Sequence record: NC_101837.1
DNA length: 64,000 bases
Reading direction: 5' to 3' (one strand)
Source of the DNA: a phage
Of the stretch, positions 1-64,000 are shown piece after piece. The translations under genes were made by a program, and so were the position numbers. The notes under the pieces were generated by a model. The model was given only the letters and a program-made list of their open reading frames with translations. It searched no databases and was not told where the DNA came from. Positions within the stretch are counted from its first letter, which is position 1; each line of letters starts with the position of its first letter.

Positions 1-945
1 GGTTTTTGCCGTCTCCAGTTCTGCAACAACTTCTGCCCCGCGAAGACGTATACCTTCTTTGACAAAGGCCTCCAGGCGATCCTGGAATCCACCGTCGTCA
101 TGGCCCTCTATGGTCCATTCACGCCCAGGGTTAATATTGCAATCCCCAATAGGAATTTCCACGCAGATTGCAGGATAATCGGTCAATGTCTCCAGGAACT
201 TAGAGCGGTAAGGTTGGTGACCCATCACAACACGGCTCTCATCAGAGCTGGTATAACCTTTCAGGATAGTCATTTTCCAACCATCTTTCTCGTAGCGATA
301 CTGCGCCTCAACCTTGTCACCTTCCAGCATCTTACTGGTCATAGGGTCGGTAACGGTAAACGGAAACTTTGCATAGCGTAGGCATGACGCAATAGCAGTG
401 CGATATTTCAGAACATGCTCTTTCTTAACATGGAACTGAACTTTTACCCCGTTGTGCTCTTCAGTCTTCCGCTCGCGGATCTTGGTAACGTTTGGGATAC
501 CCTGATCCAAGAACAATAGATATGTGCTTTCAACACCGTTGTGCACACTGATCACATCGAAAGTGTCCACCATGCTGAACGGGGCCTTTGAACCTACACC
601 TTTATTACCTACCAGGGCGTTGCTGTTGCGCTTGGTTGACTCCCCGAGGTTCATGAAAGTGTTGCGGACCATCTCTTCTGACATACCCAATCCAACGTCC
701 TGCACAAAGAAGTATGGTTCAAGGTCTGTAGGGGAGTGAATGATGATCGGTACATCACCCCGTCCAGACTCAACATGGGAGTCCACAGCATTGAAGATTG
801 GTTCACGGCAGCTTGCCAGCACCTTATCTTCGTAAATCCCTTTAATGATTAGCCCAAAAGTCTCTTTGTTCAGAGAAATTGAGCCCCTGGTGACCTCCAT
901 ATTTCCGGTTAGTACTGCTTTAGTTTCATTACTGTTTACAATCAT
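1..945 (-). CDS. rIIA: rIIA-like protein, N-terminal GHKL (histidine-kinase-like) ATPase domain; partial, gene continues beyond window start
   Basis: ATG 943-945 overlaps TGA of upstream gene (ATGA); open minus-strand frame to position 1; translation MIVNSNETKAVLTGN... has GHKL N-box (REPIFNAVDSH), G1 box (QDVGLGMS), G2 box (GNKGVGSKAPF); N-terminal pattern resembles T4 rIIA as recalled from memory. Confidence 0.55.
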   Translation of the reverse strand, partial: MIVNSNETKAVLTGNMEVTRGSISLNKETFGLIIKGIYEDKVLASCREPIFNAVDSHVESGRGDVPIIIHSPTDLEPYFFVQDVGLGMSEEMVRNTFMNLGESTKRNSNALVGNKGVGSKAPFSMVDTFDVISVHNGVESTYLLFLDQGIPNVTKIRERKTEEHNGVKVQFHVKKEHVLKYRTAIASCLRYAKFPFTVTDPMTSKMLEGDKVEAQYRYEKDGWKMTILKGYTSSDESRVVMGHQPYRSKFLETLTDYPAICVEIPIGDCNINPGREWTIEGHDDGGFQDRLEAFVKEGIRLRGAEVVAELETAKT

Positions 946-1442
946 TTATTGCGCTCCTTGTAGTAGATATGACTCCCGAATTGAGCTGTCCTCTGCATCT
1001 TTTTTGCCCATTTCGGTCGTACTTTGGTTGTATGGTAGTGTGTTGCTCCACCTGTTATGTCCATAGCCATGTATGCAACATGGTTGTTATTATAGACCTT
1101 TAGAAGCATCTTTGCAAGACTTTTAGCGTGATCCCATGAATCTTTTTCTGTCACCTTAAAAGTTTTGCCGTGGTTTGTCCACGAAAACTGGTTAGGTTGG
1201 TAGACAATCTTTCTTATAGTGTCTGGGTATTTGGGGTGAGATTTCCTGTTTAGTGTGGCAAACCCTGATGCCAGCATACCCATCGTGCCATCCCCTCTAG
1301 CCTCCCTGTAGATATTGCATGCCAGAATGTTTTCCTTAGTATCTGAGGGCTTGCAAGTATGATATACTTTTTGTTTTGGTGCTGCAACAACAGGCAGCGA
1401 TAAAAATGCGCTCAAAATAATAGCAAAGATCTTAATTTTCAC
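942..1442 (-). CDS. secreted cell-wall hydrolase, SleB/CwlJ-like domain; candidate endolysin
   Basis: 166 aa; GTG start preceded by TGGAG; N-terminal signal peptide MKIKIFAIILSAFLSLPVVA; motif NIYREARGD...ATLNRKSHPKYPDTIRKIVYQPNQFSW typical of SleB-type lytic hydrolases. Confidence 0.55.
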   Translation of the reverse strand: MKIKIFAIILSAFLSLPVVAAPKQKVYHTCKPSDTKENILACNIYREARGDGTMGMLASGFATLNRKSHPKYPDTIRKIVYQPNQFSWTNHGKTFKVTEKDSWDHAKSLAKMLLKVYNNNHVAYMAMDITGGATHYHTTKVRPKWAKKMQRTAQFGSHIYYKERNK

Positions 1443-1449
1443 AATAACT

Positions 1450-1479
1450 CCAAATAGAAAATCCCCGCCGAAGCGGGGG
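1450..1479 (-). terminator. rho-independent terminator (stem CCCCGC/GCGGGG, UUCG loop on the transcript, U-tract)
   Basis: hairpin 1463-1478 followed on minus strand by AUUUUCUAUUU; lies just after stop of 1491..1871. Confidence 0.5.
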
Positions 1480-1490
1480 TGTCTTAGAAA

Positions 1491-1871
1491 TTAATCGTAG
1501 TGTGCCAAAATCTCTCCATCGTTGCAAGTTCCCTCTACAAAGTTATGAAGATTCATGCACTCATCTTGATAGAAGAATTTACCGCTTTTCAGCCGTAGGC
1601 CAAACAACTCCGCATCTCCACGATGGCAAGCCTCTACAAGTTCATAGATTTCATACGGCAACTCTCCGTCGTCATGGAAGAACCCAGCCTTATCGTTGAC
1701 ATAGATGAAGAAATAATCACTACTGTCGCAAGCGTCCAATATTTTAAACCAGATTTCATCTACATCTTTTTCTCGGATATCGATCACGCAAGTGGAGCTG
1801 CATTCGTACTCCTTCTCCGGCTCCTCGGTCAATACCACCAGGTAGTTTCCCCGCTTACCTACTTTAGCCAT
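1491..1871 (-). CDS. hypothetical acidic protein
   Basis: ORF track 1491..1919; preferred start ATG 1869-1871 preceded by AAGGGGGG, which avoids a 38-nt overlap with the MoxR gene. Confidence 0.4.
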   Translation of the reverse strand: MAKVGKRGNYLVVLTEEPEKEYECSSTCVIDIREKDVDEIWFKILDACDSSDYFFIYVNDKAGFFHDDGELPYEIYELVEACHRGDAELFGLRLKSGKFFYQDECMNLHNFVEGTCNDGEILAHYD

Positions 1872-1881
1872 ACAACCCCCC

Positions 1882-3066
1882 TTAAGCTTTAGCCAAAATG
1901 GCGCTAAACTCTTCACCAAACTCTTTTACAATCTTCATCAGGTTTGGGTATGCTTTGATCAGCTGAGCAACAATCTTGTCACGCCCTTTACCGATAAGCA
2001 AGGCATTTCCTAAGGCATTAGGTTTCATCATCGCCATAAAGACTGAGAATACAAAATCTCGGTTCTCGTCCTTGAAGTTTTCCCAAAGGAAATCGAGGAA
2101 GTTTGCCACGCAGCTGACAAGATCTTCGTCTGAGATACTTGCATTTTCCATCATATTACGAATAGCGATACAACCTTCAGATCCAAGAATCCACAAAATG
2201 TCTGGCTGCTTAGGACCTACGTATTCTTTGCAGCCACCTGCCATAATCCTACCGATTTCCGGTAAATTGCGTTTCTTGGTGTGGTATGTCCAGATCTCTA
2301 CCGCTGCAGTGTGACCAATAGCACCTTGCAGAAGAACACGGGCCATAGCGTCAGAAATAATACCACTGTCAAAATCGTGCAAGATGTCAGATGCAGCAAC
2401 CCAAGATCGTGGTGTGGCAAAAGATGGACAATTAATCTCAGCCATAGCCTCATAATTATCAATAGCTGATGGAACTCTTTTCAGATACCCAATTACAGAG
2501 GAGTGAACCCCGTTGAGGAATGCGTAGTCCTCAATAAACACCTCTGCATTGCTTGTAACCTCTACAATGATAAAACGGTTAGCCAGAGGGGCTTCGAGCG
2601 CCGAAAGAACCGCACCATCTGTAGAACGGTTACCCGCAGCCACAAAAACAGAACCCTTAGGGAATGCATAGGTGCCGCACTTGTGGTCAAGCATAATTTG
2701 CATTGCAACCTTTTGCAGGTAGTTATCTGCATGAGTGAGCTCATCCAGAAAGATAATTCCGCTCCAGTCAGGATCCGCAGGCCAAAATTCTGGAATTGCA
2801 AACACTGTACGTGTAGTTCCATCCGCTTCTACAGGGATAGGTAGCCCAGATAAGTCGGCAGGATCTTTATCTGACAGTCGCACGTCAACAAGGTTGTCAT
2901 CTCGCTCACCGAACATATTATCAGCGATCTGCTTCATCACCTGGCTTTTACCCACACCCATTGGTCCCAAAATTAGGACAGATCGGCTATGACGTTGGGC
3001 AAACTGAATGATAGCTGGCAACTCACGGACAGTGATTTGACCACTTTCAAATACGTTTCTTGACAT
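1882..3066 (-). CDS. MoxR-like AAA+ ATPase (CobS/RavA-type)
   Basis: 394 aa; Walker A LILGPMGVGKS, Walker B IIFLDELTHA, sensor AAGNRS; start overlaps stop of upstream gene. Confidence 0.65.
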   Translation of the reverse strand: MSRNVFESGQITVRELPAIIQFAQRHSRSVLILGPMGVGKSQVMKQIADNMFGERDDNLVDVRLSDKDPADLSGLPIPVEADGTTRTVFAIPEFWPADPDWSGIIFLDELTHADNYLQKVAMQIMLDHKCGTYAFPKGSVFVAAGNRSTDGAVLSALEAPLANRFIIVEVTSNAEVFIEDYAFLNGVHSSVIGYLKRVPSAIDNYEAMAEINCPSFATPRSWVAASDILHDFDSGIISDAMARVLLQGAIGHTAAVEIWTYHTKKRNLPEIGRIMAGGCKEYVGPKQPDILWILGSEGCIAIRNMMENASISDEDLVSCVANFLDFLWENFKDENRDFVFSVFMAMMKPNALGNALLIGKGRDKIVAQLIKAYPNLMKIVKEFGEEFSAILAKA

Positions 3067-3371
3067 TAGTAAAAATCCTCTACTTGTGTGTAAGTGTTTT
3101 CAAAGTTTTCCAAAACAGATGTCACATCGGATCTGTCAATATCGTACACAACTTCCCAGTTGTATGCAACCCTTTCTGCTGTTGCTTCTTCAGGACTTAG
3201 CCGCCTGCTGGGGTGAAAGAATGCTGTAGTGCACCTTCTTAGTTGTCTTCCGGTTTTCCCATAACAATATCTGTGGATAACTTTGTCAAAATTTAACTCT
3301 TTTTCTGCACAAAGTTCGTGTTTCTGGTATAACATGTTTATTACTCTTTTAAGTGGCATCCTTGCCACCAC
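3066..3371 (-). CDS. hypothetical protein
   Basis: 101-aa ORF, tightly packed in minus-strand operon. Confidence 0.4.
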   Translation of the reverse strand: MVARMPLKRVINMLYQKHELCAEKELNFDKVIHRYCYGKTGRQLRRCTTAFFHPSRRLSPEEATAERVAYNWEVVYDIDRSDVTSVLENFENTYTQVEDFY

Positions 3372-3374
3372 CCG

Positions 3375-3755
3375 CTAGAATGCAGTCCGAATCCAGACAA
3401 GGTTCTTATCTGCCCAATCATAGAGGCAAGTCATTGCGCTATTAAATTGCTCGCACGGAGGATAATCTTCTTCCATCTGGCGCATAGCAGAGCCTTGGGG
3501 GTAAAGCTCCCGTGCTGCAAACCACGCATCGTAGTCATCCACGGTATCGAAGTAGTATACAACATCCTCCAACTCAGGATCGAACTTTGAATTATCAGGA
3601 TCCAGTTGTTCAGGGAACTTGGAGCGTAACTTGCCAGCCACAATACTTGCCAACTCGCTAACATGCTTATTGTCCCACTCTACTAGTTTCCCGTCTTCAG
3701 TGATGCGTCCTAACCACTGATCATGCAGGTCAACCGTTGTCTTCCACCGGGTCAT
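3375..3755 (-). CDS. hypothetical protein
   Basis: 126-aa ORF in operon, acidic. Confidence 0.4.
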   Translation of the reverse strand: MTRWKTTVDLHDQWLGRITEDGKLVEWDNKHVSELASIVAGKLRSKFPEQLDPDNSKFDPELEDVVYYFDTVDDYDAWFAARELYPQGSAMRQMEEDYPPCEQFNSAMTCLYDWADKNLVWIRTAF

Positions 3756-3757
3756 TA

Positions 3758-4015
3758 TCAGTCCACCTCTTCTTCTCGTTGTAGTTCAAGATACCCGTAG
3801 GTCTGGATATCTTCAAAAGTGTGGAACTCCCCATCTGCCGCTAAGGCACGAACAACTTGGCACAAAACCTTATGAGGAACTTCATCCAGACCCAGATTCA
3901 GTGCAGGGAACACCTTATCTAAGTCAACAAAATAAACGAACTGTAGCTCACCAGCTTCAAAAGGTGTATCTTCAATAAACATCTTCTCGGCATTAGTCAA
4001 GATCTGAACTTTCAT
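3758..4015 (-). CDS. hypothetical protein
   Basis: 85-aa ORF in operon. Confidence 0.4.
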   Translation of the reverse strand: MKVQILTNAEKMFIEDTPFEAGELQFVYFVDLDKVFPALNLGLDEVPHKVLCQVVRALAADGEFHTFEDIQTYGYLELQREEEVD

Positions 4016-4392
4016 TATTCTACCTCCTCTTCTTTTTCTTCGACATTAGTTTCAGAGCTACCCCACTCTGGAGTTTCAACCTCGATAGTAAACTCACGCA
4101 CTACACGGTAATTGCCCATGAAGCGCTCCACTTCGTCAAGGTTTATGGGGAGGCCATTGGCAACCAGGTCTGCAGCACCCTCTTCTACCAGGTAGTCCAG
4201 ATTGGCTTCCAAAGCTTCAGGCTCAAACCCTGTCAATGCAATCAGATAACCTTTCCCTTCATCAGGGAGGACAATACAGCCCAACTGATTTTCTTTAAAA
4301 AGACAGTGACCATCATTATTGATTGGGTGTTCATTGCAGTAAATAGCTGCACGATAAGTAACTTTAGACATCGGTAAGGCCTCCTTAGGCAA
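4015..4392 (-). CDS. hypothetical protein
   Basis: 125-aa ORF, start overlaps upstream stop. Confidence 0.4.
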   Translation of the reverse strand: MPKEALPMSKVTYRAAIYCNEHPINNDGHCLFKENQLGCIVLPDEGKGYLIALTGFEPEALEANLDYLVEEGAADLVANGLPINLDEVERFMGNYRVVREFTIEVETPEWGSSETNVEEKEEEVE

Positions 4393-4663
4393 TTGTCATT
4401 TTACATTCTTGAAATTTTAACACAAGACGGTGATTGTGTCTAGTGTCTAAAAAGATTTTTTCAACCATCAGGCACACGGTATAACCGTCCATCTTGTTAA
4501 CAACAAAATCTCCAGGGTGAGGGAGGATGTCTCCAGGGTTGGGGAAACATAGTCCACTCAGAAAGGCATCGTCAGTGGTGGACTTAATAGATTTCCACAC
4601 ACTGTCTGCCTGAACATGTTCACCGACGTAATATACATTACCACATGCCTTCATCATAGTCAA
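4385..4663 (-). CDS. hypothetical protein
   Basis: 92-aa ORF, overlapping neighbours by a few nt. Confidence 0.4.
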   Translation of the reverse strand: MTMMKACGNVYYVGEHVQADSVWKSIKSTTDDAFLSGLCFPNPGDILPHPGDFVVNKMDGYTVCLMVEKIFLDTRHNHRLVLKFQECKMTIA

Positions 4664-5559
4664 ATCCCCGCATAAATTAAACTTGTATCAGTATACTTCT
4701 TTAATGGGTAAATATCCTGTCCATAGATGCAGTCATTAAACACCTCATCTACCCAAAGGCTACACTTATATCCCATCATTTCTAAAACACCCATCTCTTC
4801 TTCGGTAAACTTATCACCGCTCTTGCAAGATGTCAATACCTCATTCTGTACTCTTGCTACCTCGAAGCGGTTATTGGCAATATCGCTATTGGCGATCAAA
4901 TACTCACCTAAAGGGTGTGCGGCATTAAAGATGCACAGTGGGCGGTTGACGTAATAGTCTCCAGGTGTATAAAAATTATTGAGGTCTTTCACTAGAACAT
5001 TCTTATCAGTCACTTCATTTATAACATCATGCATATCGCACATCTTTATATGTTTGAGGATTCCATCCCCCATCACAAAATAAAAACTTGCTGAGGCACT
5101 TTCGGCATAGATCTTACTAGATCCGTTGTAGTTGTATTTTACTCGGATGCTAACGGGGGTTTTTCCTGTCGCGTTAGCCATCATCCAAAGAAATGGCAGC
5201 TCATACTTCTCCTCTGAGGAAACAAAAGGTGAGGTAGCCAGAGATCGAAAACCTCCAGAGAAGTTGAAAGTTACAGAACCGCTCCGGCGGTATGATACCG
5301 CGTATTCTACTTTTATATCGACGTACCCGTTGGAATAGGTGTGTCCTTCATTATCTAAATATGTCCACTTATCAGACCCAGATACCAATCTACGCTCAAT
5401 AACCTTCATCACTACAGGAATTAGTGGGTTGGTACAAACCGCTTTTGAAGTAGCTTTATCATCTAAAGCCTCGTAAATTGCAGAAAGGATGTCCCCAGCT
5501 GAAAGATTGGTTGTTATGTCCTGTTTCCACCGCGTACTAAAACTGTTAAGATTTGCCAT
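4660..5559 (-). CDS. hypothetical protein (first gene of minus-strand early operon)
   Basis: 299-aa ORF; AGGAG upstream of ATG; immediately downstream of a sigma70-like promoter. Confidence 0.45.
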   Translation of the reverse strand: MANLNSFSTRWKQDITTNLSAGDILSAIYEALDDKATSKAVCTNPLIPVVMKVIERRLVSGSDKWTYLDNEGHTYSNGYVDIKVEYAVSYRRSGSVTFNFSGGFRSLATSPFVSSEEKYELPFLWMMANATGKTPVSIRVKYNYNGSSKIYAESASASFYFVMGDGILKHIKMCDMHDVINEVTDKNVLVKDLNNFYTPGDYYVNRPLCIFNAAHPLGEYLIANSDIANNRFEVARVQNEVLTSCKSGDKFTEEEMGVLEMMGYKCSLWVDEVFNDCIYGQDIYPLKKYTDTSLIYAGI

Positions 5560-5599
5560 AAGTAAGTGCTCCTATGTTAGTTTTCTTTCGAATGGGTGC

Positions 5600-5628
5600 A
5601 CTATATTGTGGAGTTAGAGTAAAGTCAA
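5600..5628 (-). promoter_or_regulatory. sigma70-like promoter (TTGACT-17-TATAGT) for minus-strand operon
   Basis: -35 at 5623-5628 and -10 at 5600-5605 read on minus strand, 17-bp spacer. Confidence 0.45.
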
Positions 5629-5641
5629 CACGTTTTTGATG

Positions 5642-5670
5642 TTGACATCTGTTGAGACAATTGATACGAT
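5642..5670 (+). promoter_or_regulatory. sigma70-like promoter (TTGACA-17-TACGAT), divergent from the minus-strand promoter
   Basis: -35 5642-5647, -10 5665-5670; the two -35 hexamers form an inverted repeat GTCAACA-N9-TGTTGAC (5624-5646). Confidence 0.4.
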
Positions 5671-5701
5671 TTCTTCACTTACAGAGCACGAGAGACGACT
5701 C

Positions 5702-6679
5702 ATGAATCTTGAAAAATATTATACACCAGAAGAGTTAGAGCGCTTGCTCAAAAAATATAGACGCAAACAGAATAACGCACGGAAACGAGATATAGAGTTC
5801 GACCTGTCATGGGAAGAATACCTCCTATTTGGTAAAAAACTTTTAGGGGAGGGGGTATGCGACTACACCCTTATACCTTTCGACATGCACACAGATGAAA
5901 ACGGACTGGGAAATCCTTTCTACCCATCTCTGGAGCGGATAGATGATGAAGGTCCTTACGCAATTGATAATTGTTGTGTGGTAGGGTTGAGGTGCAATGC
6001 TCTGAAAGACTGTCTGGTAGATAAAAAGACTGCAATCCTGATTAAAGACAAAACTGATCGAAAAATTGTCCAGCAGATGATGCTCCACCTGAGCGAAGAG
6101 CGTATGGAGAAATTGAAAGGTGATTATACTTTTGAAGATTTCATCTTGCAATACGGGACAGAAGAAGATAAACTAGCACTATTTGACGAAGAGGAGGAAG
6201 ATATGTCACCAATGCAGGACTTTAAAAATTTCATGGCTGATCGTGCAGCCAACAAACACATTTCAGACATCGTAAACGAGACTGTGGCAGAAGAAATTGA
6301 AGAACAGAACTCTGAAGAGGAAAAAGATCCTCAGGAGGTCGAAGAGGAGATTGCAGAAGAAGTTCCTGCACTGCCTGATGATGTTGAGATTGCTAAGGCT
6401 TACACTTTCTATTGTCAAACGTTCTACGATGCAGGTATGAAAGTTGATCTGTCGTTCAGCCAATTTAAGAGTTCGTATATTCGCAAATGCTGTGCTTTAA
6501 CTGGTGAACGTCTCGGAGCTGGACTTAAACCCCTGTTGGTGACCGACTGGAATAAAGGTTTCACTAAAGGAAACTTTATGGTAGTATCTCCAATTATGGA
6601 GAAAGCTATGACAGATCTTATGAAGACCACCCGCATGACAATGACCGAGTTGGCAGGTATTTTCAAACACGTTAAATAA
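5702..6679 (+). CDS. hypothetical protein with two repeated HNH_3-like modules and an acidic linker
   Basis: ORF track 5636..6679 begins at a TTG inside the promoter; first ATG after the promoter is 5702; repeated segments CDYTLIPFD...SLERIDDEGPYAIDNCCVVGLRCNALK and CALTGERL...LLVTDWNKGFTKGN; Glu/Asp-rich linker. Confidence 0.4.
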   Translation: MNLEKYYTPEELERLLKKYRRKQNNARKRDIEFDLSWEEYLLFGKKLLGEGVCDYTLIPFDMHTDENGLGNPFYPSLERIDDEGPYAIDNCCVVGLRCNALKDCLVDKKTAILIKDKTDRKIVQQMMLHLSEERMEKLKGDYTFEDFILQYGTEEDKLALFDEEEEDMSPMQDFKNFMADRAANKHISDIVNETVAEEIEEQNSEEEKDPQEVEEEIAEEVPALPDDVEIAKAYTFYCQTFYDAGMKVDLSFSQFKSSYIRKCCALTGERLGAGLKPLLVTDWNKGFTKGNFMVVSPIMEKAMTDLMKTTRMTMTELAGIFKHVK

Positions 6680-6712
6680 TGACAGGGGCCAATGGCCCCT
6701 TCTGGAGTTTTA

Positions 6713-8173
6713 ATGGATAGCAGAAGTTCAGAAATCATTGCCTCACAGAAAGATGATGCCCTGAGAATGTTGCAGGCTGCACGTATGTATCTCCTTGAAA
6801 AGCTGCCGTTTTATGGCACACTGCTGTCAGGGTTGCAGTTCGTAGAAAACCACACATGGTGCTCCACCATGGCAACCGACCATAAACGCATTTATTACAG
6901 CCCTGAGTTCATTATGGGATTGGCTGATGAACGCAAGGCTATTCTTAAGGCTTCTCTAACTGACGAGCAGTTTGAGATGGCTGAAGTTTTCTATTCCCCA
7001 AAATCTGTGAAAGAGGTGGCCTTCCTTCTGTCACATGAGGTGGGGCATATTATCTGTGATCACCTGGTCCGTGGTAAAAGCTTTGAGCCGGAACTGTTCA
7101 ATATTGCTTGTGATCACGTTATCAACACAGGTCTTGTGGTTGACTTTAGCAAGCCTCCTTGTGTTTTCTTCCCGAAGGGGAAAAGCACTACGTTCGTGAA
7201 AGGCAAGCCTTTTGGCTTCTTAGCTAACTGCTACTGCGACATGAAGTTTCATGGATGGATTGCTGAGAACGTCTATGCAGTTCTTGATAAGCAAAGAGAT
7301 CAGAATAACGGTAAAAGTAAGAGCGGTAAAGGTGAGAACTCTCAAGGAGATAAGCGACAAACCGATGATCACATGAGTGGGAACGGTGGCACCAGTGATG
7401 ATCTTGGAAAGGCTATGGGGTATGATCAGCCACAACCTGTAATCAGCCAATCTGATAAAGATCAGGCCATGCAGGACTCTGGTGACATGCTTGAGGCAGC
7501 AATGCAAGCTTCCGGAGGTCGTTGCCCTGAGGCGGTTCGTGAGTTTGTCAAGAATAGAGGTAAGCCTGTAATCAATTATATAGACATCATCAAGCAGCGT
7601 ATGTTGTCTAAAAGAAAGGCCGAACTGACCTACAGAAAACCTGGTCGCCGATCTGGGTCTTTGACCAGCACAATGCGAAAAGTCGGAGCTATAAACAAGA
7701 ACCAGCACGTTATTGTTCCTGGTCGTAATCCGGAAAACACTATAGATATTGTGGTGGCTTTAGACGTTTCTGGCTCGATCTCTCAAAGAACTTTAAAGAA
7801 AATGTTCAATGAAATCACCGGATTGTGCAATCTGTATAAAGAATTTAAGGTTACAATGTTCTGTTGGTCAACTGAGGTTGGAGAGGTTAAAGTATACACT
7901 CGCGGCAACATAGACGAAATGATCAACTATGAGGTCCACTCAACATGGGGAACAACAGCTGCTTGCGTGTTCGAGTATCTGGATGCCAACATACCAAATG
8001 CAAAAGATGTCATCGTCCTGACCGACCTATACTTTGAGCATAACTTTGAACAAAAGGCTGTTGACAACAAGTGGAAAAAGTACGATACTTTATGGGTTCT
8101 AACCGAAGGGTATAATAAAAATTATATCCCTAGCTTTGGTAAAACTGTGGAATTAATCGAGTACGCTAAGTAA
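6713..8173 (+). CDS. von Willebrand factor A domain protein with N-terminal HExxH metallopeptidase-like domain (DUF2201/CobT-like; usual MoxR partner)
   Basis: HEVGH motif; MIDAS motif ALDVSGSIS in C-terminal half; ATG 6713 preceded by TGGAG; upstream ATG 6692 sits in loop of hairpin 6685-6699. Confidence 0.6.
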   Translation: MDSRSSEIIASQKDDALRMLQAARMYLLEKLPFYGTLLSGLQFVENHTWCSTMATDHKRIYYSPEFIMGLADERKAILKASLTDEQFEMAEVFYSPKSVKEVAFLLSHEVGHIICDHLVRGKSFEPELFNIACDHVINTGLVVDFSKPPCVFFPKGKSTTFVKGKPFGFLANCYCDMKFHGWIAENVYAVLDKQRDQNNGKSKSGKGENSQGDKRQTDDHMSGNGGTSDDLGKAMGYDQPQPVISQSDKDQAMQDSGDMLEAAMQASGGRCPEAVREFVKNRGKPVINYIDIIKQRMLSKRKAELTYRKPGRRSGSLTSTMRKVGAINKNQHVIVPGRNPENTIDIVVALDVSGSISQRTLKKMFNEITGLCNLYKEFKVTMFCWSTEVGEVKVYTRGNIDEMINYEVHSTWGTTAACVFEYLDANIPNAKDVIVLTDLYFEHNFEQKAVDNKWKKYDTLWVLTEGYNKNYIPSFGKTVELIEYAK

Positions 8174-8188
8174 GAGAGGATGTTATTT

Positions 8189-8446
8189 ATGGCAACAGAG
8201 GTAGTAATTAAAGCTGAACGCCCAGTTAAAAAAGCTATCAACACGTTCCCTGTGGGAACCATTGTGAGCATGATCACAGAGTCAGGTCGTGTATCTACGC
8301 TGCTGATTGTGAAATCTGCATGTTCTTCTTGTGTGTGGGCTTACGATCTGGACGAGAAAGAACTAAAATATTTTGTTGGGGAGCTGAAAGCAACCGAGCT
8401 CGATGCTCGTATCGAAGTATTTGGTGAAACTATGGAGGAAGAGTAA
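8189..8446 (+). CDS. hypothetical protein
   Basis: ORF track 8180..8446; ATG 8189 has GAGAGGA 8 nt upstream. Confidence 0.4.
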   Translation: MATEVVIKAERPVKKAINTFPVGTIVSMITESGRVSTLLIVKSACSSCVWAYDLDEKELKYFVGELKATELDARIEVFGETMEEE

Positions 8447-8709
8447 TGACCACGAAAATCACTATCGCAGAACCGAAAGCTAACACTCAACCTATCGAAA
8501 AGTTTAAGTGCGGCGAGGTGGTAACATTCACACCAGATAATGAAGATGCTAAGATTTTCGCAATGGTCACAGCTGAGTGGATGTGTGACAATACCACACA
8601 AGTACTACGTTTCGATACCTACCTCACAGATGAGATCCGAAACGATAAGATCGTGACAGGTGTGGACACTGAAATTATTTTCTACAAGAGCTTTTTAGAG
8701 GGTTTCTGA
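8446..8709 (+). CDS. hypothetical protein
   Basis: 87-aa ORF, start overlaps upstream stop. Confidence 0.4.
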   Translation: MTTKITIAEPKANTQPIEKFKCGEVVTFTPDNEDAKIFAMVTAEWMCDNTTQVLRFDTYLTDEIRNDKIVTGVDTEIIFYKSFLEGF

Positions 8710-8710
8710 T

Positions 8711-8944
8711 ATGGCAAAAATTCGTAAATTATCCAGCAATCAGGTTGTGAAAGACTTTGAATCTGGAGAGATTCTGTATGTTCGTGATGCAGATGACGAA
8801 GGTGAAGATCTTGTTATGTTGGTGGGGCACGCTGAGGACGGATGCATCCAAGCTGTTTTTCTTGAAACAGCTATGGTGCACTGGATAGAGCTGGACCTGA
8901 AAGCACGAAAACCTAAAGCAGAAATCCTGATTTACGAAGATTAA
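8711..8944 (+). CDS. hypothetical protein
   Basis: 77-aa ORF in compact plus-strand cluster. Confidence 0.4.
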   Translation: MAKIRKLSSNQVVKDFESGEILYVRDADDEGEDLVMLVGHAEDGCIQAVFLETAMVHWIELDLKARKPKAEILIYED

Positions 8945-8960
8945 CAAAAAGGAGAGAGCC

Positions 8961-9410
8961 GTGTTGAGCAAACGTGAATGCGACAGCATTAGCCTGAATT
9001 CTTATAAGAAACAATGGTTTGGGGTAGAAGTTTGCCGACTGCGGCTAGGCTCCTACCTGAACTTCGTTTATTATGAGAGCGACAGCCGTATCGTTTCTTA
9101 TGAAGTGTTCTACACTAAGAACACCTTCGAACTACGCCGTAAAGTGGATGGCGGGAGAACTACCACCCAGAATAATTGGGAAACTATCCTCCCTACAGAT
9201 GTTATAGGAAGTCCCCTGAATGTATCTGAAGATGAAAATCTTATGGTTCATGCTATGATGGGACTTGACAGCTTAGAGCTGGCGATCTATGATATGTCCA
9301 TCGAAGCAGTTAAGCTGGACTACATCGAAAACACTTTAGAGGAAGGTATCAAGAGGTTTCTCAGTGAGAAATTAAAAGACTACTTTCATAAGGAGCTATA
9401 CCTATTATGA
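8961..9410 (+). CDS. hypothetical protein
   Basis: 149-aa ORF, GTG start preceded by AAAGGAGAGAG. Confidence 0.4.
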   Translation: MLSKRECDSISLNSYKKQWFGVEVCRLRLGSYLNFVYYESDSRIVSYEVFYTKNTFELRRKVDGGRTTTQNNWETILPTDVIGSPLNVSEDENLMVHAMMGLDSLELAIYDMSIEAVKLDYIENTLEEGIKRFLSEKLKDYFHKELYLL

Positions 9411-9652
9411 AGACCCGTAAAGAACGTAACAAAATTTTACCTGGAGCTCTCGAACACCTGATGAAGTGCAGATCTATTTGGCACTCTGCCAAGGAAGGGC
9501 AGAAGGTGGTTGTGGTTAGTGACAATACCAACCCGTTTGGAGATTATACCACCATGATGGCCCCATATGTCCGTGATGGCGTTGTAGAAGTGGTCCCTTA
9601 CAACGGTCTGCATGAACGGCACTTTGAAAGCACTTTGTTAGTGGAGCTATAG
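9407..9652 (+). CDS. hypothetical protein
   Basis: 81-aa ORF overlapping upstream stop by 4 nt. Confidence 0.4.
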   Translation: MKTRKERNKILPGALEHLMKCRSIWHSAKEGQKVVVVSDNTNPFGDYTTMMAPYVRDGVVEVVPYNGLHERHFESTLLVEL

Positions 9653-9654
9653 TC

Positions 9655-10221
9655 ATGGCGGTCAATGTGGCTTACAACACAGGAAAGCTTGACAGAGACA
9701 TTGGGTGTCTTGTCCTTTCAGATACAGAAGAGTATTGGGGTTATGGGTTGCTGTCAGACCCACACCCGAGCAACCTTGTATCAACAGTGCTATACCGCTA
9801 CGACCCTGTGCCAACGGTACACGACAAAGACATTCACGACCTTCGGATCAAGTGTCTGGAAGATCTGCTGAACAATGGTTGCAACGATCTGCGGGTAGCC
9901 AAAGAGAAGCTTACAAACATTCACAAAGAGGAAGTGATGAGCACTCTCAGTAAGAGATCAGTGCACAAAAAGATGATGCTGAACTTTGCAATGGGTATCT
10001 ACATGGACGGGTATAAGGGAGGTGATCCGATTCTCAAGCTTCGCTGCCCAACACTGTGGGAAAGAGTGGTTGACAGTAAGGACGGTACTGCCCTGCTTGA
10101 GCTACACACTGCAGGTTGGATTTGGCGGTATGTAGACGGATACCCTCTGTGGGCATGTGGACCTGGGGAATTTGTTGACAGACCTAGCGCGGTGGTGGAC
10201 TTACTATTGCAGTTTGAATAA
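9655..10221 (+). CDS. hypothetical protein
   Basis: 188-aa ORF. Confidence 0.4.
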   Translation: MAVNVAYNTGKLDRDIGCLVLSDTEEYWGYGLLSDPHPSNLVSTVLYRYDPVPTVHDKDIHDLRIKCLEDLLNNGCNDLRVAKEKLTNIHKEEVMSTLSKRSVHKKMMLNFAMGIYMDGYKGGDPILKLRCPTLWERVVDSKDGTALLELHTAGWIWRYVDGYPLWACGPGEFVDRPSAVVDLLLQFE

Positions 10222-10276
10222 AAGTGAGATATAAGGTGTTCATGCACCTACCAACAATACAACAAGAGAGACTGAG

Positions 10277-10552
10277 ATGACGAAAGAAGAAGCTGACGTA
10301 TTAGACTTTGCACTGGAGGCTACGCAAGAGGCTCTGGTGTTAGCTTGGAAAATGAACCAGCGTGCTGCAGAATGCAACCGCCGAATCAATGAGATTCTTG
10401 GCATGTCTATGTATGATTTCACTATGCATGCCGGAGAGATTCCTGAATTAACTGCTGAGATGAATGATCTTGACGATAAAATTAATATTATTCTGAAGAC
10501 AGCAGAAACAACTCACCAAACCGCCCGTAAATTTATCAACGAGAAGGTGTGA
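10277..10552 (+). CDS. hypothetical protein
   Basis: 91-aa ORF. Confidence 0.4.
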   Translation: MTKEEADVLDFALEATQEALVLAWKMNQRAAECNRRINEILGMSMYDFTMHAGEIPELTAEMNDLDDKINIILKTAETTHQTARKFINEKV

Positions 10553-11028
10553 ATATGGACTATAGCTACTGCGGGGAAGAGGTCCCTTTTAACTACAGCA
10601 ATCTTACCACAAGCAATCCATATGAGACTCACCACGGCACGCACATCATTGCCATTGACTTTGATGGAACGTTTAATGCGAGCCCTTTCATCTTCTCCCG
10701 CCTGATCAGGGACCTGAAGAAGGAGGGGTGGACAGTATACCTTGTGACTTTCCGATTCATTACTCAAGACAATGTGGACATTGAGTATTGGCGCAAGGAG
10801 CTCGATGTTGGTGTGTTTTATACTGGCGGTGTTCAGAAGGCAGCCTACCTGGCGCAGTTTGATATCTACCCAGATATCTGGGTTGATGATTCTCCGGCAT
10901 GTATTCCGGCTAAAAATCAGTTAGAGTTTGCAATGAAGGAGATTGAGTACAAGTCTGAGGCTAAGCGGAACGGATGGCCCTTTATTATTGAAGATTACCC
11001 AGATCCTGAACCGGAGAAAGAGCCATGA
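10549..11028 (+). CDS. HAD-superfamily phosphatase-like protein
   Basis: motif I IIAIDFDGT, motif II VYLVT, motif IV IWVDDSP. Confidence 0.5.
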   Translation: MNMDYSYCGEEVPFNYSNLTTSNPYETHHGTHIIAIDFDGTFNASPFIFSRLIRDLKKEGWTVYLVTFRFITQDNVDIEYWRKELDVGVFYTGGVQKAAYLAQFDIYPDIWVDDSPACIPAKNQLEFAMKEIEYKSEAKRNGWPFIIEDYPDPEPEKEP

Positions 11029-11195
11029 GGCGAAGATATCATTACCTGATGTGGAAGTTATATCATGGTGCTGCTAAAGCTTACCGCACCGTGTTTGGTA
11101 ATGACAATCACTGCATTATGTTACACCTTACCGCCATTGAACATCACAATGAGTGGATTCGTGCAATCGTAATAGGTGACAAAGATTTTAAGTAA
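11025..11195 (+). CDS. small hypothetical protein (56 aa)
   Basis: not in ORF track (under 60 aa); ATG overlaps upstream TGA (ATGA); open frame MRRRYHYLMWKLYHG... to TAA 11193-11195. Confidence 0.3.
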   Translation: MRRRYHYLMWKLYHGAAKAYRTVFGNDNHCIMLHLTAIEHHNEWIRAIVIGDKDFK

Positions 11196-11225
11196 AGTAT
11201 TGCTTTCTAGATGGAGACTGATTAA

Positions 11226-11606
11226 ATGTGCAAGTGTAAATCCTATAATTGGAAAGTGAAAGGTGCCAAGCATCAAAATGTTATCGTTGATGTGCCTAAA
11301 AAGCTCCGTGACGGCAAAAAACGTGTGTGCCTTGATAAGTGCATGGCTAAGCCTATCATGAGTCTATGGGCGGCAGGATTGAAAACTATAAACTGCTGCT
11401 GTGGCCATAACAAAGATGTTCCAAGTATCATTATCCCAGAAGATGCAGACCCTAAAGCTTATGCCAAAATACTGACCCGCTACCCCAGCACCTTCCTGAT
11501 CGGAAAATGGTGTCACGATGAACTTCAATGGTGGGTAGCATACGGTAGTATAGGTACTGCTTTTGGCTTTCCAGCTCTGTCAGAGCGCTACGTCAAAGTG
11601 TCATAA
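11226..11606 (+). CDS. hypothetical Cys-rich protein
   Basis: 126-aa ORF; GGAG upstream; multiple Cys including CCCGH. Confidence 0.4.
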   Translation: MCKCKSYNWKVKGAKHQNVIVDVPKKLRDGKKRVCLDKCMAKPIMSLWAAGLKTINCCCGHNKDVPSIIIPEDADPKAYAKILTRYPSTFLIGKWCHDELQWWVAYGSIGTAFGFPALSERYVKVS

Positions 11607-11711
11607 TCGATTTTAAGGCCTCAAAAGAGGCCTGTGCCTTCAATAACTCCACCCTCTCTTGTGATTACACCCACCTTTCAAAAAACTTCCCCAAAACGCT
11701 TAAAAATGTTG

Positions 11712-11741
11712 TTGACAGCACACACCCCAGTTTGCTATTCT
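11712..11741 (+). promoter_or_regulatory. sigma70-like promoter (TTGACA-18-TATTCT)
   Basis: consensus -35 at 11712-11717, -10 at 11736-11741, upstream of gene at 11776. Confidence 0.35.
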
Positions 11742-11775
11742 CATTATCACAGATACAGAACGGAGTAACAAAAAA

Positions 11776-12105
11776 ATGGCACATGTGAATATTAAACTAC
11801 ATTATCATGGTAGAAAACCAAAATATCCAATGCATAAAGTATTTTGGGGATTGCATATCCAAGAAAAAGAAGGTATTGGTTACTGGTTTTGTGACCACGA
11901 TAGACAATGGCATACCCATGAAGAAGTGTGCACTATGATGGAGCAGGGTATTAAATTTAATTTCTCAAACTATGATCATGGTGTTAATTGCATTCGAAAA
12001 TTGAAACGATTTCTTAGAAAGAATCCTGAACTTAAAGGGCTTACATTCTTTATGTCTCATAACTACATGGGGTATAGCGCTACTGTAACTGCAAGGATTA
12101 AGTAA
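11776..12105 (+). CDS. hypothetical protein
   Basis: 109-aa ORF. Confidence 0.4.
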   Translation: MAHVNIKLHYHGRKPKYPMHKVFWGLHIQEKEGIGYWFCDHDRQWHTHEEVCTMMEQGIKFNFSNYDHGVNCIRKLKRFLRKNPELKGLTFFMSHNYMGYSATVTARIK

Positions 12106-12106
12106 T

Positions 12107-12325
12107 ATGAGCAAAGTAAAATTTGTTAAATTTAAAAATCCTAATGGAATAACAGCCCTTATGATGGGTGTACACTTTACACCGGGCAAAGAGTATGAGG
12201 CAGATGTATACAATGGGATAGATGGTAAAGTTGGGATAGGTGTGTGGACAAACCGTGGAGAAAGATACTTTATCAAGGATATAGATGCTCACTGGGGTAT
12301 TTGGGAAGTTGTTGGAGATCTGTGA
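12107..12325 (+). CDS. hypothetical protein
   Basis: 72-aa ORF. Confidence 0.35.
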   Translation: MSKVKFVKFKNPNGITALMMGVHFTPGKEYEADVYNGIDGKVGIGVWTNRGERYFIKDIDAHWGIWEVVGDL

Positions 12326-12394
12326 TAATGAAATGAAATACTGTTTCTTCGGCAATATGTAATATAGATTGGTTAAATATGGAGACTGATAGAG

Positions 12395-12595
12395 ATGGCT
12401 GATTTTTGTAAAGACTGTTCTGAAGAGTTGTTTGGTCGTGACTGCGGAGATCTGAAAGGATTGATCACTGAGGATCAGTGGAAGGAAGGCTATGCAGCAC
12501 CTGTTATTTGTGAAGGTTGTGGCTATACCTATGTTGACCATAAAGGTAAGCGCGTCAAGCCGTCTGAAGATGGGTCGTGTTGGGAATATTACTAA
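12395..12595 (+). CDS. small zinc-ribbon-like protein (two CxxC pairs)
   Basis: 66 aa, CKDC...CEGC; GGAG upstream. Confidence 0.4.
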   Translation: MADFCKDCSEELFGRDCGDLKGLITEDQWKEGYAAPVICEGCGYTYVDHKGKRVKPSEDGSCWEYY

Positions 12596-12602
12596 TTATA
12601 AA

Positions 12603-12633
12603 AAGAAAGGGGCCGTCTGGCCCCTTTTTATTT
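12603..12633. terminator. bidirectional rho-independent terminator between convergent transcription units
   Basis: stem GGGGCC/GGCCCC 12609-12624 flanked by A-tract on one side and TTTTTATTT on the other. Confidence 0.55.
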
Positions 12634-12641
12634 GCCTCCTG

Positions 12642-15600
12642 TTAACTAGGGAAGTTTGTATAAGCTTCGAGATGGTATTGCTGGTTACCAGGTAGCATAA
12701 CACCTATGCTTGCAACACCTAATGTTCTACCACCAGGGTTCCACTGAAACTTAAATCCAATCCAACCCGAGCTTCTGGCTGCATCAATGTTGTCACTGTA
12801 CCCAAAAGTGGCTAGACCATCAACACCTGCTCCGAAAAGCAGTTGTATCTGGTTCCTTGGTAGGCCAATAATTTCAGGTATGTAAGCACCAAAAAATGTA
12901 GGGTTGGTGGTTGTGGTCGGATTGTTCATGACCGGACCGGTAAAGACCCTCATATTGGACGTTCCTGCAGGTCTAGGGTAAGCCCCGTCAAGAGGATTTC
13001 CTTCCCAAATAAACCACTGAGGTGCCATCTGTCTGACAGTAAACGATGTTGAAGACGTTTTGCGGCCTGCATCATCTCTAACTACAAACTTTATGGTGAC
13101 ATTCCCAGTAGCTTTAAATGTTACCAGCCCTGTGGTGGCATCCACTGTTGCAATGTTGGTATTACTACTTTCCCAAGTCTTTCTAATCCCGGATACGTTG
13201 GAAGGGGTGATAGAAGGTTCCTGCATCTGCAGTTTACCGCCCACAATCCCTATGCCGTTGCCCGGATTATACAGCACACCGACCTCGTCTATAATGTTCC
13301 CTGCTTTGAGACTATACTTCCTTGAGAAGTTGTAAGTTCCGTTATAAGTGTGTGTCCCTGAGAATGTGACATCTGCCTTCCCGTAAGAGATGCAAACCAA
13401 CGCATACTTCCTGTCAGGCAACGTTTCTCCAGTCTCTGGGTGAGTTTTACCTACCTGGAACACACTCGGGTCAGTAGAGTCGTGACTATCACTAACGGAG
13501 CTTGGACCGCCCATCAACTGTGACAAACAATTCCTTACCCATGTCCAGTTATTATCGCTGGAGAAGTCCACAGTCAAATCAAACACAACCCACTCATTTG
13601 GCTTCCACACAGGTGTTGCAATGGACTTGCCTACACCGCCTCCTTGGAGTGTTGCCGACTGTTCGGTGATCAGTGCCGCATAGGCCAGAGTTCCTAAACT
13701 CAGAGTCTGGCTTGCTGTCCTCACTACCTTAGAATCAGCATCTGTGAAGTTGTTGATGATTTGGAATGTGCCATAAGTGTTTTTACAGGTAATTCTGGCG
13801 TTCAGCGTGTCAATCTTCCTCACATCTGCCATAGCAGTGTTAGACACAGAGAAGTCAGAAGCTTTAGCTGAGTTTGCCGCAACAGCAGGATCAACGTTAA
13901 GAGTTGCGTTGAACTGACAGGCAGGGGTAACCAGCAGCTTGTTATCACCTATTTGCTTCCATGAAATACTTTGGACAGGTAGATTCCATTTAATACCTGA
14001 GAAAACTTTAGCAACCCTTGGCCCCAGAGCTCCAGTTCTGTTGTCTTTACAGCACATAGACATGGTGATTGTTGACGGAGTAGCCTGTCCGAACAATTGC
14101 TGTGCTTTTGCAGAGGACATGGTGTAGAAATTGTCCTTAACAAACTCATCAGCGGCTAAAGATCCGTCAGCCCTCCACCATTGAACCTGATACCCTGTTT
14201 TGTCCCAACCACCGACCTGCTTCAGGTCTTCCCAGGAGATTTCTAGATCCCCAGTGGTAGGGTTGATTGCAGCAGCTCCTGGTGTTCCAGAGGACCATAA
14301 TGGGATATCGAACCACGCTGGTTTAGCAGACTGCACTGCACTAGGACCTATTGCAGCAGCAAGTTGCTGGCCCATCAATACACGAGCATCTTTCACCAGA
14401 CCCCACTCGATCATGGACCCGGAGTAACCTTCTTTCTTGTAGGCTGAGGATCCGTTCAAATGGATGAGTCGGCTTGTGCCAAAGTTATATGCTCCACCAC
14501 CGTTGTCGTCTGCAAAATTGTATATAACCCTATCTCTGATATCTTTCCATGCTCTACCGCCAATCTCGTAGTCATGGTCATAACATCTTTGCAATGTTGT
14601 CCAGCAAATGATCGCCATCCTTCTGCCGTCACTAAAGCCAAAGGCCTGATCGTTAAGCTCTCTCCACAAGTAGCAGTTAGTGGTCCACATAGCTCTGTGA
14701 ATGTTGAACCAATTTATAGACCTGGCTGCATTGTTGTAGGCGGTGCCTTCTAGCGTAGGCCACACTGCATTAACCAGCATGTCCTCTGTCCCTGCGTCTA
14801 TCAGGAATCCTCTCACTTTCTTACCCATTCCTACCCTATCCTTGGCAATCCATGAGCCGAACAATTTCAGTTTAGGACCGATTACGGCATCCTCTGGATG
14901 CTCAAGAGAGACATACTTCAAGTATACTGTAGGATCACCGTAGGTGCCATCACAAACAGCTTTGTGCATGTTTTCACCAAGGTCCAGACGGATACCTGTG
15001 AGAGTTTTGGTATCATCTGTGAACTTATCTGTCAAATCAAACTCGTACCACCACCACCCGGCTCCAAGTAAAACTTTCTTACAGCGCTTAGAGTCTGTGT
15101 CGGAGATTCTTTTATCTCCCGCATATGGTGAGTCTGCAAACTGGTAGTGCAGAGCAACTTCAAAAGGATGTGTGGATGTTCCGTTTTCTGCAAGAACTTG
15201 CTTTCCGATCAGATCGCATTTAATAATCATCACGACACGTCTGTACCCATTGGCAACTGGAACGTCGAACGGATACCTTGCACCATCCATATTCGCATGC
15301 AAAGCTGCGAAATTTATGTATGGGTCAACAGCGTTACCTAAAGTTTCAGGCCCTGGGATCATCTTGTACTTCTTGACCTGTCCCATGATATAGTCGCTGC
15401 CGTAGGTTGCAGCCTCGAAGCAAGAACCGCTGTCAGGCAGTTCAGCAGGCCCCCAAAAGTATGCCCCGTAACAATTATAGAACCACTTGTTAGGGTCATA
15501 GTTATTCTTGAAGGTCTGAACCTCGTTTGCCTGTTTTGTCAAGAAAACCTGAGTATCTGTAAAGATTGCAGGATTTACCCTTGCCTGACGCGGAGGGTAA

Positions 15601-18269
15601 CCTGTAGTTTGGTTAAACCACAGATTGCAAGAGTAATCCCTCATATAGTCATAATCAGAGTATTTGTTTACATCTTCGTTCCAACACATGTTCAGGTTGG
15701 TACCGCCCATGCATACAATATATTCTGCGACATACTTATCACTTCTGGTAGGAATACCTATGAACCATCTGTTAACAGGCTCATCCCAAGCTGTGCGCTC
15801 ATCTTTAACGCAGATAGCAATCCAGTCATGTGTTCCTGTTTTCTTGCACACATCTCGCTTCATACCATAGTAGAACTCTTTAGTATTCGGCTCAGGTGCA
15901 TTTATCAGGTAACTCCATGCCTGATTTGCATAAGTCCCATTGGTGCGCGGATCATGATCAAAGGCATACATGATGATCCTTTCCCCACCAAGATGTTCGC
16001 CAAGAGTAACTTTGACATTCACATCGCCGTAACCGTTGCGAACAACATCCATATTGTCAATAGAGATGCCTCTAGGAGTGTAGGCAATTTTCAGTGAGTT
16101 ATTCTCATTAGCGCCACCAAGAGTGACCCCTATGTTGTTTGTTGTCCCGTCGGCATATCTTACTGTGGCTTCCCAGCGTATTCCGAAATATCCTGCATCA
16201 TGACTAACAATTTTCAGTGTACGAGCACCAGAGTTAGGTTTTCCAGGATCAGGCCAAGGATCTGGATGTTCATGGACAGTCAACGATGTTCCGTTTTGCT
16301 CGTTGACCTGCAACATTTTACCGCCTCTGCCGTTAGGGTTGAACTCCCACAAGGCTTGTGTTTTCACAACATTGTCATACGTAGTACGTCTCTGATCGTA
16401 GATCTCTTGAGTCACATCGTAGGTTACAGACCCGGCATCCATTCTACAGAGTCGTACCATATACGATGTATCGCCTTCTACAGCAGGTTGAGCTGCGTTA
16501 AGCCCGAAGTATACAGTATCGTTGACATGGAACTGTTTGTTTCTACCGACAGTATGCCACTTGCCGTTGGACGGATACGCAGGAACTATGGTGTTCCAGT
16601 TCAAAGTTCTTGTCGTATGGGTTCTGCCTGTGCCATGCTTGTCATGATAGGTTATTTTTACAGAGTACAGGCCACGTCTGTTAACATTTCTGTTATACTG
16701 GGTAACAACAACTTCGTTGGCCCCACCGTGGTTCCAGTTGGTGGAGAATTGGTAATTTGCATCTGTAACAACCGTACCTGCAGCATTTACCAACTCAATC
16801 TTGTCAATAATGAACGTAGCCCCCTCTGGCTGAGGCTTCAATTTCATCTTGACCGTGTCACCAATGTAGATATTGCTAACACTACTAACACCATTAACGT
16901 CGAAAATATCATCAACGCCCCAACTGTCTACTGGGACATTTTTATACCAATTCTCAGGAACCTCTGTGAACCCCTGACTATTAAGTCTGCCGCCAAACAG
17001 GTTATTAGAGCCTGCAAAACTTCCCCTTGGGATGCCTGACCACCAAAGTTTGCCATTAACAACAGTAAAGGTCCCTAAGAAACCTTCTCTGTGGATACCC
17101 TGGAAATAAACACTTTCTGTCCAGCTTACTGGCATCCGTTGCTCGACGTATTTAGCCGTAGCCAGAGCCTGATAGTGAATAAAATTAGCCCTAGGACTGT
17201 TGTTTGCAGATTGTGCACCAATATCATTGCACAGATTGCGAGAGAAGCCACGATACTGTTTGGTGCCATTATTGAAGAAAATGCCACTTGTGCCGTATCC
17301 ACGAGCCATTATCACCTCATGGGTGTAGGTGATATTTAAGGAACGCCATGTGTCATCTCCCCAGACGTCTTGCCCGTAGAATACGTTAACAAGCTGTTGG
17401 TCATCAGGTTTGTGCATCCTTTCTGTGGCTATAATTGCACCATTAGGTCCACACATGAACCCTTTCCATGTCTCGCCCACCGGGATGCCTTTAAACTGGT
17501 CAAGAGTCACATGCTCGGCTGGATAAACTAGTGTGTTTTTGCTGTTATTTCTTAAGAAATCGTAACCTGCAATCCAGAATCCGTTAGGACCACCAAAAAT
17601 AACCGAGTTGTCATGAACTTCACAATTAATTCTTGGATTTTTCCAAGGACCTGTCTCTGGACTTTCAGATGTTTCACCGATCTTAACTGGAGTAGCGTGT
17701 TGACTTTTGTCAACATGAAGAGAGCCGTAAGTATTATTGCCAGAGCCGTACAGGTGAAGCATACCATCAGCCTCTGGTGCAGCAATTACCCACACTGTAT
17801 TGTTTACGCCACCCATTACTTCAACAAGTCTCTCAGGATGGGTGTCCAAATGCAACCCTGTTACGATCTGTTCCGGCAAAGGTGTCCACTCTCTGACACA
17901 AACATCGTTTCCACCTGCTGCCTCCGATCCGATAAGACCAGCTGTGCAACCAATATAGAAAAATTTATTATCGAATGTGCGGATTACAAATGCACGGTCA
18001 GCTCTCCAAACATGGTCTACGTTCCAAGCTGCCTCATTAGGATAGTTTATTGTATCAAGATCTCCAGTCCGACACTCTCCGAACCTATTATAGCCAGTAA
18101 TATTAAGCTGACCATCATCAAAAAGTATAGCTAAGCTATTTACATAGGATACTGTGTTGCTTGTACCATCACTGTTGTCTATTGGGTATGACAGAACAGC
18201 AAGTTCCTTAATTCCACCCCTCTTATCGAGGAAATGACGACCAAGTTTTAGCAAAGGGATTGGAAGCAT
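12642..18269 (-). CDS. giant tail fibre/tailspike-like structural protein (1875 aa)
   Basis: single uninterrupted ORF at distal end of tail-fibre block; Gly/Asn/Trp/Thr-rich composition typical of beta-rich fibre proteins; no catalytic motif confirmed. Confidence 0.45.
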   Translation of the reverse strand: MLPIPLLKLGRHFLDKRGGIKELAVLSYPIDNSDGTSNTVSYVNSLAILFDDGQLNITGYNRFGECRTGDLDTINYPNEAAWNVDHVWRADRAFVIRTFDNKFFYIGCTAGLIGSEAAGGNDVCVREWTPLPEQIVTGLHLDTHPERLVEVMGGVNNTVWVIAAPEADGMLHLYGSGNNTYGSLHVDKSQHATPVKIGETSESPETGPWKNPRINCEVHDNSVIFGGPNGFWIAGYDFLRNNSKNTLVYPAEHVTLDQFKGIPVGETWKGFMCGPNGAIIATERMHKPDDQQLVNVFYGQDVWGDDTWRSLNITYTHEVIMARGYGTSGIFFNNGTKQYRGFSRNLCNDIGAQSANNSPRANFIHYQALATAKYVEQRMPVSWTESVYFQGIHREGFLGTFTVVNGKLWWSGIPRGSFAGSNNLFGGRLNSQGFTEVPENWYKNVPVDSWGVDDIFDVNGVSSVSNIYIGDTVKMKLKPQPEGATFIIDKIELVNAAGTVVTDANYQFSTNWNHGGANEVVVTQYNRNVNRRGLYSVKITYHDKHGTGRTHTTRTLNWNTIVPAYPSNGKWHTVGRNKQFHVNDTVYFGLNAAQPAVEGDTSYMVRLCRMDAGSVTYDVTQEIYDQRRTTYDNVVKTQALWEFNPNGRGGKMLQVNEQNGTSLTVHEHPDPWPDPGKPNSGARTLKIVSHDAGYFGIRWEATVRYADGTTNNIGVTLGGANENNSLKIAYTPRGISIDNMDVVRNGYGDVNVKVTLGEHLGGERIIMYAFDHDPRTNGTYANQAWSYLINAPEPNTKEFYYGMKRDVCKKTGTHDWIAICVKDERTAWDEPVNRWFIGIPTRSDKYVAEYIVCMGGTNLNMCWNEDVNKYSDYDYMRDYSCNLWFNQTTGYPPRQARVNPAIFTDTQVFLTKQANEVQTFKNNYDPNKWFYNCYGAYFWGPAELPDSGSCFEAATYGSDYIMGQVKKYKMIPGPETLGNAVDPYINFAALHANMDGARYPFDVPVANGYRRVVMIIKCDLIGKQVLAENGTSTHPFEVALHYQFADSPYAGDKRISDTDSKRCKKVLLGAGWWWYEFDLTDKFTDDTKTLTGIRLDLGENMHKAVCDGTYGDPTVYLKYVSLEHPEDAVIGPKLKLFGSWIAKDRVGMGKKVRGFLIDAGTEDMLVNAVWPTLEGTAYNNAARSINWFNIHRAMWTTNCYLWRELNDQAFGFSDGRRMAIICWTTLQRCYDHDYEIGGRAWKDIRDRVIYNFADDNGGGAYNFGTSRLIHLNGSSAYKKEGYSGSMIEWGLVKDARVLMGQQLAAAIGPSAVQSAKPAWFDIPLWSSGTPGAAAINPTTGDLEISWEDLKQVGGWDKTGYQVQWWRADGSLAADEFVKDNFYTMSSAKAQQLFGQATPSTITMSMCCKDNRTGALGPRVAKVFSGIKWNLPVQSISWKQIGDNKLLVTPACQFNATLNVDPAVAANSAKASDFSVSNTAMADVRKIDTLNARITCKNTYGTFQIINNFTDADSKVVRTASQTLSLGTLAYAALITEQSATLQGGGVGKSIATPVWKPNEWVVFDLTVDFSSDNNWTWVRNCLSQLMGGPSSVSDSHDSTDPSVFQVGKTHPETGETLPDRKYALVCISYGKADVTFSGTHTYNGTYNFSRKYSLKAGNIIDEVGVLYNPGNGIGIVGGKLQMQEPSITPSNVSGIRKTWESSNTNIATVDATTGLVTFKATGNVTIKFVVRDDAGRKTSSTSFTVRQMAPQWFIWEGNPLDGAYPRPAGTSNMRVFTGPVMNNPTTTTNPTFFGAYIPEIIGLPRNQIQLLFGAGVDGLATFGYSDNIDAARSSGWIGFKFQWNPGGRTLGVASIGVMLPGNQQYHLEAYTNFPS

Positions 18270-18317
18270 TGTGTTCTCCAGATAAGAAAACCGCCCCGTC
18301 AGGAGCGGTTAGATATA

Positions 18318-20063
18318 TTAACGTTGTGCAATTACTACGTCTACAATATCACCAACACCACAATACGTTAATTGCAGCAAGGTAACACTGTTAGCCTTGT
18401 TGTTAATAACAGGTGTTGCCGACAGGATAGCATACTTATCGTGCAAAGTCACGTTGTGACCTACAGCATCCTGAATGACATAGATAACTGCAGTGAATGG
18501 ATAAGGTTTATCTTCCGCTGATGTCCCAGGCCACTGTCCTATTGTAAAATCCCCTTTCGCGTGGACAACATACATGCTGGCCTGCCCGTTAGGTGTCCAT
18601 GTCCCACTGGACGCGTCAACCTCCTCTAAGTCAAAATCTACCTTTCCTGCGTGGAAAGTAGGGGCAGTAATGGTTTTACCCGCCTCAATTTCTTGAGAGG
18701 TGGTTATCTTACCACTGGAGTTAATGCCATTACAGACAAAGTTGACATTAGAGAAGTCTGGCAGCCACCCGGTCACTGTGCCGGATATTTCAAGGTTGTG
18801 AAGGTGGGTGGTGCCAGTCCCTGCGGCGTTTAAACTAACATCTCCATTTACCTGCAAGTTTCTGGTAATGTTGCAGTTTTCAGAGTTTGCAGTTGTTGCA
18901 GTTAAAGTGGTGGTGGTTAGCTCGGTAATTGTACCTTTATTGGCTGTAAGCCCTTCTCCTTCAAAAGTTGCACGCTCATTGACTCTTAGAGTATTCAGAG
19001 CTATATTTTGGATAGAGGCTGTACCTCGAATAACTACAGACCCGCCAACCTCCAAATCGCCATTTATCAATGCATCACCCGTGCTTTCAATATAGCTAGG
19101 GTAGATCATGGTGCCATCGACAGAGTATGTTATCCCTGTAACGGTACCTGTCACCTCAAGGTTCTTAACCCTGGTGGTCCCATCGACCTGCAATGTCGGT
19201 TCGGTTGCTGCCTTCATGGCATTACCACGAATGTACACGTAGTCAAAAAAGTTATTACCCAGACCATCAAAATGCACATCGTTATTATTAGCCACTGGTT
19301 TCCCAGAAGTTATAGTGTCAGCTATAACCCTGTGGGTGGACACTTCATGAGGTTGCAGCTCTGTACTTCTCCAGTCTGCATGCTTAGGATCGCTCCACGC
19401 AAAAGTAAGTGTAGAAGTATTTGCCGTGAGGATTAGATTCCTAAAGCGTGCAGTAGAATCTGCCCCATTAACAGGTCCATGTAAGGTAAGGGTGCCACCA
19501 ACTATAGTGTTAGCGAGTTCTGTAAGACCTTTTACCACCAAAGACCCTACAGTAACTTTCATCCCCTCCATGGCTTTAAATATGCTATCAACATAGTCAA
19601 CAACAAACTCTGTGTTTGCTATGGACTCTGACTTATCGTCCATTGGAGGTGTAGGTACTCGTGGGTCACCTTCGAACCTCGGGCTGTTAAGTTTTGCGTA
19701 GTATTTTGCCATTACTGCAGAGTCGGTATATAATCTCCAGTTTGGAGATTGTGAAGGATCTGCTGGCATTCTAACCGGGTTAGATTTTGATGCTGCGGGA
19801 GCGTACCACCACTGAGGGCCTGTGTCCCCTTTAAACTCGTACAGCTGGTTAAAAACTGTTGTGGATGCACCATACGCCCAAGGGATCGGTGGCGTTTTAA
19901 AATAAAGGTTGTCAAGCATGGCTTTTCGTACCGTAGGGATGGTGGTCCCATCCTCTACGACAACTTCATCCACAGCGTTACCGTTGACAACCAAGTGCAA
20001 ACGTTCAGAATCAACAATTACTTGATCTACCGCCTGCTCAAAGCTTGTCATGTCTTGCGCCAT
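18318..20063 (-). CDS. tail fibre protein (581 aa)
   Basis: in fibre gene block; Thr/Gly/Asn-rich repeats. Confidence 0.45.
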   Translation of the reverse strand: MAQDMTSFEQAVDQVIVDSERLHLVVNGNAVDEVVVEDGTTIPTVRKAMLDNLYFKTPPIPWAYGASTTVFNQLYEFKGDTGPQWWYAPAASKSNPVRMPADPSQSPNWRLYTDSAVMAKYYAKLNSPRFEGDPRVPTPPMDDKSESIANTEFVVDYVDSIFKAMEGMKVTVGSLVVKGLTELANTIVGGTLTLHGPVNGADSTARFRNLILTANTSTLTFAWSDPKHADWRSTELQPHEVSTHRVIADTITSGKPVANNNDVHFDGLGNNFFDYVYIRGNAMKAATEPTLQVDGTTRVKNLEVTGTVTGITYSVDGTMIYPSYIESTGDALINGDLEVGGSVVIRGTASIQNIALNTLRVNERATFEGEGLTANKGTITELTTTTLTATTANSENCNITRNLQVNGDVSLNAAGTGTTHLHNLEISGTVTGWLPDFSNVNFVCNGINSSGKITTSQEIEAGKTITAPTFHAGKVDFDLEEVDASSGTWTPNGQASMYVVHAKGDFTIGQWPGTSAEDKPYPFTAVIYVIQDAVGHNVTLHDKYAILSATPVINNKANSVTLLQLTYCGVGDIVDVVIAQR

Positions 20064-20072
20064 GATTTCTCC

Positions 20073-20339
20073 TTAAGCTTTTTGCTCTTCGTTTTTAACG
20101 TGGTCAGGGTGCTGGCAACCCCACCGGAGCGAGATGAATTTGCTAATAAGCTGGGGGCAAGCTACTGAAGGCGCGTATATCCACGCATACCATTCAGGAA
20201 GCGTATCATTATACCCCATATGAATAAACACCCCAGTCATCACCGCCATGCCTATGTTCGACCATAGCTTAGTTTGGGACACTTTCGTAGGGTCATCAGA
20301 TGCCGCAACCAGTCCCCATAAAAACTGAGTTAGTTTCAT
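20073..20339 (-). CDS. small protein with hydrophobic segments (possible membrane protein)
   Basis: 88-aa ORF between fibre genes. Confidence 0.3.
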   Translation of the reverse strand: MKLTQFLWGLVAASDDPTKVSQTKLWSNIGMAVMTGVFIHMGYNDTLPEWYAWIYAPSVACPQLISKFISLRWGCQHPDHVKNEEQKA

Positions 20340-20350
20340 TTACCCTCTTT

Positions 20351-21397
20351 TTAAGCATAAGATATAGTGATCCATTGACCATTTACAAGTTTTTGGATAG
20401 CACCTGTCCAGTAATCACCTTGATAAGGGTGTTTATAAGCGTAGTTACCAGAGCACATCACATGTCCAGGGTAGACTCTTGACTCTCTGTAGGTGGTTTT
20501 GAAACGGTTTGCTATCCTTACATCATCAACCCCTCTGCTGGGCATAGGGATAGTAAGGTTACCACTACTGTCTGCGCCGTTACCATTTACCCTGCGGACC
20601 ACGTTTCTTCCACCAACTGTTGCATATTGACCCCTGACTGTTTCATCGTTACAATCAACTCTTCCACCTATTTGAGCGCTTCCGCAGGATTGTTGTCCGT
20701 TAACAGTGGCTCTTGGTATCGTGACCGCATTGGCATTTGCAGAGGAACTTTTTGCATCGTTGCATTCAAGATTTCCTTGGATGGCCAGTCTTGCACGGTT
20801 GGCAGTTATAGCATTGAGCTTCATAGCCGAAAACACAGGCTGCCCACCAGAAGGTTGAAATCTCCAACGGAACCCGTCTATTTGGTGAGAAGGATCATCA
20901 AGGTCTGTGCCGTCAGCACCACCGATGTTGTCCATAATCCAGAAATCCATCGTCGTCTTGTCTGGAGTTATGGTGGTATATATTGCCGCATTGTCTGTTG
21001 ACGCAGATGCAAACTCGATTCTTTGAAGACCTAAAGTTTGAGTCTGAGTCATTATGTCTCCAGACTTGTCAACATACAGATCGTCCATTTCTTCAGGCGA
21101 GTATACATTGAGAACTTGACGTGCAGCAGCTTTGTCTGGAACGTCTGCTAGATTATTAGTGACCCTTAAGAATCTATTATCCCATCCCGGGACAACATCT
21201 TCTGTTAAATGCTTTAACCACGCAGAAAGCATGTGAAGTTCAAAGTTAACAACTTCACATGCCACTCTTTGTGTCATATCCCAACCTTTCAATCTCTCTT
21301 CTTTTTTTGGTTGAGACTTATTCAACTCTCCCGTATTTTCAAGCACAACATCCTGATTGGCCCAAATATCAAGAGGGATAACTGGTTTAGTCATCAC
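20351..21397 (-). CDS. tail fibre protein, paralogue B
   Basis: 348 aa; N- and C-termini closely similar to 22409..23449 (PLDIWANQD.../...LVNGQWITISYA). Confidence 0.5.
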   Translation of the reverse strand: MMTKPVIPLDIWANQDVVLENTGELNKSQPKKEERLKGWDMTQRVACEVVNFELHMLSAWLKHLTEDVVPGWDNRFLRVTNNLADVPDKAAARQVLNVYSPEEMDDLYVDKSGDIMTQTQTLGLQRIEFASASTDNAAIYTTITPDKTTMDFWIMDNIGGADGTDLDDPSHQIDGFRWRFQPSGGQPVFSAMKLNAITANRARLAIQGNLECNDAKSSSANANAVTIPRATVNGQQSCGSAQIGGRVDCNDETVRGQYATVGGRNVVRRVNGNGADSSGNLTIPMPSRGVDDVRIANRFKTTYRESRVYPGHVMCSGNYAYKHPYQGDYWTGAIQKLVNGQWITISYA

Positions 21398-21483
21398 GTT
21401 CTCCTGAGAAAATTCCTTAGGACTATTTTAACACTTTAGGGAACAAAATGCAAGAACGGAGTCCTTTCCGTTCTGACCTTTGT

Positions 21484-21798
21484 TTACCTTTTACTATGCT
21501 CTACGAGCATGTGCAAAATCTTTTGTACATCAGCTCGGATACCGGAGACATCTGTCCTGACATCCTGCTTAAGGTCGTTAATATCGGCCTCTAGCTTACT
21601 TAACCGGGTCTCGATAACGGAATCAAGTTTATCTTTTGTAACCATACTGTTTTTCACTAAGATGAGGTCTTTCTCCAGTTCATCCAACCTCTTGGAAATG
21701 CCTTTCCATTTGGTGTGCCACTGGTTGAAAGCCCATACACAGATCGGGACAACGGTACCCATGCAGATACCGTACAATGCCGCCAAATCCAACTCCAC
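21484..21798 (-). CDS. small membrane-anchored coiled-coil protein
   Basis: 104 aa; N-terminal hydrophobic segment then heptad-like charged region. Confidence 0.3.
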   Translation of the reverse strand: MELDLAALYGICMGTVVPICVWAFNQWHTKWKGISKRLDELEKDLILVKNSMVTKDKLDSVIETRLSKLEADINDLKQDVRTDVSGIRADVQKILHMLVEHSKR

Positions 21799-21809
21799 AA
21801 CACCTCCTC

Positions 21810-22394
21810 TTAGAGGGTAGGTCGCTCCGGGAAGAAAATGTCAGGGGCTTTAGATGTATCTATTTCAAGAAGTTTTACCCTGTACATTTTCAAATCTCTG
21901 ATGTTACGTTTCTGGTCATCAGTAAGATCATATTCAAGGTCAATCATGTCTTGATAGGCACCAATTCTAGCAGTAGCCCAAGCAAGTTCTGTCTCTATGA
22001 CACCCTCTGCCTGTTGAACAAAGAATTCATTGTCTGTGACAAATTCATCACCAACTAAACGCAAAGCGTCGTGGTGAAGCATAATGTTTTCTGGTACCTC
22101 TTCTTTTTTGGCGATAACCACACGAAGACCTGGAGCAGGCCATAAGGCATCAGGTTCTTCTGTAGATGTCTTAAGAATTCCCTTCTCGTCAACAAGTAGG
22201 AAGATACACCCCGGATTTTCTTGTCGTAATGTTCGTGACTGCACATACCAATCGCCATCATCATTACGTAAAAAATACCCAGTGTATGCTGTGTAATCCT
22301 CAACCTCTTGAGGGGTCAGCTCCTTGGTTTCCTTGTTGGTGCGGTATTCGCCAGATCCCGGTTGGTAAAGTTTAAACTCTTGAAGTATTTTCAT
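21810..22394 (-). CDS. tail fibre assembly protein (lambda Tfa-like)
   Basis: 194 aa; C-terminal ...QDMIDLEYDL...YRVKLLEIDTSKAPDIFFP matches the lambda Tfa C-terminal signature (...YRVLLNRVDTSTAPDIEWP) as recalled. Confidence 0.65.
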   Translation of the reverse strand: MKILQEFKLYQPGSGEYRTNKETKELTPQEVEDYTAYTGYFLRNDDGDWYVQSRTLRQENPGCIFLLVDEKGILKTSTEEPDALWPAPGLRVVIAKKEEVPENIMLHHDALRLVGDEFVTDNEFFVQQAEGVIETELAWATARIGAYQDMIDLEYDLTDDQKRNIRDLKMYRVKLLEIDTSKAPDIFFPERPTL

Positions 22395-22408
22395 GCTAGT
22401 CCTCCGAT

Positions 22409-23449
22409 CTATGCATAATTAACAGTGATCCATTGACCATTTACAAGTTTTTGTAAAGGTCCTGCCCAGTAGGTTGAACCACGCATCTCTTTTTTGTCAC
22501 CGAAATGCCAGCCTGTGACAACGTAGCCGTTGCGGATTGGAGATTCAGAAACTCCGTCCACAAGTCTTGCACCGATTCTGATGTCTTGCACACCTGTCTG
22601 CGGGATAGTGATCGTTACATCACCGTTACCGTTAGCCGTCACTCCGTTCACAGAGCGAACCACATTTCTGTTACCTACAACACAGTGCTGGCTTCTTACA
22701 ACCATACTGTCACAACTTGCACCACCATTAACATATACTGACCCAGCCGTCAACTGACTGGCCACATTACAGTTGGTGAATGTTGCGGTATTGCTGATAG
22801 TAAGGTTATTGCACCTCATGTTATCGACAACTTCAACATTGCCTACCACTTTCAACAGCGCACGGTTAGCCGTGATCGCGTTAAGGTACATCAAAGTGAA
22901 CTCCGGATTAATATCCGGCTGAGTTGGCTGGAATCTCCAACGAAACGCATCTATTGTAGATGTGCCACCATCATCAAACGCCCCAGTATTATCACTTAAC
23001 CCAAAGTCGAGAGTTGTCTTATCTGGGCCAATAGTTGTCTCTATCCAAGCCTTATCTGTCTCGGCAGCTTTAAAGTTGATACGTTGCAAACCCAATGGGC
23101 CTGTCATTGTATCACCTGTAACTTTTACATACCTGGCGTCTGCCTCTTCCTTAGTAATAATCCCAAGGTTTCTACGGGCAACAGGAATGTTCAAAAGATC
23201 ACTCAAGTTATTATCACGTACCAGATAACGGCCTTCTTGAGCGGGGATCTGCTCGTCAGCAATGTATTTTGCCCAAGTTCCGAGCATATTGAAAATATAG
23301 TTAAGTTCTTCACATGAGGGCTTTTGACCAAGATCCCAACCTTTTCTCCACAAATCATCAATCGGGCGTAGCCTGTTCTGTCTGTGGGTGTTAGGCAGAA
23401 CCTGATCCTCCTCTGCCCAAATCTCTAATGGAAAACTAGGTTTTGACAT
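22409..23449 (-). CDS. tail fibre protein, paralogue A
   Basis: 346 aa; conserved termini shared with 20351..21397; followed by the Tfa-like gene. Confidence 0.5.
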   Translation of the reverse strand: MSKPSFPLEIWAEEDQVLPNTHRQNRLRPIDDLWRKGWDLGQKPSCEELNYIFNMLGTWAKYIADEQIPAQEGRYLVRDNNLSDLLNIPVARRNLGIITKEEADARYVKVTGDTMTGPLGLQRINFKAAETDKAWIETTIGPDKTTLDFGLSDNTGAFDDGGTSTIDAFRWRFQPTQPDINPEFTLMYLNAITANRALLKVVGNVEVVDNMRCNNLTISNTATFTNCNVASQLTAGSVYVNGGASCDSMVVRSQHCVVGNRNVVRSVNGVTANGNGDVTITIPQTGVQDIRIGARLVDGVSESPIRNGYVVTGWHFGDKKEMRGSTYWAGPLQKLVNGQWITVNYA

Positions 23450-23461
23450 TTTATCTCCTGA

Positions 23462-25534
23462 TTATGAGAAGTCTGGCGGGACAACATCTTCTACATACCC
23501 TTTCAGAGCAACCTGCCCCATATGAAGCACGGTAGAATCTCTAGCGGTAACAGTGATGCTGTCAGACATTACTTGCGGATATGCCCATACATACTGTTTT
23601 ACCTCAGGGTATCTATACTCTATAGTTGCCATGTTTCCGCAAATACATCTCCATAAAAATTCTTGGTAATTCCTAGTTGGGTCGTAGCCATATACCGGAG
23701 CAAGCTCTTTACTAGGAACGAACCCTGCAAGGTATTGTATTTCAGACGGTTGCCAACCTAACTTAACGATAGGTATGTTTACAGACTCTTTTGCCTTTTC
23801 AATACCTCCCTGCATCACCCAATCGTAGCACTCAGTGCAGAAGAAATCAAGAGCACCTGCTTCCTTTTTATATTGGTCAGCAAGGTTCAGCTTTTGCGTA
23901 AGCTCGGTTTCCATAATGGTTGGGAAAAACAGCAAAGCTGTCATCTGAGCTGATGCAGCGTGTGCCTTTACTGCCTTTGAAATAGCCGCAATACGAGCGC
24001 CAAGCTTACCACGACAAAATGCTACATACTTGTCGTAAACACCGCCAGTTTTAGGATCGTCAATAGTCCCAATATCTAATGCATACTCACCTGTCTCATC
24101 ATAAAACGCCTGCTTTGTAGGGTAATCATAAATACAAGGTCTACGAGTATCGGTATTGTACCACCACCACGGTTCACCAACCTGCATAATCACTGGCAGG
24201 TTGTTTCTCATAGCGGCTGATGCAAAATTCTTAAATACTGCAGTAAGGAAATTCATACCCTCTTCAATGGTTGGAGACAGGAGGTAGCTACAAGGTGTAT
24301 ACCCTGTTTTAGCGTAGTTATCGTTCCAGTCTCTTTGGGTCCATTCCAACGGGCAGGCATCGCTGAAAAGCTCAAAACTTACAGATTGCATAACGTCGAA
24401 GTTATGTCGTTTGGCATTGTACATAAAATCATCATGCCATTTATAAGCTGCAGCGTTTAGCGCTCCTGTTCTGTTTATAGACCATTGAGTTCCTGACCAT
24501 GTGTAGTCATAATAATGACTCATACCAACATAATGGTTTATGGTTCCGGTATAGCCCAGACGCTTGATATTGTTCAACACCCTTAAAGGAGACACGTTCC
24601 ACATATCGTCATATGCTGTGCAGATCCCAACGTCGTGTTCTTTCACCTGAATATTGTTAAGTTGCATCATTTTCCAGCCTGTGTCTGGCTGAAGCAGATC
24701 TAGGCGCAACTCACACTCTACATTTTCCGTTCTTGGATCTGTGCTATTACTTACCCAGTCTTTAGGCATAAGTGGTATTAAAATCCTTCTCACCTGCCGA
24801 GGATCAACACCCATCATGTTGTTGTTCTGGTCCATCCCGACGCAGTCCTCAAAATCAATATGAATTTCTGCAACATTTTTATCCTCTGAGATGCTGACAG
24901 CATATTGAGCTAAAGGAACATAGATGATTGTGCCATCAACAAGGTCTACAGTCATAATCATCTTTTCAGGAGTGGAGAAGTTGCTGGCGTTGGTTATTGA
25001 CATTCTGAACCAAAGCTTGGTGTTTCTCATCTCATAGTGATCATCAAACCCAATACCGAAATGGTCATACTTGTCAACTGTTTCCCAAATGCACCCAGCC
25101 ATACCTCCATATGTTCTTGACACTAAACGGTTAATACAACAGTTGTTATCTGCAACAATACAGGTACTTTCAGTCTGCTGAGTGGTTGTAACCCAATATC
25201 TTGGGTGAAACATTCTCTCCTCAACAGTATCCCAAGATATCCTGTCAAGATTCTCATCTGAAACTATTGTACATTTCGCCCTTTGTGTTCCAATCATCAC
25301 TCCTTGAGATTTTGATGAAAACTCCATAAAGAAGCTTCTTGGCAACCTGTTGGGTAATTTGTCAACAATTTCCACTGGGATCTCAATACTGGTTGCCCCA
25401 ACTGGGATAGTTACATCGCCCTCAACATGATCATAATCTCTACCAGGAACGGCAGTATCCTGAACTGTGCGGTAATGAAACTGTGCAGCCATTGTAGAGT
25501 AATCACGGTAAGGTTTAAAAACAGCTGTTGCCAT
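23462..25534 (-). CDS. tail fibre/baseplate-associated protein (690 aa)
   Basis: sits in the P2 gpH position after the J- and I-like genes. Confidence 0.4.
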   Translation of the reverse strand: MATAVFKPYRDYSTMAAQFHYRTVQDTAVPGRDYDHVEGDVTIPVGATSIEIPVEIVDKLPNRLPRSFFMEFSSKSQGVMIGTQRAKCTIVSDENLDRISWDTVEERMFHPRYWVTTTQQTESTCIVADNNCCINRLVSRTYGGMAGCIWETVDKYDHFGIGFDDHYEMRNTKLWFRMSITNASNFSTPEKMIMTVDLVDGTIIYVPLAQYAVSISEDKNVAEIHIDFEDCVGMDQNNNMMGVDPRQVRRILIPLMPKDWVSNSTDPRTENVECELRLDLLQPDTGWKMMQLNNIQVKEHDVGICTAYDDMWNVSPLRVLNNIKRLGYTGTINHYVGMSHYYDYTWSGTQWSINRTGALNAAAYKWHDDFMYNAKRHNFDVMQSVSFELFSDACPLEWTQRDWNDNYAKTGYTPCSYLLSPTIEEGMNFLTAVFKNFASAAMRNNLPVIMQVGEPWWWYNTDTRRPCIYDYPTKQAFYDETGEYALDIGTIDDPKTGGVYDKYVAFCRGKLGARIAAISKAVKAHAASAQMTALLFFPTIMETELTQKLNLADQYKKEAGALDFFCTECYDWVMQGGIEKAKESVNIPIVKLGWQPSEIQYLAGFVPSKELAPVYGYDPTRNYQEFLWRCICGNMATIEYRYPEVKQYVWAYPQVMSDSITVTARDSTVLHMGQVALKGYVEDVVPPDFS

Positions 25535-26220
25535 TAACCCTCCTGTCTAGTTGCGTTTACTGTAATACTTTCACAATAAATGGTTGTGGTGTCCCAATCA
25601 GGTCTTACGTCAGGAACATATAGCAAAGTAGCCAGCCCACCAACTCCGAATTGGTTTTCTTCCCACACTGATCCGAAGCCCAGAGCTGTAGAGTCCCCTT
25701 CAAAACCAAAAGCTTGCCCTTGCGATTCCGTAAGACGCAAATGACAAGGCAATGGTAGCATATCTAAGATCTGATCGATAGACTGCAATATGTCAAAGCA
25801 AGTTTTTCTAATATTTATGTCAAACCTGAAGTTGTCTCCTTTCCACGTATCGAAATTGTCTCTTCCGAACAATTGTCGCAAGGTGGAGATGACATCTTCG
25901 CGAGTCCCGCCCCTTGATGCTGCGGCCTGCTGAATAATTAGTGTGGCACGAAAATCAGCATCTGAAAGTCCATTCCTAAGAATACCAAGTTGATTACCAA
26001 CTTCGTCAAGGTATCTTCCGCTGGCATTGTTAAGCAATCTTCCTTCAGCCAAACCTACCAGCATCTTATCAACATCCTCCAACCTTTTAAGGTATACGGT
26101 TAAGAATGTGACTAAATTAACCTTCTCAGCCAGAAAATCTCCAGGTAGGTAGTCAAGACCTCCCTGAACAAAATCTGGCAGAGTGTGGATGTGGTTAACA
26201 TCCGACTTAATCTCTGCCAT
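25534..26220 (-). CDS. baseplate protein (P2 gpI-like position)
   Basis: 228 aa, immediately after the baseplate J-like gene. Confidence 0.35.
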   Translation of the reverse strand: MAEIKSDVNHIHTLPDFVQGGLDYLPGDFLAEKVNLVTFLTVYLKRLEDVDKMLVGLAEGRLLNNASGRYLDEVGNQLGILRNGLSDADFRATLIIQQAAASRGGTREDVISTLRQLFGRDNFDTWKGDNFRFDINIRKTCFDILQSIDQILDMLPLPCHLRLTESQGQAFGFEGDSTALGFGSVWEENQFGVGGLATLLYVPDVRPDWDTTTIYCESITVNATRQEG

Positions 26221-26231
26221 ATCTCGCCGCC

Positions 26232-27722
26232 TTAAATAGTTTGTTGGAAAGTTATATTACTTTCGTCGAGGTCAAACACCTCGGTCATGTTCGCAACAAT
26301 ATCGTTTGTAGTGTAAGCTTCATCAGAAGCCTCTACTGGTTTAACTTGAATTACCAGTCTATTAAATCTACCTATTGACACAGCAGCAGATGCAGCACCT
26401 ACCAATTGGATATTATACAACGTATCTGCAACATCCAGTCCGTTAACAACCTGCAAAAGAGCCTCTACAATGGCATCTTTTTCGGTTGTAGAAAGCGCAG
26501 CACCGGAGTAGGTAATTCTTACATCTAGGCGGTAGGTATTTGCCTTGGAGTAATAAATTCTTTCAGTTTGACCGTCAGATGTAGTGACATCGTAGAAAAT
26601 ATTACCATAAGTCCTGTTCGTACAAGCTATAGTTTGGTAAAGTGCCTGGCAAATGTCCTCCGTTGCACCACCAAACACAACCACTTGGAACTTGTAAGGA
26701 GGTATACCTTTAGCATCAGTTTTATCGGTGTTGTTGGAGAACACTCTCACTTTCTCAACACCTTTCACCTCGCTTACAGCGCTAAGGATTGCAGGACGGG
26801 TAGCCTTAGATGTTAACTGTTTTGTGCTGGAAGCTCTTAAGCGATACTCTGAGTCTTTCTCAACATCCCTGCCCTCATTGAATCTTTCTCTGTTGGTAAG
26901 CTTGATAAATCCACTAGGAGTAGGTGACATTGTTGTCACGGTTTCTGCCTCTCTTGACAGCTCACCAGCCTCGTTAGCGATAACATCCAGTGTGATAGTT
27001 CTTTCCCCTACAATCGGGGATACTCTGAAATCTACCCTGCTGTTAAGTCCAACTTGATCAAGATTCGAATTGTACCCTATCCACAACGTTCCTGTCAACA
27101 TATCGATCTGAATCAAATCGTCGTTCAACAGGGTTGTATTATCGACAATGAATTGCTTAATCTCTCCGTAAAAGCTTGGCAAATCAGAAGAGTCCAGAGA
27201 CTTATCTGTTAAAACCAGGCTTTTTGTTTTGATACTTCCATCTGTCTGGTTGGTAATTTGGAAGTTGTATTTCCCAATCCTTAGGTCTGGAGCATTTATT
27301 CTGTGAGCAATAAGATTCCCTGCTACTTGCACATCGTTGCTAAGAACAAAGTTGCCACTGTCTAGCGTATAAGTTTTGGAATCATAAATCATATTGTACG
27401 GCACAGTTGTGTTGATTGTCAACTGGCAGGTACCTGATGATTTAGAACGGCCTCTTCGGTAAATACCCTGTCTTCCAAGAAGCTCATCCAGGTAAATACC
27501 TTCTGCCCCATACAGCGTCTGTGATGCGTATACAGATGCTGCCATAAGAATAAGTTGATACTCTCGCTCGTTGAAAATAGTGGTCAGCTTATCTGCAACG
27601 GAGTTACTTTGTACGTTGAAGTTTTCGCCAAAAGCACGGATCAGGCTTTGCTTAGTTTCAACGATTAGGTCATTTAGGGTTGGTATAACGAAACCAGCCT
27701 CTGTCAATCCATACTTAGCCAC
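26232..27722 (-). CDS. baseplate J-like protein
   Basis: 496 aa; N-terminal region (...GAEGIYLDELLGRQGIYRRGR...) resembles the Baseplate_J family. Confidence 0.5.
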   Translation of the reverse strand: MAKYGLTEAGFVIPTLNDLIVETKQSLIRAFGENFNVQSNSVADKLTTIFNEREYQLILMAASVYASQTLYGAEGIYLDELLGRQGIYRRGRSKSSGTCQLTINTTVPYNMIYDSKTYTLDSGNFVLSNDVQVAGNLIAHRINAPDLRIGKYNFQITNQTDGSIKTKSLVLTDKSLDSSDLPSFYGEIKQFIVDNTTLLNDDLIQIDMLTGTLWIGYNSNLDQVGLNSRVDFRVSPIVGERTITLDVIANEAGELSREAETVTTMSPTPSGFIKLTNRERFNEGRDVEKDSEYRLRASSTKQLTSKATRPAILSAVSEVKGVEKVRVFSNNTDKTDAKGIPPYKFQVVVFGGATEDICQALYQTIACTNRTYGNIFYDVTTSDGQTERIYYSKANTYRLDVRITYSGAALSTTEKDAIVEALLQVVNGLDVADTLYNIQLVGAASAAVSIGRFNRLVIQVKPVEASDEAYTTNDIVANMTEVFDLDESNITFQQTI

Positions 27723-27789
27723 GTCACTCCTCCGGTATGAAAATCTCTACAAGGTATTTTACCAAATTTTGTAACAATAGTCAATCTGA

Positions 27790-27819
27790 GCATAAAAATA
27801 AACCCCGCCGAAGCGGGGC
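27790..27819 (-). terminator. rho-independent terminator (same CCCCGC/GCGGGG UUCG hairpin as at 1463)
   Basis: hairpin 27803-27818, minus-strand U-tract UUUAUUUUUAU, just after stop of 27828..31427. Confidence 0.5.
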
Positions 27820-27827
27820 TTTAAAGG

Positions 27828-30800
27828 TTAGTCGTGAGACTCGTTCCAAGGTCCCTGGAAGCTAGAGTTTGAACGACTTACTATCACAGTAGGACAGGAG
27901 ATTGTGACACCTGTCACGCTCGACGTTGACCACGGTGTGTAAATCTCGATAACAATGTCTATAGTTTGTTCACCCAGACCTGTTATCCCTACCGCACACA
28001 TGCCGTTGTTGTCGTTAAAATACTTCTTGCCAGCAAGGATCTGATGACCAGCTATCCATGCATTCAGTTGGGAGCTGGCAAGAGTACCATTCAGTTTAAA
28101 GAAGAATGTTACGTTCTTACCCTGACCTGAAACGTTATCTACGTATCTCCACCTCCAACGGCAAACCCTTTGCTGGGAGTTATATACTGGAGCACAATCT
28201 CCGTAAGTCCTGTGTGCAACAATCGCACCTTCGAACTGGTTAGCACGGATAACAGAAGCTTCTACACGACCACGGAAGGTACCTCCGGTTGCATCTATGG
28301 TGCCTCTAAAGCTACCATTATTGGCATAAACATCACCACGGAAGGTACCACTGGTGGCGTTAACTGCCCCTGTGAAGTTACCAGAACTGGCGTTGATGTT
28401 GCCTTTCACCCACACATCCATAAATTGGGCGTGCCCGTTCTTGTTAATGTACCAACCGTATTTATGGTACCCGTTGCCATCGTAGTTGTTTGACGAAATT
28501 TCTTGTGCGATCTTGGCAGAGGAGATCGTGCCATTCTCTATAAAAGCGTCTTTCAAGAACGCTTGGTTGTTCTTGATTGCGAAAGCAAGGGTTGCTGTTC
28601 CATTTCCAGGGTTGTATACCGCAAAATTGTTTGCACTAACCATGAAGTAGGATTGAACTTGTCCTCCAGACCCCTCCATGCCCAGCTGGATACCTGCAAC
28701 ATACTTATTCCCTGCAGAGTCTACCTGAATCTTAGCTCCCCACTGAGCATCTATTTTACCCTCAAGTGTTGTTACAGCTTTAGAGGTATTAGATACTGTA
28801 GCCCTGAGCTCATCAATATTACCCATTTCGTCAACAATTTCTTGTTTTGCAGAGGTAAGTTCTTGACGGATCGCTGTGGCTGTATTATTAACAAGATCAA
28901 CTGTTGTACTATTAGTTTCTTGAATAGATGCTTGCAGATTGGCAACCTCTTTCTGCACATCATCTTCCAGCTTGGTGATCTTCCCTGTAGCTGCCACCAG
29001 ATCCTGCTTAATAGCTTCCGTTGTCTTATTTAGCAGATCGGTTGTTGCCTTGTTGGTTTCTTGAATAGAGGAGTTAAGTTTGCTCTCAGTGTTCTTCAAC
29101 TCTTCCCGCAGAGTACCTTGAGTTGCAGTTATTTGCTCACTCAATGCTTGAGTTTTACGATTAACAAGATCAACGGTTGATCTATTTGTTGTCTCGATTA
29201 GTGACCCAAGCCTACCAGACTCTGCTGCAAGTTTATCGTCAAAGGATTGCTGAGCTGCTACCAGCTTACTGTTAAGGGCAGAAATTTCTCCATTAACCCC
29301 TGTAAATTTTTCTGTCGTCTCTCTGACAACACCCTCTATTGTATCCCCAAGCTCTTCAAAAATGCTAGTAACACGGTCATTGACTGCACCAACATTTTTA
29401 TCCATTTCCTTGACTGCATTATCGAGATTGGCGGTAAGCTCTTTATAAGTCTCTGTCTTTTTGAACTCAGCATCAATCTGTGGCATAAGATCTTCTATAG
29501 ATGTGTAACAGTGGGCTGCACACTCCACAAAAGCAGATGAACCAAAAGCATTTGTTGTCCTGATATACCAATAATAAATCTTATCGTTCTGCAGACCTTC
29601 AGATGTCCAAGTTGAACCAACACCCATACGAGTGGCTTTTGAAGTAACGGTTGCATCACTGGTATCTGGCAATCTTGTCATCCCAGATGTCCAAAAGTCA
29701 TATTGGGTGCTTACACTGGCCAAGTCTCTGCTGTGCGGGATCAGGGTAATAGCAAAGTATCCCTGTTTAACTTCTACAGAAACCGGAGCCTCAGGTGCCT
29801 GAATGTTAAACTCACAGTATGCTTCTGGAGATACACCACCTTTATAAGATGTTGCAACAACAGTGGCTGTGTAGGAACCTTTAGTCAGACCTTCAACACG
29901 GACAAACTGCTCAACTGTCTGCGCTGTCCAGACAATCTCTCCGTTTTTCCTGACCTGCACAATGTTTTGAGCATAAGTCCCAACGTTGTCCCAAGCCAAA
30001 ACACCGTGAGTTACTTCTCCAGCTTGGAGAACGGAATATCTGAAGTTTTGCGGTTGAGCTACACCAGATGGAGATATCGGAATATCTACATCGCCAGAAT
30101 CCGGAAGTTGCCCTGTGGCATCATTCCACTCTTTAGCATCTTGACGAAGTTTTACCTTGACACCCCCCTTTTTGGTAAACTCCCATTCAAGAACTCTCAT
30201 TTCTTGGCCCACTATACCAATACTTGGGAGGTCCATTGTAACGTAACGACCAGGTTTAAATTTGAAACCTCGCATATTGCAGGTGACTTCAATAATCCTG
30301 CCAGCTCTGGCACGTCTTAGGAAGATTGCAGAAACACGCTGAGCTTGATAAGGGCTGGTAACAAAGCGATAATCTATATCGATTATCTTTCTTTCTCCAT
30401 CCTTCTCTACCCACTCTGGGACAAACACTGATGGAAAATCTGTTTCAGAATACCCTTTGGTCGGACTAGTGAATCTGCCAGTTATTGTGTTGGATCTTTT
30501 GTCAAATGAGGCTTCCGGATAGATCTTGACCTCACCACAGACACAATCCTCACTCAGTGTCATTGTTGCCGGGCCATAGTATGCACCAACCAACAAACCA
30601 TACTTACCAGCTACATAACTAAGATCTGCACCGCAAGCTTTCAGCATTTCTGCCATAATACTTGCTGGGGCCTCATCCATGTCAAACTCACCGTTAATGG
30701 TGTAACGGCGCTCACTGGTTCCGTCTGCGTTTTTTACCGCCTCGTCGCATATGTTGGCAGCCTCCTTGAAGGACTCCCAGTTGATGGTTTCGTCAGGACA

Positions 30801-31427
30801 TTTAAGGTACGTTCTTAAATAGTCTAGGATCACCAAGGCAGCGTTATTGGTATACACCTCTTTACTGATACGAGGATCATAGCATTTTTTACCAACCTTG
30901 ACGAGTGTAACGTTTGGCAACCCAAAAGGAAACTTGTCAGGGTCAAACCTGAAGCTGGCACGTAGCCAACTGATCCCTCTACCTATCATGTCAGGTGACC
31001 ATGATGGGCAGTGTGTGCCCATGAAAGGATCAGATGTTTTTCTGTCGTTATGTAGCTCCCACGATACCAAATCCCCATACGAGGAAATAGGATTACCGTC
31101 GATAAGTATATCTTCTACACCTTCCAGAGGGTGATTGGCAAGAACAATAGCACAGTGGAGAGTTCTGTCTCTATCCTGCTCCAAAAACGCAAGCAATCCG
31201 GATGTGCGTGTCTTCCCATACACTACAGAGCAAGGTGCAGCAGAAGATCTGAGAAGCTTTTGTCTATCTTGCTGACTTCTGTAAGATTTGTTGCCCTCAA
31301 AAATCTTATCCAGAGTTCTGGTGGTAACAGTGTTCAGGCTGTCAGCCAGAGCTGCCTTGGATGCGTTCCAGTCATAACTTGAAGATCTTGCAGAAGCAAC
31401 GATGTTATCAATCATTGCAATTGGCAT
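27828..31427 (-). CDS. large tail/host-specificity-like protein (1199 aa) with central coiled-coil repeats
   Basis: N-terminal ~400 aa globular, long heptad-like Thr/Asn/Leu-rich segment, C-terminal Gly/Asn-rich region. Confidence 0.4.
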   Translation of the reverse strand: MPIAMIDNIVASARSSSYDWNASKAALADSLNTVTTRTLDKIFEGNKSYRSQQDRQKLLRSSAAPCSVVYGKTRTSGLLAFLEQDRDRTLHCAIVLANHPLEGVEDILIDGNPISSYGDLVSWELHNDRKTSDPFMGTHCPSWSPDMIGRGISWLRASFRFDPDKFPFGLPNVTLVKVGKKCYDPRISKEVYTNNAALVILDYLRTYLKCPDETINWESFKEAANICDEAVKNADGTSERRYTINGEFDMDEAPASIMAEMLKACGADLSYVAGKYGLLVGAYYGPATMTLSEDCVCGEVKIYPEASFDKRSNTITGRFTSPTKGYSETDFPSVFVPEWVEKDGERKIIDIDYRFVTSPYQAQRVSAIFLRRARAGRIIEVTCNMRGFKFKPGRYVTMDLPSIGIVGQEMRVLEWEFTKKGGVKVKLRQDAKEWNDATGQLPDSGDVDIPISPSGVAQPQNFRYSVLQAGEVTHGVLAWDNVGTYAQNIVQVRKNGEIVWTAQTVEQFVRVEGLTKGSYTATVVATSYKGGVSPEAYCEFNIQAPEAPVSVEVKQGYFAITLIPHSRDLASVSTQYDFWTSGMTRLPDTSDATVTSKATRMGVGSTWTSEGLQNDKIYYWYIRTTNAFGSSAFVECAAHCYTSIEDLMPQIDAEFKKTETYKELTANLDNAVKEMDKNVGAVNDRVTSIFEELGDTIEGVVRETTEKFTGVNGEISALNSKLVAAQQSFDDKLAAESGRLGSLIETTNRSTVDLVNRKTQALSEQITATQGTLREELKNTESKLNSSIQETNKATTDLLNKTTEAIKQDLVAATGKITKLEDDVQKEVANLQASIQETNSTTVDLVNNTATAIRQELTSAKQEIVDEMGNIDELRATVSNTSKAVTTLEGKIDAQWGAKIQVDSAGNKYVAGIQLGMEGSGGQVQSYFMVSANNFAVYNPGNGTATLAFAIKNNQAFLKDAFIENGTISSAKIAQEISSNNYDGNGYHKYGWYINKNGHAQFMDVWVKGNINASSGNFTGAVNATSGTFRGDVYANNGSFRGTIDATGGTFRGRVEASVIRANQFEGAIVAHRTYGDCAPVYNSQQRVCRWRWRYVDNVSGQGKNVTFFFKLNGTLASSQLNAWIAGHQILAGKKYFNDNNGMCAVGITGLGEQTIDIVIEIYTPWSTSSVTGVTISCPTVIVSRSNSSFQGPWNESHD

Positions 31428-31864
31428 TAATACCTCCAGACATCAACAACGATAGAATCTTTCATGTCGAACATAAAGACCCCTTTATCACCTTTCGCCC
31501 AAATCTGGTTGTTCCAGAACACACCAGCGGTGAGCCCGTTCAGACCTTCGAAAATGACAATATCTCCACGCTGAACCTGTTTAGGAGTATCCAGCCGAGT
31601 CAGAAAGAGATCAAAAATAGTAGGCAGGTGTGTGGTTTTGAAACGAAGCATGCACCATCTTTTGCTTTCCAACTCTGTTTTATACGTTCCTTCGAAGTTA
31701 GAAAGAAAATCTGTTCCGTATTGGGCATCAACACACTTAGCTGCAAAGGTGCAACAATCGTGGAATCCCCATTCAAAAGGTATGGTGGCCTCTTCGTCAA
31801 ATACTTTCCACAATCTTTCTTGCCAGTCCACTAGACGAGGATGTGTGCTCATTAAACCTCCCAA
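31427..31864 (-). CDS. tail/baseplate assembly protein
   Basis: 145-aa ORF translationally coupled to the 1199-aa gene. Confidence 0.3.
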   Translation of the reverse strand: MGGLMSTHPRLVDWQERLWKVFDEEATIPFEWGFHDCCTFAAKCVDAQYGTDFLSNFEGTYKTELESKRWCMLRFKTTHLPTIFDLFLTRLDTPKQVQRGDIVIFEGLNGLTAGVFWNNQIWAKGDKGVFMFDMKDSIVVDVWRY

Positions 31865-32418
31865 ATGATCGGGCGGCTCGCCACCTGATCCACATATTTA
31901 AAAAATCTGTCATTATCGTTTCTTGAGCTGTGGCTTTCCTCCGTGTACCGATAAGGAAAACCTCTTAACCAACTGTTGAAGATGGAAGAGATGGATATGG
32001 ACAAAGCACTATTCTCCCCTGTCTGAATAGCCATATCTGTTATAAGGCCGTCAAACAAGCCATTAGTTGTGACAGGCAGACCATTCTCCATAGCGGTAAT
32101 GTACAACGTGGCACGACAACCGGAATACTCCGTCTTCAGAAGATCACCCACATACTTAGGATCAAACCCGTTCAATGTCGCTACCACAGATCCGAAGTTG
32201 GTGGCATCTTTCTCAGACACAGCAGTTAACGTTGCTGATCCACCTATCCCTATAAAATGTTGCCCCTCAATTACTACAACACCAGTGCCTGAGCACACCC
32301 TGACAGTTCCTGTCGGTAGCTCCAGCTTTGCAGCAATTAAGATCTCAACACCATCAAGCTCCAGCTTTTCAAGAAATAAATTATCTAATGGCGCTCTGAT
32401 CATCTTAGAAATCCTCAA
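31852..32418 (-). CDS. tail/baseplate protein
   Basis: 188-aa ORF in structural operon. Confidence 0.3.
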   Translation of the reverse strand: MRISKMIRAPLDNLFLEKLELDGVEILIAAKLELPTGTVRVCSGTGVVVIEGQHFIGIGGSATLTAVSEKDATNFGSVVATLNGFDPKYVGDLLKTEYSGCRATLYITAMENGLPVTTNGLFDGLITDMAIQTGENSALSISISSIFNSWLRGFPYRYTEESHSSRNDNDRFFKYVDQVASRPIIWEV

Positions 32419-32995
32419 AGAGGTTGATAACTATATTATCACCTTTTTGCATAGCATCGACTTTTTGCTTAATTTTATGAATATCTCTGATATGAAACCT
32501 ACCCTTCGGGGATTGAGTTATTATCTTCATAGTGTCCCCTGCGGCAATAGGTTTTCTAAGTCTTGGAGATATGCTTATAACAGCAGCCCCAACACCATCG
32601 CTGCGCACTGGAGCTGTTACCACTTTCAACTCATCATTGACAGATATTTTATCGCCAGCTCTAGCTATGTCTCTGTTTGGCTCCCACCCAACCGTCTTCA
32701 AAAAATCGTCGTTACCAGTAGGCCCCAGGGCGATTGGCTCATTAGCTGTTACTGAGTGACCGTAAGTTTTAATAAGAAAGATGTTTCCATCTTTATACAC
32801 CTGATCAACAAAGCTCTTAAGCTCTAACAACTGTGACTCGCTGATATTGGAAACCGTCAAAGTGCCTTTCCAATTAGGTGTGGCATAGGTTACTTTTTGC
32901 GTTTTACCTGTAAACGGACTTTTAAACGTAACAATATCTGCCAGCAGCTCCAATCTAATATCTGGAAGGTATCTAGGCCTTTCCCATAAAAACAT
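32405..32995 (-). CDS. tail/baseplate protein
   Basis: 196-aa ORF in structural operon. Confidence 0.3.
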   Translation of the reverse strand: MFLWERPRYLPDIRLELLADIVTFKSPFTGKTQKVTYATPNWKGTLTVSNISESQLLELKSFVDQVYKDGNIFLIKTYGHSVTANEPIALGPTGNDDFLKTVGWEPNRDIARAGDKISVNDELKVVTAPVRSDGVGAAVISISPRLRKPIAAGDTMKIITQSPKGRFHIRDIHKIKQKVDAMQKGDNIVINLFEDF

Positions 32996-33054
32996 TGTGC
33001 CTCCGGGTTAAACAATCATGATAGTTATTTTACCAGATTTTGAGTTAATACGCA

Positions 33055-33087
33055 ATACAAACAAAAAGCCCCCGCCGAAGCGAGGGC
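33055..33087 (-). terminator. rho-independent terminator (variant of the same UUCG hairpin)
   Basis: hairpin 33068-33087 with one G-U pair on the transcript, followed by UUUUUGUUUGU. Confidence 0.45.
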
Positions 33088-33094
33088 AAAACAG

Positions 33095-36000
33095 TTACTT
33101 CAATTTCTCTTGCAACCCAGTAACAACCTCTGTCAATTTTTTAACCTGCTCCTCAAGGGCGGTTATTTTATCATCCTGTTCCCTGCAAACCTGGACAAGC
33201 AAGCCTGTTACAGCTGCGTAATCCACGCTGTAGAATCTTTCCTCTGTTATCAAAGGAGTTCCATCTTGATCAGGGTTTGGGATTTCCTTTCTTTGCACGA
33301 AAGAGCTAACCGCTTCCGGCAGAGCTTCAAGCACTTCTTGTGCTATAACACCTGCATAAGGCATACCGTTCTCTTTAAGAGTGTAAGTATAACCCTTCAT
33401 CTTCCGGATAGCTTCTAACGCATCAGGAATAACAGCTATGTTATCTTTCAGGTCTCTGTCAGAACTCTGATTGACAGATGTGCAATTCACAGCGCCGTTT
33501 ACAGAAAGATATCTTGATTTATCCGGCAAGGTACCGCAATGCCATACCCAATTTGATTGAGACTCGTCAAGAACCTTAAACTCTAACACGTTTGGACGAT
33601 CTCCTGTGCTGCCGTTACCCCAATAATACATATGGGCGGCATTAGCAGGCATGTTGCCACCGTTATTAGTAACATGGCTTCCAGAAATATACACCTTTAA
33701 CTCTGGGGTTGGTATTTCCCCTTCTGGGGTTGTTCCTCCATACCTGAAGCTAACACCATTACCACCTGTTTGGGTCCACGGGCCCCAAGTGAAGACCTGT
33801 TTCACCATATTCCCATAACGTGTGAATCTATCGCCATGGTAGGTAATATACTCTTGAACACACCCATTACCGTTATTGGCGTTATTTTGCAACACAATAA
33901 GTGTTCCGGCCTCATTTACGGGATAATGACGATCATATGTTGCATCATTATTTGCAGGCTGATGGTAAATACCTTCCCACAATCCGTGATAGGTGTTAAG
34001 GTCTGAAGAACCAAGACCTTGACCCCTGTGTTGCATGGCCTTATTCCAGGGATGGTGATTACCACCTTCTATAGACCTGGTGTATAAGTTACTTTGTCTG
34101 CCAGCAATCTGGAAAGCGTAGTTTCCCGAGAATCCTACAGATAACCCGCCTACAACCATGGTATCTTGTGGGCCGTTAACATTACCAGCTATTATTTTTG
34201 ACGGGTTGTTAGGCCCAAACTGGTTGTTCCAGTCTGCACCCGTGTGGCATACAAAACCGCCCGGAGCTGAGAAAGTGCCATCTTTGTTGAAGTTGTAGAA
34301 TCTATGAGCTGTGCCTACAACATCACGAACAATAACTTGAGCAGCTTCTGGAGTAGATCTGAACTCTGCCTGACCTTGGAGACCAGCACCATTACCGCAT
34401 TTAGAGGTAAACGTACCGTTAGTCAGATCACCTGTCCCATCTGATGCACACTGGAATCCTGCATTAGAGAATAACGCCTTTCTAGGACTGCCGTAGCACA
34501 AATAGTCAAGACCGTCTGCCCATAGCTCGACTTTTGGCATATTCATTTTGCTCATCACAGCATAGCGTTCAGCAGTGCCTATATAGTGCCACTGTGTGCC
34601 GCCACCAGTGTAGAACCCTGAAGTACCTTTGAAGTCAACAATAGGTCTGGTATTGGTGTTATTATCTCCAAGAATAGCAAGATTCAAATCTGCTGACTGA
34701 AGAGGTGCAACGAACTTAACCCCATCCTGATTGTCTGTTACAGCCCCAACCTGGTAATCTTGCTCTCTGGTAAACACTTCGACAACATTTCTACTTGCGT
34801 ATATGCTGACAGGGAAAGCACGAGCCTCCACATAGAAAGCAACATACTCTTGTTTACCCCTTGTTGGAGCAATCATCCCAAGAAGTGCTTTTTCATTCTG
34901 GTAGAAATTTACTACCCCGTAGAAAGAGTCTCCCCTGTCCGTCCAGCCGCCAGTTCTATAGTGACACTGCAGGGTGGCACAGTTCATAGGGTCATTTCCA
35001 GATGAAGACCTGGTGACTATAGTAATATCTGTACCTGTCGAAGGGGCGTAATACGGATCTGTTCTAACGATGATTGGGTAGTATTTCCCATCTTCCATCC
35101 CTGCGGTTCTTGGCAGTGTTAAGAAGTCTTTTACACCTGCTGCTATAGGAACTTTGAACAGATTCTGAGCATCTGCTAAAGTTGTAGCCCCAGTACCACC
35201 TGCGGCTTGAGGTAAAGGTTCCCACTTGGCCTTCCGGTTGTTATAAACACCCCATTCCAGAGTGCCGTTACCGGATTCGTCCATTCCTCCATCCCAGACC
35301 ACCATCTTGGCGGCTTTCTTGGACCCCCAAAAGCCTCTTTCTGCTCCTGAACTACGGATCCATTCTCCAAGTCCCCAGTTTGTCAGCTGACCAGTAAGAT
35401 CCCCAACCTGCATATATTTAGGGCAGTCTAATACGCCGTCTTCGCGGAAACCTAAATATCTGTGAGTTTCAGATCCTTTTGCACCTTTGTGCAGGTGGAT
35501 TGTCAACCAAGCCTTATTGTCGTTTCTTACCTCAGAATAGATCCTATATCCATGCTCAAGGACACCGTCAGCGCTGTATTTGTCCCCGTTAACAATACCC
35601 GAGGCTGACTTAACATCAGCAGAACTTTGAGACAGGTAAATGTGCCCGAAGGTAGGGGTATTTCTAGGCCCAAGACCGATGTGCGCTCTAAAGGTATCAT
35701 CGTTACGAGGTCTGACCATCGGCTGCCATGCAGTCCACTGGTTTGTGTTGGCCTGATAGGTTCTCAAATACCAAACATCTACGTTAGAGAATGGGTAGTA
35801 TTCCTGACGACAACCTGTACCGCCGTTAGCATTGTTCTGCCAAACAATCAAGTGACCAGCACCAGAACCTGCAGGGTAACCATTTGCCTCAGTTGCATAA
35901 GCAGTCATCGGCTGGTAGTATACACCATCCTGATTACCAGTCAAGTTATTGATATTGAAATTTGGCTCAAGGGCTGCACGTTGCTTATAGAAAGCCCCGA

Positions 36001-36907
36001 TATTGATACGGACTCCAGCGGCATCTCTGGCCCCTGTACCGCCTTGCTCTATAGCAAGAGGTTGCCACGAGGCTGTTTGTTGGTTCCACATACCCCAACG
36101 GCCTGTTGCGTCAAGCTGCAAGTACCCTGCCGTGTTTAAATCATCTCCAGCACGGATAACTGTTCTTGTTGGGTTGTTTGCCTCCAGGCGTTTAAATTCA
36201 TCACGAAGTGCTATTCTTTTTGTTGTTGCTACACCGTTGGTTACTGCGATGGTATACATGGCTCCGGATGTAGCGCCACGGAAAATACCATCAACAGTTG
36301 TAGTATCACGACGAGATACCACACCGTTCAGAAATTTTTCACCAGCTGCTACAGAAGGGTAGTTGGTGGTTCTTCCCTCTTCAATAACTGCAGGACCCAC
36401 AAAGTTATCAAGGTGAATAACATCACCTACAGTGTGCACCGTACCAAAATCTACACGCTGTGCAAGTGCTTTAGCATCGTTAGCTGTCTGAACAGTAACA
36501 TCCATTACATCCTGGACAGACTGCCCTTCGGCTGTCATGATCATAGATGCGCCAATGGTAGATTCCAGCTCCTCCCTTAGGGACGGGTCAGTATATACCA
36601 TCCATGCAGCGTCAGTAATCCCACCATCTGAGTACGGTGAAGATAGTGCAGGAACAGTGTGTGGAAATTCGCCTTTCCAACGCAGGTAGAGATCTTCCTC
36701 TTCGAAATAGGCAAAATCCATTGGGCCGTTTAACTTACCACCTTCCTTAAAGGAGATTACATGAGAAACAGTCCCATCCACATGGACAACATCGCCAATT
36801 TTTACACGACGGGTCAGGTCTGGTTGTTGAACAACCAGGTAATCATCCTCTGTCACTGCGGTAGTGGCAGGAAGAGATTCAATTCTGACAACTTTAATAT
36901 CAGCCAT
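33095..36907 (-). CDS. tail fibre with C-terminal self-cleaving intramolecular chaperone (peptidase S74-like) domain
   Basis: 1270 aa; C-terminal SDRDLKDNIAVIP...GVIAQEVLEALPEAV matches the S74 chaperone motif; N-terminal ~100 aa similar to 39542..40210. Confidence 0.6.
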   Translation of the reverse strand: MADIKVVRIESLPATTAVTEDDYLVVQQPDLTRRVKIGDVVHVDGTVSHVISFKEGGKLNGPMDFAYFEEEDLYLRWKGEFPHTVPALSSPYSDGGITDAAWMVYTDPSLREELESTIGASMIMTAEGQSVQDVMDVTVQTANDAKALAQRVDFGTVHTVGDVIHLDNFVGPAVIEEGRTTNYPSVAAGEKFLNGVVSRRDTTTVDGIFRGATSGAMYTIAVTNGVATTKRIALRDEFKRLEANNPTRTVIRAGDDLNTAGYLQLDATGRWGMWNQQTASWQPLAIEQGGTGARDAAGVRINIGAFYKQRAALEPNFNINNLTGNQDGVYYQPMTAYATEANGYPAGSGAGHLIVWQNNANGGTGCRQEYYPFSNVDVWYLRTYQANTNQWTAWQPMVRPRNDDTFRAHIGLGPRNTPTFGHIYLSQSSADVKSASGIVNGDKYSADGVLEHGYRIYSEVRNDNKAWLTIHLHKGAKGSETHRYLGFREDGVLDCPKYMQVGDLTGQLTNWGLGEWIRSSGAERGFWGSKKAAKMVVWDGGMDESGNGTLEWGVYNNRKAKWEPLPQAAGGTGATTLADAQNLFKVPIAAGVKDFLTLPRTAGMEDGKYYPIIVRTDPYYAPSTGTDITIVTRSSSGNDPMNCATLQCHYRTGGWTDRGDSFYGVVNFYQNEKALLGMIAPTRGKQEYVAFYVEARAFPVSIYASRNVVEVFTREQDYQVGAVTDNQDGVKFVAPLQSADLNLAILGDNNTNTRPIVDFKGTSGFYTGGGTQWHYIGTAERYAVMSKMNMPKVELWADGLDYLCYGSPRKALFSNAGFQCASDGTGDLTNGTFTSKCGNGAGLQGQAEFRSTPEAAQVIVRDVVGTAHRFYNFNKDGTFSAPGGFVCHTGADWNNQFGPNNPSKIIAGNVNGPQDTMVVGGLSVGFSGNYAFQIAGRQSNLYTRSIEGGNHHPWNKAMQHRGQGLGSSDLNTYHGLWEGIYHQPANNDATYDRHYPVNEAGTLIVLQNNANNGNGCVQEYITYHGDRFTRYGNMVKQVFTWGPWTQTGGNGVSFRYGGTTPEGEIPTPELKVYISGSHVTNNGGNMPANAAHMYYWGNGSTGDRPNVLEFKVLDESQSNWVWHCGTLPDKSRYLSVNGAVNCTSVNQSSDRDLKDNIAVIPDALEAIRKMKGYTYTLKENGMPYAGVIAQEVLEALPEAVSSFVQRKEIPNPDQDGTPLITEERFYSVDYAAVTGLLVQVCREQDDKITALEEQVKKLTEVVTGLQEKLK

Positions 36908-36942
36908 TCTTTCTCCTGAAAGGGGGCAAACAGCCCCCTATG

Positions 36943-39540
36943 TTAAAGGTACAATCCACGGTATTGAGCATAAAGGCCCAGACCGCGAAGGATTTCGCCA
37001 GAGTGATAGCCCACCGGATCAGAAACTGCCCAGCAGCCGTTTAAAACATTATCCCCATTGATGAAGTGGTGCTTTTGCAGTAGCTTCATACAGGCTTCTA
37101 CAACAATGTCTATTTGAGGTATTGTCTCTGAATACCCGCACAGACCTAGCCAGCAGCAACCTGCAAGCCATTCACCTACCACCCACATCCTGTCCCCTCT
37201 GTCTTGATAAGAATATCCCCCAGAGGTGTTAAAGTCTGTAGGCAGATTTCCTGAATGAGATGACTGGAATCTGTTGAGGAACCATGCCCATTTCTGGCAG
37301 AACAGGAATAATCTTTCATCAACAGGTTCTTTATGTTTCTTGAGCTCATAGATTGTGCGGCACGCAGCAACAAAAGATCTTGACTGGAGCTTAGAGTTAT
37401 CTACCATCTCCCACCAACCAGTCAGCCCTTCATTACCTCTCTGCCATACATAACGCGAGGCAACTGGACCCTCTGTCTTAAATGTATTATTATACCAGAC
37501 TTGAGCGTCATACAGAAAGCCTATTGTATTTGACAATCTATGGCGATCTATGTTTTCTGCACCCATGCAGTATACTGCTGGGTATTGCATGCCAGGGTAG
37601 GGCCAATTTGGCTTTTCCTCTAAGAGATAGTTTTCCTTATCTATCACCTTTCCGGCAGGGAACACACCTGGTGTGTGCCTGTATGCACCTTGCTTGTAGT
37701 TTCTGACATAGCAATCACCAACCTTAGCGGTTGATTCTGTCTTGCTTGCCATCCATACGCTAAACCATATTAGATAAGCATCCCTATCTGCAATATAGAA
37801 CTGCGGCAGCGTGTTTACGCAGTACAGATCAAACAAGCCATTACCTATCTGCCTGTCGCTTAGGCTGAAATCTACAGAGGTGAGCCCCTTAGGATTAGCA
37901 AAGAAAGGTTTAATCTCTTCTTCTGTGTGATGAGGTTGTGTCGGATCTAGTTTGAAATCTCCTAGAGTAAGAGTTTCTGTTATCCATTGTCCATTAGTGG
38001 CATATAGATCAGCATACCATAACCACCTATCTTTGTCAAGAAATTTGACCCTTACCATCTCATCATCTGATCGATAAGTTACTGAGTTTAAAGAAATCTC
38101 TCTCCCAAAATTGAAAGTTACTTTACCTCTTGCTATATTACAACGGGTGAAGTTGTCAGAGTGGTTGTAAATGTCGGTATCATACTGCATACTAACACTA
38201 GCGCCACCGCTTACGACAATGTTTTCCTCTTTAGGTAAGAGATACGGATTACCGTCTTTACCAACTACCTCTACGAAATCAGTGACCTTGGCAACTATTT
38301 CTGTTACCTCTGCCCCTCCAAAAGGAACCCCTATCCTGTACTGTTTTTTGTTATTGTTGCCATCATTAAGGATGAAATGTGGCTGGAACAGAACCCCTTC
38401 TCCTCCGAAATTCATAACAATTTCAGCATCTCTGCCTATTTTGTATGTAGTCCCTTTTTGAATTATTTCGCAAGGCTGGCGTGCGTTCATTCTAAAATTG
38501 ATATACCCGTCACTGTCCCTGCTCATGGCAGGAACTGTTCCTGCAACAAGGCAAGTACCATCTGTAAACGGTGCCTTAATCAACGTGGTCTTCCTAAACA
38601 GTTTGTCGTAGGCGTTTATATCACTGAAATTAAGCAATTTGTTGTAAGACTGTTTAAACGCGGTGTAATACTTTTCCTCACCTGTCAAGGTGTAGAGTTG
38701 ATAACAAGCGTCACACCACATTTCTTCCCCGTCCAACTCTGGGGCCTGATTATCTGCAACCACGTTTATAGGATTTACAATTACAGGGGATCCTGCAGGT
38801 ATCACCGATCCGCCCTGCTCTTGAGGTAATCTTACACAATAGGTCACCTTGTGGCTGCCTGTAACACCCTTATCTTGTAATTGGATTGTGCCGAACTCTA
38901 CAGACGTATGACCACTGTCGGCTATGCTACCGTTAGCCCAATAGCGGTTACCATCCCATGCTATGTACCACTCAACCCACCAACTTAATCCGGATGTTGT
39001 CCAATCTGGGTTAGCATCTGTGCCACCGTAAACATCAGAGTCTACAGTGTTTCTTCCTAACACACCGTTATACGCTTGGAATGCCTTGTCAAGGTATTCT
39101 CCCCATGTCGGAGATCCAGCTGGGATTTTTCCTCTACCGTTGGTAAAAGACACCACCACATCTTTAAACCCACCATGTGATGGAACCCCATCTGTGGATA
39201 GGGGGTAGTGGGACAATCTTTGCATTTTACTTTCTACTGCATATGCACCCAGAAGATGGCTATTGTAAGCTTCCCAAGCATCTTTTGCCCTACCCAGATA
39301 GAAATCGCTTTTCGATGCCCTGTATGCTTCAATGTATCCCAGAATCAACACAGCTTGGGACTCATGCATTGCCCAATCATTATTTATCTTATCACCTGCC
39401 CACCCTGCAGCTATAAGACCATCAGGGTTTACTAGCTTATTTTGTGTAGGGGTGTTGGTAATACCTGTGTTGTTATCGAGGCACTTCCTGTGCCCCTCAA
39501 TCATCTGAAATACGTTATCAATGTTATGTTGAATACGCAT
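36943..39540 (-). CDS. large tailspike-like protein (865 aa), possible carbohydrate-active domain
   Basis: Trp/Tyr/Gly-rich ORF directly downstream of an anchor-domain gene; enzymatic role is conjecture. Confidence 0.35.
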   Translation of the reverse strand: MRIQHNIDNVFQMIEGHRKCLDNNTGITNTPTQNKLVNPDGLIAAGWAGDKINNDWAMHESQAVLILGYIEAYRASKSDFYLGRAKDAWEAYNSHLLGAYAVESKMQRLSHYPLSTDGVPSHGGFKDVVVSFTNGRGKIPAGSPTWGEYLDKAFQAYNGVLGRNTVDSDVYGGTDANPDWTTSGLSWWVEWYIAWDGNRYWANGSIADSGHTSVEFGTIQLQDKGVTGSHKVTYCVRLPQEQGGSVIPAGSPVIVNPINVVADNQAPELDGEEMWCDACYQLYTLTGEEKYYTAFKQSYNKLLNFSDINAYDKLFRKTTLIKAPFTDGTCLVAGTVPAMSRDSDGYINFRMNARQPCEIIQKGTTYKIGRDAEIVMNFGGEGVLFQPHFILNDGNNNKKQYRIGVPFGGAEVTEIVAKVTDFVEVVGKDGNPYLLPKEENIVVSGGASVSMQYDTDIYNHSDNFTRCNIARGKVTFNFGREISLNSVTYRSDDEMVRVKFLDKDRWLWYADLYATNGQWITETLTLGDFKLDPTQPHHTEEEIKPFFANPKGLTSVDFSLSDRQIGNGLFDLYCVNTLPQFYIADRDAYLIWFSVWMASKTESTAKVGDCYVRNYKQGAYRHTPGVFPAGKVIDKENYLLEEKPNWPYPGMQYPAVYCMGAENIDRHRLSNTIGFLYDAQVWYNNTFKTEGPVASRYVWQRGNEGLTGWWEMVDNSKLQSRSFVAACRTIYELKKHKEPVDERLFLFCQKWAWFLNRFQSSHSGNLPTDFNTSGGYSYQDRGDRMWVVGEWLAGCCWLGLCGYSETIPQIDIVVEACMKLLQKHHFINGDNVLNGCWAVSDPVGYHSGEILRGLGLYAQYRGLYL

Positions 39541-39541
39541 C

Positions 39542-40210
39542 TTAGATAGCTCCTGCGATAATCAGTGCCCCGTACCAAGTTAACCCGTTGTCGTAGGTTT
39601 CCAACTTGAAAATATCTGTTGCACCAGCTGTAAATGTTAGGATAGGATCTCTTCCGTAGGACCATTTAACATTACCAGGCCAATATACTTTGTTGCCGCC
39701 AGAGGTCTGAGTAATGCATACGGTTATAGTTCTCGCCACTCCTTCAAGACCTTCTGTTTGATTTTCAAAAGAGATTGTGGTATTTGAAGTTAGTCGAACC
39801 TTAAAGGTATCCGCAACTTCAAGATCCATATCAAGCTGACCACCGATAGATCCGTAATCAACTATTCTGCCAGAAGAAGTTGCAGCAAGCTCACCAAAAA
39901 CAGACCAGGCATTTGCAGACACACCCCCAGCACCCTCTACAGTAGAGTCTGGGAGGATTATTTTAGGATAATCCCCGTTCCACGTGTAGTAGCGCTTAGT
40001 TTCTGGGTCATAAGCAAAGTCCTTCTTGCTCTTAAGATAACCACCCTCTGTGAAATAGACTATCTTAGTAATGCTAAGATCGTTGACAACATCGTCAATC
40101 TTAGCCTTTCTTGTCCCATCAGTCTGGTTGACAACCAAGAAGTCATCACTCAAGACTGTTTCTGCATCTTCAAGATCTGGAATTGGTATTGTAGGATAAG
40201 CTACAGCCAT
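39542..40210 (-). CDS. fibre/spike N-terminal anchor-domain protein
   Basis: 222 aa; N-terminus (...DDFLVVNQTDGTRKAKIDDVV...KDFAY...) paralogous to N-terminus of 33095..36907. Confidence 0.4.
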   Translation of the reverse strand: MAVAYPTIPIPDLEDAETVLSDDFLVVNQTDGTRKAKIDDVVNDLSITKIVYFTEGGYLKSKKDFAYDPETKRYYTWNGDYPKIILPDSTVEGAGGVSANAWSVFGELAATSSGRIVDYGSIGGQLDMDLEVADTFKVRLTSNTTISFENQTEGLEGVARTITVCITQTSGGNKVYWPGNVKWSYGRDPILTFTAGATDIFKLETYDNGLTWYGALIIAGAI

Positions 40211-40219
40211 GATTTCTCC

Positions 40220-40936
40220 TTAGTTAACATCAATAGCACGACCAGACTGGTTGGCAATAGCCTCATCATTGGAGGTAGCAATAACACCAGAGTATTCGCG
40301 CTCATCTGGAGCAAGCGTCCAGGTATTGCGGTTAATGGTTTGTTCTGCCTCAGTCATCAGCAGATCTTTATCCTGAGTCAACAGAGAGCCTACAGGGATC
40401 GGGTTTTCCATCTCAGGGCCAGCATACTGGTTCCACCATGTGGCATCTCCTGTTCTAGGCAATCTGAAGTTGATCAGATAGTACAGTTTATTAGCCCACT
40501 TAATCCAACCCTCATCATCACAGAGAGAGGTTGTCCCAGAATCAGGCTGTGGGTAGGTGAACTGATCAAGACCTACGAAAGCCAGCCTTACAATCTCGTT
40601 CTCTTTGGTAACAACCTCGAAGAACGCTTGGTATGTTCTCGATCTTCGGTCCATGGTAGACTGGAAGTTTATGATGTTTAGCACATCCGGCTCTTGTCTT
40701 GCCACTTCCATGATCTTGTTATCAAGAACAGTCTTCATGACCTTCTTGCTGAGAAAGTCCATATAAGGGAAGCCAAACAGCTCGTCAAAGTACCAGCTCC
40801 CCTTCCACGTATTAAACCTCATCCACAAGCGCTGGCGCAGACTTACCTGGTTTGAATCTATCAACTCAAGACCTTTGTCTATCGCCAAATCGCCTGTCTG
40901 CGGGTCCATCAATATATCACTATAAAGCGTAGCCAT
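40220..40936 (-). CDS. baseplate wedge protein (gp25/W-like)
   Basis: 238 aa; N-terminal segment weakly resembles the gp25/W family; position next to the spike gene. Confidence 0.4.
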   Translation of the reverse strand: MATLYSDILMDPQTGDLAIDKGLELIDSNQVSLRQRLWMRFNTWKGSWYFDELFGFPYMDFLSKKVMKTVLDNKIMEVARQEPDVLNIINFQSTMDRRSRTYQAFFEVVTKENEIVRLAFVGLDQFTYPQPDSGTTSLCDDEGWIKWANKLYYLINFRLPRTGDATWWNQYAGPEMENPIPVGSLLTQDKDLLMTEAEQTINRNTWTLAPDEREYSGVIATSNDEAIANQSGRAIDVN

Positions 40937-40948
40937 GAAAGCCCTCTA

Positions 40949-41626
40949 TTAGTGCGGTCCACTTGTCTCGCCATCAGGGCAAGAGTGGGTATGACCTTTA
41001 TATTCTGCATAGAATGAATCCAAATCCACACCTGCAGCAGTTATAATTCTACCAGATGGGTCTATTGTAGCACCATTCATTCTGATATTCCCATCCACAG
41101 CAGCTCGCAAATTGGCAGCCCCGTTAGTGAAAGAAAACTCCCCGCTGCTGTCGCACCGTAATGTCCCACCAGGTGTTTGAAGCTCAAAATCGCCAGAAGG
41201 TGTCAGTTTAAAATAAACTCTATCGTTCCATAACTCTACGTTATCAGGATCGATCTGTAAGGCGTTTGAGTCTGAATGAACAGAGGTGATTGCCCACCCT
41301 GGAAACAGGCCGTGAGTTTGTTGATCGTCGTTATTGTTTTCATTTCTCTCTGAAAACTGCAATCCTACAACATCTCCAGCCTTAATAGGGAGTGTTAACC
41401 TTGCCTTTCCGCTGTTTGCAGACATCACCTGAATTGGAACGTCATAGATAAGAGGGTATCTCTCCACATCTCCGTCATCAAACGTAGTTTCAGCTATTGG
41501 CTGCACGGCTGCAGAAGGTATACTGTAGTCTACACTGACAACTCTGGCCCTGATACTGGTGTGGTAGTCCCTCATTATTTTTTCTATAAAAGATCTTACA
41601 GCAGCATCTTTCCTATTTATTGCCAT
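40949..41626 (-). CDS. baseplate central spike protein (gpV-like)
   Basis: 225 aa; C-terminal His/Cys-rich tip (...YKGHTHSCPDGETSGPH) resembles metal-binding spike apex. Confidence 0.45.
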   Translation of the reverse strand: MAINRKDAAVRSFIEKIMRDYHTSIRARVVSVDYSIPSAAVQPIAETTFDDGDVERYPLIYDVPIQVMSANSGKARLTLPIKAGDVVGLQFSERNENNNDDQQTHGLFPGWAITSVHSDSNALQIDPDNVELWNDRVYFKLTPSGDFELQTPGGTLRCDSSGEFSFTNGAANLRAAVDGNIRMNGATIDPSGRIITAAGVDLDSFYAEYKGHTHSCPDGETSGPH

Positions 41627-42630
41627 TATACCTCCTCAGTTTTGTCAACAACTCCACCCACTGTTTCCCCAAGGCCAAGCTCTGTAGTGTAATCACCACC
41701 TTCTATGGTGCCCTTATGATGCACCGTGATCACCTTATAGAAGCCTGTATATTGCTTGCTTTTAAGATAAATAGTGGACTCTGGGAGGATAGCTCCGTTA
41801 AGGCATGTGGTTACAGTAAGGCCAACATCCTCTCTCGGGTTTTTCTTTTTCTTTTTAGATGTCGAACCACCTTTGGCAGCAGCTTTAGCTTTTCGTTTTT
41901 TAGCAGGTTCTGGGTTTTTAGGGGTAGGAGATCCGTGCATCCCAGACTCTGCACTTATTTCAAACACAGAGTCTTTGAACCTTTTTCCAACCTTGGTCCA
42001 ATACAAAGCCCCATCCTGAACGCTAAATGTTGAGTTGGTCAGCCTTGCAAACCTGCGGAGGTTCTCTGCAGTGTTTCCAGAGAAAGCCATAGAGTATTGC
42101 AAAGTCTGGTTTCCAAAACCAACAACCCTACCTTTTGGCAAGTTCATATCCTTCAGTAGGTCATTAAGCACAGAGTTCAGAGGTGTACCTTTCTGATAAG
42201 ATCTTGTGCTTTGGCACTTAATGATGTTCTCAGTGCCATCCCCAAAGATGAACTTAGTTTTTCTGGTCGGACCTTCCCACCTGTCTTCAACAAACTCCAC
42301 AGTTCCGGAGAATATCAACTGGTTCTCATTATCATAGCCAGCTTCAAACATAACTGCAAGGGCATCAGCCTGATGCATATCCAGATAGTTAACTGTATCG
42401 TCAGACAGGTTGTAAACTGTCACATAACCTTTGTTTGGCTCTTTGGTATTGTCCTTTTGTATGTCAAACTCTATATTGGCAGCACCAGTGTCTGAGCTAA
42501 CTTCATAAACTCCGGAATCACTCTCCCCTTTCTTTTCAACAGATTTTGGGATATTGGTTTTTGATTTACCGCCATGTTCTACAGGACGACCAAACAATAA
42601 TCGCCATGTTCTACGTCTGTACTCTGCCAT
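41626..42630 (-). CDS. baseplate/tail protein with Lys-rich linker
   Basis: 334-aa ORF; KKRKAKAAAKGGSTSKKKKK segment. Confidence 0.3.
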   Translation of the reverse strand: MAEYRRRTWRLLFGRPVEHGGKSKTNIPKSVEKKGESDSGVYEVSSDTGAANIEFDIQKDNTKEPNKGYVTVYNLSDDTVNYLDMHQADALAVMFEAGYDNENQLIFSGTVEFVEDRWEGPTRKTKFIFGDGTENIIKCQSTRSYQKGTPLNSVLNDLLKDMNLPKGRVVGFGNQTLQYSMAFSGNTAENLRRFARLTNSTFSVQDGALYWTKVGKRFKDSVFEISAESGMHGSPTPKNPEPAKKRKAKAAAKGGSTSKKKKKNPREDVGLTVTTCLNGAILPESTIYLKSKQYTGFYKVITVHHKGTIEGGDYTTELGLGETVGGVVDKTEEV

Positions 42631-43010
42631 TATTCTAACCCTTGCTGTTCCTTGTAAAGATCAACCGGGGTGCCGTATACAAGTTGTAGCTCAGATCTCG
42701 CCCCAAGGTTATATCTTCCAACCCTGCCCCAATATTGATCGTCTTTAAACGACAGCGCCATCAATCTACCTTTCGGTAAATCGTCTCTGTAATGCAATCC
42801 GTCTAAAATATCTTGACAAGCTGTTACTTTTCTGGTTACTAAAGGGCTGTCACCTACCGGACCAAGAGATAACCACCAGGACTCATCCCTCTCATTCCAT
42901 TGCATACGCATTTCATACGTCTCATTGTCTAAAACAACACGCATGGTTTGATCAGGAAAGCCGTCAATGTCCCACACAAAGGTGATTATGCACCAATCTT
43001 TAAGTTCCAT
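42630..43010 (-). CDS. tail/baseplate protein
   Basis: 126-aa ORF translationally coupled. Confidence 0.3.
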   Translation of the reverse strand: MELKDWCIITFVWDIDGFPDQTMRVVLDNETYEMRMQWNERDESWWLSLGPVGDSPLVTRKVTACQDILDGLHYRDDLPKGRLMALSFKDDQYWGRVGRYNLGARSELQLVYGTPVDLYKEQQGLE

Positions 43011-43022
43011 TACACGCTCCCC

Positions 43023-43934
43023 TTATTTTCCGTTAACTTTGTTGTAGTTTCCCTGCTCAGATGGGACTATGGTAGAAGGTCTTCCATATTCCTGATAATA
43101 CCAATCCGCAGCAGATTGAGTAACACCGTTTTCATCCGTCCACATCATAGATTTGTAGGGCTGCCACTCTTCTGCGGCATTTGTGGATGCAGTGTCTGCA
43201 AATGCCCCTGTGTCCCTCTTGTTACCTACGTTACTGCCATTCTTACAGTCGTTGACAGCACCTTTTTGCTGGGTCTTGCCTACTTTCTTAGGGTTGCTGT
43301 ATACAGTTGCATTAACAACCTTGTTCAAGTAGAATGTGCGGAACTCTGTAAGTTCTACATCAAACACCATCGCAGCACCTTCACCAACAGACTTGTTGGC
43401 AGAAAGGCTGGTTATGATGTAGTTCTCAAGGAGTCTCTCCTCGGTAACCAAAGAAACCAACTGGCGCTTATTAATGATCTCAGTCAAAGCCTCCAGTGCA
43501 GCGCCTGGTCGCATAGACGCTGCAGGGTTTTTAGAGTCAGTATTCCTGTCAATGTAGTTTTGCTCATAGATTATATGTGGTGATGTATTTACCCTACCAG
43601 TAAAAGAAAATACACCATCTTTAATTACAGCGTGGTCTGACAGGGTAGATTTATCTTCCACCGCAAACCCAGTCTTATCAACAGAATGTTTGAAAGAGTA
43701 ATTCTCAACCTGATCGAAGATGATGGCAAGATCGTTAGTAAAGTTTTTACCCTTCATCTCCGTATTGCGACCACCATAGTTAAGACCGCTGACAAACATA
43801 GTGTACTTTACATCGCTTTCAGTTTGCTGTTCTGCCTTTTCAGCCTTTGGAGATTTAACCTCTTGAGGCTTGTACAGGTCTTTTTCATCAACTATATTGC
43901 TTGGCATAACCTCTCCAGGACACTCCGATACCAT
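43023..43934 (-). CDS. tail protein
   Basis: 303-aa ORF directly downstream of the tape measure gene. Confidence 0.3.
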   Translation of the reverse strand: MVSECPGEVMPSNIVDEKDLYKPQEVKSPKAEKAEQQTESDVKYTMFVSGLNYGGRNTEMKGKNFTNDLAIIFDQVENYSFKHSVDKTGFAVEDKSTLSDHAVIKDGVFSFTGRVNTSPHIIYEQNYIDRNTDSKNPAASMRPGAALEALTEIINKRQLVSLVTEERLLENYIITSLSANKSVGEGAAMVFDVELTEFRTFYLNKVVNATVYSNPKKVGKTQQKGAVNDCKNGSNVGNKRDTGAFADTASTNAAEEWQPYKSMMWTDENGVTQSAADWYYQEYGRPSTIVPSEQGNYNKVNGK

Positions 43935-43970
43935 CTAGATATTGTATCATAAAATAGCCGTTTTTACAAC

Positions 43971-44000
43971 ACCGATAAAATAAAGGGGGCCGGAGCCCCC
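43971..44000 (-). terminator. rho-independent terminator after tape measure gene
   Basis: stem GGGGGC/GCCCCC 43985-44000, minus-strand U-tract UUUAUUUUAUC. Confidence 0.4.
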
Positions 44001-44011
44001 TGCACAGTTTA

Positions 44012-46348
44012 TTACCAAAGGTCGGTAGACATGAAGTTGATATCTTTATTGTTCTCCCACTCAAGTTTTGCATCAAATATTTTGTTAAACTCACCCTCAT
44101 CTATTGAAATCGTGATTTTCCCATCACTGATCTCTAAAGGTAGCATTTCCATAGTTCTTAATTGAGAGGCAAAACCAGGGCCACCTGGCAACGGAAGAGT
44201 CCCGCCCGGTAAGGTGTCCAAAGGATTAACAAATCCGTTACCTCCCGATATGATATCTTTGCGAATCATATCGCTGATAGTATCCAGCTGCTGATTTCTT
44301 TCACTTAGTGGGTTGTAACGGTCATTAAATAATTCCCCGGCGCTTAGTATTGTACCGATAATGCCCAGCTTACCGAGCAGACCAACTTTGCCACCAGGTG
44401 TCTTGAGGCCACCCCCACCTTTTCCTGCCGGAGCTCCACCACCAGATCCTTCTGTAGTAGCGGCACCTGCTACTCCAGCTGCACCCCTTAGAGAGCTAAG
44501 GAATTTAAAGGTTTTTACAAGCATAGATGCCATGACAAAACCTTTTGTTAGGGCGTTGACGACCAGCATGATGGCAGCAGCAAACCCTGCCCATTTAGCA
44601 TAGCTAAAGGTGTCATGAAGCTCTTCAGAATATTCCTTCGTCTTAGCTGTTATGAACCCCCATTTAATCCCCCATTCAAGGAAAAACATGCGGATCTTGA
44701 CTATAGTGTTGTTCAGTTCACCAACTACCCAGTTAAGGCCTCTCACAAACCCGCTAACAAAATCACCAGAGGCATCCCACACAAATTGCAGAGTCTCACC
44801 AGTGCGGATTAGTGTATAATAGAACTCTGTTAGTTCGTCAGACCAACGGGTGAACAGTTTCTGACGAGTCAGTTCGATAAAGGTTTTCAGTCTGTTTTCT
44901 GCCAGCACGTTAGACTTCTGCATTCTTTCATAACCAGCTGCAGATGCCTCGTTCATGTACTTAGCCACATACTTCATGATCTTGGCTGTTTTAACCTCAC
45001 CTTTCTTCATCATGTCCATGAACTGATCCATGGAGAGTTCAGAAAGACCAAAAGCCTCTTTGGTGGCCTTAATAAAAGGTTCGTATGCACCAGGCAATGC
45101 TTCAGCAAGTTGTTGCTTCAGTTCTTCGGACATTACCTGTCCTTTCCCGAGCATCTGTTGGATTGCCATAATACCGCGCTGGTATTTTACCTCATCGGCA
45201 CCATAAGCAGCAGCATACTGGGAGTATGCAGAAAACAGCTCATGCACTTCCTGATTTGTCATCTGGTTTTTGGCGTTTACCGACATCTGGGCGTAACCTT
45301 GAAGACCAGATTTGAGATCAAAACCAAGACGCATAGCCTCTTGCTGGACAAACGCAACCTCACTGTTGGCTTTGTTTGGATCTCCAGTGACAGCAGTAAG
45401 AGCAGCACTTGCCCCCTCCATCATGTGACCGGATCTGTTAACCGCAGCAAATCCAGAAAAAGCTGTATACGCAGCTGTTGCATTAATAACAGATCTACGT
45501 AAGTCTCTCATGGCATCGCCTAGTGTAAGCGTTTGGCTGGTGGCGCTTTTAAACCCAGACTGCAGCGCTGACAGGTGGGCGTTAAAGGTTGACTTCTTCA
45601 TCTCCCCGCGAGCAAACCTGGACTCTAACTCTGAGTATCCTGGCAAGCTTCCACGGAATCCGGCCCCATACTTGGCAGAAAGTCTTATCGCGGAGTTGTA
45701 GAGGTGGGTTCTCCTTGCCTCACGATCCGACATAAGCCTATTATCCATACCAGCTTTACTGTCTCTTCTTAGCTGTCTATGATAACGATTCATAGCGGCT
45801 GTCTGAGCTTTCACAAGGTTAGGGTCGGAAGCCACACCACCCATATTAGGGTTACCTGGGATATATTTGAAAGATTTGGCATTAGCCAAAACTCTTGCCT
45901 TAGGTGCCTTATAACCGCCGTAAGACACTGGTGCAGATTTGGCAGCCTTTTTGGCCTCTTTAGCTTGCTGCTGGTAGAACTTACGCATCCTAGCCATTTC
46001 TGGATTTTTAGCGGTAAGATTACCTACAGCTTGTTTACGTCTCGCATTCTCCCTACGTTCTATTGCAGCCCTTACTGCAGCCTCTTTCTTGGCCTGTGCT
46101 ACGCTCTCTCTGTGCAGTTTAGCATTTGCCTGAGATTGCTGTCTGGCAACCCGCTGCATTGTCTGCTGGGTTTTAACAGCTACCGCCTGCCATCTACTCA
46201 TGGGGTTGGCTGAGTTAAAATCCTCGCCCAGTTTCCTGAACTCCCTCCCAATACTGCGAATTTTCTCTACAGCTTTTTTGTAGGAGGAGTTCTCTATCTC
46301 AAAGCCAATCTTGTTGACTGTTGTGGCAACTATTTTGTTTGTAGCCAT
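44012..46348 (-). CDS. tail tape measure protein
   Basis: 778 aa, largely helical Ala/Lys/Gln-rich with Gly-rich C-terminal segment; preceded by chaperone pair. Confidence 0.6.
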   Translation of the reverse strand: MATNKIVATTVNKIGFEIENSSYKKAVEKIRSIGREFRKLGEDFNSANPMSRWQAVAVKTQQTMQRVARQQSQANAKLHRESVAQAKKEAAVRAAIERRENARRKQAVGNLTAKNPEMARMRKFYQQQAKEAKKAAKSAPVSYGGYKAPKARVLANAKSFKYIPGNPNMGGVASDPNLVKAQTAAMNRYHRQLRRDSKAGMDNRLMSDREARRTHLYNSAIRLSAKYGAGFRGSLPGYSELESRFARGEMKKSTFNAHLSALQSGFKSATSQTLTLGDAMRDLRRSVINATAAYTAFSGFAAVNRSGHMMEGASAALTAVTGDPNKANSEVAFVQQEAMRLGFDLKSGLQGYAQMSVNAKNQMTNQEVHELFSAYSQYAAAYGADEVKYQRGIMAIQQMLGKGQVMSEELKQQLAEALPGAYEPFIKATKEAFGLSELSMDQFMDMMKKGEVKTAKIMKYVAKYMNEASAAGYERMQKSNVLAENRLKTFIELTRQKLFTRWSDELTEFYYTLIRTGETLQFVWDASGDFVSGFVRGLNWVVGELNNTIVKIRMFFLEWGIKWGFITAKTKEYSEELHDTFSYAKWAGFAAAIMLVVNALTKGFVMASMLVKTFKFLSSLRGAAGVAGAATTEGSGGGAPAGKGGGGLKTPGGKVGLLGKLGIIGTILSAGELFNDRYNPLSERNQQLDTISDMIRKDIISGGNGFVNPLDTLPGGTLPLPGGPGFASQLRTMEMLPLEISDGKITISIDEGEFNKIFDAKLEWENNKDINFMSTDLW

Positions 46349-46402
46349 GGTTTCCTCATAATAAAAAGGGCCAGATCCCAGAAAAGGAATCCGGCCCTTA
46401 GA

Positions 46403-46768
46403 TTATCCTCTCCTGCGCTTAGCTTTCGCAGCAGCTGCGGCAGCCTTCTGCTCCCGCTCCATTTCCCTGTTTTGGACGGTATCTAGGAATTCTTCGATAT
46501 CAAGATACTCACAGAGCTTCAGGAAATACGCCATATCTGCAAGATTTAGCGATTCAAAATTTTCCCCTTTGAAATTCTTGAGCACCCTACACCAAAGAAA
46601 GTCGAACCAGTTGAGTGAACTGTTCTTGGCTGCCCACTCACTGGCCCTCACAACAACCTTGCTTATTCCTGCTCTTCCGGAGTCTGATCCAGGTTGTTCA
46701 CCTGCTGAATCATACCCATCTGCTGTAACATCTCCAGAAGGCTTCCTAAACCGTCTTGTGTGAAAAAA
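46403..46768 (-). CDS. tail assembly chaperone, -1 frameshift extension (GT-like product)
   Basis: slippery heptamer UUUUUUC (plus 46762-46768) within 46663..47136; -1 frame open from there through ORF 46403..46651. Confidence 0.45.
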   Translation of the reverse strand, partial: FFHTRRFRKPSGDVTADGYDSAGEQPGSDSGRAGISKVVVRASEWAAKNSSLNWFDFLWCRVLKNFKGENFESLNLADMAYFLKLCEYLDIEEFLDTVQNREMEREQKAAAAAAKAKRRRG

Positions 46769-47136
46769 CAGCCGTAGTTAACCTCCAGAACCTTACCTGC
46801 CAGCTTAATCATCTCCAGCAGATGCCCTGCAAACACAACATCTGGGTTAAGCTTATCCACACCATCTACGGTAATATCTTCGAACAAGATTTTAAATAAC
46901 TCTTCAATAGAGCTATCATCAAGTTCTTGGAACAGGTAAGCCAGAGCAGTAGGAAGGACCTCTGCCATATTCTGACCACCAGAGATAATAGATCCACCGA
47001 TAGCACCTAGCGGGACAGCCACAATCTTACCGATTTTAGGCATGTTTTTCATTGCTTTCATCGGTCCCCAGTGGGTGATCACAAAGTTGTGCCCTGCTAA
47101 ATCAATCTCTGTTGTAGGTCTAAAGTTTATAGCCAT
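46663..47136 (-). CDS. tail assembly chaperone (G-like)
   Basis: 157-aa acidic ORF between tube and tape measure genes. Confidence 0.45.
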   Translation of the reverse strand: MAINFRPTTEIDLAGHNFVITHWGPMKAMKNMPKIGKIVAVPLGAIGGSIISGGQNMAEVLPTALAYLFQELDDSSIEELFKILFEDITVDGVDKLNPDVVFAGHLLEMIKLAGKVLEVNYGCFFTQDGLGSLLEMLQQMGMIQQVNNLDQTPEEQE

Positions 47137-47240
47137 TTTATAGCATCCTTATTAGTCATGTTGTGCACCATATTTGTGTATTTTACCATGATTATGGTGC
47201 ATTGTCAATTTAACCTTTCAAGCAATTCAAGAACGTGTGT

Positions 47241-47280
47241 CAAAACCATAAAAGCAAAAAGCCTCACCCGAAGGTGAGGC
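47241..47280 (-). terminator. rho-independent terminator after tail tube gene
   Basis: stem GCCUCACC/GGUGAGGC with UUCG loop 47261-47280, U-tract UUUUUGCUUUU. Confidence 0.55.
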
Positions 47281-47298
47281 TTATGCTAAAGTGTGCCC

Positions 47299-47772
47299 TT
47301 AGATAATACCTGCAAGACCTGCGAGGCCAGTAAGAGCACCAGTGATGTTATCACGGTTGAGCCATGCATCCAGAATACCGATATCCCAGTCCAGCTGACC
47401 TACTTCGGTTCCGTAAGTCAGGTCAGGCTGTTTCTGGATCCAACCAATTGTGGAAATACCAGGACCCTGGCTACCTTCCAGCAGAACTGGGAAGAATACC
47501 AGACCAGTAATCGATGCCTGTTTCTGCCAGTCAGAAAGGTAAGCGTTCCATACAGAAGTGTTCTGCAAAGATACAGTCATAACACCAGATTGGTTACGAG
47601 ACAGGGCCGCAGACATTTCGCCATCCACACCAACGTGAGGGTAGATGTTGTCTTCGTTTCTTGAAACAACGATCTTGGTGTCAGCAGCGAAGCCAGTGAC
47701 ACGCTGCTGCATCAGGTACAGTTTGACCTTTTTAGGGTCATACGCATAAGGAGTTAAAATTTGAGTTTCCAT
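47299..47772 (-). CDS. tail tube protein
   Basis: 157 aa, between sheath-size gene and chaperones, followed by strong terminator. Confidence 0.45.
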   Translation of the reverse strand: METQILTPYAYDPKKVKLYLMQQRVTGFAADTKIVVSRNEDNIYPHVGVDGEMSAALSRNQSGVMTVSLQNTSVWNAYLSDWQKQASITGLVFFPVLLEGSQGPGISTIGWIQKQPDLTYGTEVGQLDWDIGILDAWLNRDNITGALTGLAGLAGII

Positions 47773-47782
47773 CTAGTCTTCC

Positions 47783-49159
47783 TTATTCAGTCATTGCAAC
47801 AGCATTGGTGGATTTAGAACCAACTTTGTCCAGAAGGACGTTGATCCGGATACGAACGAAGTGCAGGGCGTTGTTATACACCAGTTCTACTTTCACACCT
47901 TCCAGAACACGAGCAGCCAACTGATTGGTTGGGATTTCTGCACGTTTAGGAACTGTGATGATCGGGTCGTAGAATACATTATTGTCTTCGTCAAAACCTG
48001 TCAGGATCGCACCATTCTTAATGCCAGTATTGATCGGGTTGTTCATCAGAACAGACTTGATAACCGGAAGATCATCATCAGACATCTTCATGCTTAAACC
48101 CATGTTGGAGCGACGATGCATGTACCCAAACATAGATTCTTCAGATCTGAACTTGATCCAGTGTGCAAAACGAATAGCGTCTGCATACTGACCTGAAGCA
48201 CACTTACCTTCCCAGAAAGCGCCAACACCGTTAATCATTCTGTAGAAGTTAACGTGGTTTTCCCAAATAGCCATACGCTGAGTTAAAGTCAGAGACGGTG
48301 CAATCACACCTGGCATCTGTTTTAAGTGCAAGCTGTCGCCGTAAGACGGATCGTTGGATGCCATAGCACCTATGATACCACCCTCCGGGAAGTCCTTATC
48401 TGCACGAGGATCGTACATGCCGACACTGTCATATTGTGCAGCTTTCAGTTTGGTGGCGATGTTATTATCTTTACCAGTCACATCTTCTGCAGTAGAGTAG
48501 ACATGCAGCTTGTAGTTAGCCTGAGCCCACTTAGCACATGCTTCAATGTCGGTGTGGTCTTCATGGCACAGGAAGTACCAATTGTCACGCTCAGCATTGA
48601 TCTTATCAACTACTGTAGAAGGTTTTTCAGCATTGGCGATATTTTTGATTGTATAGTTACCAGTATGGTAACCAACAGTACAGTCACCAGTGATGGTGAT
48701 AACACCATCAGCAGCCTCTACAGTGATATCGTCCAAGTTATCATCTGCTTCGATTTTAGTCTTCATTGACTCTGCAATCTGAGTTGCAGCTGTTCCACCA
48801 GAGATAGGGACTATCAAAGAGGTATTGTAGCTACCTTTTGCAATAGTCATTACGACATCGGTATCAGCTGCGGCAGCAATACCTTTAAAATCTACAGTGG
48901 TCTTTTCTTTGGCCTGTCTGCCGATCATAACGTATTGTGGAGGGAATACACCACCAAAAGCTTTTGCTGCAAACTCATACGCTGCAGAGCCTTGTGCGAA
49001 ACCATCTTCCACCATCTGATCCAGCTCTGCATATACGCGAGCTCGCTCAGTAAAGTTGTTGTGGATAGCGATGAACAGGGGAGTTTCGAAACCTACAGTG
49101 TCAATAGGCTGGGTTCCGAGGTTAACTGTAACATCTACCACTTTATCTAAATATGGCAT
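47783..49159 (-). CDS. tail sheath protein
   Basis: 458 aa, directly upstream of tube gene; AAGAGGAAACA before ATG; gene order sheath-tube-chaperone-tape measure. Confidence 0.45.
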   Translation of the reverse strand: MPYLDKVVDVTVNLGTQPIDTVGFETPLFIAIHNNFTERARVYAELDQMVEDGFAQGSAAYEFAAKAFGGVFPPQYVMIGRQAKEKTTVDFKGIAAAADTDVVMTIAKGSYNTSLIVPISGGTAATQIAESMKTKIEADDNLDDITVEAADGVITITGDCTVGYHTGNYTIKNIANAEKPSTVVDKINAERDNWYFLCHEDHTDIEACAKWAQANYKLHVYSTAEDVTGKDNNIATKLKAAQYDSVGMYDPRADKDFPEGGIIGAMASNDPSYGDSLHLKQMPGVIAPSLTLTQRMAIWENHVNFYRMINGVGAFWEGKCASGQYADAIRFAHWIKFRSEESMFGYMHRRSNMGLSMKMSDDDLPVIKSVLMNNPINTGIKNGAILTGFDEDNNVFYDPIITVPKRAEIPTNQLAARVLEGVKVELVYNNALHFVRIRINVLLDKVGSKSTNAVAMTE

Positions 49160-49231
49160 TTGTTTCCTCTTAATATCTGTGCACGGATATCAAACACGCA
49201 GTGTAATCATTACACTACACAATTATAACGA

Positions 49232-49783
49232 TTACTGACCACTGTCTGTAACCGCTTTACCAGAATTGGGTGAAGGGAAGTGTGTGGTTATTTCAGCCTT
49301 AATTCCCTGAAGATCCTCAAAAGCCCCAATGTCTGTTTCAACAAACCTTACGTTAAATGTCAGCATCACAGTGGCTCTATTTTCATACGTCTGCTTATTC
49401 AACGGCACTCTTTGAGGTGAGATTGTTGAATTGTTAGAGTAGGCAAAGCACGATCCCAGAGGGAAATACTTGTCATAAAACATTGGAAGGTTTATTGCTT
49501 GCAATACTCTGCTAAGTGCAGCATATGCCCTGCCACGATAAGCTGTTAACAGATAAGTAACAGTGTAGCTGTGGGTGACGTAAGCATTACCCTCCGCATC
49601 TTGAAACTCATTATCTTCCCAAGTGGTGGGATTGATCGCCAAGGTTTGTAAAAGCACAAACTCACCTTCCGGCTTCGGTATGGTAGAGCTTTCTGCCAGA
49701 ACTACAGTTCTTCCTGTGGCAACCTTGACAAGCTTAGCAATGGTTGTTTCAAGATCAGAAAAAACTTTTTCGAAAGCTTCCAT
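49232..49783 (-). CDS. neck/tail completion protein
   Basis: 183-aa ORF between head and tail modules. Confidence 0.3.
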   Translation of the reverse strand: MEAFEKVFSDLETTIAKLVKVATGRTVVLAESSTIPKPEGEFVLLQTLAINPTTWEDNEFQDAEGNAYVTHSYTVTYLLTAYRGRAYAALSRVLQAINLPMFYDKYFPLGSCFAYSNNSTISPQRVPLNKQTYENRATVMLTFNVRFVETDIGAFEDLQGIKAEITTHFPSPNSGKAVTDSGQ

Positions 49784-50208
49784 CAGTCTTCTCCTTCAGG
49801 CTCTTCTACCACAAAAAATCTATATCTCCCACCACCAGAGGTAACATATGCATCGCATTTTAAAACGGTAAACCATTTCAAGTCACCACGGATGTCAGGC
49901 AGCTGAATTTGATCAGCCATTGCATATGTTCCTTCATCTGGACTATACAACTTGGTTGAGGAGTAGACTGTAAAAGCCTCGTACTGTCTGTCACCTTCTG
50001 GATTTATTTGAGAGGAGTAATCTTTAGCTGCCCTTCCTGTCAACGGCTGCACAACACACTCTAAGACATCAAACTCTTCATACTCAAGTTCTAACCCCTC
50101 GTTAGCAAAAGGACCACCAACTGTTTTGTTATACACTCTGTGGCGACCTTTGAATGTTTTACGGGGTATTAGCCTGTTCTTTCCTATCAGCTTATAACCT
50201 GCTGCCAC
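49783..50208 (-). CDS. neck/head-tail joining protein
   Basis: 141-aa ORF. Confidence 0.3.
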   Translation of the reverse strand: MAAGYKLIGKNRLIPRKTFKGRHRVYNKTVGGPFANEGLELEYEEFDVLECVVQPLTGRAAKDYSSQINPEGDRQYEAFTVYSSTKLYSPDEGTYAMADQIQLPDIRGDLKWFTVLKCDAYVTSGGGRYRFFVVEEPEGED

Positions 50209-50217
50209 TCAACCCCC

Positions 50218-50694
50218 TTATTTTTGCTGTCCAATTTTAAAGGTTGCAGATTCCAGCAGCACATCGTAATGCCGCATAGCCTCGTTGAAGCCCTTCTCTT
50301 GTGCCCACTGCTCACTAACAGTAGGGTTACTAAACTGACCAGCCTCAATAACAAACTGGATAGCTTTGGCCCCTGTGTCCCCCATCTGCTTAAGAATAGC
50401 CTCTGCACTTGATCCTCTAGCCATAGCTCTCAACAATTTTTCTGTCAAGGTCTGTAGTTGAGTGCTGTGAAATGCAAAAGCTGTCTCCATGAAATTGCGA
50501 ACAGGCAGCCCGTTCCAACCGAAGTTGTGAATGGCTGCCAATGTTGCCATATTTAAGCCTGACGGGTGAGGTTCGTCATAAAAGCCGTAGGTTATTGTTT
50601 TACTTTCAAGTCTCACAAGTTCTTTGTAGAAGCGATCTAAACGCTTTAGGTTGAACCTTGTTTGACATTTAACCTTTAGCATTATATCCCTCAC
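50218..50694 (-). CDS. neck/head completion protein
   Basis: 158-aa ORF. Confidence 0.3.
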   Translation of the reverse strand: MRDIMLKVKCQTRFNLKRLDRFYKELVRLESKTITYGFYDEPHPSGLNMATLAAIHNFGWNGLPVRNFMETAFAFHSTQLQTLTEKLLRAMARGSSAEAILKQMGDTGAKAIQFVIEAGQFSNPTVSEQWAQEKGFNEAMRHYDVLLESATFKIGQQK

Positions 50695-50735
50695 TAATGT
50701 ATTTTACCACAAAGATACATCAAAAGCAACAATTT

Positions 50736-51413
50736 TTAAAAACTGCGTTTGCGTCTTGGGTGGCGAGGAGGTTGGTTATTTAGACCGCTGATAGGTGTAA
50801 TCCCCTGGACATCGAACGGTCCGTTGCTGTTTTCATTAAATTTAACCCGAATTCCTTCGTCTACACGAACACCACCAATGATAATCATTCTGCTGTAAGC
50901 ATCTAGCTCAGAATCTACATAGTCTGGGTGTGCCAGCAGCCAATCAAGGAAATCCTTCCATTGGGCGTAGGAAGATCCACCACGAATCTCTATGGTCTCA
51001 TCACCTATTTTTTCCAGACGGGAAGTTATACTTGCATTACCGCTGGACACTTCCTGCATCATCAGCCACCGCACAAGCTGCACAAGCACATTGTACTTAA
51101 GTAGAGGTAGCTTATCAGGATCTGCCGGATAATTTAGTTTCAACTTCTCCATGTCAAGGAATGTTTTAATTACCTCATCAGGGAGGGTTTCCTCATCAAC
51201 ATTGCCAAGCAACAACCTCATAATATTAATAAGAGGTTGGTCTGGATCAGGTTCCGGAGGTACAGGATCTTCTTTTGGTGGTTCTTCTGGGGTATCGACT
51301 ACACCATCATGGTTAGGCGGTGACGGGATAATCTCTTCATCTTCATACCATGCCATTTGAAAATACCTCGTAAAAATAAAGCCCCATTCCTGATTTGGAA
51401 GGGGCCTTAACAA
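50736..51413 (-). CDS. structural protein with Pro/Glu-rich N-terminal linker
   Basis: 225-aa ORF. Confidence 0.3.
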   Translation of the reverse strand: MLRPLPNQEWGFIFTRYFQMAWYEDEEIIPSPPNHDGVVDTPEEPPKEDPVPPEPDPDQPLINIMRLLLGNVDEETLPDEVIKTFLDMEKLKLNYPADPDKLPLLKYNVLVQLVRWLMMQEVSSGNASITSRLEKIGDETIEIRGGSSYAQWKDFLDWLLAHPDYVDSELDAYSRMIIIGGVRVDEGIRVKFNENSNGPFDVQGITPISGLNNQPPRHPRRKRSF

Positions 51414-51415
51414 AA

Positions 51416-52261
51416 TTATGCCAGTGCAGCCTCAAAATCTTTCATCATATTTTGGAAAGTTTTTGCCTTACTTAAGATAACACCGTGCTCTTTGGCGAAG
51501 GTTTGGAGTGCATCTTTTGAACCACTTTTGTCATCTTCGTTGTTAAGAGCTGCGGCCTGCTGCAGTATGGCATCAACATCACTGCGAGAAGATCTTGATT
51601 CTTGTGCCTGTTCAGGATCCTGCTCAGTGCCTCCCGGTGCAGCCGGATCTGGGGATTCTTCACCGCCACCACCTGGTTCAGTAGGACCTACAGGTGGCTC
51701 CGGCTCTGGTTCAGGCAGTGGAGCTACCGTAGAAACCAGCCCAAGATTTACAACCTGAGAACGTTTCTTAGGCCACTCGATGGTGAAAGTTTGGGTATCT
51801 TCTTCATAAACAATGTTGCATTGCTCATCGTTTATGGTCACTTTTTTAGGCATACCTTCAGGGTCCCACAGATGGCCCTCTGCCACGGAAACTTTGAAAG
51901 CAGCATCTACCTCTTTAAACACTGACGGAGTGAGTGTAATATTGACATCCCCGCTTTGCAGTGTTAAAGTGCTTTCATCAAGGTTCTCTGTGAAGAACAG
52001 AAGAATAACACCCATACGGATAGTTGAAATACCAGTATCAATTGGCAGGCCTGTGTGTTTTGCAATCTTCTCGAAGAAGTCTACAATCGTTCTGCATGGA
52101 TAGTGAACACTGCCAATAACGAACTCTGTTGGTGGCAGCAGGGCTGATAAACCAACATTGATTTCTGGATTATATTGTGCTAAAAATTGATAAAAACTTA
52201 ACTGATTGTTGAAAACTCTTAATAGAGGATCATACTCAACTGGATATACGGCTCTCTTCAC
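51416..52261 (-). CDS. structural protein with Pro/Gly-rich linker
   Basis: 281 aa; PEPEPEPPVGPTEPGGGGEESPDPAAPGG segment. Confidence 0.3.
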   Translation of the reverse strand: MKRAVYPVEYDPLLRVFNNQLSFYQFLAQYNPEINVGLSALLPPTEFVIGSVHYPCRTIVDFFEKIAKHTGLPIDTGISTIRMGVILLFFTENLDESTLTLQSGDVNITLTPSVFKEVDAAFKVSVAEGHLWDPEGMPKKVTINDEQCNIVYEEDTQTFTIEWPKKRSQVVNLGLVSTVAPLPEPEPEPPVGPTEPGGGGEESPDPAAPGGTEQDPEQAQESRSSRSDVDAILQQAAALNNEDDKSGSKDALQTFAKEHGVILSKAKTFQNMMKDFEAALA

Positions 52262-52280
52262 GGGACACTCCTGTTAAACC

Positions 52281-52317
52281 CTAATAAATAAAAAGGGGAG
52301 GGGAGAACCCCCTCCCC
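52281..52317 (-). terminator. strong rho-independent terminator after putative capsid gene
   Basis: 9-bp GC stem GGGGAGGGG/CCCCUCCCC 52295-52317 then UUUUUAUUUAUU. Confidence 0.55.
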
Positions 52318-52341
52318 ATATGGGATGAATCACCTTAGTGA

Positions 52342-53349
52342 TTATTCACCTTTCAGAGTTGCTTTAACAACCAGCTCTGGACGGGTGTTAACTGCCAGCA
52401 TGGAAGTTTCAGATTCAATCTTCTCTTCACGCAGGTATGCAGAGTGTTTATACCACATGTACAGTTCCTGTGCTGGAGTGTTTGCTTCGTTAACATCGTC
52501 TGCCGGAGCAAAGTGCAGCTGGAACATCTGATCAATACCCATCGGCAGAATGCGAGCTTCTTTCTTAGGAATATTGCCAGAGATATCTTCGATAAAGGTG
52601 ATACCTTTATGCTCAAACACACGGTATACGCTGTCTTGACCGCCAGCACCCAGACGGCGACGCAGAGGTTCCTGAGCAGAGCCGTAATAGGTGTATGCCA
52701 GTTCTACCAGCGGGTGATGAGTAACAGCACTGAAGAACTCCGGTGAGCACAGAGCTACAATGCGATAGCCAGCTGCGTTATCACCAGCTTGCAGTGCGAT
52801 GTGCAGACGAGCTTCTTCCAGAACCTCCATAGGATCCTGATCTGCTTTTGCAGGGTCGATCTCAACAGACTTCTGAGACACACCCCACAGAGTGTAGTAA
52901 TCATACTGACAGGTGGTGTCACCAGGTGCATAGGATTTACCCAGAATAGCCTGGAACAGCGCTTTCTCACGCAGTGCTTCATGAGAAACACGGATACGGC
53001 GAACAACGCGGGTTACTACGTCCTGAACAGTTTTCGGAGCATCAGGAGTGAAGTAACGACGGAAGTTCTGAACATCTGCGGCAGTGATGCCTTTGTCCAG
53101 AGGGAAGAACGGGATGTTCAGGTTTTTAACCTGAGCACGTTCACTACCAACGTAGTTACGCTCACCACCACGACGGCGTGCCGGAATGTCGGTTACAACT
53201 TCATCAACACGCTCAATCTGAGCAATTGTTGAGGTGCCGAGACGGGTTTCGAACAGATCCATACCAGTAATCAGGCGGAATTGACGTGGAACAAGGTCCA
53301 GAGTAGCACCTAAATCAACAATGCCAAATTCATCTTTACGAGTAATCAT
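52342..53349 (-). CDS. major capsid protein (putative)
   Basis: 335 aa; after scaffold-like gene, followed by strongest terminator in window. Confidence 0.45.
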   Translation of the reverse strand: MITRKDEFGIVDLGATLDLVPRQFRLITGMDLFETRLGTSTIAQIERVDEVVTDIPARRRGGERNYVGSERAQVKNLNIPFFPLDKGITAADVQNFRRYFTPDAPKTVQDVVTRVVRRIRVSHEALREKALFQAILGKSYAPGDTTCQYDYYTLWGVSQKSVEIDPAKADQDPMEVLEEARLHIALQAGDNAAGYRIVALCSPEFFSAVTHHPLVELAYTYYGSAQEPLRRRLGAGGQDSVYRVFEHKGITFIEDISGNIPKKEARILPMGIDQMFQLHFAPADDVNEANTPAQELYMWYKHSAYLREEKIESETSMLAVNTRPELVVKATLKGE

Positions 53350-53397
53350 TTATTTCTCCAAAGTAAAACTTAAATATTTTCCCGAACAATTTAGGAC

Positions 53398-53787
53398 TTA
53401 CTCTTCACCAAGAGTCTGGACGTGAACTTTGTTACCCAGAGCTTCCAGCTTTTCAAGAACAGCCTGCTTAGCTGCTTCACCGTTAGACCCCAGCAGCTTA
53501 TCTTTTGCAAAGGTAACACCGTGAACTGCAACAACCAGTTTATATTTCTGACCTGTTTGCAGAGGCTCAGCAAGATGAACTTTTCCTGCATCTTTTACCA
53601 AAGCTCGGTCTACAAGAACACCATAAACGTCTGAGCCATCATCGTTAGCGATAGTGCCAGTTTTTGTTACAACAGTACCCGCATGGTGGTGCTCTGTCAG
53701 TGTAATTTCCATCTCTTTAAAATTGTAGCCAGCATCGCTAGAATCAACTTTGCCGAGCACGATATCAGAATATTGAGCGGTAATCAT
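53398..53787 (-). CDS. head-associated protein (possible decoration)
   Basis: 129-aa ORF between scaffold-like and capsid genes. Confidence 0.3.
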   Translation of the reverse strand: MITAQYSDIVLGKVDSSDAGYNFKEMEITLTEHHHAGTVVTKTGTIANDDGSDVYGVLVDRALVKDAGKVHLAEPLQTGQKYKLVVAVHGVTFAKDKLLGSNGEAAKQAVLEKLEALGNKVHVQTLGEE

Positions 53788-53807
53788 TTATTTCCCCCGT
53801 TAATGTC

Positions 53808-54785
53808 TTATTTGTTAGATTCTGCACGTGCACGAGCAAGTGCTTTTGCAACGTTTTCAGCAAGAATTTCTTCTGCGGATTTCGCAATATCATCCACAAC
53901 AGGTTCGCCATCATTACCATGTTCAGTGGTGGCAAACTCTTCTTTAGTTTTATGCACCTCTGCTTCCAGCTCTTCAATTTTTGCTTGAGCTTTCTCCAGC
54001 ATAGCTACGATAGGTTCGTTAGCTTTTTCCAGCATGAAGTTAACCAGGGTTGCGTGATCTTCTTCACCAACAAAGCTTAAAGCTTGAGCCTTAGTCAGCA
54101 TTTTAGCTTTTTCAACTTCAACCTGGGCCTTGATGATTTCTTCAGCTTTACTCTGGGTTGCTTTCAGCTCTTCTACTTGCTTCAGCAGATCCAGATACTC
54201 TTTAGTTTTGGTTACGTCCACCGGATTCTCCTCGGTATTTGCGGATTTTGCAACATCATCCACCTCGGTAGTTTTATCCACCTCAGCAGGTTCCTGTACC
54301 GCCTTGATCAGGTTCCCTTCTTTATCGAAGAGATCAGCGGTTACTTGTTCAAAAATCTGTTGTGTTTTTAACAGGCTGTATTGATCTACCACACTAAGCT
54401 GCTTGCCTTCTTTTGCAGCTTTATGAATGGTCACGTTATCACAACGCTCTTCCAGCCATGCAATACAAGACTCTGCGTCAGCTTGCGCCCATTCCCAATC
54501 AGGATGCTCTTTAGCCCAAGCCTCCTCTTCAATCTCAAAACCAAGCATGTGTGCAAGTGCTTTAGCATCATCATACCACATATCGAAGAAACGACGCAGG
54601 TATTCTTCAAAACTAAGCTCCACAGTAACTTGGCGAAGTGCCTTAACAATGTCGTCTGTTAACTGCTCAGGCTTAAGATCACTCTTCATTAAAAGAGATA
54701 CAGGTCTGTTGTTAGCGCTATAGCCTTGCGCCTTATGGCACAGGGCAATCCCCTTCTCTTTAATAGTAATCGTTTTTTCAGACAT
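53808..54785 (-). CDS. scaffolding-like protein
   Basis: 325 aa, acidic with long Glu/Lys/Ala-rich helical stretch. Confidence 0.4.
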   Translation of the reverse strand: MSEKTITIKEKGIALCHKAQGYSANNRPVSLLMKSDLKPEQLTDDIVKALRQVTVELSFEEYLRRFFDMWYDDAKALAHMLGFEIEEEAWAKEHPDWEWAQADAESCIAWLEERCDNVTIHKAAKEGKQLSVVDQYSLLKTQQIFEQVTADLFDKEGNLIKAVQEPAEVDKTTEVDDVAKSANTEENPVDVTKTKEYLDLLKQVEELKATQSKAEEIIKAQVEVEKAKMLTKAQALSFVGEEDHATLVNFMLEKANEPIVAMLEKAQAKIEELEAEVHKTKEEFATTEHGNDGEPVVDDIAKSAEEILAENVAKALARARAESNK

Positions 54786-55216
54786 TATTCATTGCCCTCT
54801 TCTACAACACTGATCCCGAAGTTTACGTTGGTAATTTCACCAGTTTCTTCATCAACATTACCTGTTGCCTGAATGCTTAGGCCACCAACAATGCCAGCCT
54901 TCTTAGCTTCCCATAGTTCAGGATTATTGTATTTAACTTTAGCAACCCAAGAGCCAGCCTTGATGACCTGCTCAGTGCCAATTACTACAACATCAAACTC
55001 TTCTTGAATCCACGTCTTTTCAATAGTGAAAGCATCTGTAGAGGTCAAGTGAAAAAGGTTTTCAGAAACTAGGCCTGCGGCGTATGCTGCGTCCCAGTTA
55101 TCTTTAGCCTTTTTGATGGTGTCTTTACTCATCCACTCACCGTGAGCATCTTTAGTGTCAGGCTCGTAGATGATTTCGTAGGAAATCATTTCTTCCTGTG
55201 GCATCTTATTCCCCAT
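54785..55216 (-). CDS. head morphogenesis protein (possible prohead protease)
   Basis: ORF track 54785..55360 overlaps portal 3-prime end by ~89 nt; first ATG after portal stop is 55216. Confidence 0.3.
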   Translation of the reverse strand: MGNKMPQEEMISYEIIYEPDTKDAHGEWMSKDTIKKAKDNWDAAYAAGLVSENLFHLTSTDAFTIEKTWIQEEFDVVVIGTEQVIKAGSWVAKVKYNNPELWEAKKAGIVGGLSIQATGNVDEETGEITNVNFGISVVEEGNE

Positions 55217-55271
55217 GTGGATTATTTTATCACGCCAAAGGAGGTTTTGCAACCCCCTGTGTTGATAATTT

Positions 55272-56828
55272 TTAATTTTCCATGTTGGATATGGAATTAT
55301 CTCTGGTTGATGACATCTTAGAAGTGCCGTTACCAGTGGATCCTGCAGCCATTCCATCACCAGCCCTACTGATGTCCTGGCCCAAGAGCTTCATCAGCTC
55401 TTCCTGATCCATGTCCTCGTCAAATCTTTCATCAAACCCGCCTACTTCAAGAATCTTATTAATTACTGCAGGAGTTTTTGGCAAGTAACCTACAGCACCG
55501 ATCCTCTGGACAAATTTGGAGAAGCTCTCCATGTCCACCTCTTCAATCAGACCAGGTTTCAGTTTAGGCATATCATCATCTTCAAGGATGATACCATTCA
55601 ATGCCAGAAGCTGTGGAATAAGATCCTTATTGAAGGCTTCAGTGATAATATCTATATCACGCTGAACAAAATGACCATGGATAGACTGTTTTGACTCAGA
55701 CAGAGAGAAGGATCCAACGTTATCGTTACCGAGGTTAATAAAGCCAGCACCGAAACGGTCAAGAATCGCCTTCTTACGGGCATCAATCAAATCTTTAGTC
55801 GAATACTGCTTACCCATACCATCAACCCCCTTCAGGGTCATGGAGTAAAGCTCTTTACCAGACTTATCTCTATCAGACGGAAGTATAAAGAAACTTTGCT
55901 CACCACTATGGGCGTTTGCTGCGTCAAGCATAAGGTCTGCAACCATTCTCCCTTCCATTGAATTCGGGTCAATGCTGGCCTTGTTCAAAATATTGGAAGG
56001 AATTTTCAGCTCAAGCACGCCACCAAGGTCTTTGGAACAGCCAACAACCTCAAGGTTTTCAATCAGAACTTTCTCACGGAAAGATCTGTAGCAACCTATC
56101 ATCGGTGACACACCTGCAGGGTTAGATTCTGTTCCTGACAGGGTCATGAGCATAAGCTTTTTAGCAGGGATGAAAATTTCAGGCTCATTAAAGCCTTTTG
56201 AAGGCATTGCAGCAAGAGGTCCAGCCCAGCGTGCATTCTGAGTGTTTAGAAATGCATTAGGTGACTGATAAATACCTGTCAGTGTTCTACTATTCTTGTC
56301 AAAAACAAACGGCTCTGATCTGGACAGGCTGGCCTGAGGTCGGAATGCAATTTTATCAATAAGAAGCATCCCGGCATATTTACCTTCTTTCTCTCTGCGG
56401 TATACTTTCTCAAACAGTGAAAAACCATACTCGTTAAAGGTAGCTGCGCTTCTTGCAATATCTCGAAGAGTTTGTTGGTTTGCCAAATTACGCAAAGAAT
56501 ACTCTATAAGCTCGGCAGCTTTCTTAGAGTCTTCACTTTTAACATTATAAAGGATCTTAAAATCATTGAATGCTTTCGTGATGAAAACATATTTTGTATC
56601 TAAGGCAGTAGCAACTGTGGAATCACATTTCATAGTCTCCACTGTGGCAATCAGCTGAGGCCAACGCAATTCCTCAACCATCATAGATTGCGATTCTGCC
56701 ATAATTTGGGAAAGTGCGCCAGAACCGATCTCACTCATACGAACATTATGAGTTGGTGCGCCTGCGTTCCCAGATTTATTCACAGTTTTGGCTGTGGCGT
56801 TGTGTTTCCTGCGGTTCTTTTTGGACAC
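55272..56828 (-). CDS. portal protein (putative)
   Basis: 518 aa, immediately downstream of terminase large subunit; GAGGGG before ATG. Confidence 0.5.
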   Translation of the reverse strand: MSKKNRRKHNATAKTVNKSGNAGAPTHNVRMSEIGSGALSQIMAESQSMMVEELRWPQLIATVETMKCDSTVATALDTKYVFITKAFNDFKILYNVKSEDSKKAAELIEYSLRNLANQQTLRDIARSAATFNEYGFSLFEKVYRREKEGKYAGMLLIDKIAFRPQASLSRSEPFVFDKNSRTLTGIYQSPNAFLNTQNARWAGPLAAMPSKGFNEPEIFIPAKKLMLMTLSGTESNPAGVSPMIGCYRSFREKVLIENLEVVGCSKDLGGVLELKIPSNILNKASIDPNSMEGRMVADLMLDAANAHSGEQSFFILPSDRDKSGKELYSMTLKGVDGMGKQYSTKDLIDARKKAILDRFGAGFINLGNDNVGSFSLSESKQSIHGHFVQRDIDIITEAFNKDLIPQLLALNGIILEDDDMPKLKPGLIEEVDMESFSKFVQRIGAVGYLPKTPAVINKILEVGGFDERFDEDMDQEELMKLLGQDISRAGDGMAAGSTGNGTSKMSSTRDNSISNMEN

Positions 56829-56840
56829 AAGCTTTACCCC

Positions 56841-56878
56841 TCAAAACAGTATAACAAAATAGCCCTCGTCAGAGGGCT
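56841..56878 (-). terminator. terminator-like hairpin between terminase and portal genes
   Basis: stem AGCCCUC/GAGGGCU 56861-56878 then AUUUUGUUAUACUGUUUUG. Confidence 0.35.
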
Positions 56879-56928
56879 AGTATCTCCAATTACTTTATTG
56901 TACCACATCTAATTAAGATTGGCAACAC

Positions 56929-58476
56929 TTAGATAAAACGCTTGAACATAGAAGGTGATGAGATTGATGGAATCACACAAGGAAGTGCTACCTCCTCTTT
57001 CTCCAGGAAATTAATCGCAGAAGCTACGCAGTCGGCCCAGTCGTCTTTTCTGTTAAATGTTGATCTTTCCCCGTTGAATTTTTCAAGTTCAGTCAGAAAT
57101 GCTTCCAGAGTATCAGGATGGAAACTGGATTTTACAATCCTCACCATTCCTTGTTGGGCAAGATTGGCAAAAGGTGAGAACCTTGTCAGTTTAGACTTGT
57201 TGGAAGGCATTGGGTCTTCTTCAACCCTGAACCCTTCGGCAAGCAAGGATCTGGAGGAGGTTAAGAACTCACTCTTACCTGCCTGCCCTGGGTCCACAGA
57301 GAAGACGATTATGCAATCATCACCATCGAACTGCGCCTGTTTCCTGATGATCACATCTCGTTCACCAGCCTTTTTACAGAACTTGCCTTCCAGACCTGTG
57401 GAATATCTCCCGTCATCCACGTTCTCAGGACAATAATCGCCGGACAGGTAATAAAAGCCGTCGCTATCTTTACTTACCTTAATACTGGCAGTAAAGTCAG
57501 GAAATTTATTACCGGAAGTTCTCTCGGTTCCTGCCTTATCCCATGCCCTGCAAGATACTGATCCAAGAGGTACTCTATCGGCATCACGAAGGAAAGATCT
57601 TTGAAAATAGTTTGCACCCTCAGGCTTTGCAAACCAGTTACCATGGAGAAGCTGAGCTTTTTCCAGCTCTGGTAGACCTTCGAGGAAAGCAAGGTATTCT
57701 GGGTTGTCTCTCAAACAGACAGGATTATCGAATATTGTTGCGCCTATGAACGAGAATGACAACGGTCTTGGCTTGATCTCTACACCAAGTCCGTTAACCG
57801 TGGTGTATTTCTCTATCAACTCTTCTTTAGAATCTCCCCAGATAAATTCACCGTCGCGTCGGATAAAATATCTTTTCTTACCGCATTTCTCCGGATCTGG
57901 ATACCCTTCATCGTCCAACCACCATCTAACCAGTTTGGCAAGCATGTGTTCTGAATCGGGGTTACAGCTGATAACCATTCTTGATGGATACTTTGACTGA
58001 GATCGCAGACGAGACATCAGGTAGTCTATCTGCTCCCATTCGAACTGCGTGCCCTCATCGAAGCAAACCATGGTGTACTCAAGCCCCTGATGGTTAAGCT
58101 TATCTTGTACATACTCCATATGGCAGTATTTTACAACAGCTCCCTTTTTGCTTCTATCCCACTTACCAGTGTTCGGATCAAACCGTGGAAAAATGAACTT
58201 ATGATCCTTCTCTCTGAACTTTGGCTTAATGTTTTCAGGCAGATCACTATAAATAGCTACTGCTTTAGGCCATAGTCCACCCTCACCTTCCAACTGTGGG
58301 GTTGTTCTTCGGAACATAACCACAGAGCTGTGGGGGTCATCAATAATTTTAAGTGGCATCAACTGCAAGAGGAACGACTTGCCAGACCCTGCTGCACCGC
58401 CGATTACCAAGATATCTGCATCGTTTTCGAGGATCATCTTCTGCTTTTCAGAACACGGTCCGTAAATCTTAGACAT
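56929..58476 (-). CDS. terminase large subunit
   Basis: 515 aa; Walker A VIGGAAGSGKS near N-terminus; acidic nuclease-like C-terminal half; AAGGAGAGAGG before ATG. Confidence 0.7.
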   Translation of the reverse strand: MSKIYGPCSEKQKMILENDADILVIGGAAGSGKSFLLQLMPLKIIDDPHSSVVMFRRTTPQLEGEGGLWPKAVAIYSDLPENIKPKFREKDHKFIFPRFDPNTGKWDRSKKGAVVKYCHMEYVQDKLNHQGLEYTMVCFDEGTQFEWEQIDYLMSRLRSQSKYPSRMVISCNPDSEHMLAKLVRWWLDDEGYPDPEKCGKKRYFIRRDGEFIWGDSKEELIEKYTTVNGLGVEIKPRPLSFSFIGATIFDNPVCLRDNPEYLAFLEGLPELEKAQLLHGNWFAKPEGANYFQRSFLRDADRVPLGSVSCRAWDKAGTERTSGNKFPDFTASIKVSKDSDGFYYLSGDYCPENVDDGRYSTGLEGKFCKKAGERDVIIRKQAQFDGDDCIIVFSVDPGQAGKSEFLTSSRSLLAEGFRVEEDPMPSNKSKLTRFSPFANLAQQGMVRIVKSSFHPDTLEAFLTELEKFNGERSTFNRKDDWADCVASAINFLEKEEVALPCVIPSISSPSMFKRFI

Positions 58477-58763
58477 TAACCTCTCTCCTTTGGAAACAGT
58501 GTTCTAATATAGTCTTGCAAAATGATCAATTTAGCTCTATCATTGCTACAAGACAGATTATTATCCCTCATAATGCCAGAATTCACTGCATCTGGCGCAC
58601 CTTTCTTCAAAGGCATAGCTTTAGCAGGTGGTTTCATGGCACCTTCCGGGGGTTTAACAATCAACCTTCCTACATCCGGAGGGTCAATCTTGTATTCTCT
58701 CTCAACGCTGGTTGCACACCCACATAATAACAAGCACGCAATAAACAGTGTGGCAACTCTCAT
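58476..58763 (-). CDS. o-spanin (Rz1-like outer-membrane lipoprotein)
   Basis: 95 aa; lipoprotein signal with LLLCGC lipobox, Pro-rich body; overlaps i-spanin 3-prime end. Confidence 0.5.
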   Translation of the reverse strand: MRVATLFIACLLLCGCATSVEREYKIDPPDVGRLIVKPPEGAMKPPAKAMPLKKGAPDAVNSGIMRDNNLSCSNDRAKLIILQDYIRTLFPKERG

Positions 58764-59158
58764 CGATCCTCCTGATTGATACTCTCATTATAAATATCTA
58801 TAAGCTGATCAGGAAGTGTTGACTTCTTACCTTCAGGTGATTGGAGGTAGATAATCTGCTTTTCTCTACCTGCCCTCTCAGCTATATTTAATTTATCCTG
58901 TAGATCAGAAAGGGATTTTTCAAGGTTTTTAACCTCCTCTGCGTGGCCCATTTTAATTTTGTCGGCCTGCTTTTGTTGCTGATCAAGGATCCGTTCCCAC
59001 TTCAACTCTGTTGCTAACACACCTTCTTGGTAGGCTTCATTAAGCTTAGAGTTAAACCAATACACGGCCCCAAGATAAGCTGTACCTATAGCCGCTGCAA
59101 AAACTAAACCTTTTATGATCCCTCTATACCTACTCAGCCATGTTAAACCTGAAATCAT
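58760..59158 (-). CDS. i-spanin (Rz-like)
   Basis: 132 aa; N-terminal transmembrane segment then coiled-coil region. Confidence 0.5.
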   Translation of the reverse strand: MISGLTWLSRYRGIIKGLVFAAAIGTAYLGAVYWFNSKLNEAYQEGVLATELKWERILDQQQKQADKIKMGHAEEVKNLEKSLSDLQDKLNIAERAGREKQIIYLQSPEGKKSTLPDQLIDIYNESINQEDR

Positions 59159-59263
59159 TTTAAGGCTCCAGAAACGAAAAAACCCCGCAGCTATACAGCT
59201 AACGGGGCGGGTTAAAATTGAGTAACCTAAATAGATTGAAACTAACTAAAAGGAGACTAATAC

Positions 59264-59533
59264 TTATCGAGGCACTCGGTGGATGATTCTAACAGTAACT
59301 GCGTTTTCATTCATCAAGTATGCATCTACATCTCTGTAAATATAAAACTTCTGCTCACTATCAACAACACAAGCTACCGCCCCTTCAGAGTTGTCTTCAA
59401 AAAAGACCACCACTGCATCGCAGCTGAGTTCATGATATGACTCTCGAAGATTTACAGCCAGAGGATTGAAATCGTCACGAAAATCTACGGTATGGGTTGG
59501 ATTTACACGCTCTACAATTTTAAGTGTATACAT
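59264..59533 (-). CDS. hypothetical protein
   Basis: 89-aa ORF followed by hairpin/U-tract at ~59170-59210. Confidence 0.35.
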   Translation of the reverse strand: MYTLKIVERVNPTHTVDFRDDFNPLAVNLRESYHELSCDAVVVFFEDNSEGAVACVVDSEQKFYIYRDVDAYLMNENAVTVRIIHRVPR

Positions 59534-59579
59534 TTTAAAGGTTCCTTTTGTCTATATATGTTTAAAGTATAACTGAAAG

Positions 59580-59656
59580 TGGTCTCCACGGAGTGATTCG
59601 AACACTCGACCTCCTGATCCCAAATCAGGCGCTCTACCAAGCTGAGCTACGCGGAG
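59580..59656 (-). tRNA. tRNA-Pro (anticodon UGG), CCA encoded
   Basis: by-eye cloverleaf: acceptor CUCCGCG/CGUGGAG (C1-G72), D-stem GCUC/GAGC, anticodon loop UUUGGGA, T-arm GAGUG-UUCGAAU-CACUC. Confidence 0.75.
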
Positions 59657-59667
59657 TATTTACTATT

Positions 59668-59742
59668 TGGTGGCCCTGGGTGGAATTGAACCACCGTCTG
59701 GCGATTATGAGTCGCTTGCTTGAACCTTCCAGCTACAGGGCC
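59668..59742 (-). tRNA. tRNA-Met or Ile2 (anticodon CAU), CCA encoded
   Basis: acceptor GGCCCUG/CAGGGCC, anticodon loop CUCAUAA, T-arm GGUGG-UUCAAUU-CCACC; D-stem has one mismatch. Confidence 0.65.
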
Positions 59743-59743
59743 T

Positions 59744-59819
59744 TGGTGCTGATGGCAGGACTTGAACCTACAACCTATTGATTACAAATCAATTGCACTA
59801 CCGATTGTGCTACATCAGC
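59744..59819 (-). tRNA. tRNA-Thr (anticodon UGU), CCA encoded
   Basis: acceptor GCUGAUG/CAUCAGC, D-stem GCAC/GUGC, anticodon stem AUUGA/UCAAU, loop UUUGUAA, T-loop UUCAAGU. Confidence 0.8.
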
Positions 59820-59824
59820 AAAAA

Positions 59825-59923
59825 GGTGCTAGGCGATGGAATCGAACCACCTATGTATTCAACGACTACCTCGTCTATTTTCAGGATTAAAAATCCTCGC
59901 CCTTGCCAAAGGGCTTACCTAGC
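59825..59923 (-). tRNA. atypical tRNA-like gene (possible anticodon UUU; ~30-nt extra arm)
   Basis: canonical T-arm GGUGG-UUCGAUU-CCAUC and 7-bp acceptor GCUAGGU/GCCUAGC, D-arm GCCC-UUUGGCAA-GGGC, anticodon region AGGAUUUUUAAUCCU, but ~97 nt long. Confidence 0.4.
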
Positions 59924-60021
59924 TCAGTATGTTGACCATGTTGCTAGTCGGCGATGACGACTGTAACATTTGATAATCCGGTTCTGCTTCCGGCTTTCGC
60001 TTAATTACAAGGTCAACAATG

Positions 60022-60112
60022 TGGCGGAGAGTAATGGAATCGAACCATCATCGAGTCATCCTCAACGGGACGGTTTTCAAGACCGCTTGAGCACCATTGC
60101 TCCCTACCCTCC
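60022..60112 (-). tRNA. tRNA-Ser (anticodon UGA), type II, CCA encoded
   Basis: acceptor GGAGGGU/ACUCUCC, anticodon arm GCGGU-CUUGAAA-ACCGU, extra arm UUGAG-GAUGA-CUCGA, T-loop UUCGAUU; D-arm spacing non-canonical in my parse. Confidence 0.55.
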
Positions 60113-60226
60113 TTTATAAATTATACTGATAATGACACTGATTTTCGAGCAGTTAGTGACTAGTATAAACGACGATAAATATCAATGCCATTATCTGTAT
60201 TATTTATGCATCTAAAAATATAAATT

Positions 60227-60313
60227 TGGTGGGGAGTGGTGGAGTCGAACCACCCGAGTCGCAATGACAATAGATTTACAGTCTACACCGCTACCTCTAC
60301 GGGATAACTCCCC
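60227..60313 (-). tRNA. tRNA-Tyr (anticodon GUA), type II, CCA encoded
   Basis: acceptor GGGGAGU/ACUCCCC, anticodon arm GUAGA-CUGUAAA-UCUAU, T-arm GGUGG-UUCGACU-CCACC; D-arm spacing non-canonical. Confidence 0.6.
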
Positions 60314-60317
60314 AATT

Positions 60318-60392
60318 TGGCACCCCGTACTGGACTCGAACCAGTGTCAACGGCTTAGAAGGCCGCTGCTTTATCCACTAAGCTAACAGGGC
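60318..60392 (-). tRNA. tRNA-Arg (anticodon UCU), CCA encoded
   Basis: acceptor GCCCUGU/ACGGGGU, D-arm GCUU-AGUGGAUA-AAGC, anticodon arm GCGGC-CUUCUAA-GCCGU, T-arm ACUGG-UUCGAGU-CCAGU. Confidence 0.7.
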
Positions 60393-60492
60393 ACTGGGTG
60401 GCTTTCTTTTACACCTTAGCCGCCAGAAAAGGTGGGAGACCATGTTTACAATATTACACTGTTAAGCAAAGTTTGTCAAGAAAATATTTTAG

Positions 60493-60828
60493 CTATTTGC
60501 TAACAGGCTGTATTTCTGTAGTAAATGGCATAAAAGGTGCTGGTTTTTCAGCCTCTTCCACTACCACCTCTTCCTCTTCACCAAACATCTCATCATATTC
60601 TTCCTGCATTCGGTCTGCCTTATCAAGAACATACTCTGCAATGCTTTGACGAATATTTTGTTTGGTTTTCGGGTCCAACATCAGCTCTCTTAAAACTTTG
60701 TGAGCTTCTGGAACCATCGCTATAAAAGATTCCTTCATATCAAGGATGTTCTTCTCTAGCTGAATGGCGTTGGACTCCTCTTTCAGAGGTCTGCCTCTAC
60801 GGCGACGCTTTTTAGTTGTATCCGCCAT
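60493..60828 (-). CDS. AT-hook-containing DNA-binding protein
   Basis: ORF track 60493..60948; ATG 60826-60828 (MADTTKKRRRRGRPLK...) preceded by GGAGGAAAC and by a consensus promoter; upstream open frame starts at TTG inside that promoter. Confidence 0.45.
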   Translation of the reverse strand: MADTTKKRRRRGRPLKEESNAIQLEKNILDMKESFIAMVPEAHKVLRELMLDPKTKQNIRQSIAEYVLDKADRMQEEYDEMFGEEEEVVVEEAEKPAPFMPFTTEIQPVSK

Positions 60829-60856
60829 GTTTCCTCCATTATCACGTGATAGGTGG

Positions 60857-60885
60857 ATTTTATCATAGCAAATACTGATTGTCAA
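60857..60885 (-). promoter_or_regulatory. sigma70-like promoter (TTGACA-17-TAAAAT)
   Basis: -35 at 60880-60885 and -10 at 60857-62 read on minus strand, 17-bp spacer, ~25 nt upstream of ATG 60828. Confidence 0.5.
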
Positions 60886-61174
60886 GTTCGCCGCAGGGTG
60901 GTATTCCCTGCGACTTGTCCAGCGTCCTGGACCAGCAAGACCCAACAAGTGGGTTACCAGAGGCCTATTACCCGCGCTTCGGCTCGACCTTGTTACAGGT
61001 TGGCTGGGGTCACATCGTCATGTGCTGGCTGCCCCTACCATTTTAAGTGTGGTGCACTATCAAGCCCTCTAAGGGGAACTCAGCCTTCTCCGAACCCTGT
61101 TTCAAAGCATCCAGAGATAAAGCCATCAAATTCATCTTTAAATTGGATATTCATCATGATACACGAAAACAACC

Positions 61175-61417
61175 TCATTGTAAAGCACAAATAAATAAAA
61201 CATACTTAATTTGTTTGTTATCAGGCTCAGGGTAGAAGTAGAAGATCTTGCTATCACCGATCTGAACACCACCATCCCAACAACATAGCCCATAACCTGT
61301 ATTCATACAAGCTAAGTCGTTGGCAAAATCTATTGCATCATCCAGTGCACGAAATTCACCTTCATCTTCTAAATAATCCTCATTCATGGAACGAAAAACG
61401 AGCTTAACCTTAAACAT
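61175..61417 (-). CDS. hypothetical protein
   Basis: 80-aa ORF. Confidence 0.35.
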   Translation of the reverse strand: MFKVKLVFRSMNEDYLEDEGEFRALDDAIDFANDLACMNTGYGLCCWDGGVQIGDSKIFYFYPEPDNKQIKYVLFICALQ

Positions 61418-61493
61418 AGCATTACCTGTAGACCTCGTAAGTTAAAATTGCATCACATCATATTGCAGATCTTATCAGGTAACACTATTTTTG

Positions 61494-61703
61494 TCAACAG
61501 ATTCCGGCCTTATCCTTCCTGTCTGCGTATTCTTTAATCGCAACCTCATCTGCATTAGTGACCAGGTCTTCAAAGTAACTCTCAAGCTCCTCGTCAATGT
61601 CAGGAGACCAGCCCTTTTTCCTGTCAGTGTGAATCGCAGACTTGTTAAACTTAGTACAGTTCTTTGCTACCGGATTGTTCATTAAGCACCCCTCAGCGTT
61701 CAT
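61494..61703 (-). CDS. hypothetical protein
   Basis: 69-aa ORF overlapping upstream gene by 11 nt. Confidence 0.3.
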   Translation of the reverse strand: MNAEGCLMNNPVAKNCTKFNKSAIHTDRKKGWSPDIDEELESYFEDLVTNADEVAIKEYADRKDKAGIC

Positions 61704-62271
61704 AGTAAATCTTATTTAACATTACCTCATCCTTTGCAGAAAGGATATCTAGATATGCATCACCGAATCTACCTGCAACAACCTCTGCATGATACATCAC
61801 TTCGTTAATATCGTCAAGAGTGATAACTGGATGACCGTATCTCTCTGAGTATTGTCTCAGAGTGCGATGTAGGGAGTCATCATCATAGGCAGACTTTTTA
61901 ATATCGCAAACACGACGAATAGCCTTGATGTCGAAAAACCCTGTACGATACCAACCAAGAAAAAGGTTTCGTGCAGTGTCAACATCTACATCAATACCAT
62001 TAAGAACCTTATCTACAAGATAGCTGTCATCCTTTGGACCAGCTTCCTTAGTGCGAATGTAGTTGCCATCTTTTCCAGGTGACATCTCCTTCTCATCACC
62101 AACCTGCATGCCATCATTTGGCGGTGTTAGCCACTTATCCGGATGCTTACGATCACGAGCGTTAGAATGATTACGCTGGAAACCGGGCTTCCACTTGAAA
62201 GTTTTCTCCATCTGTTCTTCATTCTGATAACGTTTTGCAATCTTTTCACGGTCATCTTTGCGTGAACCCAT
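61693..62271 (-). CDS. hypothetical protein
   Basis: 192-aa ORF; GAGGAGG 5 nt before ATG. Confidence 0.45.
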   Translation of the reverse strand: MGSRKDDREKIAKRYQNEEQMEKTFKWKPGFQRNHSNARDRKHPDKWLTPPNDGMQVGDEKEMSPGKDGNYIRTKEAGPKDDSYLVDKVLNGIDVDVDTARNLFLGWYRTGFFDIKAIRRVCDIKKSAYDDDSLHRTLRQYSERYGHPVITLDDINEVMYHAEVVAGRFGDAYLDILSAKDEVMLNKIYYER

Positions 62272-62640
62272 AGCTGCCTCCTCTTCAAGTTATAGAAAAA
62301 CTCACTGTATCGCTTTGTAACGAGCTTTTCTATCAAACTGGTGCGATTGCATTACCTGGTATAGTTTATATAGCTGTGGAGCGATTTAGGGGCCTTCTTG
62401 TCAGTTTCCACACATAAACTTCATCCAAGCTCGCGCGGGAGACTCTCAACCGACTCCTTACGGCGCTGGCAAGCTTTCGTCGGTGGTCCACATCAGTGCT
62501 CGGCCTTTGGCCTGCGCTATCGCTTCGCTCCCACACATGTTAACAGACCTGCATGTATGAACTTCTGTTATTGTGTGCACCAAGGAGGCCCGGCATCTCG
62601 CCCCTCGTAGGCGAGTGCCAATGAAGGGCCGACACTGCCC

Positions 62641-62775
62641 ATAGTAAGTAATAAATTTAAAACATGGTACTTAGGATCTAGTATATTCTACATAAGTTAA
62701 GTATATGTACTTAGTACCATAAGTACTAGATCTTTTATTTTTTATTATTTAGTTATTTTAGTTATATTCTTTATG
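62641..62775. other. AT-rich region with nested inverted repeats (candidate DNA-unwinding element)
   Basis: inverted repeats TAGTAC-N5-GTACTA (62712-62728), GTACTTAGTAC; long A/T runs 62731-62770. Confidence 0.35.
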
Positions 62776-62856
62776 TGTCCGTATCACGGACAGTTAGTGT
62801 CCGTATTACGGGCAGATGTGTCCGCGTGACGGACAGTAGTGTCCGTATCACGGACA
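62776..62856. repeat. four tandem 17-bp palindromes TGTCCGTnnnACGGACA at 21-22 bp spacing (iteron/operator array)
   Basis: copies at 62776, 62798, 62819, 62840; copies 1 and 4 identical, 2 and 3 one mismatch each; degenerate half-site at 62865-62880. Confidence 0.6.
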
Positions 62857-62931
62857 GTTAATAGTATCCGTTCCATGACGAACATAAAACATACGAATCC
62901 TTATAGTACAGATATTTAAGTTTTTACTGGT

Positions 62932-63282
62932 CTAACCAGTTGTTGACATCCGAATAACTTCTTCTGGTGGCAAAACTTTGGAAAATGTGCATCTTTTACC
63001 TCTCCCTTGTGTGGATGTTTCAACCACTCCTGCACATTCTAAAGTTTTAACGCACGCTGCTGCTTTTGTTTTCTTTATCCCAACATCTGCTGCAATTTTC
63101 CTTGTGCTTGGTGTGAAGCGTGAATTTCCTCCAAGCTTATACCAGTTGTGCAGGTAGCAGTATACGATCTTGTCATACAAGTCAAGAACAACAACCTCTC
63201 CAGTTGTGTCATTCAAAACTTTTGACATAGATAGTATTTCAAGGGGGACTTTAAGATATAGCAGCTTATCCCCATCTTTCAT
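62932..63282 (-). CDS. putative DNA-binding protein (winged-helix/HTH-like)
   Basis: 116 aa; segment STRKIAADVGIKKTKAAACVKTLECAGVVE resembles HTH recognition region; gene directly precedes the palindrome array. Confidence 0.35.
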   Translation of the reverse strand: MKDGDKLLYLKVPLEILSMSKVLNDTTGEVVVLDLYDKIVYCYLHNWYKLGGNSRFTPSTRKIAADVGIKKTKAAACVKTLECAGVVETSTQGRGKRCTFSKVLPPEEVIRMSTTG

Positions 63283-63329
63283 ATCTCCTGATTCTCCTTG
63301 TGTGGCAATTTTCTTTAAAATAGCAGGGA

Positions 63330-63884
63330 TTACTCCCTGCTGTCAATATCAAAACTCATTGCAATACGGTATGCCTCTTCTAATGGTAAGAGTCTTCCCC
63401 ACACATCCCAACCGACATCAAGCTGCCTGCCAAACAACTGTTGTGTGGTTCCGTGAGCATGACCGAACAGTTGGACTGATCCGTGAGGCTTTCTGTTCCA
63501 CTTTGCAAACTGGTAATGGCTCATACAGATCAAATTCTTGTTGTGGCGAAGCTCGTAATAATCTACAACCTCATGACCGAACTCTTTCACAATTCTGACA
63601 GTCGTCCTTGTGTCATGGTTGCCACGAACAAGAATAATATGTCCGTTCAACATATTTAGAATATCTGGAAGTAAGTTGTTGATATTCTTATCATTAGTGC
63701 ACGCAATATCTCCCAAGTGGAACACAGTGTCTGCAGGTGACACAACAGAGTTCCACTCGGCGATGATTCCCGCATTCATACTGTCAAGATTGTGATCATA
63801 CTGAGATCTGTGTTTTTGACATGAATCAAACTCCATGACCCGCTGGTGGAGAAAGTGTGTGTCGCTTGTTACAAAGTATTTCAT
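63330..63884 (-). CDS. metallophosphoesterase (calcineurin-like phosphatase)
   Basis: motifs SDTHF, HLGDIA, VRGNHD, GHAHG; ATG 63884 preceded by GAGGAA; ORF track start 63989 is a TTG in an upstream open frame; stop codon lies in loop of hairpin 63323-63340. Confidence 0.55.
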   Translation of the reverse strand: MKYFVTSDTHFLHQRVMEFDSCQKHRSQYDHNLDSMNAGIIAEWNSVVSPADTVFHLGDIACTNDKNINNLLPDILNMLNGHIILVRGNHDTRTTVRIVKEFGHEVVDYYELRHNKNLICMSHYQFAKWNRKPHGSVQLFGHAHGTTQQLFGRQLDVGWDVWGRLLPLEEAYRIAMSFDIDSRE

Positions 63885-64000
63885 ACATTCCTCATTTAAG
63901 TTTAATGCAGTTTTTAAGCTGGCGTTCCATACGATCCACAACCTTGTCTGGAACATCATGAATGCTTTTATTACCGTGGCGGTTTTCAACCACGATCACG

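Follow-up and report, generated by a model that had tools for sequence, protein, structure and literature searches.

The window analysed here is a 64,000-nucleotide stretch of phage DNA (sequence record NC_101837.1) from a Vequintavirus, an rV5-like E. coli myophage, and it shares 98-99% identity with inoa, Murica, and LL12, a level of identity found with at least 111 Vequintavirus genomes. Its left end contains the following genes and features:

1..945, minus strand: rIIA, 5' part (first 315 codons); the gene continues past the left edge of the window
942..1442, minus strand: Hydrolase_2/SleB/CwlJ-family gene; 166 aa, GTG start, single-domain
1383..1442, minus strand: predicted cleavable Sec signal peptide MKIKIFAIILSAFLSLPVVA (codons 1-20 of the hydrolase gene, predicted cut VVA-AP)
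1453..1478, minus strand: intrinsic-terminator-like hairpin CCCCGC-TTCG-GCGGGG followed by ATTTTCTATTT, from a terminator scan
1491..1871, minus strand: gene for a 126-aa protein (PHROG 12370), upstream of the hydrolase gene and the last one before the terminator
1882..3066, minus strand: MoxR-like AAA+ ATPase gene (PHROG 1297 at E 2e-110, weak AAA Pfam matches)

The product of 942..1442 matches Pfam PF07486 (Hydrolase_2) with 70.4 bits against a gathering cut-off of 27, in an alignment of residues 51-161 that covers the entire profile, and it also matches PHROG 938 'endolysin'. Its AlphaFold model has a pLDDT of 88.6, with low values in the N-terminal part that precedes the folded domain, and the only significant PDB matches in a Foldseek search are the SleB structures 4F55 and 4FET (probability 1.0, TM(target) 0.72-0.79). 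The protein aligns with the SleB catalytic domains of B. cereus and B. anthracis such that E47, within the sequence YREARG, is matched to the glutamate of the SleB sequence YGESRGE; the protein thus has the Y-x-E-[AS]-R-G motif, and E47 is invariant or nearly so in two homologue alignments. We take the Glu of this motif to be the catalytic residue of SleB-type enzymes.

The likeness to Bacillus SleB, a lytic transglycosylase, is one of catalytic fold and motif Glu, and the phage protein is not SleB proper. It differs in full-length architecture and scores low against the SleB equivalog TIGR02869, which gives 48.3 bits against a cut-off of 236.5 and aligns with the C-terminal catalytic part alone; a Pfam search finds no second domain in the protein, and unlike SleB it has no N-terminal peptidoglycan-binding domain. 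Its setting also differs, being that of a phage and the periplasm, where it would act on Gram-negative murein, which lacks muramic delta-lactam. Judged by these sequence matches, it is a predicted murein hydrolase or lytic transglycosylase. It is at least 95% identical in amino acid sequence in all ~115 Vequintavirus genomes and 99% identical to the proteins of rV5-type phages, and a tblastn search of phage sequences finds its homologues in over 1,200 records, far more informative than a word-indexed protein search that gave just 10.

The N-terminal segment MKIKIFAIILSAFLSLPVVA has a basic n-region, a strongly hydrophobic h-region of 15-17 residues, Pro at -4, and V-x-A at -3/-1, and its hydrophobicity is highest (2.29) over residues 3-21. 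The homologues of 4MG, ALITA, and one T5-like phage likewise begin with signal-like sequences that have AxA sites, and the export signal is conserved in Seunavirus, phi92-like, and T5-like homologues, with a signal-anchor-like N-terminus in that of Pseudomonas phage Ab03. The cleavable signal peptide that the earlier note had proposed is a prediction, with the expected n/h/c anatomy, a putative cleavage site, and conservation among homologues. A SAR endolysin was considered and rejected, because the h-region (59% I/L/V/F/M/W and 35% G/A/S/T) is, unlike SAR domains, strongly hydrophobic and not Gly/Ala/Ser-rich and is followed by an AxA-type cleavage site.

In the related Pectobacterium phage CB7 the homologue reportedly carries a signal peptide and is toxic when expressed in E. 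coli, the toxicity being given as 'data not shown' (Buttimer et al. 2020, PMC7344957), and the same paper describes the CR3 homologue as 'implicated in host lysis'. The Vequintavirinae SleB-like hydrolases described there (rV5, PVP-SE1, CR3_087, and CB7_83) resemble that of the window in family, phage subfamily, and signal peptide, and they too form part of no lysis cassette, being apart from the spanins beside the large terminase gene and with no identified holin. CB7 differs in being without rII genes, whereas the hydrolase gene of the window overlaps rIIA.

The hydrolase gene is in a replication module encoded on one strand (rIIA, rIIB, Pif1 helicase, and on to DNA polymerase), and it is the head of this leftward replication-gene operon, not a late lysis unit. 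The MoxR-like gene, whose LL12 counterpart is annotated as MoxR ATPase, lies upstream in the same orientation. A search of the literature for a Vequintavirus transcriptome found none. The hairpin at 1453..1478 has an RNA folding energy of -20.5 kcal/mol (z -2.8) and is annotated as a terminator in Murica. The GGAG ribosome-binding site of the hydrolase gene (1451..1448) comes directly after it, and because this site abuts the hairpin there is no room for a promoter between hairpin and gene. A sigma-70 promoter scan of 1..7000 gave 15 sites versus 13.0 +/- 3.4 in shuffled sequence, so that a promoter-like site at 1117..1089, inside the hydrolase gene, has no weight. The order of hairpin, GGAG, and non-ATG start is seen also in 4MG, GAP31, and KB57, with different hairpin sequences and TTG starts, and the layout of terminator, ribosome-binding site, and GTG or TTG start ahead of the hydrolase gene is conserved across three genera.

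The product of 1..945 is identified by its sequence as rIIA, a predicted membrane-associated protein with a GHKL-type ATPase fold; it matches PHROG 612 (rIIA) over residues 1-279 with an E value of 1e-100, and Pfam HATPase_c_3 with 36.6 bits against a cut-off of 25. The full-length Murica rIIA is 660 aa and is followed, across the record ends, by rIIB, which is outside the window here. T4 similarly has a GHKL-fold rIIA followed by rIIB, although its rII genes are not known to be preceded by an exported hydrolase gene. The TGA of the hydrolase gene (944..942) overlaps the rIIA ATG (945..943) in an ATGA, and the overlap on which translational coupling had been proposed is thus real, but it is not distinctive: 1- or 4-nt stop/start overlaps occur at ~16 of the ~75 gene junctions in the window (~1 in 5), and the AAGGAG at 959..954 gives rIIA a ribosome-binding site of its own. 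Because such compaction is common in this genome, the overlap is not evidence of a functional pair. No hidden small membrane ORF was found between or overlapping the two genes. The further suggestion, that the rII genes set the timing of lysis, is an outdated one. Knock-down of rIIA or rIIB in the Vequintavirus EdH4, whose rII proteins have low sequence identity to those of T4, has no effect without Rex and lowers plating on RexAB cells, so that the two genes counter Rex exclusion and are otherwise dispensable (PMC11879866).

Within the window the 942..1442 product is indeed the only recognisable peptidoglycan hydrolase, as had been claimed. A tblastn search for a lambda-type endolysin inside the window gave no match, and ten of its baseplate and tail proteins contain no further peptidoglycan-hydrolase domain; on this ground we rejected a second hydrolase in the window in the form of a virion-associated or tail lysozyme. 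However, all close relatives encode a soluble homologue of lambda R (LL12 gp90, Murica gp81, and inoa_43), whose gene comes after that for DNA ligase in 125 related records and which matches PDB 1AM7 at E 3e-56. In the closest relative this gene starts 5,218 nt (~5.2 kb) past the position of the right window end, and the reading of the SleB-like protein as the only hydrolase is an artefact of the window edge, with the lambda R-type gene lying ~5 kb beyond it. LL12 gp90 was named as the endolysin by its Texas A&M annotators (PMC6658697), and papers on BME3 and iGC_PHA_EC001 refer to 'two endolysins/lytic proteins' in such phages; some relatives' records apply the label 'endolysin' to the SleB-like protein.

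The 942..1442 product would then be neither the sole nor the presumed principal endolysin of the phage, and with an ordinary lambda-type endolysin in all close relatives a non-canonical lysis pathway is not implied. The lambda R-type gene is also without an adjacent holin and sits among early/middle-looking genes, so that its designation as 'principal' rests on homology and the annotators' judgement. Of the canonical holin-endolysin pair that the earlier note allowed might lie outside the window, the endolysin is thus found but no canonical holin adjoins it.

The remaining putative lysis genes of the window, and the candidates for a holin, are as follows:

20073..20339, minus strand: gene for an 88-aa product that is charged at its C-terminus and has two segments of weak hydrophobicity (PHROG 1322 'membrane protein')
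21484..21798, minus strand: gene for a 104-aa bitopic membrane protein with a coiled coil after its TMD (about residues 5-23; PHROG 5345)
56929..58476: large terminase gene, with the spanin pair directly upstream
58476..58763, minus strand: o-spanin (PHROG 1267 at E 2e-22), with a lipoprotein signal and lipobox-like LLCG-C
58760..59158, minus strand: i-spanin (PHROG 4297 'Rz-like spanin' at E 1e-47), with a TMD at residues 14-32 and a periplasmic coiled coil

The region 58476..59158 has the features of a two-component spanin pair, an assignment with which the Murica annotation agrees. The o-spanin gene shares 4 nt with the i-spanin gene and 1 nt with the terminase gene, so that the spanins do lie beside the terminase gene and far from the hydrolase gene, as first described. 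The dispersal of the lysis genes and the want of a recognisable holin likewise match the accounts of LL12 (PMC6658697) and CB7 (PMC7344957), which report dispersed lysis genes, spanins by the terminase gene, an export signal, and a missing holin. The signal peptide, the toxicity, the location of the spanins, and the missing holin are thus already known for the subfamily, and on these points nothing is added here beyond the genome papers.

The two fibre-block genes offered earlier as holin candidates fare unequally. The 21484..21798 product has one clear TMD, and its gene is directly downstream of a tail-fibre assembly gene (21810..22394, Caudo_TAP) and is conserved in all Vequintavirinae genera; we regard it as a candidate only, whether for a holin or an antiholin. 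The 20073..20339 product, conserved in the tail-fibre module of Vequintavirinae and of phi92/phAPEC8-like phages, is weakly hydrophobic (maximum Kyte-Doolittle 19-residue score 1.05) and is a weak holin candidate. Both genes are in the late tail-fibre module and neither is beside an endolysin gene; neither product matches a Pfam holin family at E<=1, and no holin annotation of their counterparts was found in the records. Pfam holin matches were likewise absent for the 68-aa protein by the lambda-type endolysin, two Murica 2-TMD proteins, and the 89-aa protein upstream of the spanins. A whole-genome hydrophobicity scan of Murica yields unproven holin candidates outside the window, such as gp168 and gp117, the latter 75 aa long with two strong TMDs and a charged C-terminus.

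The sister genera differ from Vequintavirus immediately downstream of the hydrolase gene. The SleB-like gene is next to rIIA in Vequintavirus, in Seunavirus, and probably in Mydovirus, but Certrevirus, Seunavirus, and Mydovirus have, directly after the hydrolase gene, a holin-like gene (50-65 aa, 2-TMD) that is absent from the window, and where rIIA is present this gene lies between it and the hydrolase gene. A tblastn search (E<=1) found no Vequintavirus homologues of the 57-aa 2-TMD protein of Seunavirus.

Beyond the subfamily, T5.083 and the Hydrolase_2 proteins of Tequintavirus, Phapecoctavirus/Justusliebigvirus, and the Pseudomonas phages Nankokuvirus/Pakpunavirus are 33-40% identical to the hydrolase (T5.083 ~36%). 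They belong to the same PHROG 938 and have signal-like N-termini, a second endolysin elsewhere in the genome, and neighbours that do not include rIIA. T5 has its own holin-endolysin pair. T5.083 scored as 'Not fit' in a genome-wide CRISPRi-ART knock-down screen, which has a known false-negative rate. Holin-independent Sec export of an endolysin that is restrained until the membrane is de-energised is familiar from Lys44 of the Oenococcus phage fOg44 and from the SAR endolysins P1 Lyz and phage 21 R, each the sole endolysin of its own phage and encoded by a late gene in the lysis cassette. The window phage group differs from these in having a second, cytoplasmic lambda-type endolysin, and in the location of its hydrolase gene in the replication operon.

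We propose, with somewhat better than even confidence, that the 942..1442 product is a low-dose accessory muralytic enzyme of the periplasm, that the lambda R-type protein is the main endolysin, and that rIIA and rIIB have an anti-Rex function. The hydrolase would be made with its Sec signal peptide, exported, and cleaved after Ala20, as predicted, leaving a mature protein of ~146 aa free in the periplasm, where Glu47 would cut the glycan strands of murein. Its dose would be low, with read-through of the terminator as the sole entry into the gene and translation from a GTG start, and its accessory activity would be present in the periplasm before lysis. The main lysis enzyme would be the soluble lambda R-type transglycosylase, requiring a holin and then the spanin pair by the terminase gene, and the effect of the hydrolase may be freed of restraint once holin triggering de-energises the membrane. 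RIIA and rIIB would counter Rex-type abortive infection, and the 4-nt overlap with the hydrolase gene would reflect operon compaction without any shared timing of lysis. The conservation of the hydrolase (at least 95% in ~115 genomes) and its 2-TMD neighbour in the sister genera do, however, suggest a role in lysis that is more central than accessory.

A function that is early and not lytic is fairly unlikely, but has several of the same observations on its side. The exported enzyme would nick or remodel the sacculus early and contribute little to final lysis, with a change of cell shape or division, a wall hostile to superinfecting phages, or rII-linked envelope changes as possible purposes. 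The position in an early/middle replication operon and the low-expression signals are consistent with this, as is the conservation of periplasmic targeting in virulent phages of unrelated families, each with a further endolysin; T5 shows no need of its homologue for plaque formation or fitness, and strong natural conservation would be expected of a conditional function. The toxicity of the CB7 homologue is nevertheless what a lytic enzyme would give, and in the sister genera the holin-like 2-TMD gene beside that of the hydrolase points to lysis.

It is improbable that the Sec-exported SleB-type enzyme is itself the phage's endolysin, acting independently of a holin in a non-canonical pathway timed by the rII genes, the fibre-block membrane proteins, or both, as in essence first proposed. 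Such a role would accord with its export signal and intact catalytic domain, with the failure to identify a holin beside any lysis gene, and with the 'endolysin' label in some records and the description of the CR3 homologue (PMC7344957), and both the recurrent adjacency to rIIA and the pinholin-like gene following the hydrolase gene in sister genera could be read in the same way. Yet all relatives encode a canonical lambda R-type endolysin just past the window, rIIA and rIIB of EdH4 are dispensable without Rex, and the hydrolase gene is in a replication operon, behind a terminator and with a GTG start, joined to rIIA by an overlap of a kind commonplace in this genome. The homologue in T5, a phage with its own holin-endolysin pair, is also not needed in the laboratory.

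A related reading, to which we attach little probability, is that the ancestral Vequintavirinae had a second lysis module, of which the hydrolase forms one half. The enzyme and its 2-TMD pinholin-like partner remain as an intact gene pair in Seunavirus, Mydovirus, and Certrevirus; the partner would have been lost in Vequintavirus, leaving the enzyme checked only by its dose and by membrane energisation, with co-transcribed RIIA and RIIB influencing wall failure. Least likely, and very doubtful, is a dispensable or enzymatically weak passenger (moron) retained by linkage and playing no significant part in hosts of the E. coli K-12 type, for although the 'Not fit' score of T5.083, the weak SleB equivalog match (48 bits against a cut-off of 236), and the lack of a peptidoglycan-binding domain are in its favour, it accords poorly with at least 95% identity in ~115 genomes, a spread of homologues over more than 1,200 phage records, an invariant catalytic Glu, a conserved signal peptide and regulatory layout, and the toxicity of the CB7 homologue.

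The rV5-like phages rank among the coliphages isolated most often and find use in cocktails for therapy and food safety, and the same type of enzyme is found in T5-like, phi92-like, and Pseudomonas phages, across more than 1,200 records. Should the hydrolase prove to be a remnant of an ancestral lysis module, with RIIA and RIIB affecting when the wall fails, rII and lysis would be joined by a true mechanism, of the kind looked for ever since the r mutants of Benzer. A transglycosylase exported ahead of lysis could speed lysis, remodel the wall, or exclude other phages; knowledge of which it does would be a real gain for phage lysis biology and may also yield an enzyme that reaches the periplasm by itself.

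The ORF at 942..1442 encodes a SleB-fold enzyme that is conserved, as is its export signal, and that is predicted from its modelled fold and a conserved Glu to be catalytically intact; it lies behind a terminator, with a weak start codon, at the head of a replication operon. The phage that carries it has a spanin pair as well and, judging from its relatives, a lambda-type endolysin that is soluble. The lysis-related features recognized in the window are:

942..1442, minus strand: SleB-like hydrolase ORF, GTG start, 166 aa, Pfam and PHROG matches
58476..58763 and 58760..59158, minus strand: spanin pair, with the large terminase gene immediately downstream

A search with window bases 1-3100 gave matches in 121 phage records. 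In 111 of these the match spans 80% or more of the query, at 90-99.3% identity. All belong to the genus Vequintavirus (rV5-like E. coli myophages), with inoa, Murica, and LL12 among them. Because they are near-identical to the window, their annotations can be used as a map of the window and its flanks. Between 16 and 23 GenBank records (MG0656xx) named 'Campylobacter phage', with C. jejuni as host, share 98-100% identity with E. coli Vequintavirus genomes and are probably mislabelled or contaminant phages.

The hydrolase ORF matches Hydrolase_2 (PF07486) in Pfam with 70.4 bits against a cut-off of 27, as well as PHROG 938 ('endolysin'), and phmmer aligns the B. cereus and B. anthracis SleB catalytic domains to residues 38-160. 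The only PDB matches of its AlphaFold model (pLDDT 88.6) are the SleB structures of these two species (probability 1.0, TM 0.72-0.79), and E47, the Glu of a Y-x-E-[AS]-R-G motif, is kept in all aligned homologues. The protein scores far under the NCBI SleB equivalog threshold, and no peptidoglycan-binding domain was found with Pfam; it is a SleB superfamily member and not an orthologue of the spore enzyme.

The features of the cleavable-looking signal peptide described in the earlier note are borne out by sequence inspection. The predicted signal (MKIKIFAIILSAFLSLPVVA, with cleavage before AP) has two lysines, a strongly hydrophobic core of 15-17 residues, and a VxA-type site with Pro at -4 and Val/Ala at -3/-1. 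Homologues from Seunavirus 4MG, phi92-like ALITA, and one T5-like phage also begin with a signal-like segment that has an AxA site, and the N-terminus of a homologue from a Pseudomonas phage resembles a signal anchor. The composition (59% I/L/V/F/M/W) fits a putative cleavable Sec signal; a SAR domain was ruled out, as the segment is not Gly/Ala/Ser-rich. SleB-like proteins bearing a signal peptide have been reported in all Vequintavirinae genera, and that of CB7 is toxic on expression in E. coli (data not shown there; PMC7344957).

Ahead of the hydrolase gene, a GC-rich hairpin with a UUCG loop and a T-run (1478..1453, minus strand) stops 2 nt short of the GGAG that serves as ribosome-binding site; the start codon is GTG. 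The SleB-like genes of 4MG, GAP31, and KB57 are arranged in this way too, with hairpin and T-run followed by GGAG and, 5-6 nt later, TTG as start codon; the hairpin sequences differ. The ALITA gene also starts with TTG.

Loci with this layout, in Vequintavirus, Seunavirus, and Mydovirus (L005, L010, and L012 are sequence stretches of relatives)
Window 1440..1480, minus strand
L005 ~3955-4003
L010 ~2905-2968
L012 ~2455-2503

This arrangement indicates selection for a low level of expression that depends on read-through, as would be expected of a toxic periplasmic enzyme, and its occurrence in three genera suggests conserved attenuation of a toxic gene.

The hydrolase stop codon (TGA, 944..942) overlaps the ATG (945..943) of a minus-strand ORF that runs out of the window and is rIIA (PHROG 612 at E 1e-100, with a GHKL ATPase domain). 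The overlap is thus as the earlier note described, but special coupling is not supported; rIIA has its own ribosome-binding site (AAGGAG, 959..954) and 1- or 4-nt stop/start overlaps occur at about 16 of about 75 gene junctions in the window, so the overlap indicates no more than co-transcription of genes in a compact genome. A sigma-70-like match (TTGCAA-17-TATAAT, 10/12; 1089..1117, minus strand) within the hydrolase coding sequence could provide separate transcription of rIIA; such matches are no more numerous in this region than in shuffled sequence. In Murica, one strand carries rIIA, then rIIB, a gene for a Pif1-type helicase, other replication genes, and the DNA polymerase gene, and the hydrolase gene is therefore, as read from gene order, the apparent head of a replication module. 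In EdH4, a Vequintavirus among the near-identical matches, CRISPRi-ART knock-down of rIIA or rIIB leaves infection of Rex-free E. coli unaffected and reduces plating on cells with lambda RexAB (PMC11879866). The rII pair is thus probably a counter-defence system and not a lysis clock, contrary to the timing role previously proposed.

Nearby, a MoxR-like AAA+ ATPase (1882..3066, minus strand) and a protein with DUF2201_N (putative metallopeptidase) and DUF2201 VWA-like domains (6692..8173, plus strand) look like a MoxR-VWA type pair; the Murica counterpart of the latter is annotated as 'HNH endonuclease'.

The location of the spanins beside the terminase gene, far from the hydrolase, is confirmed, and those of CB7, rV5, and PVP-SE1 also adjoin it, with no lysis cassette (PMC7344957). 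Upstream of the spanins are seven clustered tRNA genes (59580..60392, minus strand), including a 99-nt ARAGORN call (59825..59923, minus strand) with a four-base anticodon (atcc) and no isotype, whose GenBank counterparts are inconsistently annotated (Asp|Gly, Lys); neither this nor the tRNA-Ser call at 60022..60112 was found by Rfam at gathering score.

The hydrolase is the only recognizable one in the window, where tblastn found no lambda R-type endolysin and ten tail/baseplate proteins contain no hydrolase domain, but not in the phage. The LL12 announcement assigns gp90 as endolysin and gp65/gp66 as spanins (PMC6658697), and gp90, which corresponds to Murica gp81 and inoa_43, is homologous over its full length to the lambda R transglycosylase (PDB 1AM7, E 3e-56), lacks an export signal, and is found as DNA in 125 phage records. 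When the window is placed on its closest relative, inoa, its position 64000 falls at 31,063, and the lambda R-type gene begins 5,218 nt further on. The non-canonical pathway proposed earlier thus arose because the window stops before the canonical endolysin gene is reached. Papers on BME3 and iGC_PHA_EC001 credit these phages with 'two endolysins' or 'two lytic proteins', one a lysozyme and the other a hydrolase of SleB type, and a Salmonella phage study reports that T5-like phages likewise have two lytic enzymes. In all relatives the lambda-type gene is directly followed by one for a 68-aa protein (LL12 gp91/inoa_44; LL12 stretch L004 10122-10328, outside the window; PHROG 4641) with a hydrophobic, lipoprotein-signal-like N-terminus (…LFMAACLAC…).

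No holin could be named in LL12 (PMC6658697), in agreement with the earlier note, which saw no canonical holin adjacent to the hydrolase or the spanins. Besides the signal of the hydrolase, a hydrophobicity scan of all window ORFs of up to 260 aa gave clear membrane segments for both spanins and 21484..21798, a marginal one (1.54) in the 157-aa protein at 46663..47136, and segments in two further ORFs that match no annotated Murica gene. Of the two fibre-block genes said to encode small membrane proteins, 21484..21798 (104 aa) qualifies and 20073..20339 (88 aa) is only weakly hydrophobic. Neither matches a holin family, and they remain legitimate putative holin/antiholin candidates. In every Vequintavirinae genus the two genes, both on the minus strand of the window, stay neighbours in the tail-fibre module, separated by 0.5-1.1 kb, and 20073..20339 is also kept in phi92/phAPEC8-like phages. 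The 104-aa gene (minus strand) is directly downstream of the tail-fibre assembly gene 21810..22394 (Caudo_TAP), resembling T4, where holin gene t follows gene 38.

Outside the window, Murica 92412..92639 and 110321..110692 (L008/L009) encode unannotated proteins with two strong TMDs each, gp117 (75 aa) and gp168 (123 aa), neither matching a Pfam holin family; gp117, with its charged C-terminus, is no weaker a candidate than the fibre-block proteins. In Certrevirus the candidate is a 65-aa two-TMD protein overlapping the SleB-like gene (PMC7344957). Seunavirus and Mydovirus (61 records) encode a 50-57 aa two-TMD protein, often unannotated, between the SleB-like gene and rIIA:

L005 4536-4709
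L010 3501-3674
L012 3036-3188

The 57-aa Seunavirus protein has a basic C-terminus, the KB57 version ends in two lysines only, and by sequence both look like a class II holin or pinholin. The gene is absent from the window, and no Vequintavirus homologue is detectable; there the hydrolase gene adjoins rIIA.

We think it reasonably probable that the hydrolase is an accessory enzyme. It would be exported by Sec and cleaved after Ala20, and small amounts would gather in the periplasm, beginning early or midway through infection. There it may nick or remodel the sacculus, or it may stand ready as a second muralytic activity that is already in position. Once the holin has abolished the membrane potential and murein synthesis has ceased, nothing would restrain it any longer, as is known for endolysins that other phages export. 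An early role that is purely non-lytic, with which the position among replication genes is compatible, is unlikely. The proposal that it is the principal Sec-exported endolysin, timed by rII, is improbable given the lambda R-type enzyme and the EdH4 results. Least probable is a dispensable passenger gene, since E47 and the signal are conserved. The T5 homologue, the 450-nt PHROG 938 gene T5.083, was scored 'Not fit' (fitness -3.97, P 0.73), meaning knock-down without host protection, in a screen whose authors concede a false-negative rate (PMC11879866); this speaks for an accessory or dispensable gene and against a principal endolysin.

The lysis features of the window are those of a well-sampled genus and already in print; the low-expression layout, the holin-like gene of the sister genera, and the conservation of the fibre-block pair are new details.

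Follow-up and report, generated by a model that had tools for sequence, protein, structure and literature searches.

The window, a stretch of 64,000 nucleotides, derives from an rV5-like Vequintavirus, a coliphage with a non-jumbo genome of 137 kb. Two genes that lie on opposite strands with 3,646 nt between them encode a MoxR-class AAA+ ATPase (rV5 gp4) and a protein in which an N-terminal metallopeptidase domain is fused to a C-terminal VWA domain (rV5 gp12) (Table 1). All open reading frames claimed in an earlier note on this DNA were recovered at their positions, and its assignment of the two proteins as a MoxR-class ATPase and a VWA (MIDAS)/HExxH partner holds by motifs, homologues and fold. 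Profile searches for these two families found one copy of each in the window.

Table 1. Features of the divergent operons carrying the ATPase and VWA genes.
Feature	Position (nt)	Strand	Remarks
Terminator-like hairpin CCCCGCTTCGGCGGGG, then ATTTTCT	1463..1478	-	MFE -13.6 kcal/mol; closes the ATPase operon
gp3, 126 aa, acidic	1491-1871	-	Eighth operon gene, downstream of the ATPase; phrog_12370
gp4, MoxR-class AAA+ ATPase, 394 aa	1882..3066	-	N4 gp24 family; phrog_1297 (2e-110)
ATPase Walker B, IIFLDE	2740-2757	-	Read from sequence
ATPase Walker A, GPMGVGKS	2944-2967	-	Read from sequence
ATPase sensor 1, N146			Read from sequence
ATPase PLANRF, Arg finger R164			Read from sequence
ATPase ATPRSW, sensor 2 R220			Read from sequence
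gp5	3066-3335	-	ORFan
gp6	3375-3755	-	ORFan
gp7	3758-4015	-	ORFan
gp8	4015-4371	-	ORFan
gp9	4385-4657	-	ORFan
gp10, 299 aa	4660-5559	-	ORFan
Promoter candidate TTGACT-17-TATAGT	5628-5600	-	Sigma-70-like, 10/12 matches
Promoter candidate TTGACA-17-TACGAT, upstream TG	5642-5670	+	Sigma-70-like, 10/12 matches
gp11, Srd-like/endonuclease VII-like, 325 aa	5702..6679	+	phrog_3118 (1e-110)
GC-rich hairpin AGGGGCCAATGGCCCCT	6684..6700	+	From Srd-like stop codon to VWA ribosome-binding site; -14.0 kcal/mol
gp12, zincin-like metallopeptidase fused to VWA/MIDAS, 486 aa	6713..8173	+	N4 gp25 family; phrog_1314
HEVGHIICDH (HExxHxxxxH)	7034-7063	+	Zincin-type motif
MIDAS DVSGS, plus GT and TD	7763-7777 (DVSGS)	+	MIDAS complete

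Behind its AAA+ core the ATPase carries a helical C-terminal extension of ~115 aa, and its Walker A and B motifs, sensor 1, arginine finger and sensor 2 show no variation across 36 homologues. The Pfam check proposed in the earlier note succeeded for the VWA protein, which matched DUF2201_N (3.4e-28) and DUF2201 (3.6e-11), each over the curated cut-off, but not for the ATPase, which reached 16.7 bits against AAA_5 (cut-off 22). Neither AAA_5 nor AAA_3 scored above its cut-off for the window protein itself, and 15 of the 36 homologues matched these families. We based the MoxR assignment on its homologues and fold. The fold predicted by AF2 (pLDDT 83) is nearest to those of the MoxR-family proteins NorQ and CbbQ: the top 16 Foldseek matches in the PDB were NorQ and CbbQ2, including NorQ-NorD complexes. 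A profile search of PDB sequences matched midasin, not MoxR proteins.

In the VWA protein family the HExxHxxxxH motif is invariant, and a VWA fold was recovered for the window protein, with the VWA domain of NorD among the matches. Its gene starts at 6713 (GGAG-ATG), as in the earlier note and the GenBank annotation; the start at 6692 given by an ORF tool was rejected because it falls within the hairpin AGGGGCCAATGGCCCCT, which has no T-tract.

Upstream of the ATPase gene, gp5-gp10 (3066..5559) share its operon, with intergenic gaps or overlaps of 1-39 nt. The ATPase had been described as the last of seven genes, but gp3 and a terminator-like hairpin follow, which makes eight. gp3 is 56% identical to its counterpart in the phAPEC8-like locus L006 and has a T5.083 homologue in the rV5 gene table. 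Four of the six upstream proteins (gp6, gp7, gp8 and gp10) are acidic (pI 4.2-5.2), and none of the six has a recognisable domain, as previously noted: there was no Pfam match, and the PHROGs matched are all of unknown function. The plus-strand operon begins with gp11, which separates the VWA gene, its direct 3′ neighbour, from the promoter and was omitted in the earlier note. gp11 also matches Srd and sigma-70-decoy PHROGs (1e-9 to 1e-14) and is a probable Srd homologue according to the rV5 paper (PMC3606486).

Divergent promoters had been placed at ~5.6 kb, and a sigma-70-like candidate is present there on each strand, with hexamers that are invariant and flanks that vary in two relatives (L004 and L005). 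These back-to-back candidates (5600..5670) would drive both divergent operons, and bidirectional promoters have been described between rV5 genes 10 and 11 (PMC3606486). Copies of the rV5 late motif TGGTAAAATA are in excess (20 observed vs 5.65 expected), with 17 of them on the minus strand between 18.7 and 58.1 kb and no copy upstream of either operon. Because the promoters are of the sigma-70 type, the late motif is absent upstream, and the N4 homologues gp24/gp25, two of only 14 N4-like core genes, are middle transcripts (PMC4193335), the ATPase and VWA genes are probably expressed pre-late, which is reported for the N4 pair and which we infer for that of the window. The early placement proposed previously is thus retained as a reading of motifs and N4 homologues; it weakens a purely late role, yet is compatible with the assembly role that it had been taken to argue against.

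Because the two genes are adjacent almost everywhere else, comparative genomics bore out their reading as a split pair. Among environmental viral loci with room downstream of the ATPase gene, a DUF2201 gene follows directly in 67 of 68, at a distance of 84-566 nt. The same adjacency was found in N4-like Jura, RaK2, S-TIM5, PBS1, Certrevirus F1M1E and L011, as well as in 71 of 74 bacterial chromosomal loci with room, the other three having one intervening gene. In the phage database, the families are similar in number (820 and 724 records) and occur in the same genera. Among the genomes examined that had room, none carried one family without the other, except locus L041, where only 1 kb is available downstream. 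In relatives, then, the genes were neither unlinked nor was one routinely absent, and the pair occurs in very distant phage lineages whose hosts range from Bacillus to cyanobacteria. Judged by this linkage, the ATPase and DUF2201 proteins are cognate partners.

The divergent arrangement, with the genes 3.6-3.9 kb apart, was found only in Vequintavirus and its sister genera, the rV5-related clade (L001, L004-L010, GAP31 and pEp_SNUABM_01). In L011, a hydrolase gene on the minus strand is followed, across the promoter switch, by a 213-aa gene, the ATPase gene and the VWA gene on the plus strand, and inverting the segment from promoter to ATPase yields exactly the gene order of the window. The pair was probably split onto opposite strands by a single inversion, as read from the gene order of a few lineages and not from a rooted phylogeny. 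From an ancestral, near-universal order in which the partner follows the ATPase by ~100 nt on one strand, one inversion reaching from the promoter to the far end of the ATPase gene would have cut the pair within the short spacer, in the ancestor that Vequintavirus shares with its Seunavirus, Henunavirus and Mydovirus-like relatives. The ATPase would then have come to point towards the cell-wall hydrolase and rIIA/rIIB genes, and the partner to lie behind the Srd-like gene in the opposite direction, with both transcribed from one shared region of back-to-back promoters. A functional divergence of the genes after the split is conceivable.

The six co-transcribed genes had been listed together with the pair, but they are clade-restricted and were not found where the pair is adjacent. 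Only gp6 was detectable in sister genera (Mydovirus-like and Seunavirus loci), none of gp5-gp10 was detected in genomes with an adjacent pair, and gp10 has two related clusters among 1.84 billion representatives. By these searches gp5-gp10 are clade-restricted ORFans outside the module, and they would be fast-evolving, clade-specific passengers. In all split genomes the VWA gene is preceded by a conserved gp11 homologue, which was not detected in adjacent-pair genomes.

Both window proteins are homologous to gp24/gp25 of N4 (Schitoviridae) and have the same domain content: their tblastn matches coincide with the gp24 and gp25 annotations, and the profiles score 191 and 284 bits on N4-like Jura, at sequence identities of ~21-27%. 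The N4-like genes share one direction, with no more than a single small ORF between them, and sit in a middle region of replication and nucleotide metabolism, whereas those of the window lie on opposite strands at a distance of 3.6 kb. RaK2, which we take to be a member of the group 2.2 jumbo phages, encodes homologues of the two proteins in adjacent genes. The pair that Iyer et al. (2021) described for group 2.2 jumbo phages has the same architecture, a MoxR ATPase and a vWA protein that bears a metallopeptidase at its N terminus (PMC7824862), but in the window the phage is non-jumbo and the pair is split between non-late operons. The p618 (MoxR) and p892 (VWA) proteins of Acidianus two-tailed virus are likewise a virus-encoded ATPase and VWA partner, but that virus is archaeal, p892 has no peptidase domain, and their role is in extracellular tail development (PMC7824862). 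The pair has therefore already been described, as N4 core genes, as the jumbo-phage MoxR-vWA-peptidase pair and in the annotation of rV5 gp4/gp12, and its split arrangement is a minor variant of a widespread phage gene pair. No experimental work on it in any phage was found in the searchable literature.

Among solved folds, those nearest to the phage ATPase are NorQ/CbbQ (Foldseek E 1e-7, target-normalised TM ~0.6). The MIDAS motif and, in relatives, the ATPase-then-VWA order are as in NorQ/NorD and CbbQ/CbbO, but sequence identity is 16-23%, the helical C-terminal region of the ATPase is extra, and NorD and CbbO, with roles in metal insertion or Rubisco activation, have no peptidase domain. 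FtsH-type zinc metalloproteases combine an AAA+ motor of the classical AAA clade and an HExxH zincin protease in one membrane-anchored chain. The window pair, in which a VWA domain links two soluble proteins and the motor is MoxR-class, is only functionally analogous and is not a member of the FtsH family.

We infer the mechanism of the pair from NorQ/NorD and CbbQ/CbbO. By analogy, an ATPase hexamer would dock the VWA domain, and ATP hydrolysis would remodel the partner, or a client at the MIDAS site, and thereby control or feed the attached peptidase, yielding a two-chain ATP-regulated protease or chaperone. The NorQ pore receives a finger from the NorD VWA domain (PMC13036017); no such finger was recognised in the model of the phage VWA protein. 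Taken as a whole, this explanation, in which the window genes are the conserved phage two-component module of N4 gp24/gp25, is likely to be correct.

Iyer et al. proposed a virion-assembly role for the same pair by analogy with p618/p892 (PMC7824862), and a chaperone that proteolytically processes structural proteins is a possibility, albeit a somewhat unlikely one. The pair occurs mostly in large-genome phages (58-350 kb), adjoins Hsp20 and genes labelled virion structural in S-TIM5 and has a head completion gene 5 kb upstream in RaK2, and roseophage virion protein genes lie near the gp24/gp25 homologues (PMC4193335). Both window operons, however, have sigma-70-type promoters without the late motif of the structural region, and the N4 genes are middle transcripts. 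In N4-like phages, RaK2 and environmental phages the pair has nucleotide-metabolism genes as neighbours (dCTP deaminase, thymidylate synthase, 5′-3′ exonuclease), and a virion role is impossible for bacterial chromosomal homologues. That rV5 gp4 and gp12 are not marked as structural proteins detected by MS weighs only weakly against the role, since a chaperone does not have to end up in the particle. The earlier note conjectured host takeover or counter-defence, which would mean that the ATPase and protease together break down or remodel a host protein or defence system early in infection. This reading draws on pre-late type promoters and on a setting among small acidic ORFans, with an Srd-like anti-sigma candidate next to the pair, which lies ahead of the rIIA/rIIB genes that act against Rex exclusion (PMC11879866). 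Nothing spoke positively for such host takeover or counter-defence, which we regard as improbable: PADLOC families gave no significant match, the adjoining ORFans are not co-conserved with the pair, and known anti-defence genes tend to be accessory, with a patchy distribution, whereas the pair is conserved vertically, as a core pair in Schitoviridae and across very distant phage lineages, and also in bacterial chromosomes.

NorQ and CbbQ, the nearest relatives by structure, are together with their VWA partners enzyme-maturation or activase motors, and the pair might instead mature, or insert a metal cofactor into, a nucleotide-metabolism metalloenzyme of phage or host, like NorQD, CbbQO, CoxDE or CobST. 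A gene for thymidylate synthase or dCTP deaminase is repeatedly found close by in N4-like phages, RaK2, S-TIM5 and environmental phages, but this association is possibly inherited synteny and not function, and no nucleotide-metabolism gene lies near the pair in the window. The pair of Sulfurivermis adjoins thioredoxin and ferrochelatase, yet the only conserved neighbour of the bacterial loci is a ~370 aa protein without assigned function. The known metal-insertion MoxR/VWA systems offer no role for the HExxH peptidase domain, which is invariant and apparently active, and we consider this function doubtful. Finally, the genes of rV5-like phages could be uncoupled, each acting alone or with other partners, so that the pairing is only historical. 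The separate transcription units, the unequal number of genes ahead of each (ATPase gene seventh, VWA gene second) and the hairpin before the VWA gene mean that stoichiometric co-translation has been lost. Such uncoupling is nevertheless very unlikely: neither gene stands alone in the genomes examined that had room, the L041 exception aside, and in every split genome examined, from at least four genera, both genes are intact with all catalytic residues and still flank one promoter region, 3.6-3.9 kb apart.

The AAA+ ATPase (the counterpart of rV5 gp4) and the VWA protein (rV5 gp12) are encoded divergently and 3.6 kb apart in the window, and the earlier note had interpreted them as a split pair. 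We took 80 viral loci with an ATPase alignment and placed both genes by tblastn. In one environmental phage, a gene encoding DUF2201_N plus DUF2201 directly follows the ATPase homologue. Among the environmental loci, 68 extend more than ~200 nt beyond the ATPase gene, and 67 of these have the partner on the same strand, with its start 84-566 nt past the ATPase. This adjacent order was also found in RaK2, cyanophage S-TIM5 and Bacillus phage PBS1, and in the N4-like phage Jura gp24 is followed by one small ORF and then gp25. On bacterial chromosomes, the two genes are adjacent in Sulfurivermis and in 71 of 74 further loci with room, and separated by one gene in the other three; these 74 loci belong to sulfur-oxidising Gamma- and Betaproteobacteria, and the scan used a bacterial DUF2201 sub-alignment, so that one clade was covered. 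The two families are represented by similar numbers of phage database records (820 and 724) from the same genera. Because the genes are neither unlinked nor is one routinely absent across the viral, phage and bacterial loci, we regard them as a cognate pair on comparative grounds, and the observation of the earlier note is confirmed, its interpretation only in part.

The chromosomal ATPase-DUF2201 pair is vertically conserved (53-97% identity) in the sulfur-oxidising Gamma- and Betaproteobacteria (loci L089 and L097-L176), with hosts that include Thioalkalivibrio, Thiohalomonas, Thiobacillus, Sedimenticola, Hydrogenophilus and a Solemya symbiont. A third conserved bacterial gene of ~370 aa with no assigned function lies directly downstream of DUF2201 in at least 31 loci. 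A search for its phage counterpart found none; in Seunavirus and Henunavirus the ATPase operon opens with a gene that is also 370 aa long, but this gene was ruled out for lack of homology. In the neighbour clustering of the bacterial loci, where spurious ORFs in high-GC DNA added noise, the ATPase and the 370-aa gene alone stood out. In phages, a gene for thymidylate synthase or dCTP deaminase occurs no more than about 1-3 kb from the pair in L002/L003, L093 (N4-like Jura), L094 (RaK2) and L095 (S-TIM5), which represent four distant phage lineages; this association is absent from the window. rIIA/rIIB are found a few kb from the pair in both N4-like and rV5-like phages. Such shared neighbours may reflect ancient synteny of a pre-late module or may be a functional hint.

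The ATPase motifs read from the DNA comprise Walker A (GPMGVGKS), Walker B (IIFLDE), sensor 1 (N146), the arginine finger R164 (PLANRF) and sensor 2 R220 (ATPRSW), and this full AAA+ catalytic set is invariant in 36 homologues with identities down to 29%. All Pfam scores of the window ATPase were below threshold (AAA_5 at 16.7 bits against a cut-off of 22; no AAA_3 match), but among the 36 aligned homologues, 15 with 31-35% identity have matches to AAA_5 (best 2.4e-9) and AAA_3 (1.2e-8), and five match the bpMoxR model; the link to AAA_3 and AAA_5 is thus transitive. Direct sequence searches of the PDB returned ClpB, ClpC and p97 at the P-loop level only, and a profile search with the ATPase family matched midasin and not MoxR proteins, so that a fold search was needed for a MoxR assignment. 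With an AF2 model (pLDDT 83) as query, Foldseek ranks 1-16 in the PDB were taken by CbbQ2 and NorQ, the latter partly in NorQ-NorD complexes, at E 1e-7 to 2e-6, and rank 23 was the MoxR protein CHU_0153 (2r44). A helix-2 insert and a β-hairpin preceding sensor 1 mark the AAA+ clade of MoxR, midasin and dynein. The model places a β-hairpin (residues 76-89, with a pLDDT of only 50-73) in the interval between β2 and Walker B, where the helix-2 insert would be expected, and predicts a short hairpin at 129-134 ahead of sensor 1 (pLDDT about 85). Because of the homologues' AAA_5, AAA_3 and bpMoxR matches and the NorQ/CbbQ2 fold matches, we file the ATPase as MoxR-class, with CbbQ/NorQ-type proteins as its nearest relatives and with a phage-specific helical C-terminal extension. 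The earlier note's MoxR-like label was therefore borne out, whereas the AAA_5 search that it had suggested as a check gave no score above the cut-off for the window protein itself.

For the partner, the corresponding Pfam check succeeded: DUF2201_N (PF13203; 99.5 bits, cut-off 23.2, 3.4e-28, residues 95-321) and DUF2201 (PF09967; 43.7 bits, cut-off 26.4, 3.6e-11, residues 353-488) occur in N-to-C order, both above the gathering score. The DUF2201 family carries the description 'predicted metal-dependent peptidase'. The HExxH and MIDAS motifs noticed earlier are invariant in an alignment of 35 phage and bacterial sequences, both for the zinc/catalytic columns H115, E116, H119 and H124 (H-E-x-x-H-x4-H) together with D141 and for the complete MIDAS (D358, S360, S362, T421 and D445); these residue numbers count from nt 6692, and subtracting 7 gives the numbering of the 486-aa protein. 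DVSGS, GT and TD of the MIDAS were also read from the DNA, and the partner has a Rossmann-like VWA fold. The protein had no sequence match in the PDB, and the peptidase (zincin) fold was not recovered in two fold searches with whole models because the VWA domain dominated both. A profile search matched selecase, a minimal metallopeptidase, at E 0.0038, and M48 peptidases fell just short of significance. The predicted N-terminal peptidase assignment rests on Pfam, the invariant motif and the selecase profile match.

The surrounding 6.9 kb shares 96-98% identity with many Vequintavirus genomes, such as slur16, PDX, AlexBoehm (Bas56) and FFH2, the ATPase matches its rV5 counterpart at 100% identity, and the gene map equals that of the annotated BASEL record; in rV5 numbering, the genes run from gp3 to gp12. 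All ORFs named in the earlier note exist, but its map required two corrections: the ATPase gene does not end a seven-gene operon, which instead comprises eight genes, and a gene encoding an Srd-like protein had been omitted ahead of the VWA gene. For the product of the additional operon gene, rV5 gp3, the rV5 paper lists a resemblance to phage T5 protein T5.083 (Table S3), and it shares 56% identity with its counterpart in the phAPEC8-like clade. The Srd-like protein matches phrog_3118 and PHROGs labelled 'decoy of host sigma70', 'Srd anti-sigma factor' and endonuclease VII; on visual inspection, it contains two endonuclease-VII-like modules, seemingly without the catalytic histidines, and a very acidic linker between them. 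The divergent promoters proposed at ~5.6 kb correspond to two back-to-back candidates whose hexamers are unchanged in two relatives despite variable flanking bases. Their −35 hexamers form the arms of an inverted repeat (GTCAACA-N9-TGTTGAC), which could also be the binding site of a dimeric regulator. The hairpin ahead of the VWA gene has no T-tract and could be a transcription attenuator, a processing site or an mRNA stabiliser.

Features of the region around the ATPase and VWA genes in the window
Feature	Coordinates	Strand	Remarks
Terminator-like hairpin	1478-1463	-	Downstream of the 126-aa gene; closes the eight-gene operon
126-aa gene (rV5 gp3)	1491-1871	-	Acidic product; directly after the ATPase gene, before the terminator-like hairpin
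ATPase gene (rV5 gp4)	1882-3066	-	394 aa
Six intervening genes (gp10 to gp5)	3066-5559	-	Upstream of the ATPase gene in the same operon
gp6	3375-3755	-	One of the six intervening genes
Sigma-70-like promoter candidate	5628-5600	-	10/12 positions matched
Inverted repeat	5623-5647		Arms are the −35 hexamers of both candidates
Sigma-70-like promoter candidate	5642-5670	+	10/12 positions matched; back-to-back with the minus-strand candidate
Srd-like gene	5702-6679	+	325 aa; between the promoter and the VWA gene
GC-rich perfect hairpin AGGGGCCAATGGCCCCT	6684-6700	+	-14 kcal/mol; after the stop codon of the Srd-like gene and ahead of the VWA ribosome-binding site
VWA gene (rV5 gp12)	6713-8173	+	486 aa

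The six proteins encoded between the ATPase gene and the promoters, described earlier as lacking recognisable domains, indeed matched no Pfam model, and the only PHROGs that contain them are of unknown function. Four of them (gp6, gp7, gp8 and gp10) are acidic with a pI of 4.2-5.2, and gp5 and gp9 have a pI of 5.6 and 6.4, respectively. In the Mydovirus-like and Seunavirus loci, gp6 alone could be detected, the other five end at the Vequintavirus/phAPEC8-like level, and gp10 has 2 related clusters among 1.84 billion representatives. The conservation check thus did not sustain their inclusion in the gene set, and the six are probably co-transcribed passengers outside any conserved system.

The divergent order, with the genes 3.6-3.9 kb apart, is confined to Vequintavirus, a sister clade at 73% identity, a Mydovirus-like contig, Seunavirus GAP31 and Henunavirus pEp_SNUABM_01. 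The adjacent order is kept in Certrevirus F1M1E and in contig L011, whose ATPases are 35% identical to that of the window. L011 reads as a minus-strand hydrolase gene and further minus-strand genes, a strand switch, and then a 213-aa gene, the ATPase gene and the VWA gene on the plus strand. Inverting its segment from the switch through the ATPase gene yields hydrolase, intermediate genes, ATPase, upstream genes, promoter and VWA gene, which is exactly the order in the window. Because of this match, we infer, from gene order rather than from a rooted reconstruction, that a single inversion breaking within the spacer of roughly 100 nt suffices for the split. In every genome with the divergent order, the VWA gene is immediately preceded by an Srd-like gene, and no such gene was detected in the adjacent-order genomes that we compared.

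No expression data for the rV5-like phage group were found in the searchable literature. According to the rV5 paper, the motif TGGTAAAATA lies upstream of late genes. Allowing up to 1 mismatch, it has 20 matches in the window against 5.65 expected, a number reached in 0 of 100 shuffles, and 17 of the 20 are on the minus strand of the structural region at 18.7-58.1 kb (18705-58136), a clustering that supports TGGTAAAATA as a real late signal. None of the window's 20 matches is upstream of either operon carrying the pair. Because the promoter candidates are of the sigma-70 type, no late motif precedes them and N4 gp24 and gp25 are middle transcripts (PMC4193335), pre-late expression of the pair is likely.

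In the NorQ/NorD system, a finger of the VWA domain enters the hexamer pore, and a linker of the partner is remodelled by ATP hydrolysis (PMC13036017). By analogy, the gp4 hexamer would engage the VWA domain of gp12 and use ATP to remodel gp12 or a MIDAS-bound client, and this remodelling would gate or feed the peptidase fused in gp12. Candidates for the engaged segment would be the conserved basic linker TYRKPGRRS, in which one Arg is nearly invariant, and the disordered loop at residues 209-235, which is rich in Gly, Asp and Lys. A joint reading, which we consider possible but doubtful as a whole, is that the pair forms a two-chain ATP-regulated metalloprotease, in which a MoxR motor docks a VWA-tethered zincin, acting pre-late on a non-structural client. 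This activity would then be common to N4-like, rV5-like, RaK2-like and other large phages as a core function, either inherited from a chromosomal system found in sulfur-oxidising proteobacteria or shared with it, and both genes would still be functional on separate transcripts in the rV5 lineage.

Jumbo phages have the same pair, for which virion assembly with proteolytic processing of structural proteins has been suggested (PMC7824862). This role is a possible alternative that is weakened by the non-late context of the pair, by the nucleotide-metabolism genes near it in other phages and by the existence of bacterial homologues; the argument from early placement against assembly therefore carries weight without being decisive. 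The counter-defence role that the earlier note favoured has no positive support: PADLOC gave only P-loop-level matches for the ATPase (E 0.003-0.007, none significant) and none for the other five proteins tested, and the core-gene conservation of the pair fits poorly with such a role. Metal insertion would be consistent with the neighbours of the pair but is at odds with the conserved peptidase. In the literature searched, we found no experimental function for the pair in rV5, N4 or other phages. EdH4, an rV5-like phage, is among those covered by the CRISPRi-ART paper, whose main text contains no mention of MoxR, vWA or ATPase and whose EdH4 passages concern capsid and rII genes only (PMC11879866).

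Both window proteins are homologous to N4 gp24/gp25, with tblastn matches on the features annotated as such, and profiles of the window families match the gp24 and gp25 ORFs of Jura. Whereas the N4 module is adjacent or near-adjacent, co-directional and located in the middle replication region, the window pair is divergent and has no replication genes nearby. In 2013, the rV5 paper labelled gp4 a MoxR ATPase and gp12 a DUF2201_N carrier, N4 gp24/gp25 have long been known as core genes without an assigned function (PMC4193335), and the pairing of MoxR with a peptidase-vWA protein was described for jumbo phages in 2021 (PMC7824862). What is new is the linking of rV5 gp4/gp12 as that pair, how far the adjacency rule extends, the clade of bacterial counterparts and the inversion proposed to account for the split; the finding adds a gene-order variant, and neither a new system nor a new mechanism. 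Homologues of N4 gp24/gp25 are among the very few genes common to all N4-like phages and recur in rV5-like, jumbo, cyanobacterial and Bacillus phages, and the rV5 arrangement shows that the module tolerates gene separation. The E. coli phages rV5, EdH4 and BASEL Bas56-type are tractable for an independent knock-down of both genes, but the window locus alone is no more tractable than N4 for the function of the widespread module.

Naming rV5 gp4/gp12 as a pair also corrects a widespread misannotation, as the DUF2201 protein carries the labels 'HNH endonuclease', 'anti-sigma factor' and 'DNA repair ATPase' in many records. We rejected 'HNH endonuclease' (phrog_1314) because the domains found are DUF2201 only, and likewise the labels 'putative alpha 1-3 fucosyltransferase' for gp10, an ORFan, and 'ATPase' (phrog_13164) for gp5, neither of which has Pfam/NCBIfam support. 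In the published rV5 record (NC_011041 / DQ832317), the VWA gene is broken into gp12 (441 aa) and gp13 (81 aa); it aligns as two pieces by tblastn against rV5 but is a single intact 486-aa ORF in the window and most relatives, and either the isolate carries a frameshift there or the break stems from a sequencing error. Sixteen unannotated 'Campylobacter phage' records (host C. jejuni), including MG065646 and MG065647, have >90% identity to the region, and among the matches listed eight of these records are 96.7-97.9% identical across the whole 6.9 kb, which suggests that phage stocks were mislabelled or contaminated in that submission.

Follow-up and report, generated by a model that had tools for sequence, protein, structure and literature searches.

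Back-to-back sigma70-type promoters in the spacer separating gene 10 from gene 11 of an rV5-like coliphage, and the inverted repeat that their -35 boxes most probably generate

A short spacer between two diverging phage genes carries two consensus-like promoters whose -35 boxes fall into the two arms of one inverted repeat, and this arrangement raises the question of what the repeat is for. The initial annotation had read it as a switch region, in which a single dimeric regulator could bind the repeat and control two early operons at once. We analysed the whole stretch of 64,000 nucleotides of sequence record NC_101837.1 (referred to as the window) and asked whether the promoters are real, what the repeat is made of and what is conserved in related phages. 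The 2.2 kb around the promoter pair share 97-99% identity with many E. coli myoviruses of the rV5-like genus Vequintavirus and match 117 phage records at 80-99% identity, and judged by its sequence the window is a Vequintavirus, i.e. an rV5-like coliphage.

The features that delimit the two gene clusters are as follows:

1463-1478, minus strand: terminator-like hairpin CCCCGCTTCGGCGGGG with a T-run, equal to t003 in rV5 Table S4
1882-3066, minus strand: MoxR-like ATPase gene, within the minus-strand cluster
4660-5559, minus strand: gene 10 (rV5 numbering), 299 aa, first gene of the minus-strand unit
5702-6679, plus strand: gene 11 (rV5 numbering), 325 aa, leading gene of the plus-strand unit, Srd-like and HNH-like in its N-terminal domain
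12606-12627, unstranded: terminator-like hairpin AAAGGGGCC-AGAC-GGCCCCTTT at a convergent junction, listed by the terminator scan on the minus strand

The spacer between genes 10 and 11 (5560-5701, 142 bp) is the only divergent gene junction of the window. The hairpin at 1463-1478 probably ends the unit that starts from the minus-strand promoter P010 and includes the MoxR-like ATPase gene. The hairpin at 12606-12627, which corresponds to the rV5 bidirectional terminator pair t026 (plus) and t027 (minus), is the probable end of the plus-strand cluster; beyond it minus-strand genes resume, the next gene lying at 12642-18269. These clusters match the layout of the rV5 transcription units, given as 10-1-238-164, 11-26 and 27-81 (Kropinski et al. 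2013, Virol J 10:76). Gene 10 is annotated as a putative alpha 1-3 fucosyltransferase and matches phrog_12338, a family of unknown function. For gene 11, the PHROG matches comprise phrog_3118 at 8e-111, with a full-length match to an 'HNH endonuclease' PHROG, and weaker matches to the PHROGs 'decoy of host sigma70' (1.5e-12) and 'Srd anti-sigma factor' (3.8e-9).

To describe conservation, we used an alignment of 21 sequences that consisted of the window, 16 further Vequintavirus sequences picked along an identity ladder from 100% to 80% over a 79-bp core, and four IMG/VR contigs in which the gene 11 product is 63-66% identical. The elements of the minus-strand promoter P010 and the plus-strand promoter P011 are listed here with their conservation in this alignment:

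5593, minus strand: predicted transcription start of P010, an A, 7 nt past the -10, from the sequence and standard sigma70 geometry
5600-5605, minus strand: -10 hexamer TATAGT of P010, identical in 17 of 17 Vequintavirus sequences and listed in rV5 Table S4
5623-5628, minus strand: -35 hexamer TTGACT of P010, invariant in 21 of 21 aligned relatives
5633-5637, minus strand: A5 tract, reading T5 on the plus strand and covering about -44 to -40 relative to P010, with TTTT (four of the five positions) invariant in 21 of 21
5642-5647, plus strand: -35 hexamer TTGACA of P011, invariant in 21 of 21 and annotated in GenBank DQ832317 as 'Sigma70-type promoter; P11'
5662-5670, plus strand: extended -10 of P011, with TG at 5662-5663, one base and TACGAT at 5665-5670, also given as an extended -10 in rV5 Table S4
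5677, plus strand: predicted transcription start of P011, an A, 7 nt past the -10, from the sequence

Two promoters, TTGACT-17-TATAGT on the minus strand and TTGACA-17-TACGAT on the plus strand, had initially been described as lying back to back, and every element of this description is exact. Both promoters score 10 of 12 consensus matches with a 17-bp spacer, and P011 additionally has the extended -10 TG. In the group at 65% identity the -10 of P010 reads TATTCT and retains the T-A...T skeleton; at P011 none of the 21 sequences departs from the TG or from the T-A...T positions, and position 5667 is C or A. Counted from the predicted starts, the P010 leader would be about 34 nt long and contain the Shine-Dalgarno sequence AGGAG ahead of the ATG at 5559 (minus), and the P011 leader would extend for about 25 nt before the ATG at 5702 (plus). 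The two -35 hexamers are separated by 13 bp and the predicted starts by about 84 bp. The promoters do not overlap; the UP-element zone of either promoter overlaps the -35 box of the other.

The promoter pair is already known and was published for rV5. Both P010 and P011 are found in rV5 Table S4, and the paper places bidirectional promoters between gene 10 and gene 11 (Kropinski et al. 2013, Virol J 10:76); the table gives P010 (minus) as CAAAAACGTG-TTGACT...TATAGT and P011 (plus) as TTGACA...TGATACGAT. The rV5 promoters occupy the same locus in a 95%-identical core and have hexamers identical to those of the window, from which rV5 differs by a few bases in the P010 spacer, and the promoters are predictions in both phages. 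The record of phage Gotham contains both P010 and P011 as PhagePromoter predictions, and the homologous plus-strand promoter is annotated in the PVP-SE1 record. The inverted repeat is not mentioned in the rV5 paper or in the DQ832317, Gotham and PVP-SE1 records. In a literature search, we found no transcript mapping, RNA-seq or mapped starts for Vequintavirus or Vequintavirinae, and we infer from the sequence the start sites (about 5593 on the minus and 5677 on the plus strand), the activity and strength of the promoters, their early timing and their use by an unmodified host holoenzyme.

Consensus scans give many false positives, and the two promoters might be chance matches without promoter activity: first-order Markov simulations produced 16.7 ± 4.0 sites with at least 10 of 12 matches per 64 kb. 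The window contains 38 such sites. Back-to-back divergent pairs of them (at least 10 of 12 matches, gap of at most 40 bp) are expected only 0.055 times per 64 kb, yet one is present, and this single pair coincides exactly with the single divergent gene junction of the window. The conservation pattern likewise speaks against chance. Among the 21 sequences, 21 of the 26 promoter-determinant positions are invariant compared to 26 of the 116 other spacer positions (Fisher p = 4e-8), and for the 17 Vequintavirus sequences only the corresponding counts are 25 of 26 and 67 of 116 (p = 6e-5). The columns without variation are AAGTCAA, which is the -35 of the minus strand with one further base, TTGACA, which is the -35 of the plus strand, the T-A...T skeletons of both -10 hexamers, the TG of the extended -10 and a TTTT that lies between the two -35 boxes.

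Because the promoter-determinant positions are selectively conserved, and this in relatives down to 63-66% protein identity, we have strong, if indirect, evidence of function, and chance matches are an extremely unlikely explanation. P010 and P011 are very probably real sigma70 promoters. The notion of two divergently firing promoters is supported, as it agrees with where the promoters lie and how they are oriented, with the lengths of their leaders and with the finding that precisely the determinants are selectively conserved. The same conservation may also be compatible with a factor that recognises the -35 hexamers themselves. Both spacers between -35 and -10 vary freely, as promoter spacers do, which argues against any operator overlapping them.

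The repeat that connects the two promoters is present exactly as initially described:

5624-5646, unstranded: inverted repeat GTCAACA-N9-TGTTGAC, with arms at 5624-5630 and 5640-5646

The TTGAC cores of the two -35 hexamers, at 5624-5628 in the left arm (P010) and at 5642-5646 in the right arm (P011), make up five of the seven pairs in the repeat, and the other two pairs are the TG that precedes each core. Because pairs 1 to 5 are TTGAC cores on opposite strands, they are symmetric automatically. The TG adds little to this, as it precedes 15.6% of all TTGAC sites in the window and 8 of the 26 published rV5 promoters (p = 4e-4 against the TG dinucleotide frequency and p = 0.04 against the 15.6% rate), and the chance of finding it at both promoters is about 2-10%. 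In total, five matches to GTCAA-N3-25-TTGAC occur in the window compared to 1.9 expected; the only other match with a short gap lies at 38035-38049, inside an 865-aa gene, and an operator family thus finds no support in these matches.

Within the 21 sequences, symmetry is kept in all 21 at the five pairs inside the hexamers, in 18 at the sixth pair and in 7 at the seventh. The three losses at the sixth pair are one-sided changes, as is every departure at the seventh (A-G, G-G or A-A), and none of the 21 sequences has a compensatory change at either pair; in most Vequintavirus relatives P011 carries GG instead of TG. Of the 21 sequences, 19 have 13 bp between the -35 boxes and two have 14 bp. 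Both 14-bp gaps are T-homopolymer differences in metagenome assemblies. The centres of the palindrome arms are 16 bp or 1.52 helical turns apart, which places half-sites on opposite faces of the helix.

These results bear directly on the proposal that the two operons are switched together by one dimeric regulator, of the phage or the host, which binds to both arms and occludes both -35 boxes. The two -35 hexamers are indeed overlapped by a perfect inverted repeat of 7 bp, and its dyad centre at 5635 corresponds to position -42 of both promoters, such that any protein bound there would affect both. However, the pattern at the sixth and seventh pairs is not that of a maintained dyad, the distance between the -35 boxes is 13, 14 or 3-4 bp among relatives, and promoters with consensus -35 boxes do not need an activator. 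Half-sites about 1.5 turns apart are atypical for a simple dimeric helix-turn-helix operator. The dyad does not appear to fit the consensus sites of the host regulators CRP, FNR, LexA and TyrR. No second copy of the palindrome is present in a regulatory position within the 64-kb window, and a Pfam search for a regulator or DNA-binding domain in genes 10 and 11 gave zero matches of any kind.

The anti-sigma-like annotation of gene 11, the first gene of the plus-strand unit, could also be brought forward for a regulatory role of the repeat, but it indicates only a presumed manipulation of host transcription. According to the account of Qi et al. 2015 cited in PMC7430671, T4 Srd stimulates RNase E without an action on sigma. 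Because T4 Srd acts via RNase E and not via sigma, the 'anti-sigma' label lends a transcriptional switch little support. We therefore consider binding of one dimeric regulator to both arms very unlikely, and the designation of the palindrome as its operator or as a switch is not supported, given that symmetry is conserved only inside the -35 hexamers and given the 1.5-turn spacing. Of the claim that both operons are under shared control, one part holds, as divergent promoters do point into the MoxR-containing and the plus-strand clusters, but a shared operator is unsupported.

The lambdoid OR region, with PR and PRM and the proteins cI and Cro, resembles the locus in having divergent promoters with overlapping upstream regions, an analogy implicit in the initial annotation. 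In lambda the operators number three, are conserved and 17 bp long and have half-sites spaced by one helical turn, and it is the adjacent repressor genes that are transcribed, whereas the present locus has a single dyad whose conservation stops at the -35 boxes, a 1.5-turn spacing and no repressor gene, in a virulent phage. Because any pair of back-to-back promoters with such -35 boxes yields GTCAA...TTGAC automatically, the inverted repeat is not evidence of an operator. In our assessment, the palindrome is in all likelihood a geometric by-product of two (TG)TTGAC modules on opposite strands and not a separate protein-binding site.

The (TG)TTGAC module has a counterpart in the sister genus Certrevirus, for which the early-promoter consensus AAAA(N3-4)TGTTGAC(N17-19)TATAAT was defined (Buttimer et al. 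2020, PMC7344957). P010 is a full match to this consensus, with AAAA-ACG-TGTTGAC, 16 nt and TATAGT (equivalent to a hexamer spacer of 17 nt), and the consensus accounts for the 7-bp arm as well as for the A-tract in the loop of the palindrome; two further sites in the early region of the window match it too. P011 differs from it in part: TGTTGAC and the -10 agree with the consensus, but because the A-tract belongs to the opposite strand, P011 has a T-tract in its place. A search of the window for AAAA-N2-4-TGTTGAC returned three distinct sites compared to 0.25 expected:

5624-5637, minus strand: AAAA-N2-4-TGTTGAC site of P010
8052-8065, plus strand: AAAA-N2-4-TGTTGAC site
11702-11716, plus strand: AAAA-N2-4-TGTTGAC site

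All three sites are in the early region, are co-oriented with the genes and have a -10-like hexamer at 17-18 bp, and the published rV5 promoters are A-rich at -45 to -39. Because the left arm together with the A5 tract fits a module found at three sites, arm and loop together are a single copy of a promoter module that recurs and has an UP-like A-tract, and the A5 tract at 5633-5637 is likely the proximal UP-element-like part of this Vequintavirinae early-promoter module, AAAA-N3-TGTTGAC. Within the window, TG precedes 6 of 25 TTGAC sites that have a -10 and 23 of 161 that do not (p = 0.24, not significant). Because TG is thus not specific to promoters in the window, the claim that it belongs to the module rests on the published rV5 and Certrevirus promoter lists and on the AAAA-N-TGTTGAC count. 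Over the window as a whole, the 7-mer TGTTGAC is in excess (29 occurrences compared to 11.9 expected), mostly outside promoter contexts.

An inverted repeat might also act as a nucleic-acid structure, that is, as a hairpin, a terminator or a cruciform, and the terminator scan indeed lists this repeat on the minus strand, giving it a stem of eight pairs, one of them G-T, followed by TTTACTCTAA. However, the repeat lies upstream of both predicted starts, which is why it is not expected in either transcript; from neither side does a gene point into it, no more than 3 pairs of the stem are G-C and the T-run is poor. As single-stranded DNA, the hairpin folds with -5.4 kcal/mol (z = -1.8), a value matched by 12 of 200 shuffled sequences, and the interval 5300-6000 has no Rfam match even at E <= 1. 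For a cruciform, arms of 7 bp around a 9-nt loop are unfavourable. On the grounds of the weak fold and the position upstream of both units, the hairpin or terminator reading was rejected, and the chance that the repeat works through a nucleic-acid structure of any kind is close to nil.

More distant relatives indicate which part of the arrangement has persisted. In Seunavirus, Mydovirus, Avunavirus, Henunavirus and unclassified relatives, the same divergent junction is marked by gene 11 homologues with about 40% identity. On the plus strand, all of them have a strong promoter, TTGACA-16/17-GATAAT, CATAAT or GATACT; on the minus strand, they have a weaker promoter whose -35 box abuts that of the plus strand and whose T-A...T -10 follows at 16-17 bp. 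The abutting boxes read as follows:

PVP-SE1, GAP31 and Ro1: AATCAA-GTG-TTGACA, gap of 3 bp
KNP2 group: AATCAA-GGG-TTGACA, gap of 3 bp
Av-05 and TH18: AGTCAA-CGC/CAC-TTGACA, gap of 3 bp
pEp_SNUABM_01: AATCAA-GTGG-TTGACA, gap of 4 bp
L035: CTTCAA-GGGG-TTGACA, gap of 4 bp
L036: AAGCAA-GTGG-TTGACA, gap of 4 bp

In these phages the symmetry is imperfect and only as good as the weaker -35 box. A similar arrangement, TTTCAA-GTG-TTGACA, is found at the second divergent junction of rV5, between genes 81 and 82 just past the window, where P081 is TTGAAA-17-TATACT on the minus strand and the plus strand has an unlisted candidate, TTGACA-17-CAGGAT, given as preceded by TGG. Acinetobacter phage ABPH49 and Aeromonas phage phiA009 have just the plus-strand promoter, and their upstream gene lies on the same strand. 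Judged from these sequences, what is conserved is the abutting -35/-35 design and not a dyad sequence.

This conserved design suggests a further possibility, namely that the two polymerases are coupled: holoenzymes 74-84 bp apart would compete, cooperate or stimulate each other through the supercoiling caused by divergent transcription, and the gap would keep them in helical phase. Abutting -35 boxes occur in every Vequintavirinae genus sampled and again at the second divergent junction of rV5; the observed gaps are only 3, 4, 13 or 14 bp, two classes that are about one helical turn apart; and each UP-element zone overlaps the -35 box of the other promoter. On the other hand, these gaps may represent perhaps one 10-bp indel and a few 1-bp changes, and thus have almost no statistical weight, with both 14-bp gaps going back to the homopolymer differences in metagenome assemblies noted above. 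Compact phage genomes, moreover, place divergent promoters close together anyway. Overall, we regard polymerase-polymerase coupling as unlikely.

Less probable still is the proposition that the abutting -35 boxes are a selected device, either for coupling holoenzymes on a fixed helical face or for one phage factor to shut off both operons. If this were true, the coupling would amount to a co-recruitment of polymerases or to a mutual exclusion that balances the two early operons, and the phage factor would target sigma region 4 or the -35 box.

The explanation that we favour is that the spacer between genes 10 and 11 carries two ordinary promoters of the host sigma70-RNA polymerase, placed back to back, and we hold this to be highly likely. 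P010 would drive genes 10 to 3, including the MoxR-like ATPase gene, up to the terminator at 1463-1478, and P011 would drive the Srd-like gene 11 and the plus-strand cluster in the direction of the terminator found at 12606-12627. The A5/T5 tract in the 'loop' of the palindrome would serve as the UP-like A-tract of P010. Most likely, both promoters are constitutive and dependent on host sigma70, and they would fire divergently upon entry of the DNA into the cell.

Such a pair belongs to a type that is not new. A class of back-to-back divergent promoters was reportedly described by Beck and Warren in 1988, and the locus agrees with this class in having non-overlapping promoters on opposite strands, a shared upstream region, starts tens of bp apart and a separate gene cluster for each promoter. 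It differs from the class in that the -35 boxes nearly abut (13 bp here, 3-4 bp in other genera) and that no regulator site lies between them.

The significance of these results is small beyond a correct annotation of the locus. Where an inverted repeat spans two -35 boxes that lie back to back, it is no ground for assuming an operator. What the comparison adds is evidence, absent from the 2013 paper, that rV5-type phages use a single short spacer, and in it presumably unmodified host sigma70 promoters, to start two divergent and probably early transcription units.

Upstream of gene 11 (5702-6679, plus strand), at 5636-5701 on the same strand, an ATG at 5639-5641 arises from T5640, the base that also makes the seventh pair of the palindrome GTCAACA-N9-TGTTGAC (5624-5646). 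This ATG is in the frame of gene 11, with no stop codon before that gene, and two GenBank records (vB_EcoM_10C2_SA_NWU and rV5_ev147) begin gene 11 there. We rejected it as the start codon: it falls within the -35 region, upstream of the predicted transcription start, and is replaced by GAGG or CAGG in 10 of the 21 aligned sequences. Because the upstream ATG is missing from these sequences and ATGAATCTTGAAAA at 5702 is unchanged in all 17 Vequintavirus sequences, sequence comparison places the real start of gene 11 at 5702.

Records differ in what they call gene 11: some give 'anti-sigma factor', others 'anti-termination protein' or 'HNH endonuclease'. The N-terminal 100 residues of its product match endonuclease VII/HNH-like PHROGs as well as those for Srd/'decoy of sigma70'. 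Anti-sigma function is a putative label for this product; the experimental role of T4 Srd, as related in PMC7430671 from Qi et al. 2015, is that of an RNase E stimulator. Gene 10 (4660-5559, minus strand) is widely annotated as 'putative alpha 1-3 fucosyltransferase', a name that stems from weak similarity reported in the rV5 entry. A Pfam search with the gene 10 product gave no match, its PHROG is one of unknown function, and 'thymidylate kinase' is annotated at this position in Seunavirus and Mydovirus.

We compared the gap between the two -35 elements (5629-5641) with that upstream of gene 11 homologues in sequences from relatives (L008-L012, L014 and L025-L037). Vequintavirus shares a gap of 13-14 bp with a group at 65% identity; in Seunavirus, Mydovirus, Avunavirus and Henunavirus the gap spans 3-4 bp. 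The two classes differ by approximately 10 bp, or one helical turn, with the T5/A5 tract sitting in the extra length, and the independent events are too few for this difference to be called phasing. A similar arrangement is found at a further site in rV5:

L055 431-468 (rV5 DQ832317 66730-66767), outside the window: second divergent junction of rV5, genes 81/82

Here, TTTCAA-GTG-TTGACA forms an abutting -35 design like that of genes 10/11. On the plus strand of this junction, the candidate promoter P082 reads TTGACA-17-CAGGAT, with a TGG before the -10 element that makes it an extended -10; the rV5 paper (Kropinski et al. 2013) anticipated this promoter, yet it is missing from the list given there.

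The 7-mer TGTTGAC occurs 29 times in the window against 11.9 +/- 3.3 expected, a 2.4-fold over-representation. At most of these sites no -10-like hexamer follows the 7-mer, and 8 of the 29 are oriented opposite to the genes. Promoters alone do not account for this excess, and codon or dipeptide bias may lie behind it.

The closest match to the window (98.9%) is MG065646, one of 16 GenBank MG0656xx records that are named 'Campylobacter phage' and carry no annotation; those checked are flagged UNVERIFIED. Across the genes 10/11 region these records share 90-99% identity with E. coli Vequintavirus genomes, and they are probably contaminants or have mis-assigned hosts.

Three further features of the window are:

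12606-12627: hairpin AAAGGGGCC-AGAC-GGCCCCTTT, 9 pairs, T-runs on both flanks
1882-3066, minus strand: MoxR-like AAA+ ATPase, minus arm
6692-8173, plus strand: protein with DUF2201_N (putative metallopeptidase) and VWA-like DUF2201 domains, plus arm, second gene after the predicted promoter P011

The hairpin, the counterpart of the rV5 pair t026 and t027, separates the plus-strand early cluster from a 1875-aa minus-strand gene at a convergent junction. In several GenBank records the VWA protein goes under the name 'anti-sigma factor' or 'HNH endonuclease', a labelling that looks wrong. Because VWA proteins are the usual partners of MoxR ATPases, the two may form a two-component system that is divided between two operons and co-expressed from the divergent promoter pair.

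Follow-up and report, generated by a model that had tools for sequence, protein, structure and literature searches.

The gene studied here lies in a 64,000-nucleotide stretch of phage DNA (record NC_101837.1), referred to below as the window. Its coding sequence runs from ATG 5702 to a stop codon at 6677-6679 (5702..6679, plus strand) and specifies 325 amino acids, which confirms the open reading frame marked in an initial annotation made from the DNA letters. An alternative in-frame ATG at 5639, 21 codons upstream, yields the 346-amino-acid form found in some databases. Position 5702 is the likely start because ATG 5639 overlaps the -35 hexamer of a promoter-like site at 5642. The N-terminal extensions of the 346-residue database versions (window positions 5636-5701) are probably annotation artefacts.

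The promoter-like site is of the sigma-70 type (5642..5670, plus strand). It consists of TTGACA at 5642, a 17-nt spacer and an extended -10 element, TG-TACGAT, which ends at 5670, 32 nt upstream of ATG 5702. The site has 10 of 12 matches, and the number of such sites in the region is not above that in shuffled sequences. It is located in a 142-bp divergent intergenic region; a mirror promoter-like site (5628..5600, minus strand) faces the leftward genes. The rightward site is only suggestive of a transcript start, predicted near 5677 and thus upstream of ATG 5702. A Shine-Dalgarno-like element, GAGAGA (5690-5695, plus strand), precedes the start codon. A rightward unit transcribed by the host RNA polymerase would begin with this gene.

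A perfect GC-rich hairpin, GGGGCC-AAT-GGCCCC (6684..6700), is located 5 nt past the stop codon. Its RNA fold has an energy of -17.7 kcal/mol (z -2.8). Position 6692, where the next gene could start at the earliest, falls within the hairpin. The hairpin is possibly a 3' stabiliser or an attenuator, or it masks the downstream start, and its link to the gene is uncertain. The downstream gene (6713-8173, plus strand) encodes a DUF2201_N metallopeptidase and a VWA-like domain. On the opposite arm, the open reading frame 1882-3066 (minus strand) codes for a MoxR ATPase, going by the AlexBoehm annotation. The MoxR-VWA pair is split by the divergent promoter region. At a distance, the window carries seven tRNA genes on the minus strand (59580-60392; Pro, Met, Thr, Ser, Tyr, Arg). 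For a 99-nt tRNA-like gene in that cluster (59825-59923), ARAGORN calls a four-base anticodon (atcc).

Distribution and family

The region 5500-6900 shares 99.9% DNA identity with Escherichia phage slur16. A megablast search with at least 80% coverage matched 117 phage records, almost all from rV5-like Vequintavirus, and the gene is present in all of them. It is labelled 'anti-sigma factor', 'HNH endonuclease', 'anti-termination protein' or 'hypothetical protein' in these records. The GenBank records MG065646, MG065647, MG065658, MG065659 and MG065674, named 'Campylobacter phage', are 98-100% identical to E. coli rV5-like phages at this locus. The host label Campylobacter jejuni of such records looks doubtful.

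In the Seunavirus GAP31, a gene for a protein of 40% identity is located at the same divergent junction. As here, the opposite arm carries a MoxR ATPase cluster, and the gene that follows downstream is about 1.45 kb long. Phages infecting Salmonella, Klebsiella, Cronobacter, Erwinia, Serratia and Aeromonas encode full-length homologues. The G+C content of the gene is that of its flanking genes. The gene is single-copy: a paralogue of either half of the protein was not found elsewhere in the 64-kb window. Nor is the distribution sporadic or mobile across the 117 records and GAP31. The conserved junction, single copy and flank-like G+C content identify a vertically inherited, syntenic core gene.

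A search of 1.84 billion cluster representatives with a family profile retrieved about 1790 proteins (E<=1e-3). Among the best 150 of these representatives, most match in two stretches. The architecture described below, an N-terminal and a C-terminal module, was present in 115 of the proteins analysed, which were taken from the best 150 of the 1790 representatives and from closer relatives. Other lineages of the family have one module or two intact modules. In P0141 (470 amino acids) and P0157 (515 amino acids), the two modules are followed by about 200 further residues at the C-terminus.

Public models do not cover this family. The protein matched no Pfam family at E<=10 except for one noise match. 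For 34 diverse family members, Pfam searches at E<=0.01 gave scattered matches, each in a single member, and no HNH, AP2 or sigma family. Matches to RNase_J_C (E 0.13) and Rv1109c (E 0.006) were rejected as noise; the first falls within the disordered linker described below and the second is mostly within it. Five family members, including this protein and Srd of phage T4, matched no relevant NCBIfam model, and T4 Srd and three other members had no NCBIfam match at all. PADLOC scans of this protein, T4 Srd and family members detected nothing relevant. Matching PHROGs include families named 'Srd anti-sigma factor' and 'decoy of host sigma70', and PHROG 3118 ('HNH endonuclease') matches over the full length with an E-value of 8e-111. 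The labels 'anti-sigma factor', 'HNH endonuclease' and 'anti-termination protein' are putative.

Two modules and an acidic linker

An AlphaFold2 model, built on 8 homologues, divides the protein into two folded modules, residues 1-163 and residues 223-325, and a linker between them (residues 164-222). Both domains are confidently modelled; their relative placement is uncertain (pTM 0.47). The N module (residues 1-143; 5702..6130, plus strand) consists of N-terminal helices, a beta-beta-alpha core and a helical extension. Its core is formed by strands 75-79 and 91-95 and helix 96-106. Residues 144-163 (6131..6190, plus strand) are helices within the folded N-terminal domain of the model and are poorly conserved beyond close relatives. 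The C module (residues 223-325; 6368..6676, plus strand) has a second fold of the same type, that of the restriction endonuclease PacI, and has lost the active-site residues.

The two repeats proposed in the initial annotation were borne out, by profiles only. BLASTP found no significant similarity between the two halves (E 1.1 and 2.5). For each module, a separate profile was made from 103 diverse homologues with two modules; the two profiles aligned in hhalign over 81-83 columns with 97.3% probability and an E-value of 2e-11. Hidden Markov models of each half, made from closer relatives, both matched the same region of single-module proteins. E-values were 2e-13 and 1.5e-11 for P0120 and 2.9e-21 and 2.2e-12 for P0124, and P0154 and P0163 are further single-module proteins matched by both models in one region. 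One stretch of T4 Srd likewise aligns with both halves (E 4e-7 and 1e-3). Profile alignment, cross-matches and the Srd alignment together establish that the duplication is real and old. Computation thus shows a tandem duplication of one small module, a PacI-type His-Me finger of the HNH superfamily without zinc sites.

The sequence pattern said to be shared by both halves was correct in part. The elements common to the two halves are C-x-[YL]-T-G, a single Asp and a single Asn. S-L-E-R-I-D and N-x-x-K are confined to the N half and are replaced by P-L-L-V-T-D and E-K-A-M in the C half.

The poly-acidic linker is real. Residues 164-222 (6191..6367, plus strand) include 22 D/E and 4 K/R among 59 residues, a net charge of -18, and are modelled as disordered with a pLDDT below 50. 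The linker evolves faster than the modules. Close relatives have domains with 94-98% identity and a linker with 64% identity and indels; in more distant relatives, domain identities of 62-77% stand against linker identities of 19-39%. The net charge between the module cores is -22 here, at one end of the family range (-22 to +8, median -1), and is -10 or lower in 10 of 115 proteins. Outside the Vequintavirinae clade, a long acidic linker is found in only a few relatives. The whole protein has a pI of 4.7 and a net charge of -23, whereas the C module alone is basic (pI 9.0).

This composition had led to the suggestion of a DNA mimic. Ocr and ArdA present folded acidic surfaces. The linker has no predicted fold, and a folded surface with a conserved acidic array, as in Ocr and ArdA, was not found in this protein. 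The tract is disordered (pLDDT <50), changes rapidly and is acidic in its own clade only, and is therefore better described as a clade-specific tether or tail than as a conserved mimic surface.

PacI-type fold and active-site motif

The initial annotation had compared the repeats with HNH_3 and AP2 domains. Neither resemblance was supported by a Pfam match, be it for this protein at E<=10 or for the 34 members at E<=0.01; significant matches to HNH_3 or AP2 profiles were absent, as was a NUMOD domain. The relation to HNH proteins holds at the level of the fold superfamily, the His-Me finger, and not at the level of the family named, since the specific family is PacI-type. 

The evidence for PacI differs between the modules. 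A full-length profile produced only noise against PDB sequences. With a profile of the N module (41 sequences), PacI was the sole match among PDB sequences, at an E-value of 0.12 that is weak alone. When the N-module profile was aligned with the PacI segment, hhalign gave a probability of 89% and an E-value of 2.3e-6 with the register unchanged. The N module is homologous to PacI residues 30-122. A profile of the C module gave no signal against PDB sequences or the PacI sequence, and this module is tied to PacI by its predicted structure only. Sequence similarity to PacI is marginal for the N module and absent for the C module.

The modelled fold is a His-Me finger (HNH, beta-beta-alpha-metal), a beta-hairpin followed by a helix, and is structurally similar to known members. 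A Foldseek search of viral models retrieved phage 'anti-sigma factor' proteins and HNH proteins of giant viruses (Fadolivirus, Yasminevirus, Pithovirus, Medusavirus, Pandoravirus). The PacI-like group 20 of His-Me fingers consists predominantly of giant-virus proteins (PMC5714182). PacI, of this group 20 (PMC5714182), is the specific relative.

PacI lacks the general-base histidine; a tyrosine in the inter-strand loop substitutes for it, and an Asp and an Asn coordinate a single metal ion (PMC5714182, PMC4081073). The corresponding motif of the N module covers residues 76-102 (5927..6007, plus strand) and reads S-L-E78-R79-I-D81...Y86...N90...N99-A-L-K102. The residues E78, R79, D81, Y86, N90, N99 and K102 align with PacI D92, R93, D95, Y100, N104, N113 and K116. 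PacI residue numbers were counted from the alignment, the mapping uses alignments rather than inspected coordinates, and catalytic roles are read from motif positions.

This aligned set is 88-100% conserved in the N modules of the 103 diverse homologues. R79, Y86 and N90 are present in all 103. Position 78 is always acidic (E in 90, D in 13), position 81 is D or N in 91 homologues, N99 is found in 99 and replaced by His in the other 4, and K102 is found in 100. Outside the motif, K22 (96 of 103), R29 (99 of 103) and C53 (102 of 103) are also conserved. Y86 corresponds to PacI Y100 and sits in the model in the 80-90 loop between the two strands, which makes it a candidate for the tyrosine that replaces the histidine. 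E78 and N99, which align with PacI D92 and N113, are candidate metal ligands; the ligand role of the PacI residues follows from the motif positions.

The initial annotation had rightly noted the absence of a catalytic histidine: the position holds Arg79 in all 103 homologues and Val280 in the C module. The inferred degeneracy applies to one half. The N half keeps the complete aligned PacI set across the 103 homologues. It is not a decayed HNH domain, because it is complete in comparison with PacI except for the two Cys4 zinc sites. These sites are missing: of the CxxC...CxxC positions, only C53 is conserved in the 103 homologues. T56 occupies the position of the second Cys, position 95 is mostly T or G and position 98 mostly A or V, and the C98 of this protein is not conserved.

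The C half is degenerate. Its motif region (residues 264-303; 6491..6610, plus strand), placed by the hhalign register and column counts, keeps C264-A-L-T267-G268, D282 and N291. The equivalents of E78, R79, Y86, N99 and K102 are L279, V280, F287, E300 and M303. Hence both candidate metal-ligand positions (L279, E300) and the tyrosine position (Phe287) have changed. By its residues, the C module is a pseudo-module that has kept the fold and lost the site.

The other two-module lineages place this loss in an evolutionary order. An N-type profile matches both modules in P0116, P0129, P0139, P0142, P0152, P0165 and P0167, and both modules keep the [DE]-R-x-D...Y...N motif in P0116, P0129, P0139 and P0152. 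With the motif kept in both modules of sister-lineage tandems, the arrangement of one intact and one dead module is a derived state.

Several differences from characterised nucleases are evident. PacI (PDB 3ldy/3m7k) has two Cys4 zinc sites, whereas the zinc ligands are gone here and only C53 is left. PacI acts as a homodimer on TTAATTAA; here, two modules are combined in one chain and the second is inactive. T4 endonuclease VII, Hpy99I, McrA and the HNH domain of Cas9 use a histidine as general base and usually have a Cys4 zinc site. In contrast to these classical HNH nucleases, the histidine position is an invariant arginine and the zinc site is absent.

Relation to T4 Srd and proposed function

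The closest characterised relative, unmentioned in the initial annotation, is by sequence the Srd protein of phage T4 (gene srd, NP_049634). Residues 4-142 of Srd align with residues 8-143 of the protein with 24% identity (BLASTP E 4e-7), and the N-module profile matches Srd with an E-value of 4e-22. Srd and the N module have C-x-Y-[ST]-G, S-L-E-R-x-D, G-Y, N and N-x-x-[KR] in common. Both proteins are encoded by lytic myoviruses of E. coli. Their other parts differ. The C-terminal half of T4 Srd (about 143-248) is not similar to the C module or the linker, and the charges are opposite: pI 10 and +27 for T4 Srd, pI 4.7 and -23 for this protein. A cryptic second module in the C-terminus of T4 Srd (LSFIDKLKLKRGYPLN) was considered and was unsupported by HMM and hhalign comparisons.

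Srd is an early T4 protein. In the accounts of the work given by later articles, its partner is the N-terminal catalytic half of RNase E, which it binds, and it promotes the decay of host mRNA (Qi et al. 2015, as cited in PMC13232886, PMC4980113, PMC7430671). Searches of the available literature found no work on the rV5-type gene and no link of Srd to HNH proteins or PacI. The destabilisation of mRNA by Srd reportedly required RNase E, and RppH was reportedly still needed for one substrate. This need for RppH argues against another idea considered, that Srd-type proteins make 5'-monophosphate RNA ends for RNase E, which has a place only in the speculative extension given below.

The best explanation is a host-takeover factor with tandem PacI-type modules that accelerates RNase E-dependent decay of host mRNA in the manner of Srd. 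Its probability is put at about 50%. The structural and evolutionary part, taken alone, is very likely correct. The protein would be produced early from a host-type promoter. The pocket of the N module would bind, and possibly cut, a phosphodiester backbone and would engage a metal ion. The dead C module may take the place of the second subunit of a PacI-like homodimer, or may be a protein-docking surface. The flexible, fast-evolving acidic linker would tether the two modules. By analogy with T4 Srd, the net effect may be a faster decay of host mRNA via the catalytic half of RNase E. Readings of the protein as a sigma decoy, a homing endonuclease or a DNA mimic are rejected.

Among the alternatives, an active zinc-less, tyrosine-dependent endonuclease of the PacI type would form an intramolecular pseudo-dimer with a single site and would cut or nick host DNA, or else RNA, at an early stage of infection and without RNase E. 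The PacI-aligned residue set is under strong purifying selection, the sister tandems P0116, P0129, P0139 and P0152 keep the motif in both modules, giant-virus HNH proteins align over about 300 columns, and 'type II restriction endonuclease' is the name given in one source to a protein of 98% identity. All of this would suit such an enzyme. However, PacI's structural zinc sites are missing, no family member is reported to have nuclease activity, and the strong overall acidity of the protein is unusual in an enzyme acting on DNA, though its C module is basic (pI 9.0). The reported requirement of the T4 Srd effect for RNase E also speaks against independent cleavage. We regard this alternative as unlikely.

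A related and speculative extension concerns the family as a whole. The Srd family, including T4 Srd, may be a large phage radiation of zinc-less, tyrosine-using PacI-type nucleases in which the N module is active, and the rV5-type combination of N and C modules would be a single-chain pseudo-dimer with one site. This is doubtful as judged from present evidence. One active site in a pseudo-dimer would imply a nickase or an RNA endonuclease. If true, the 'stimulation of RNase E' by Srd would be partly its own nucleic-acid chemistry and not allosteric binding alone.

An equally weak candidate is an inert pseudo-nuclease scaffold, in which the acidic linker would be a DNA mimic or an autoinhibitory tail on a basic surface that binds nucleic acids. 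Histidine and zinc site are absent, the C module is clearly without a site, and the linker with its net charge of -18 adjoins the basic C module. Inactive His-Me fingers exist, such as the Smad MH1 domain (PMC5714182). The invariance of R79, Y86 and N90 and the near-invariance of N99 and K102 are hard to explain for an inert protein. Moreover, with a disordered and variable linker that lacks acidity in most of the family, any mimicry would be a clade-specific add-on. The acidic surfaces of Ocr and ArdA are folded, unlike this linker. An inert scaffold is therefore rather improbable compared with an Srd-like factor.

An anti-sigma factor or sigma-70 decoy, the function given in many GenBank records, would bind RNA polymerase or compete with sigma-70. 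This function derives only from transferred T4 annotation ('Srd anti-sigma factor; postulated decoy of sigma factors RpoD and RpoS') and from the names of PHROG 4592 and 1400. It is very improbable: similarity to a sigma-70 region was not detected in Pfam even at E<=10, the fold is a nuclease fold, and the sole experimental function of Srd given in the citing articles concerns RNase E and not sigma. A free-standing homing endonuclease or its remnant, an origin raised in the initial annotation and in line with the HNH-superfamily fold and the 'HNH endonuclease' label in RefSeq and PHROG 3118, is hardly credible for a gene that is present in one copy at a conserved divergent junction, both in all 117 close records and in Seunavirus (40% identity), has the G+C content of its neighbours and encodes no HNH_3, NUMOD or AP2 domain.

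An Srd-like factor with PacI-type modules belongs to known kinds of protein, as a PacI-like His-Me finger related to Srd. New is the architectural variant with an intact and a dead module and an acidic linker. The placement next to PacI and the near-invariant motif, present in this N module and in T4 Srd, provide a concrete active-site hypothesis. It addresses how Srd-like proteins speed up host mRNA decay, which has so far been structurally unexplained. A further outcome is the definition of a large family without a Pfam or NCBIfam model; clustered at 50% identity, it comprises about 1790 representatives. A recurring change within this family leads from tandems of two intact modules to one intact and one dead module.
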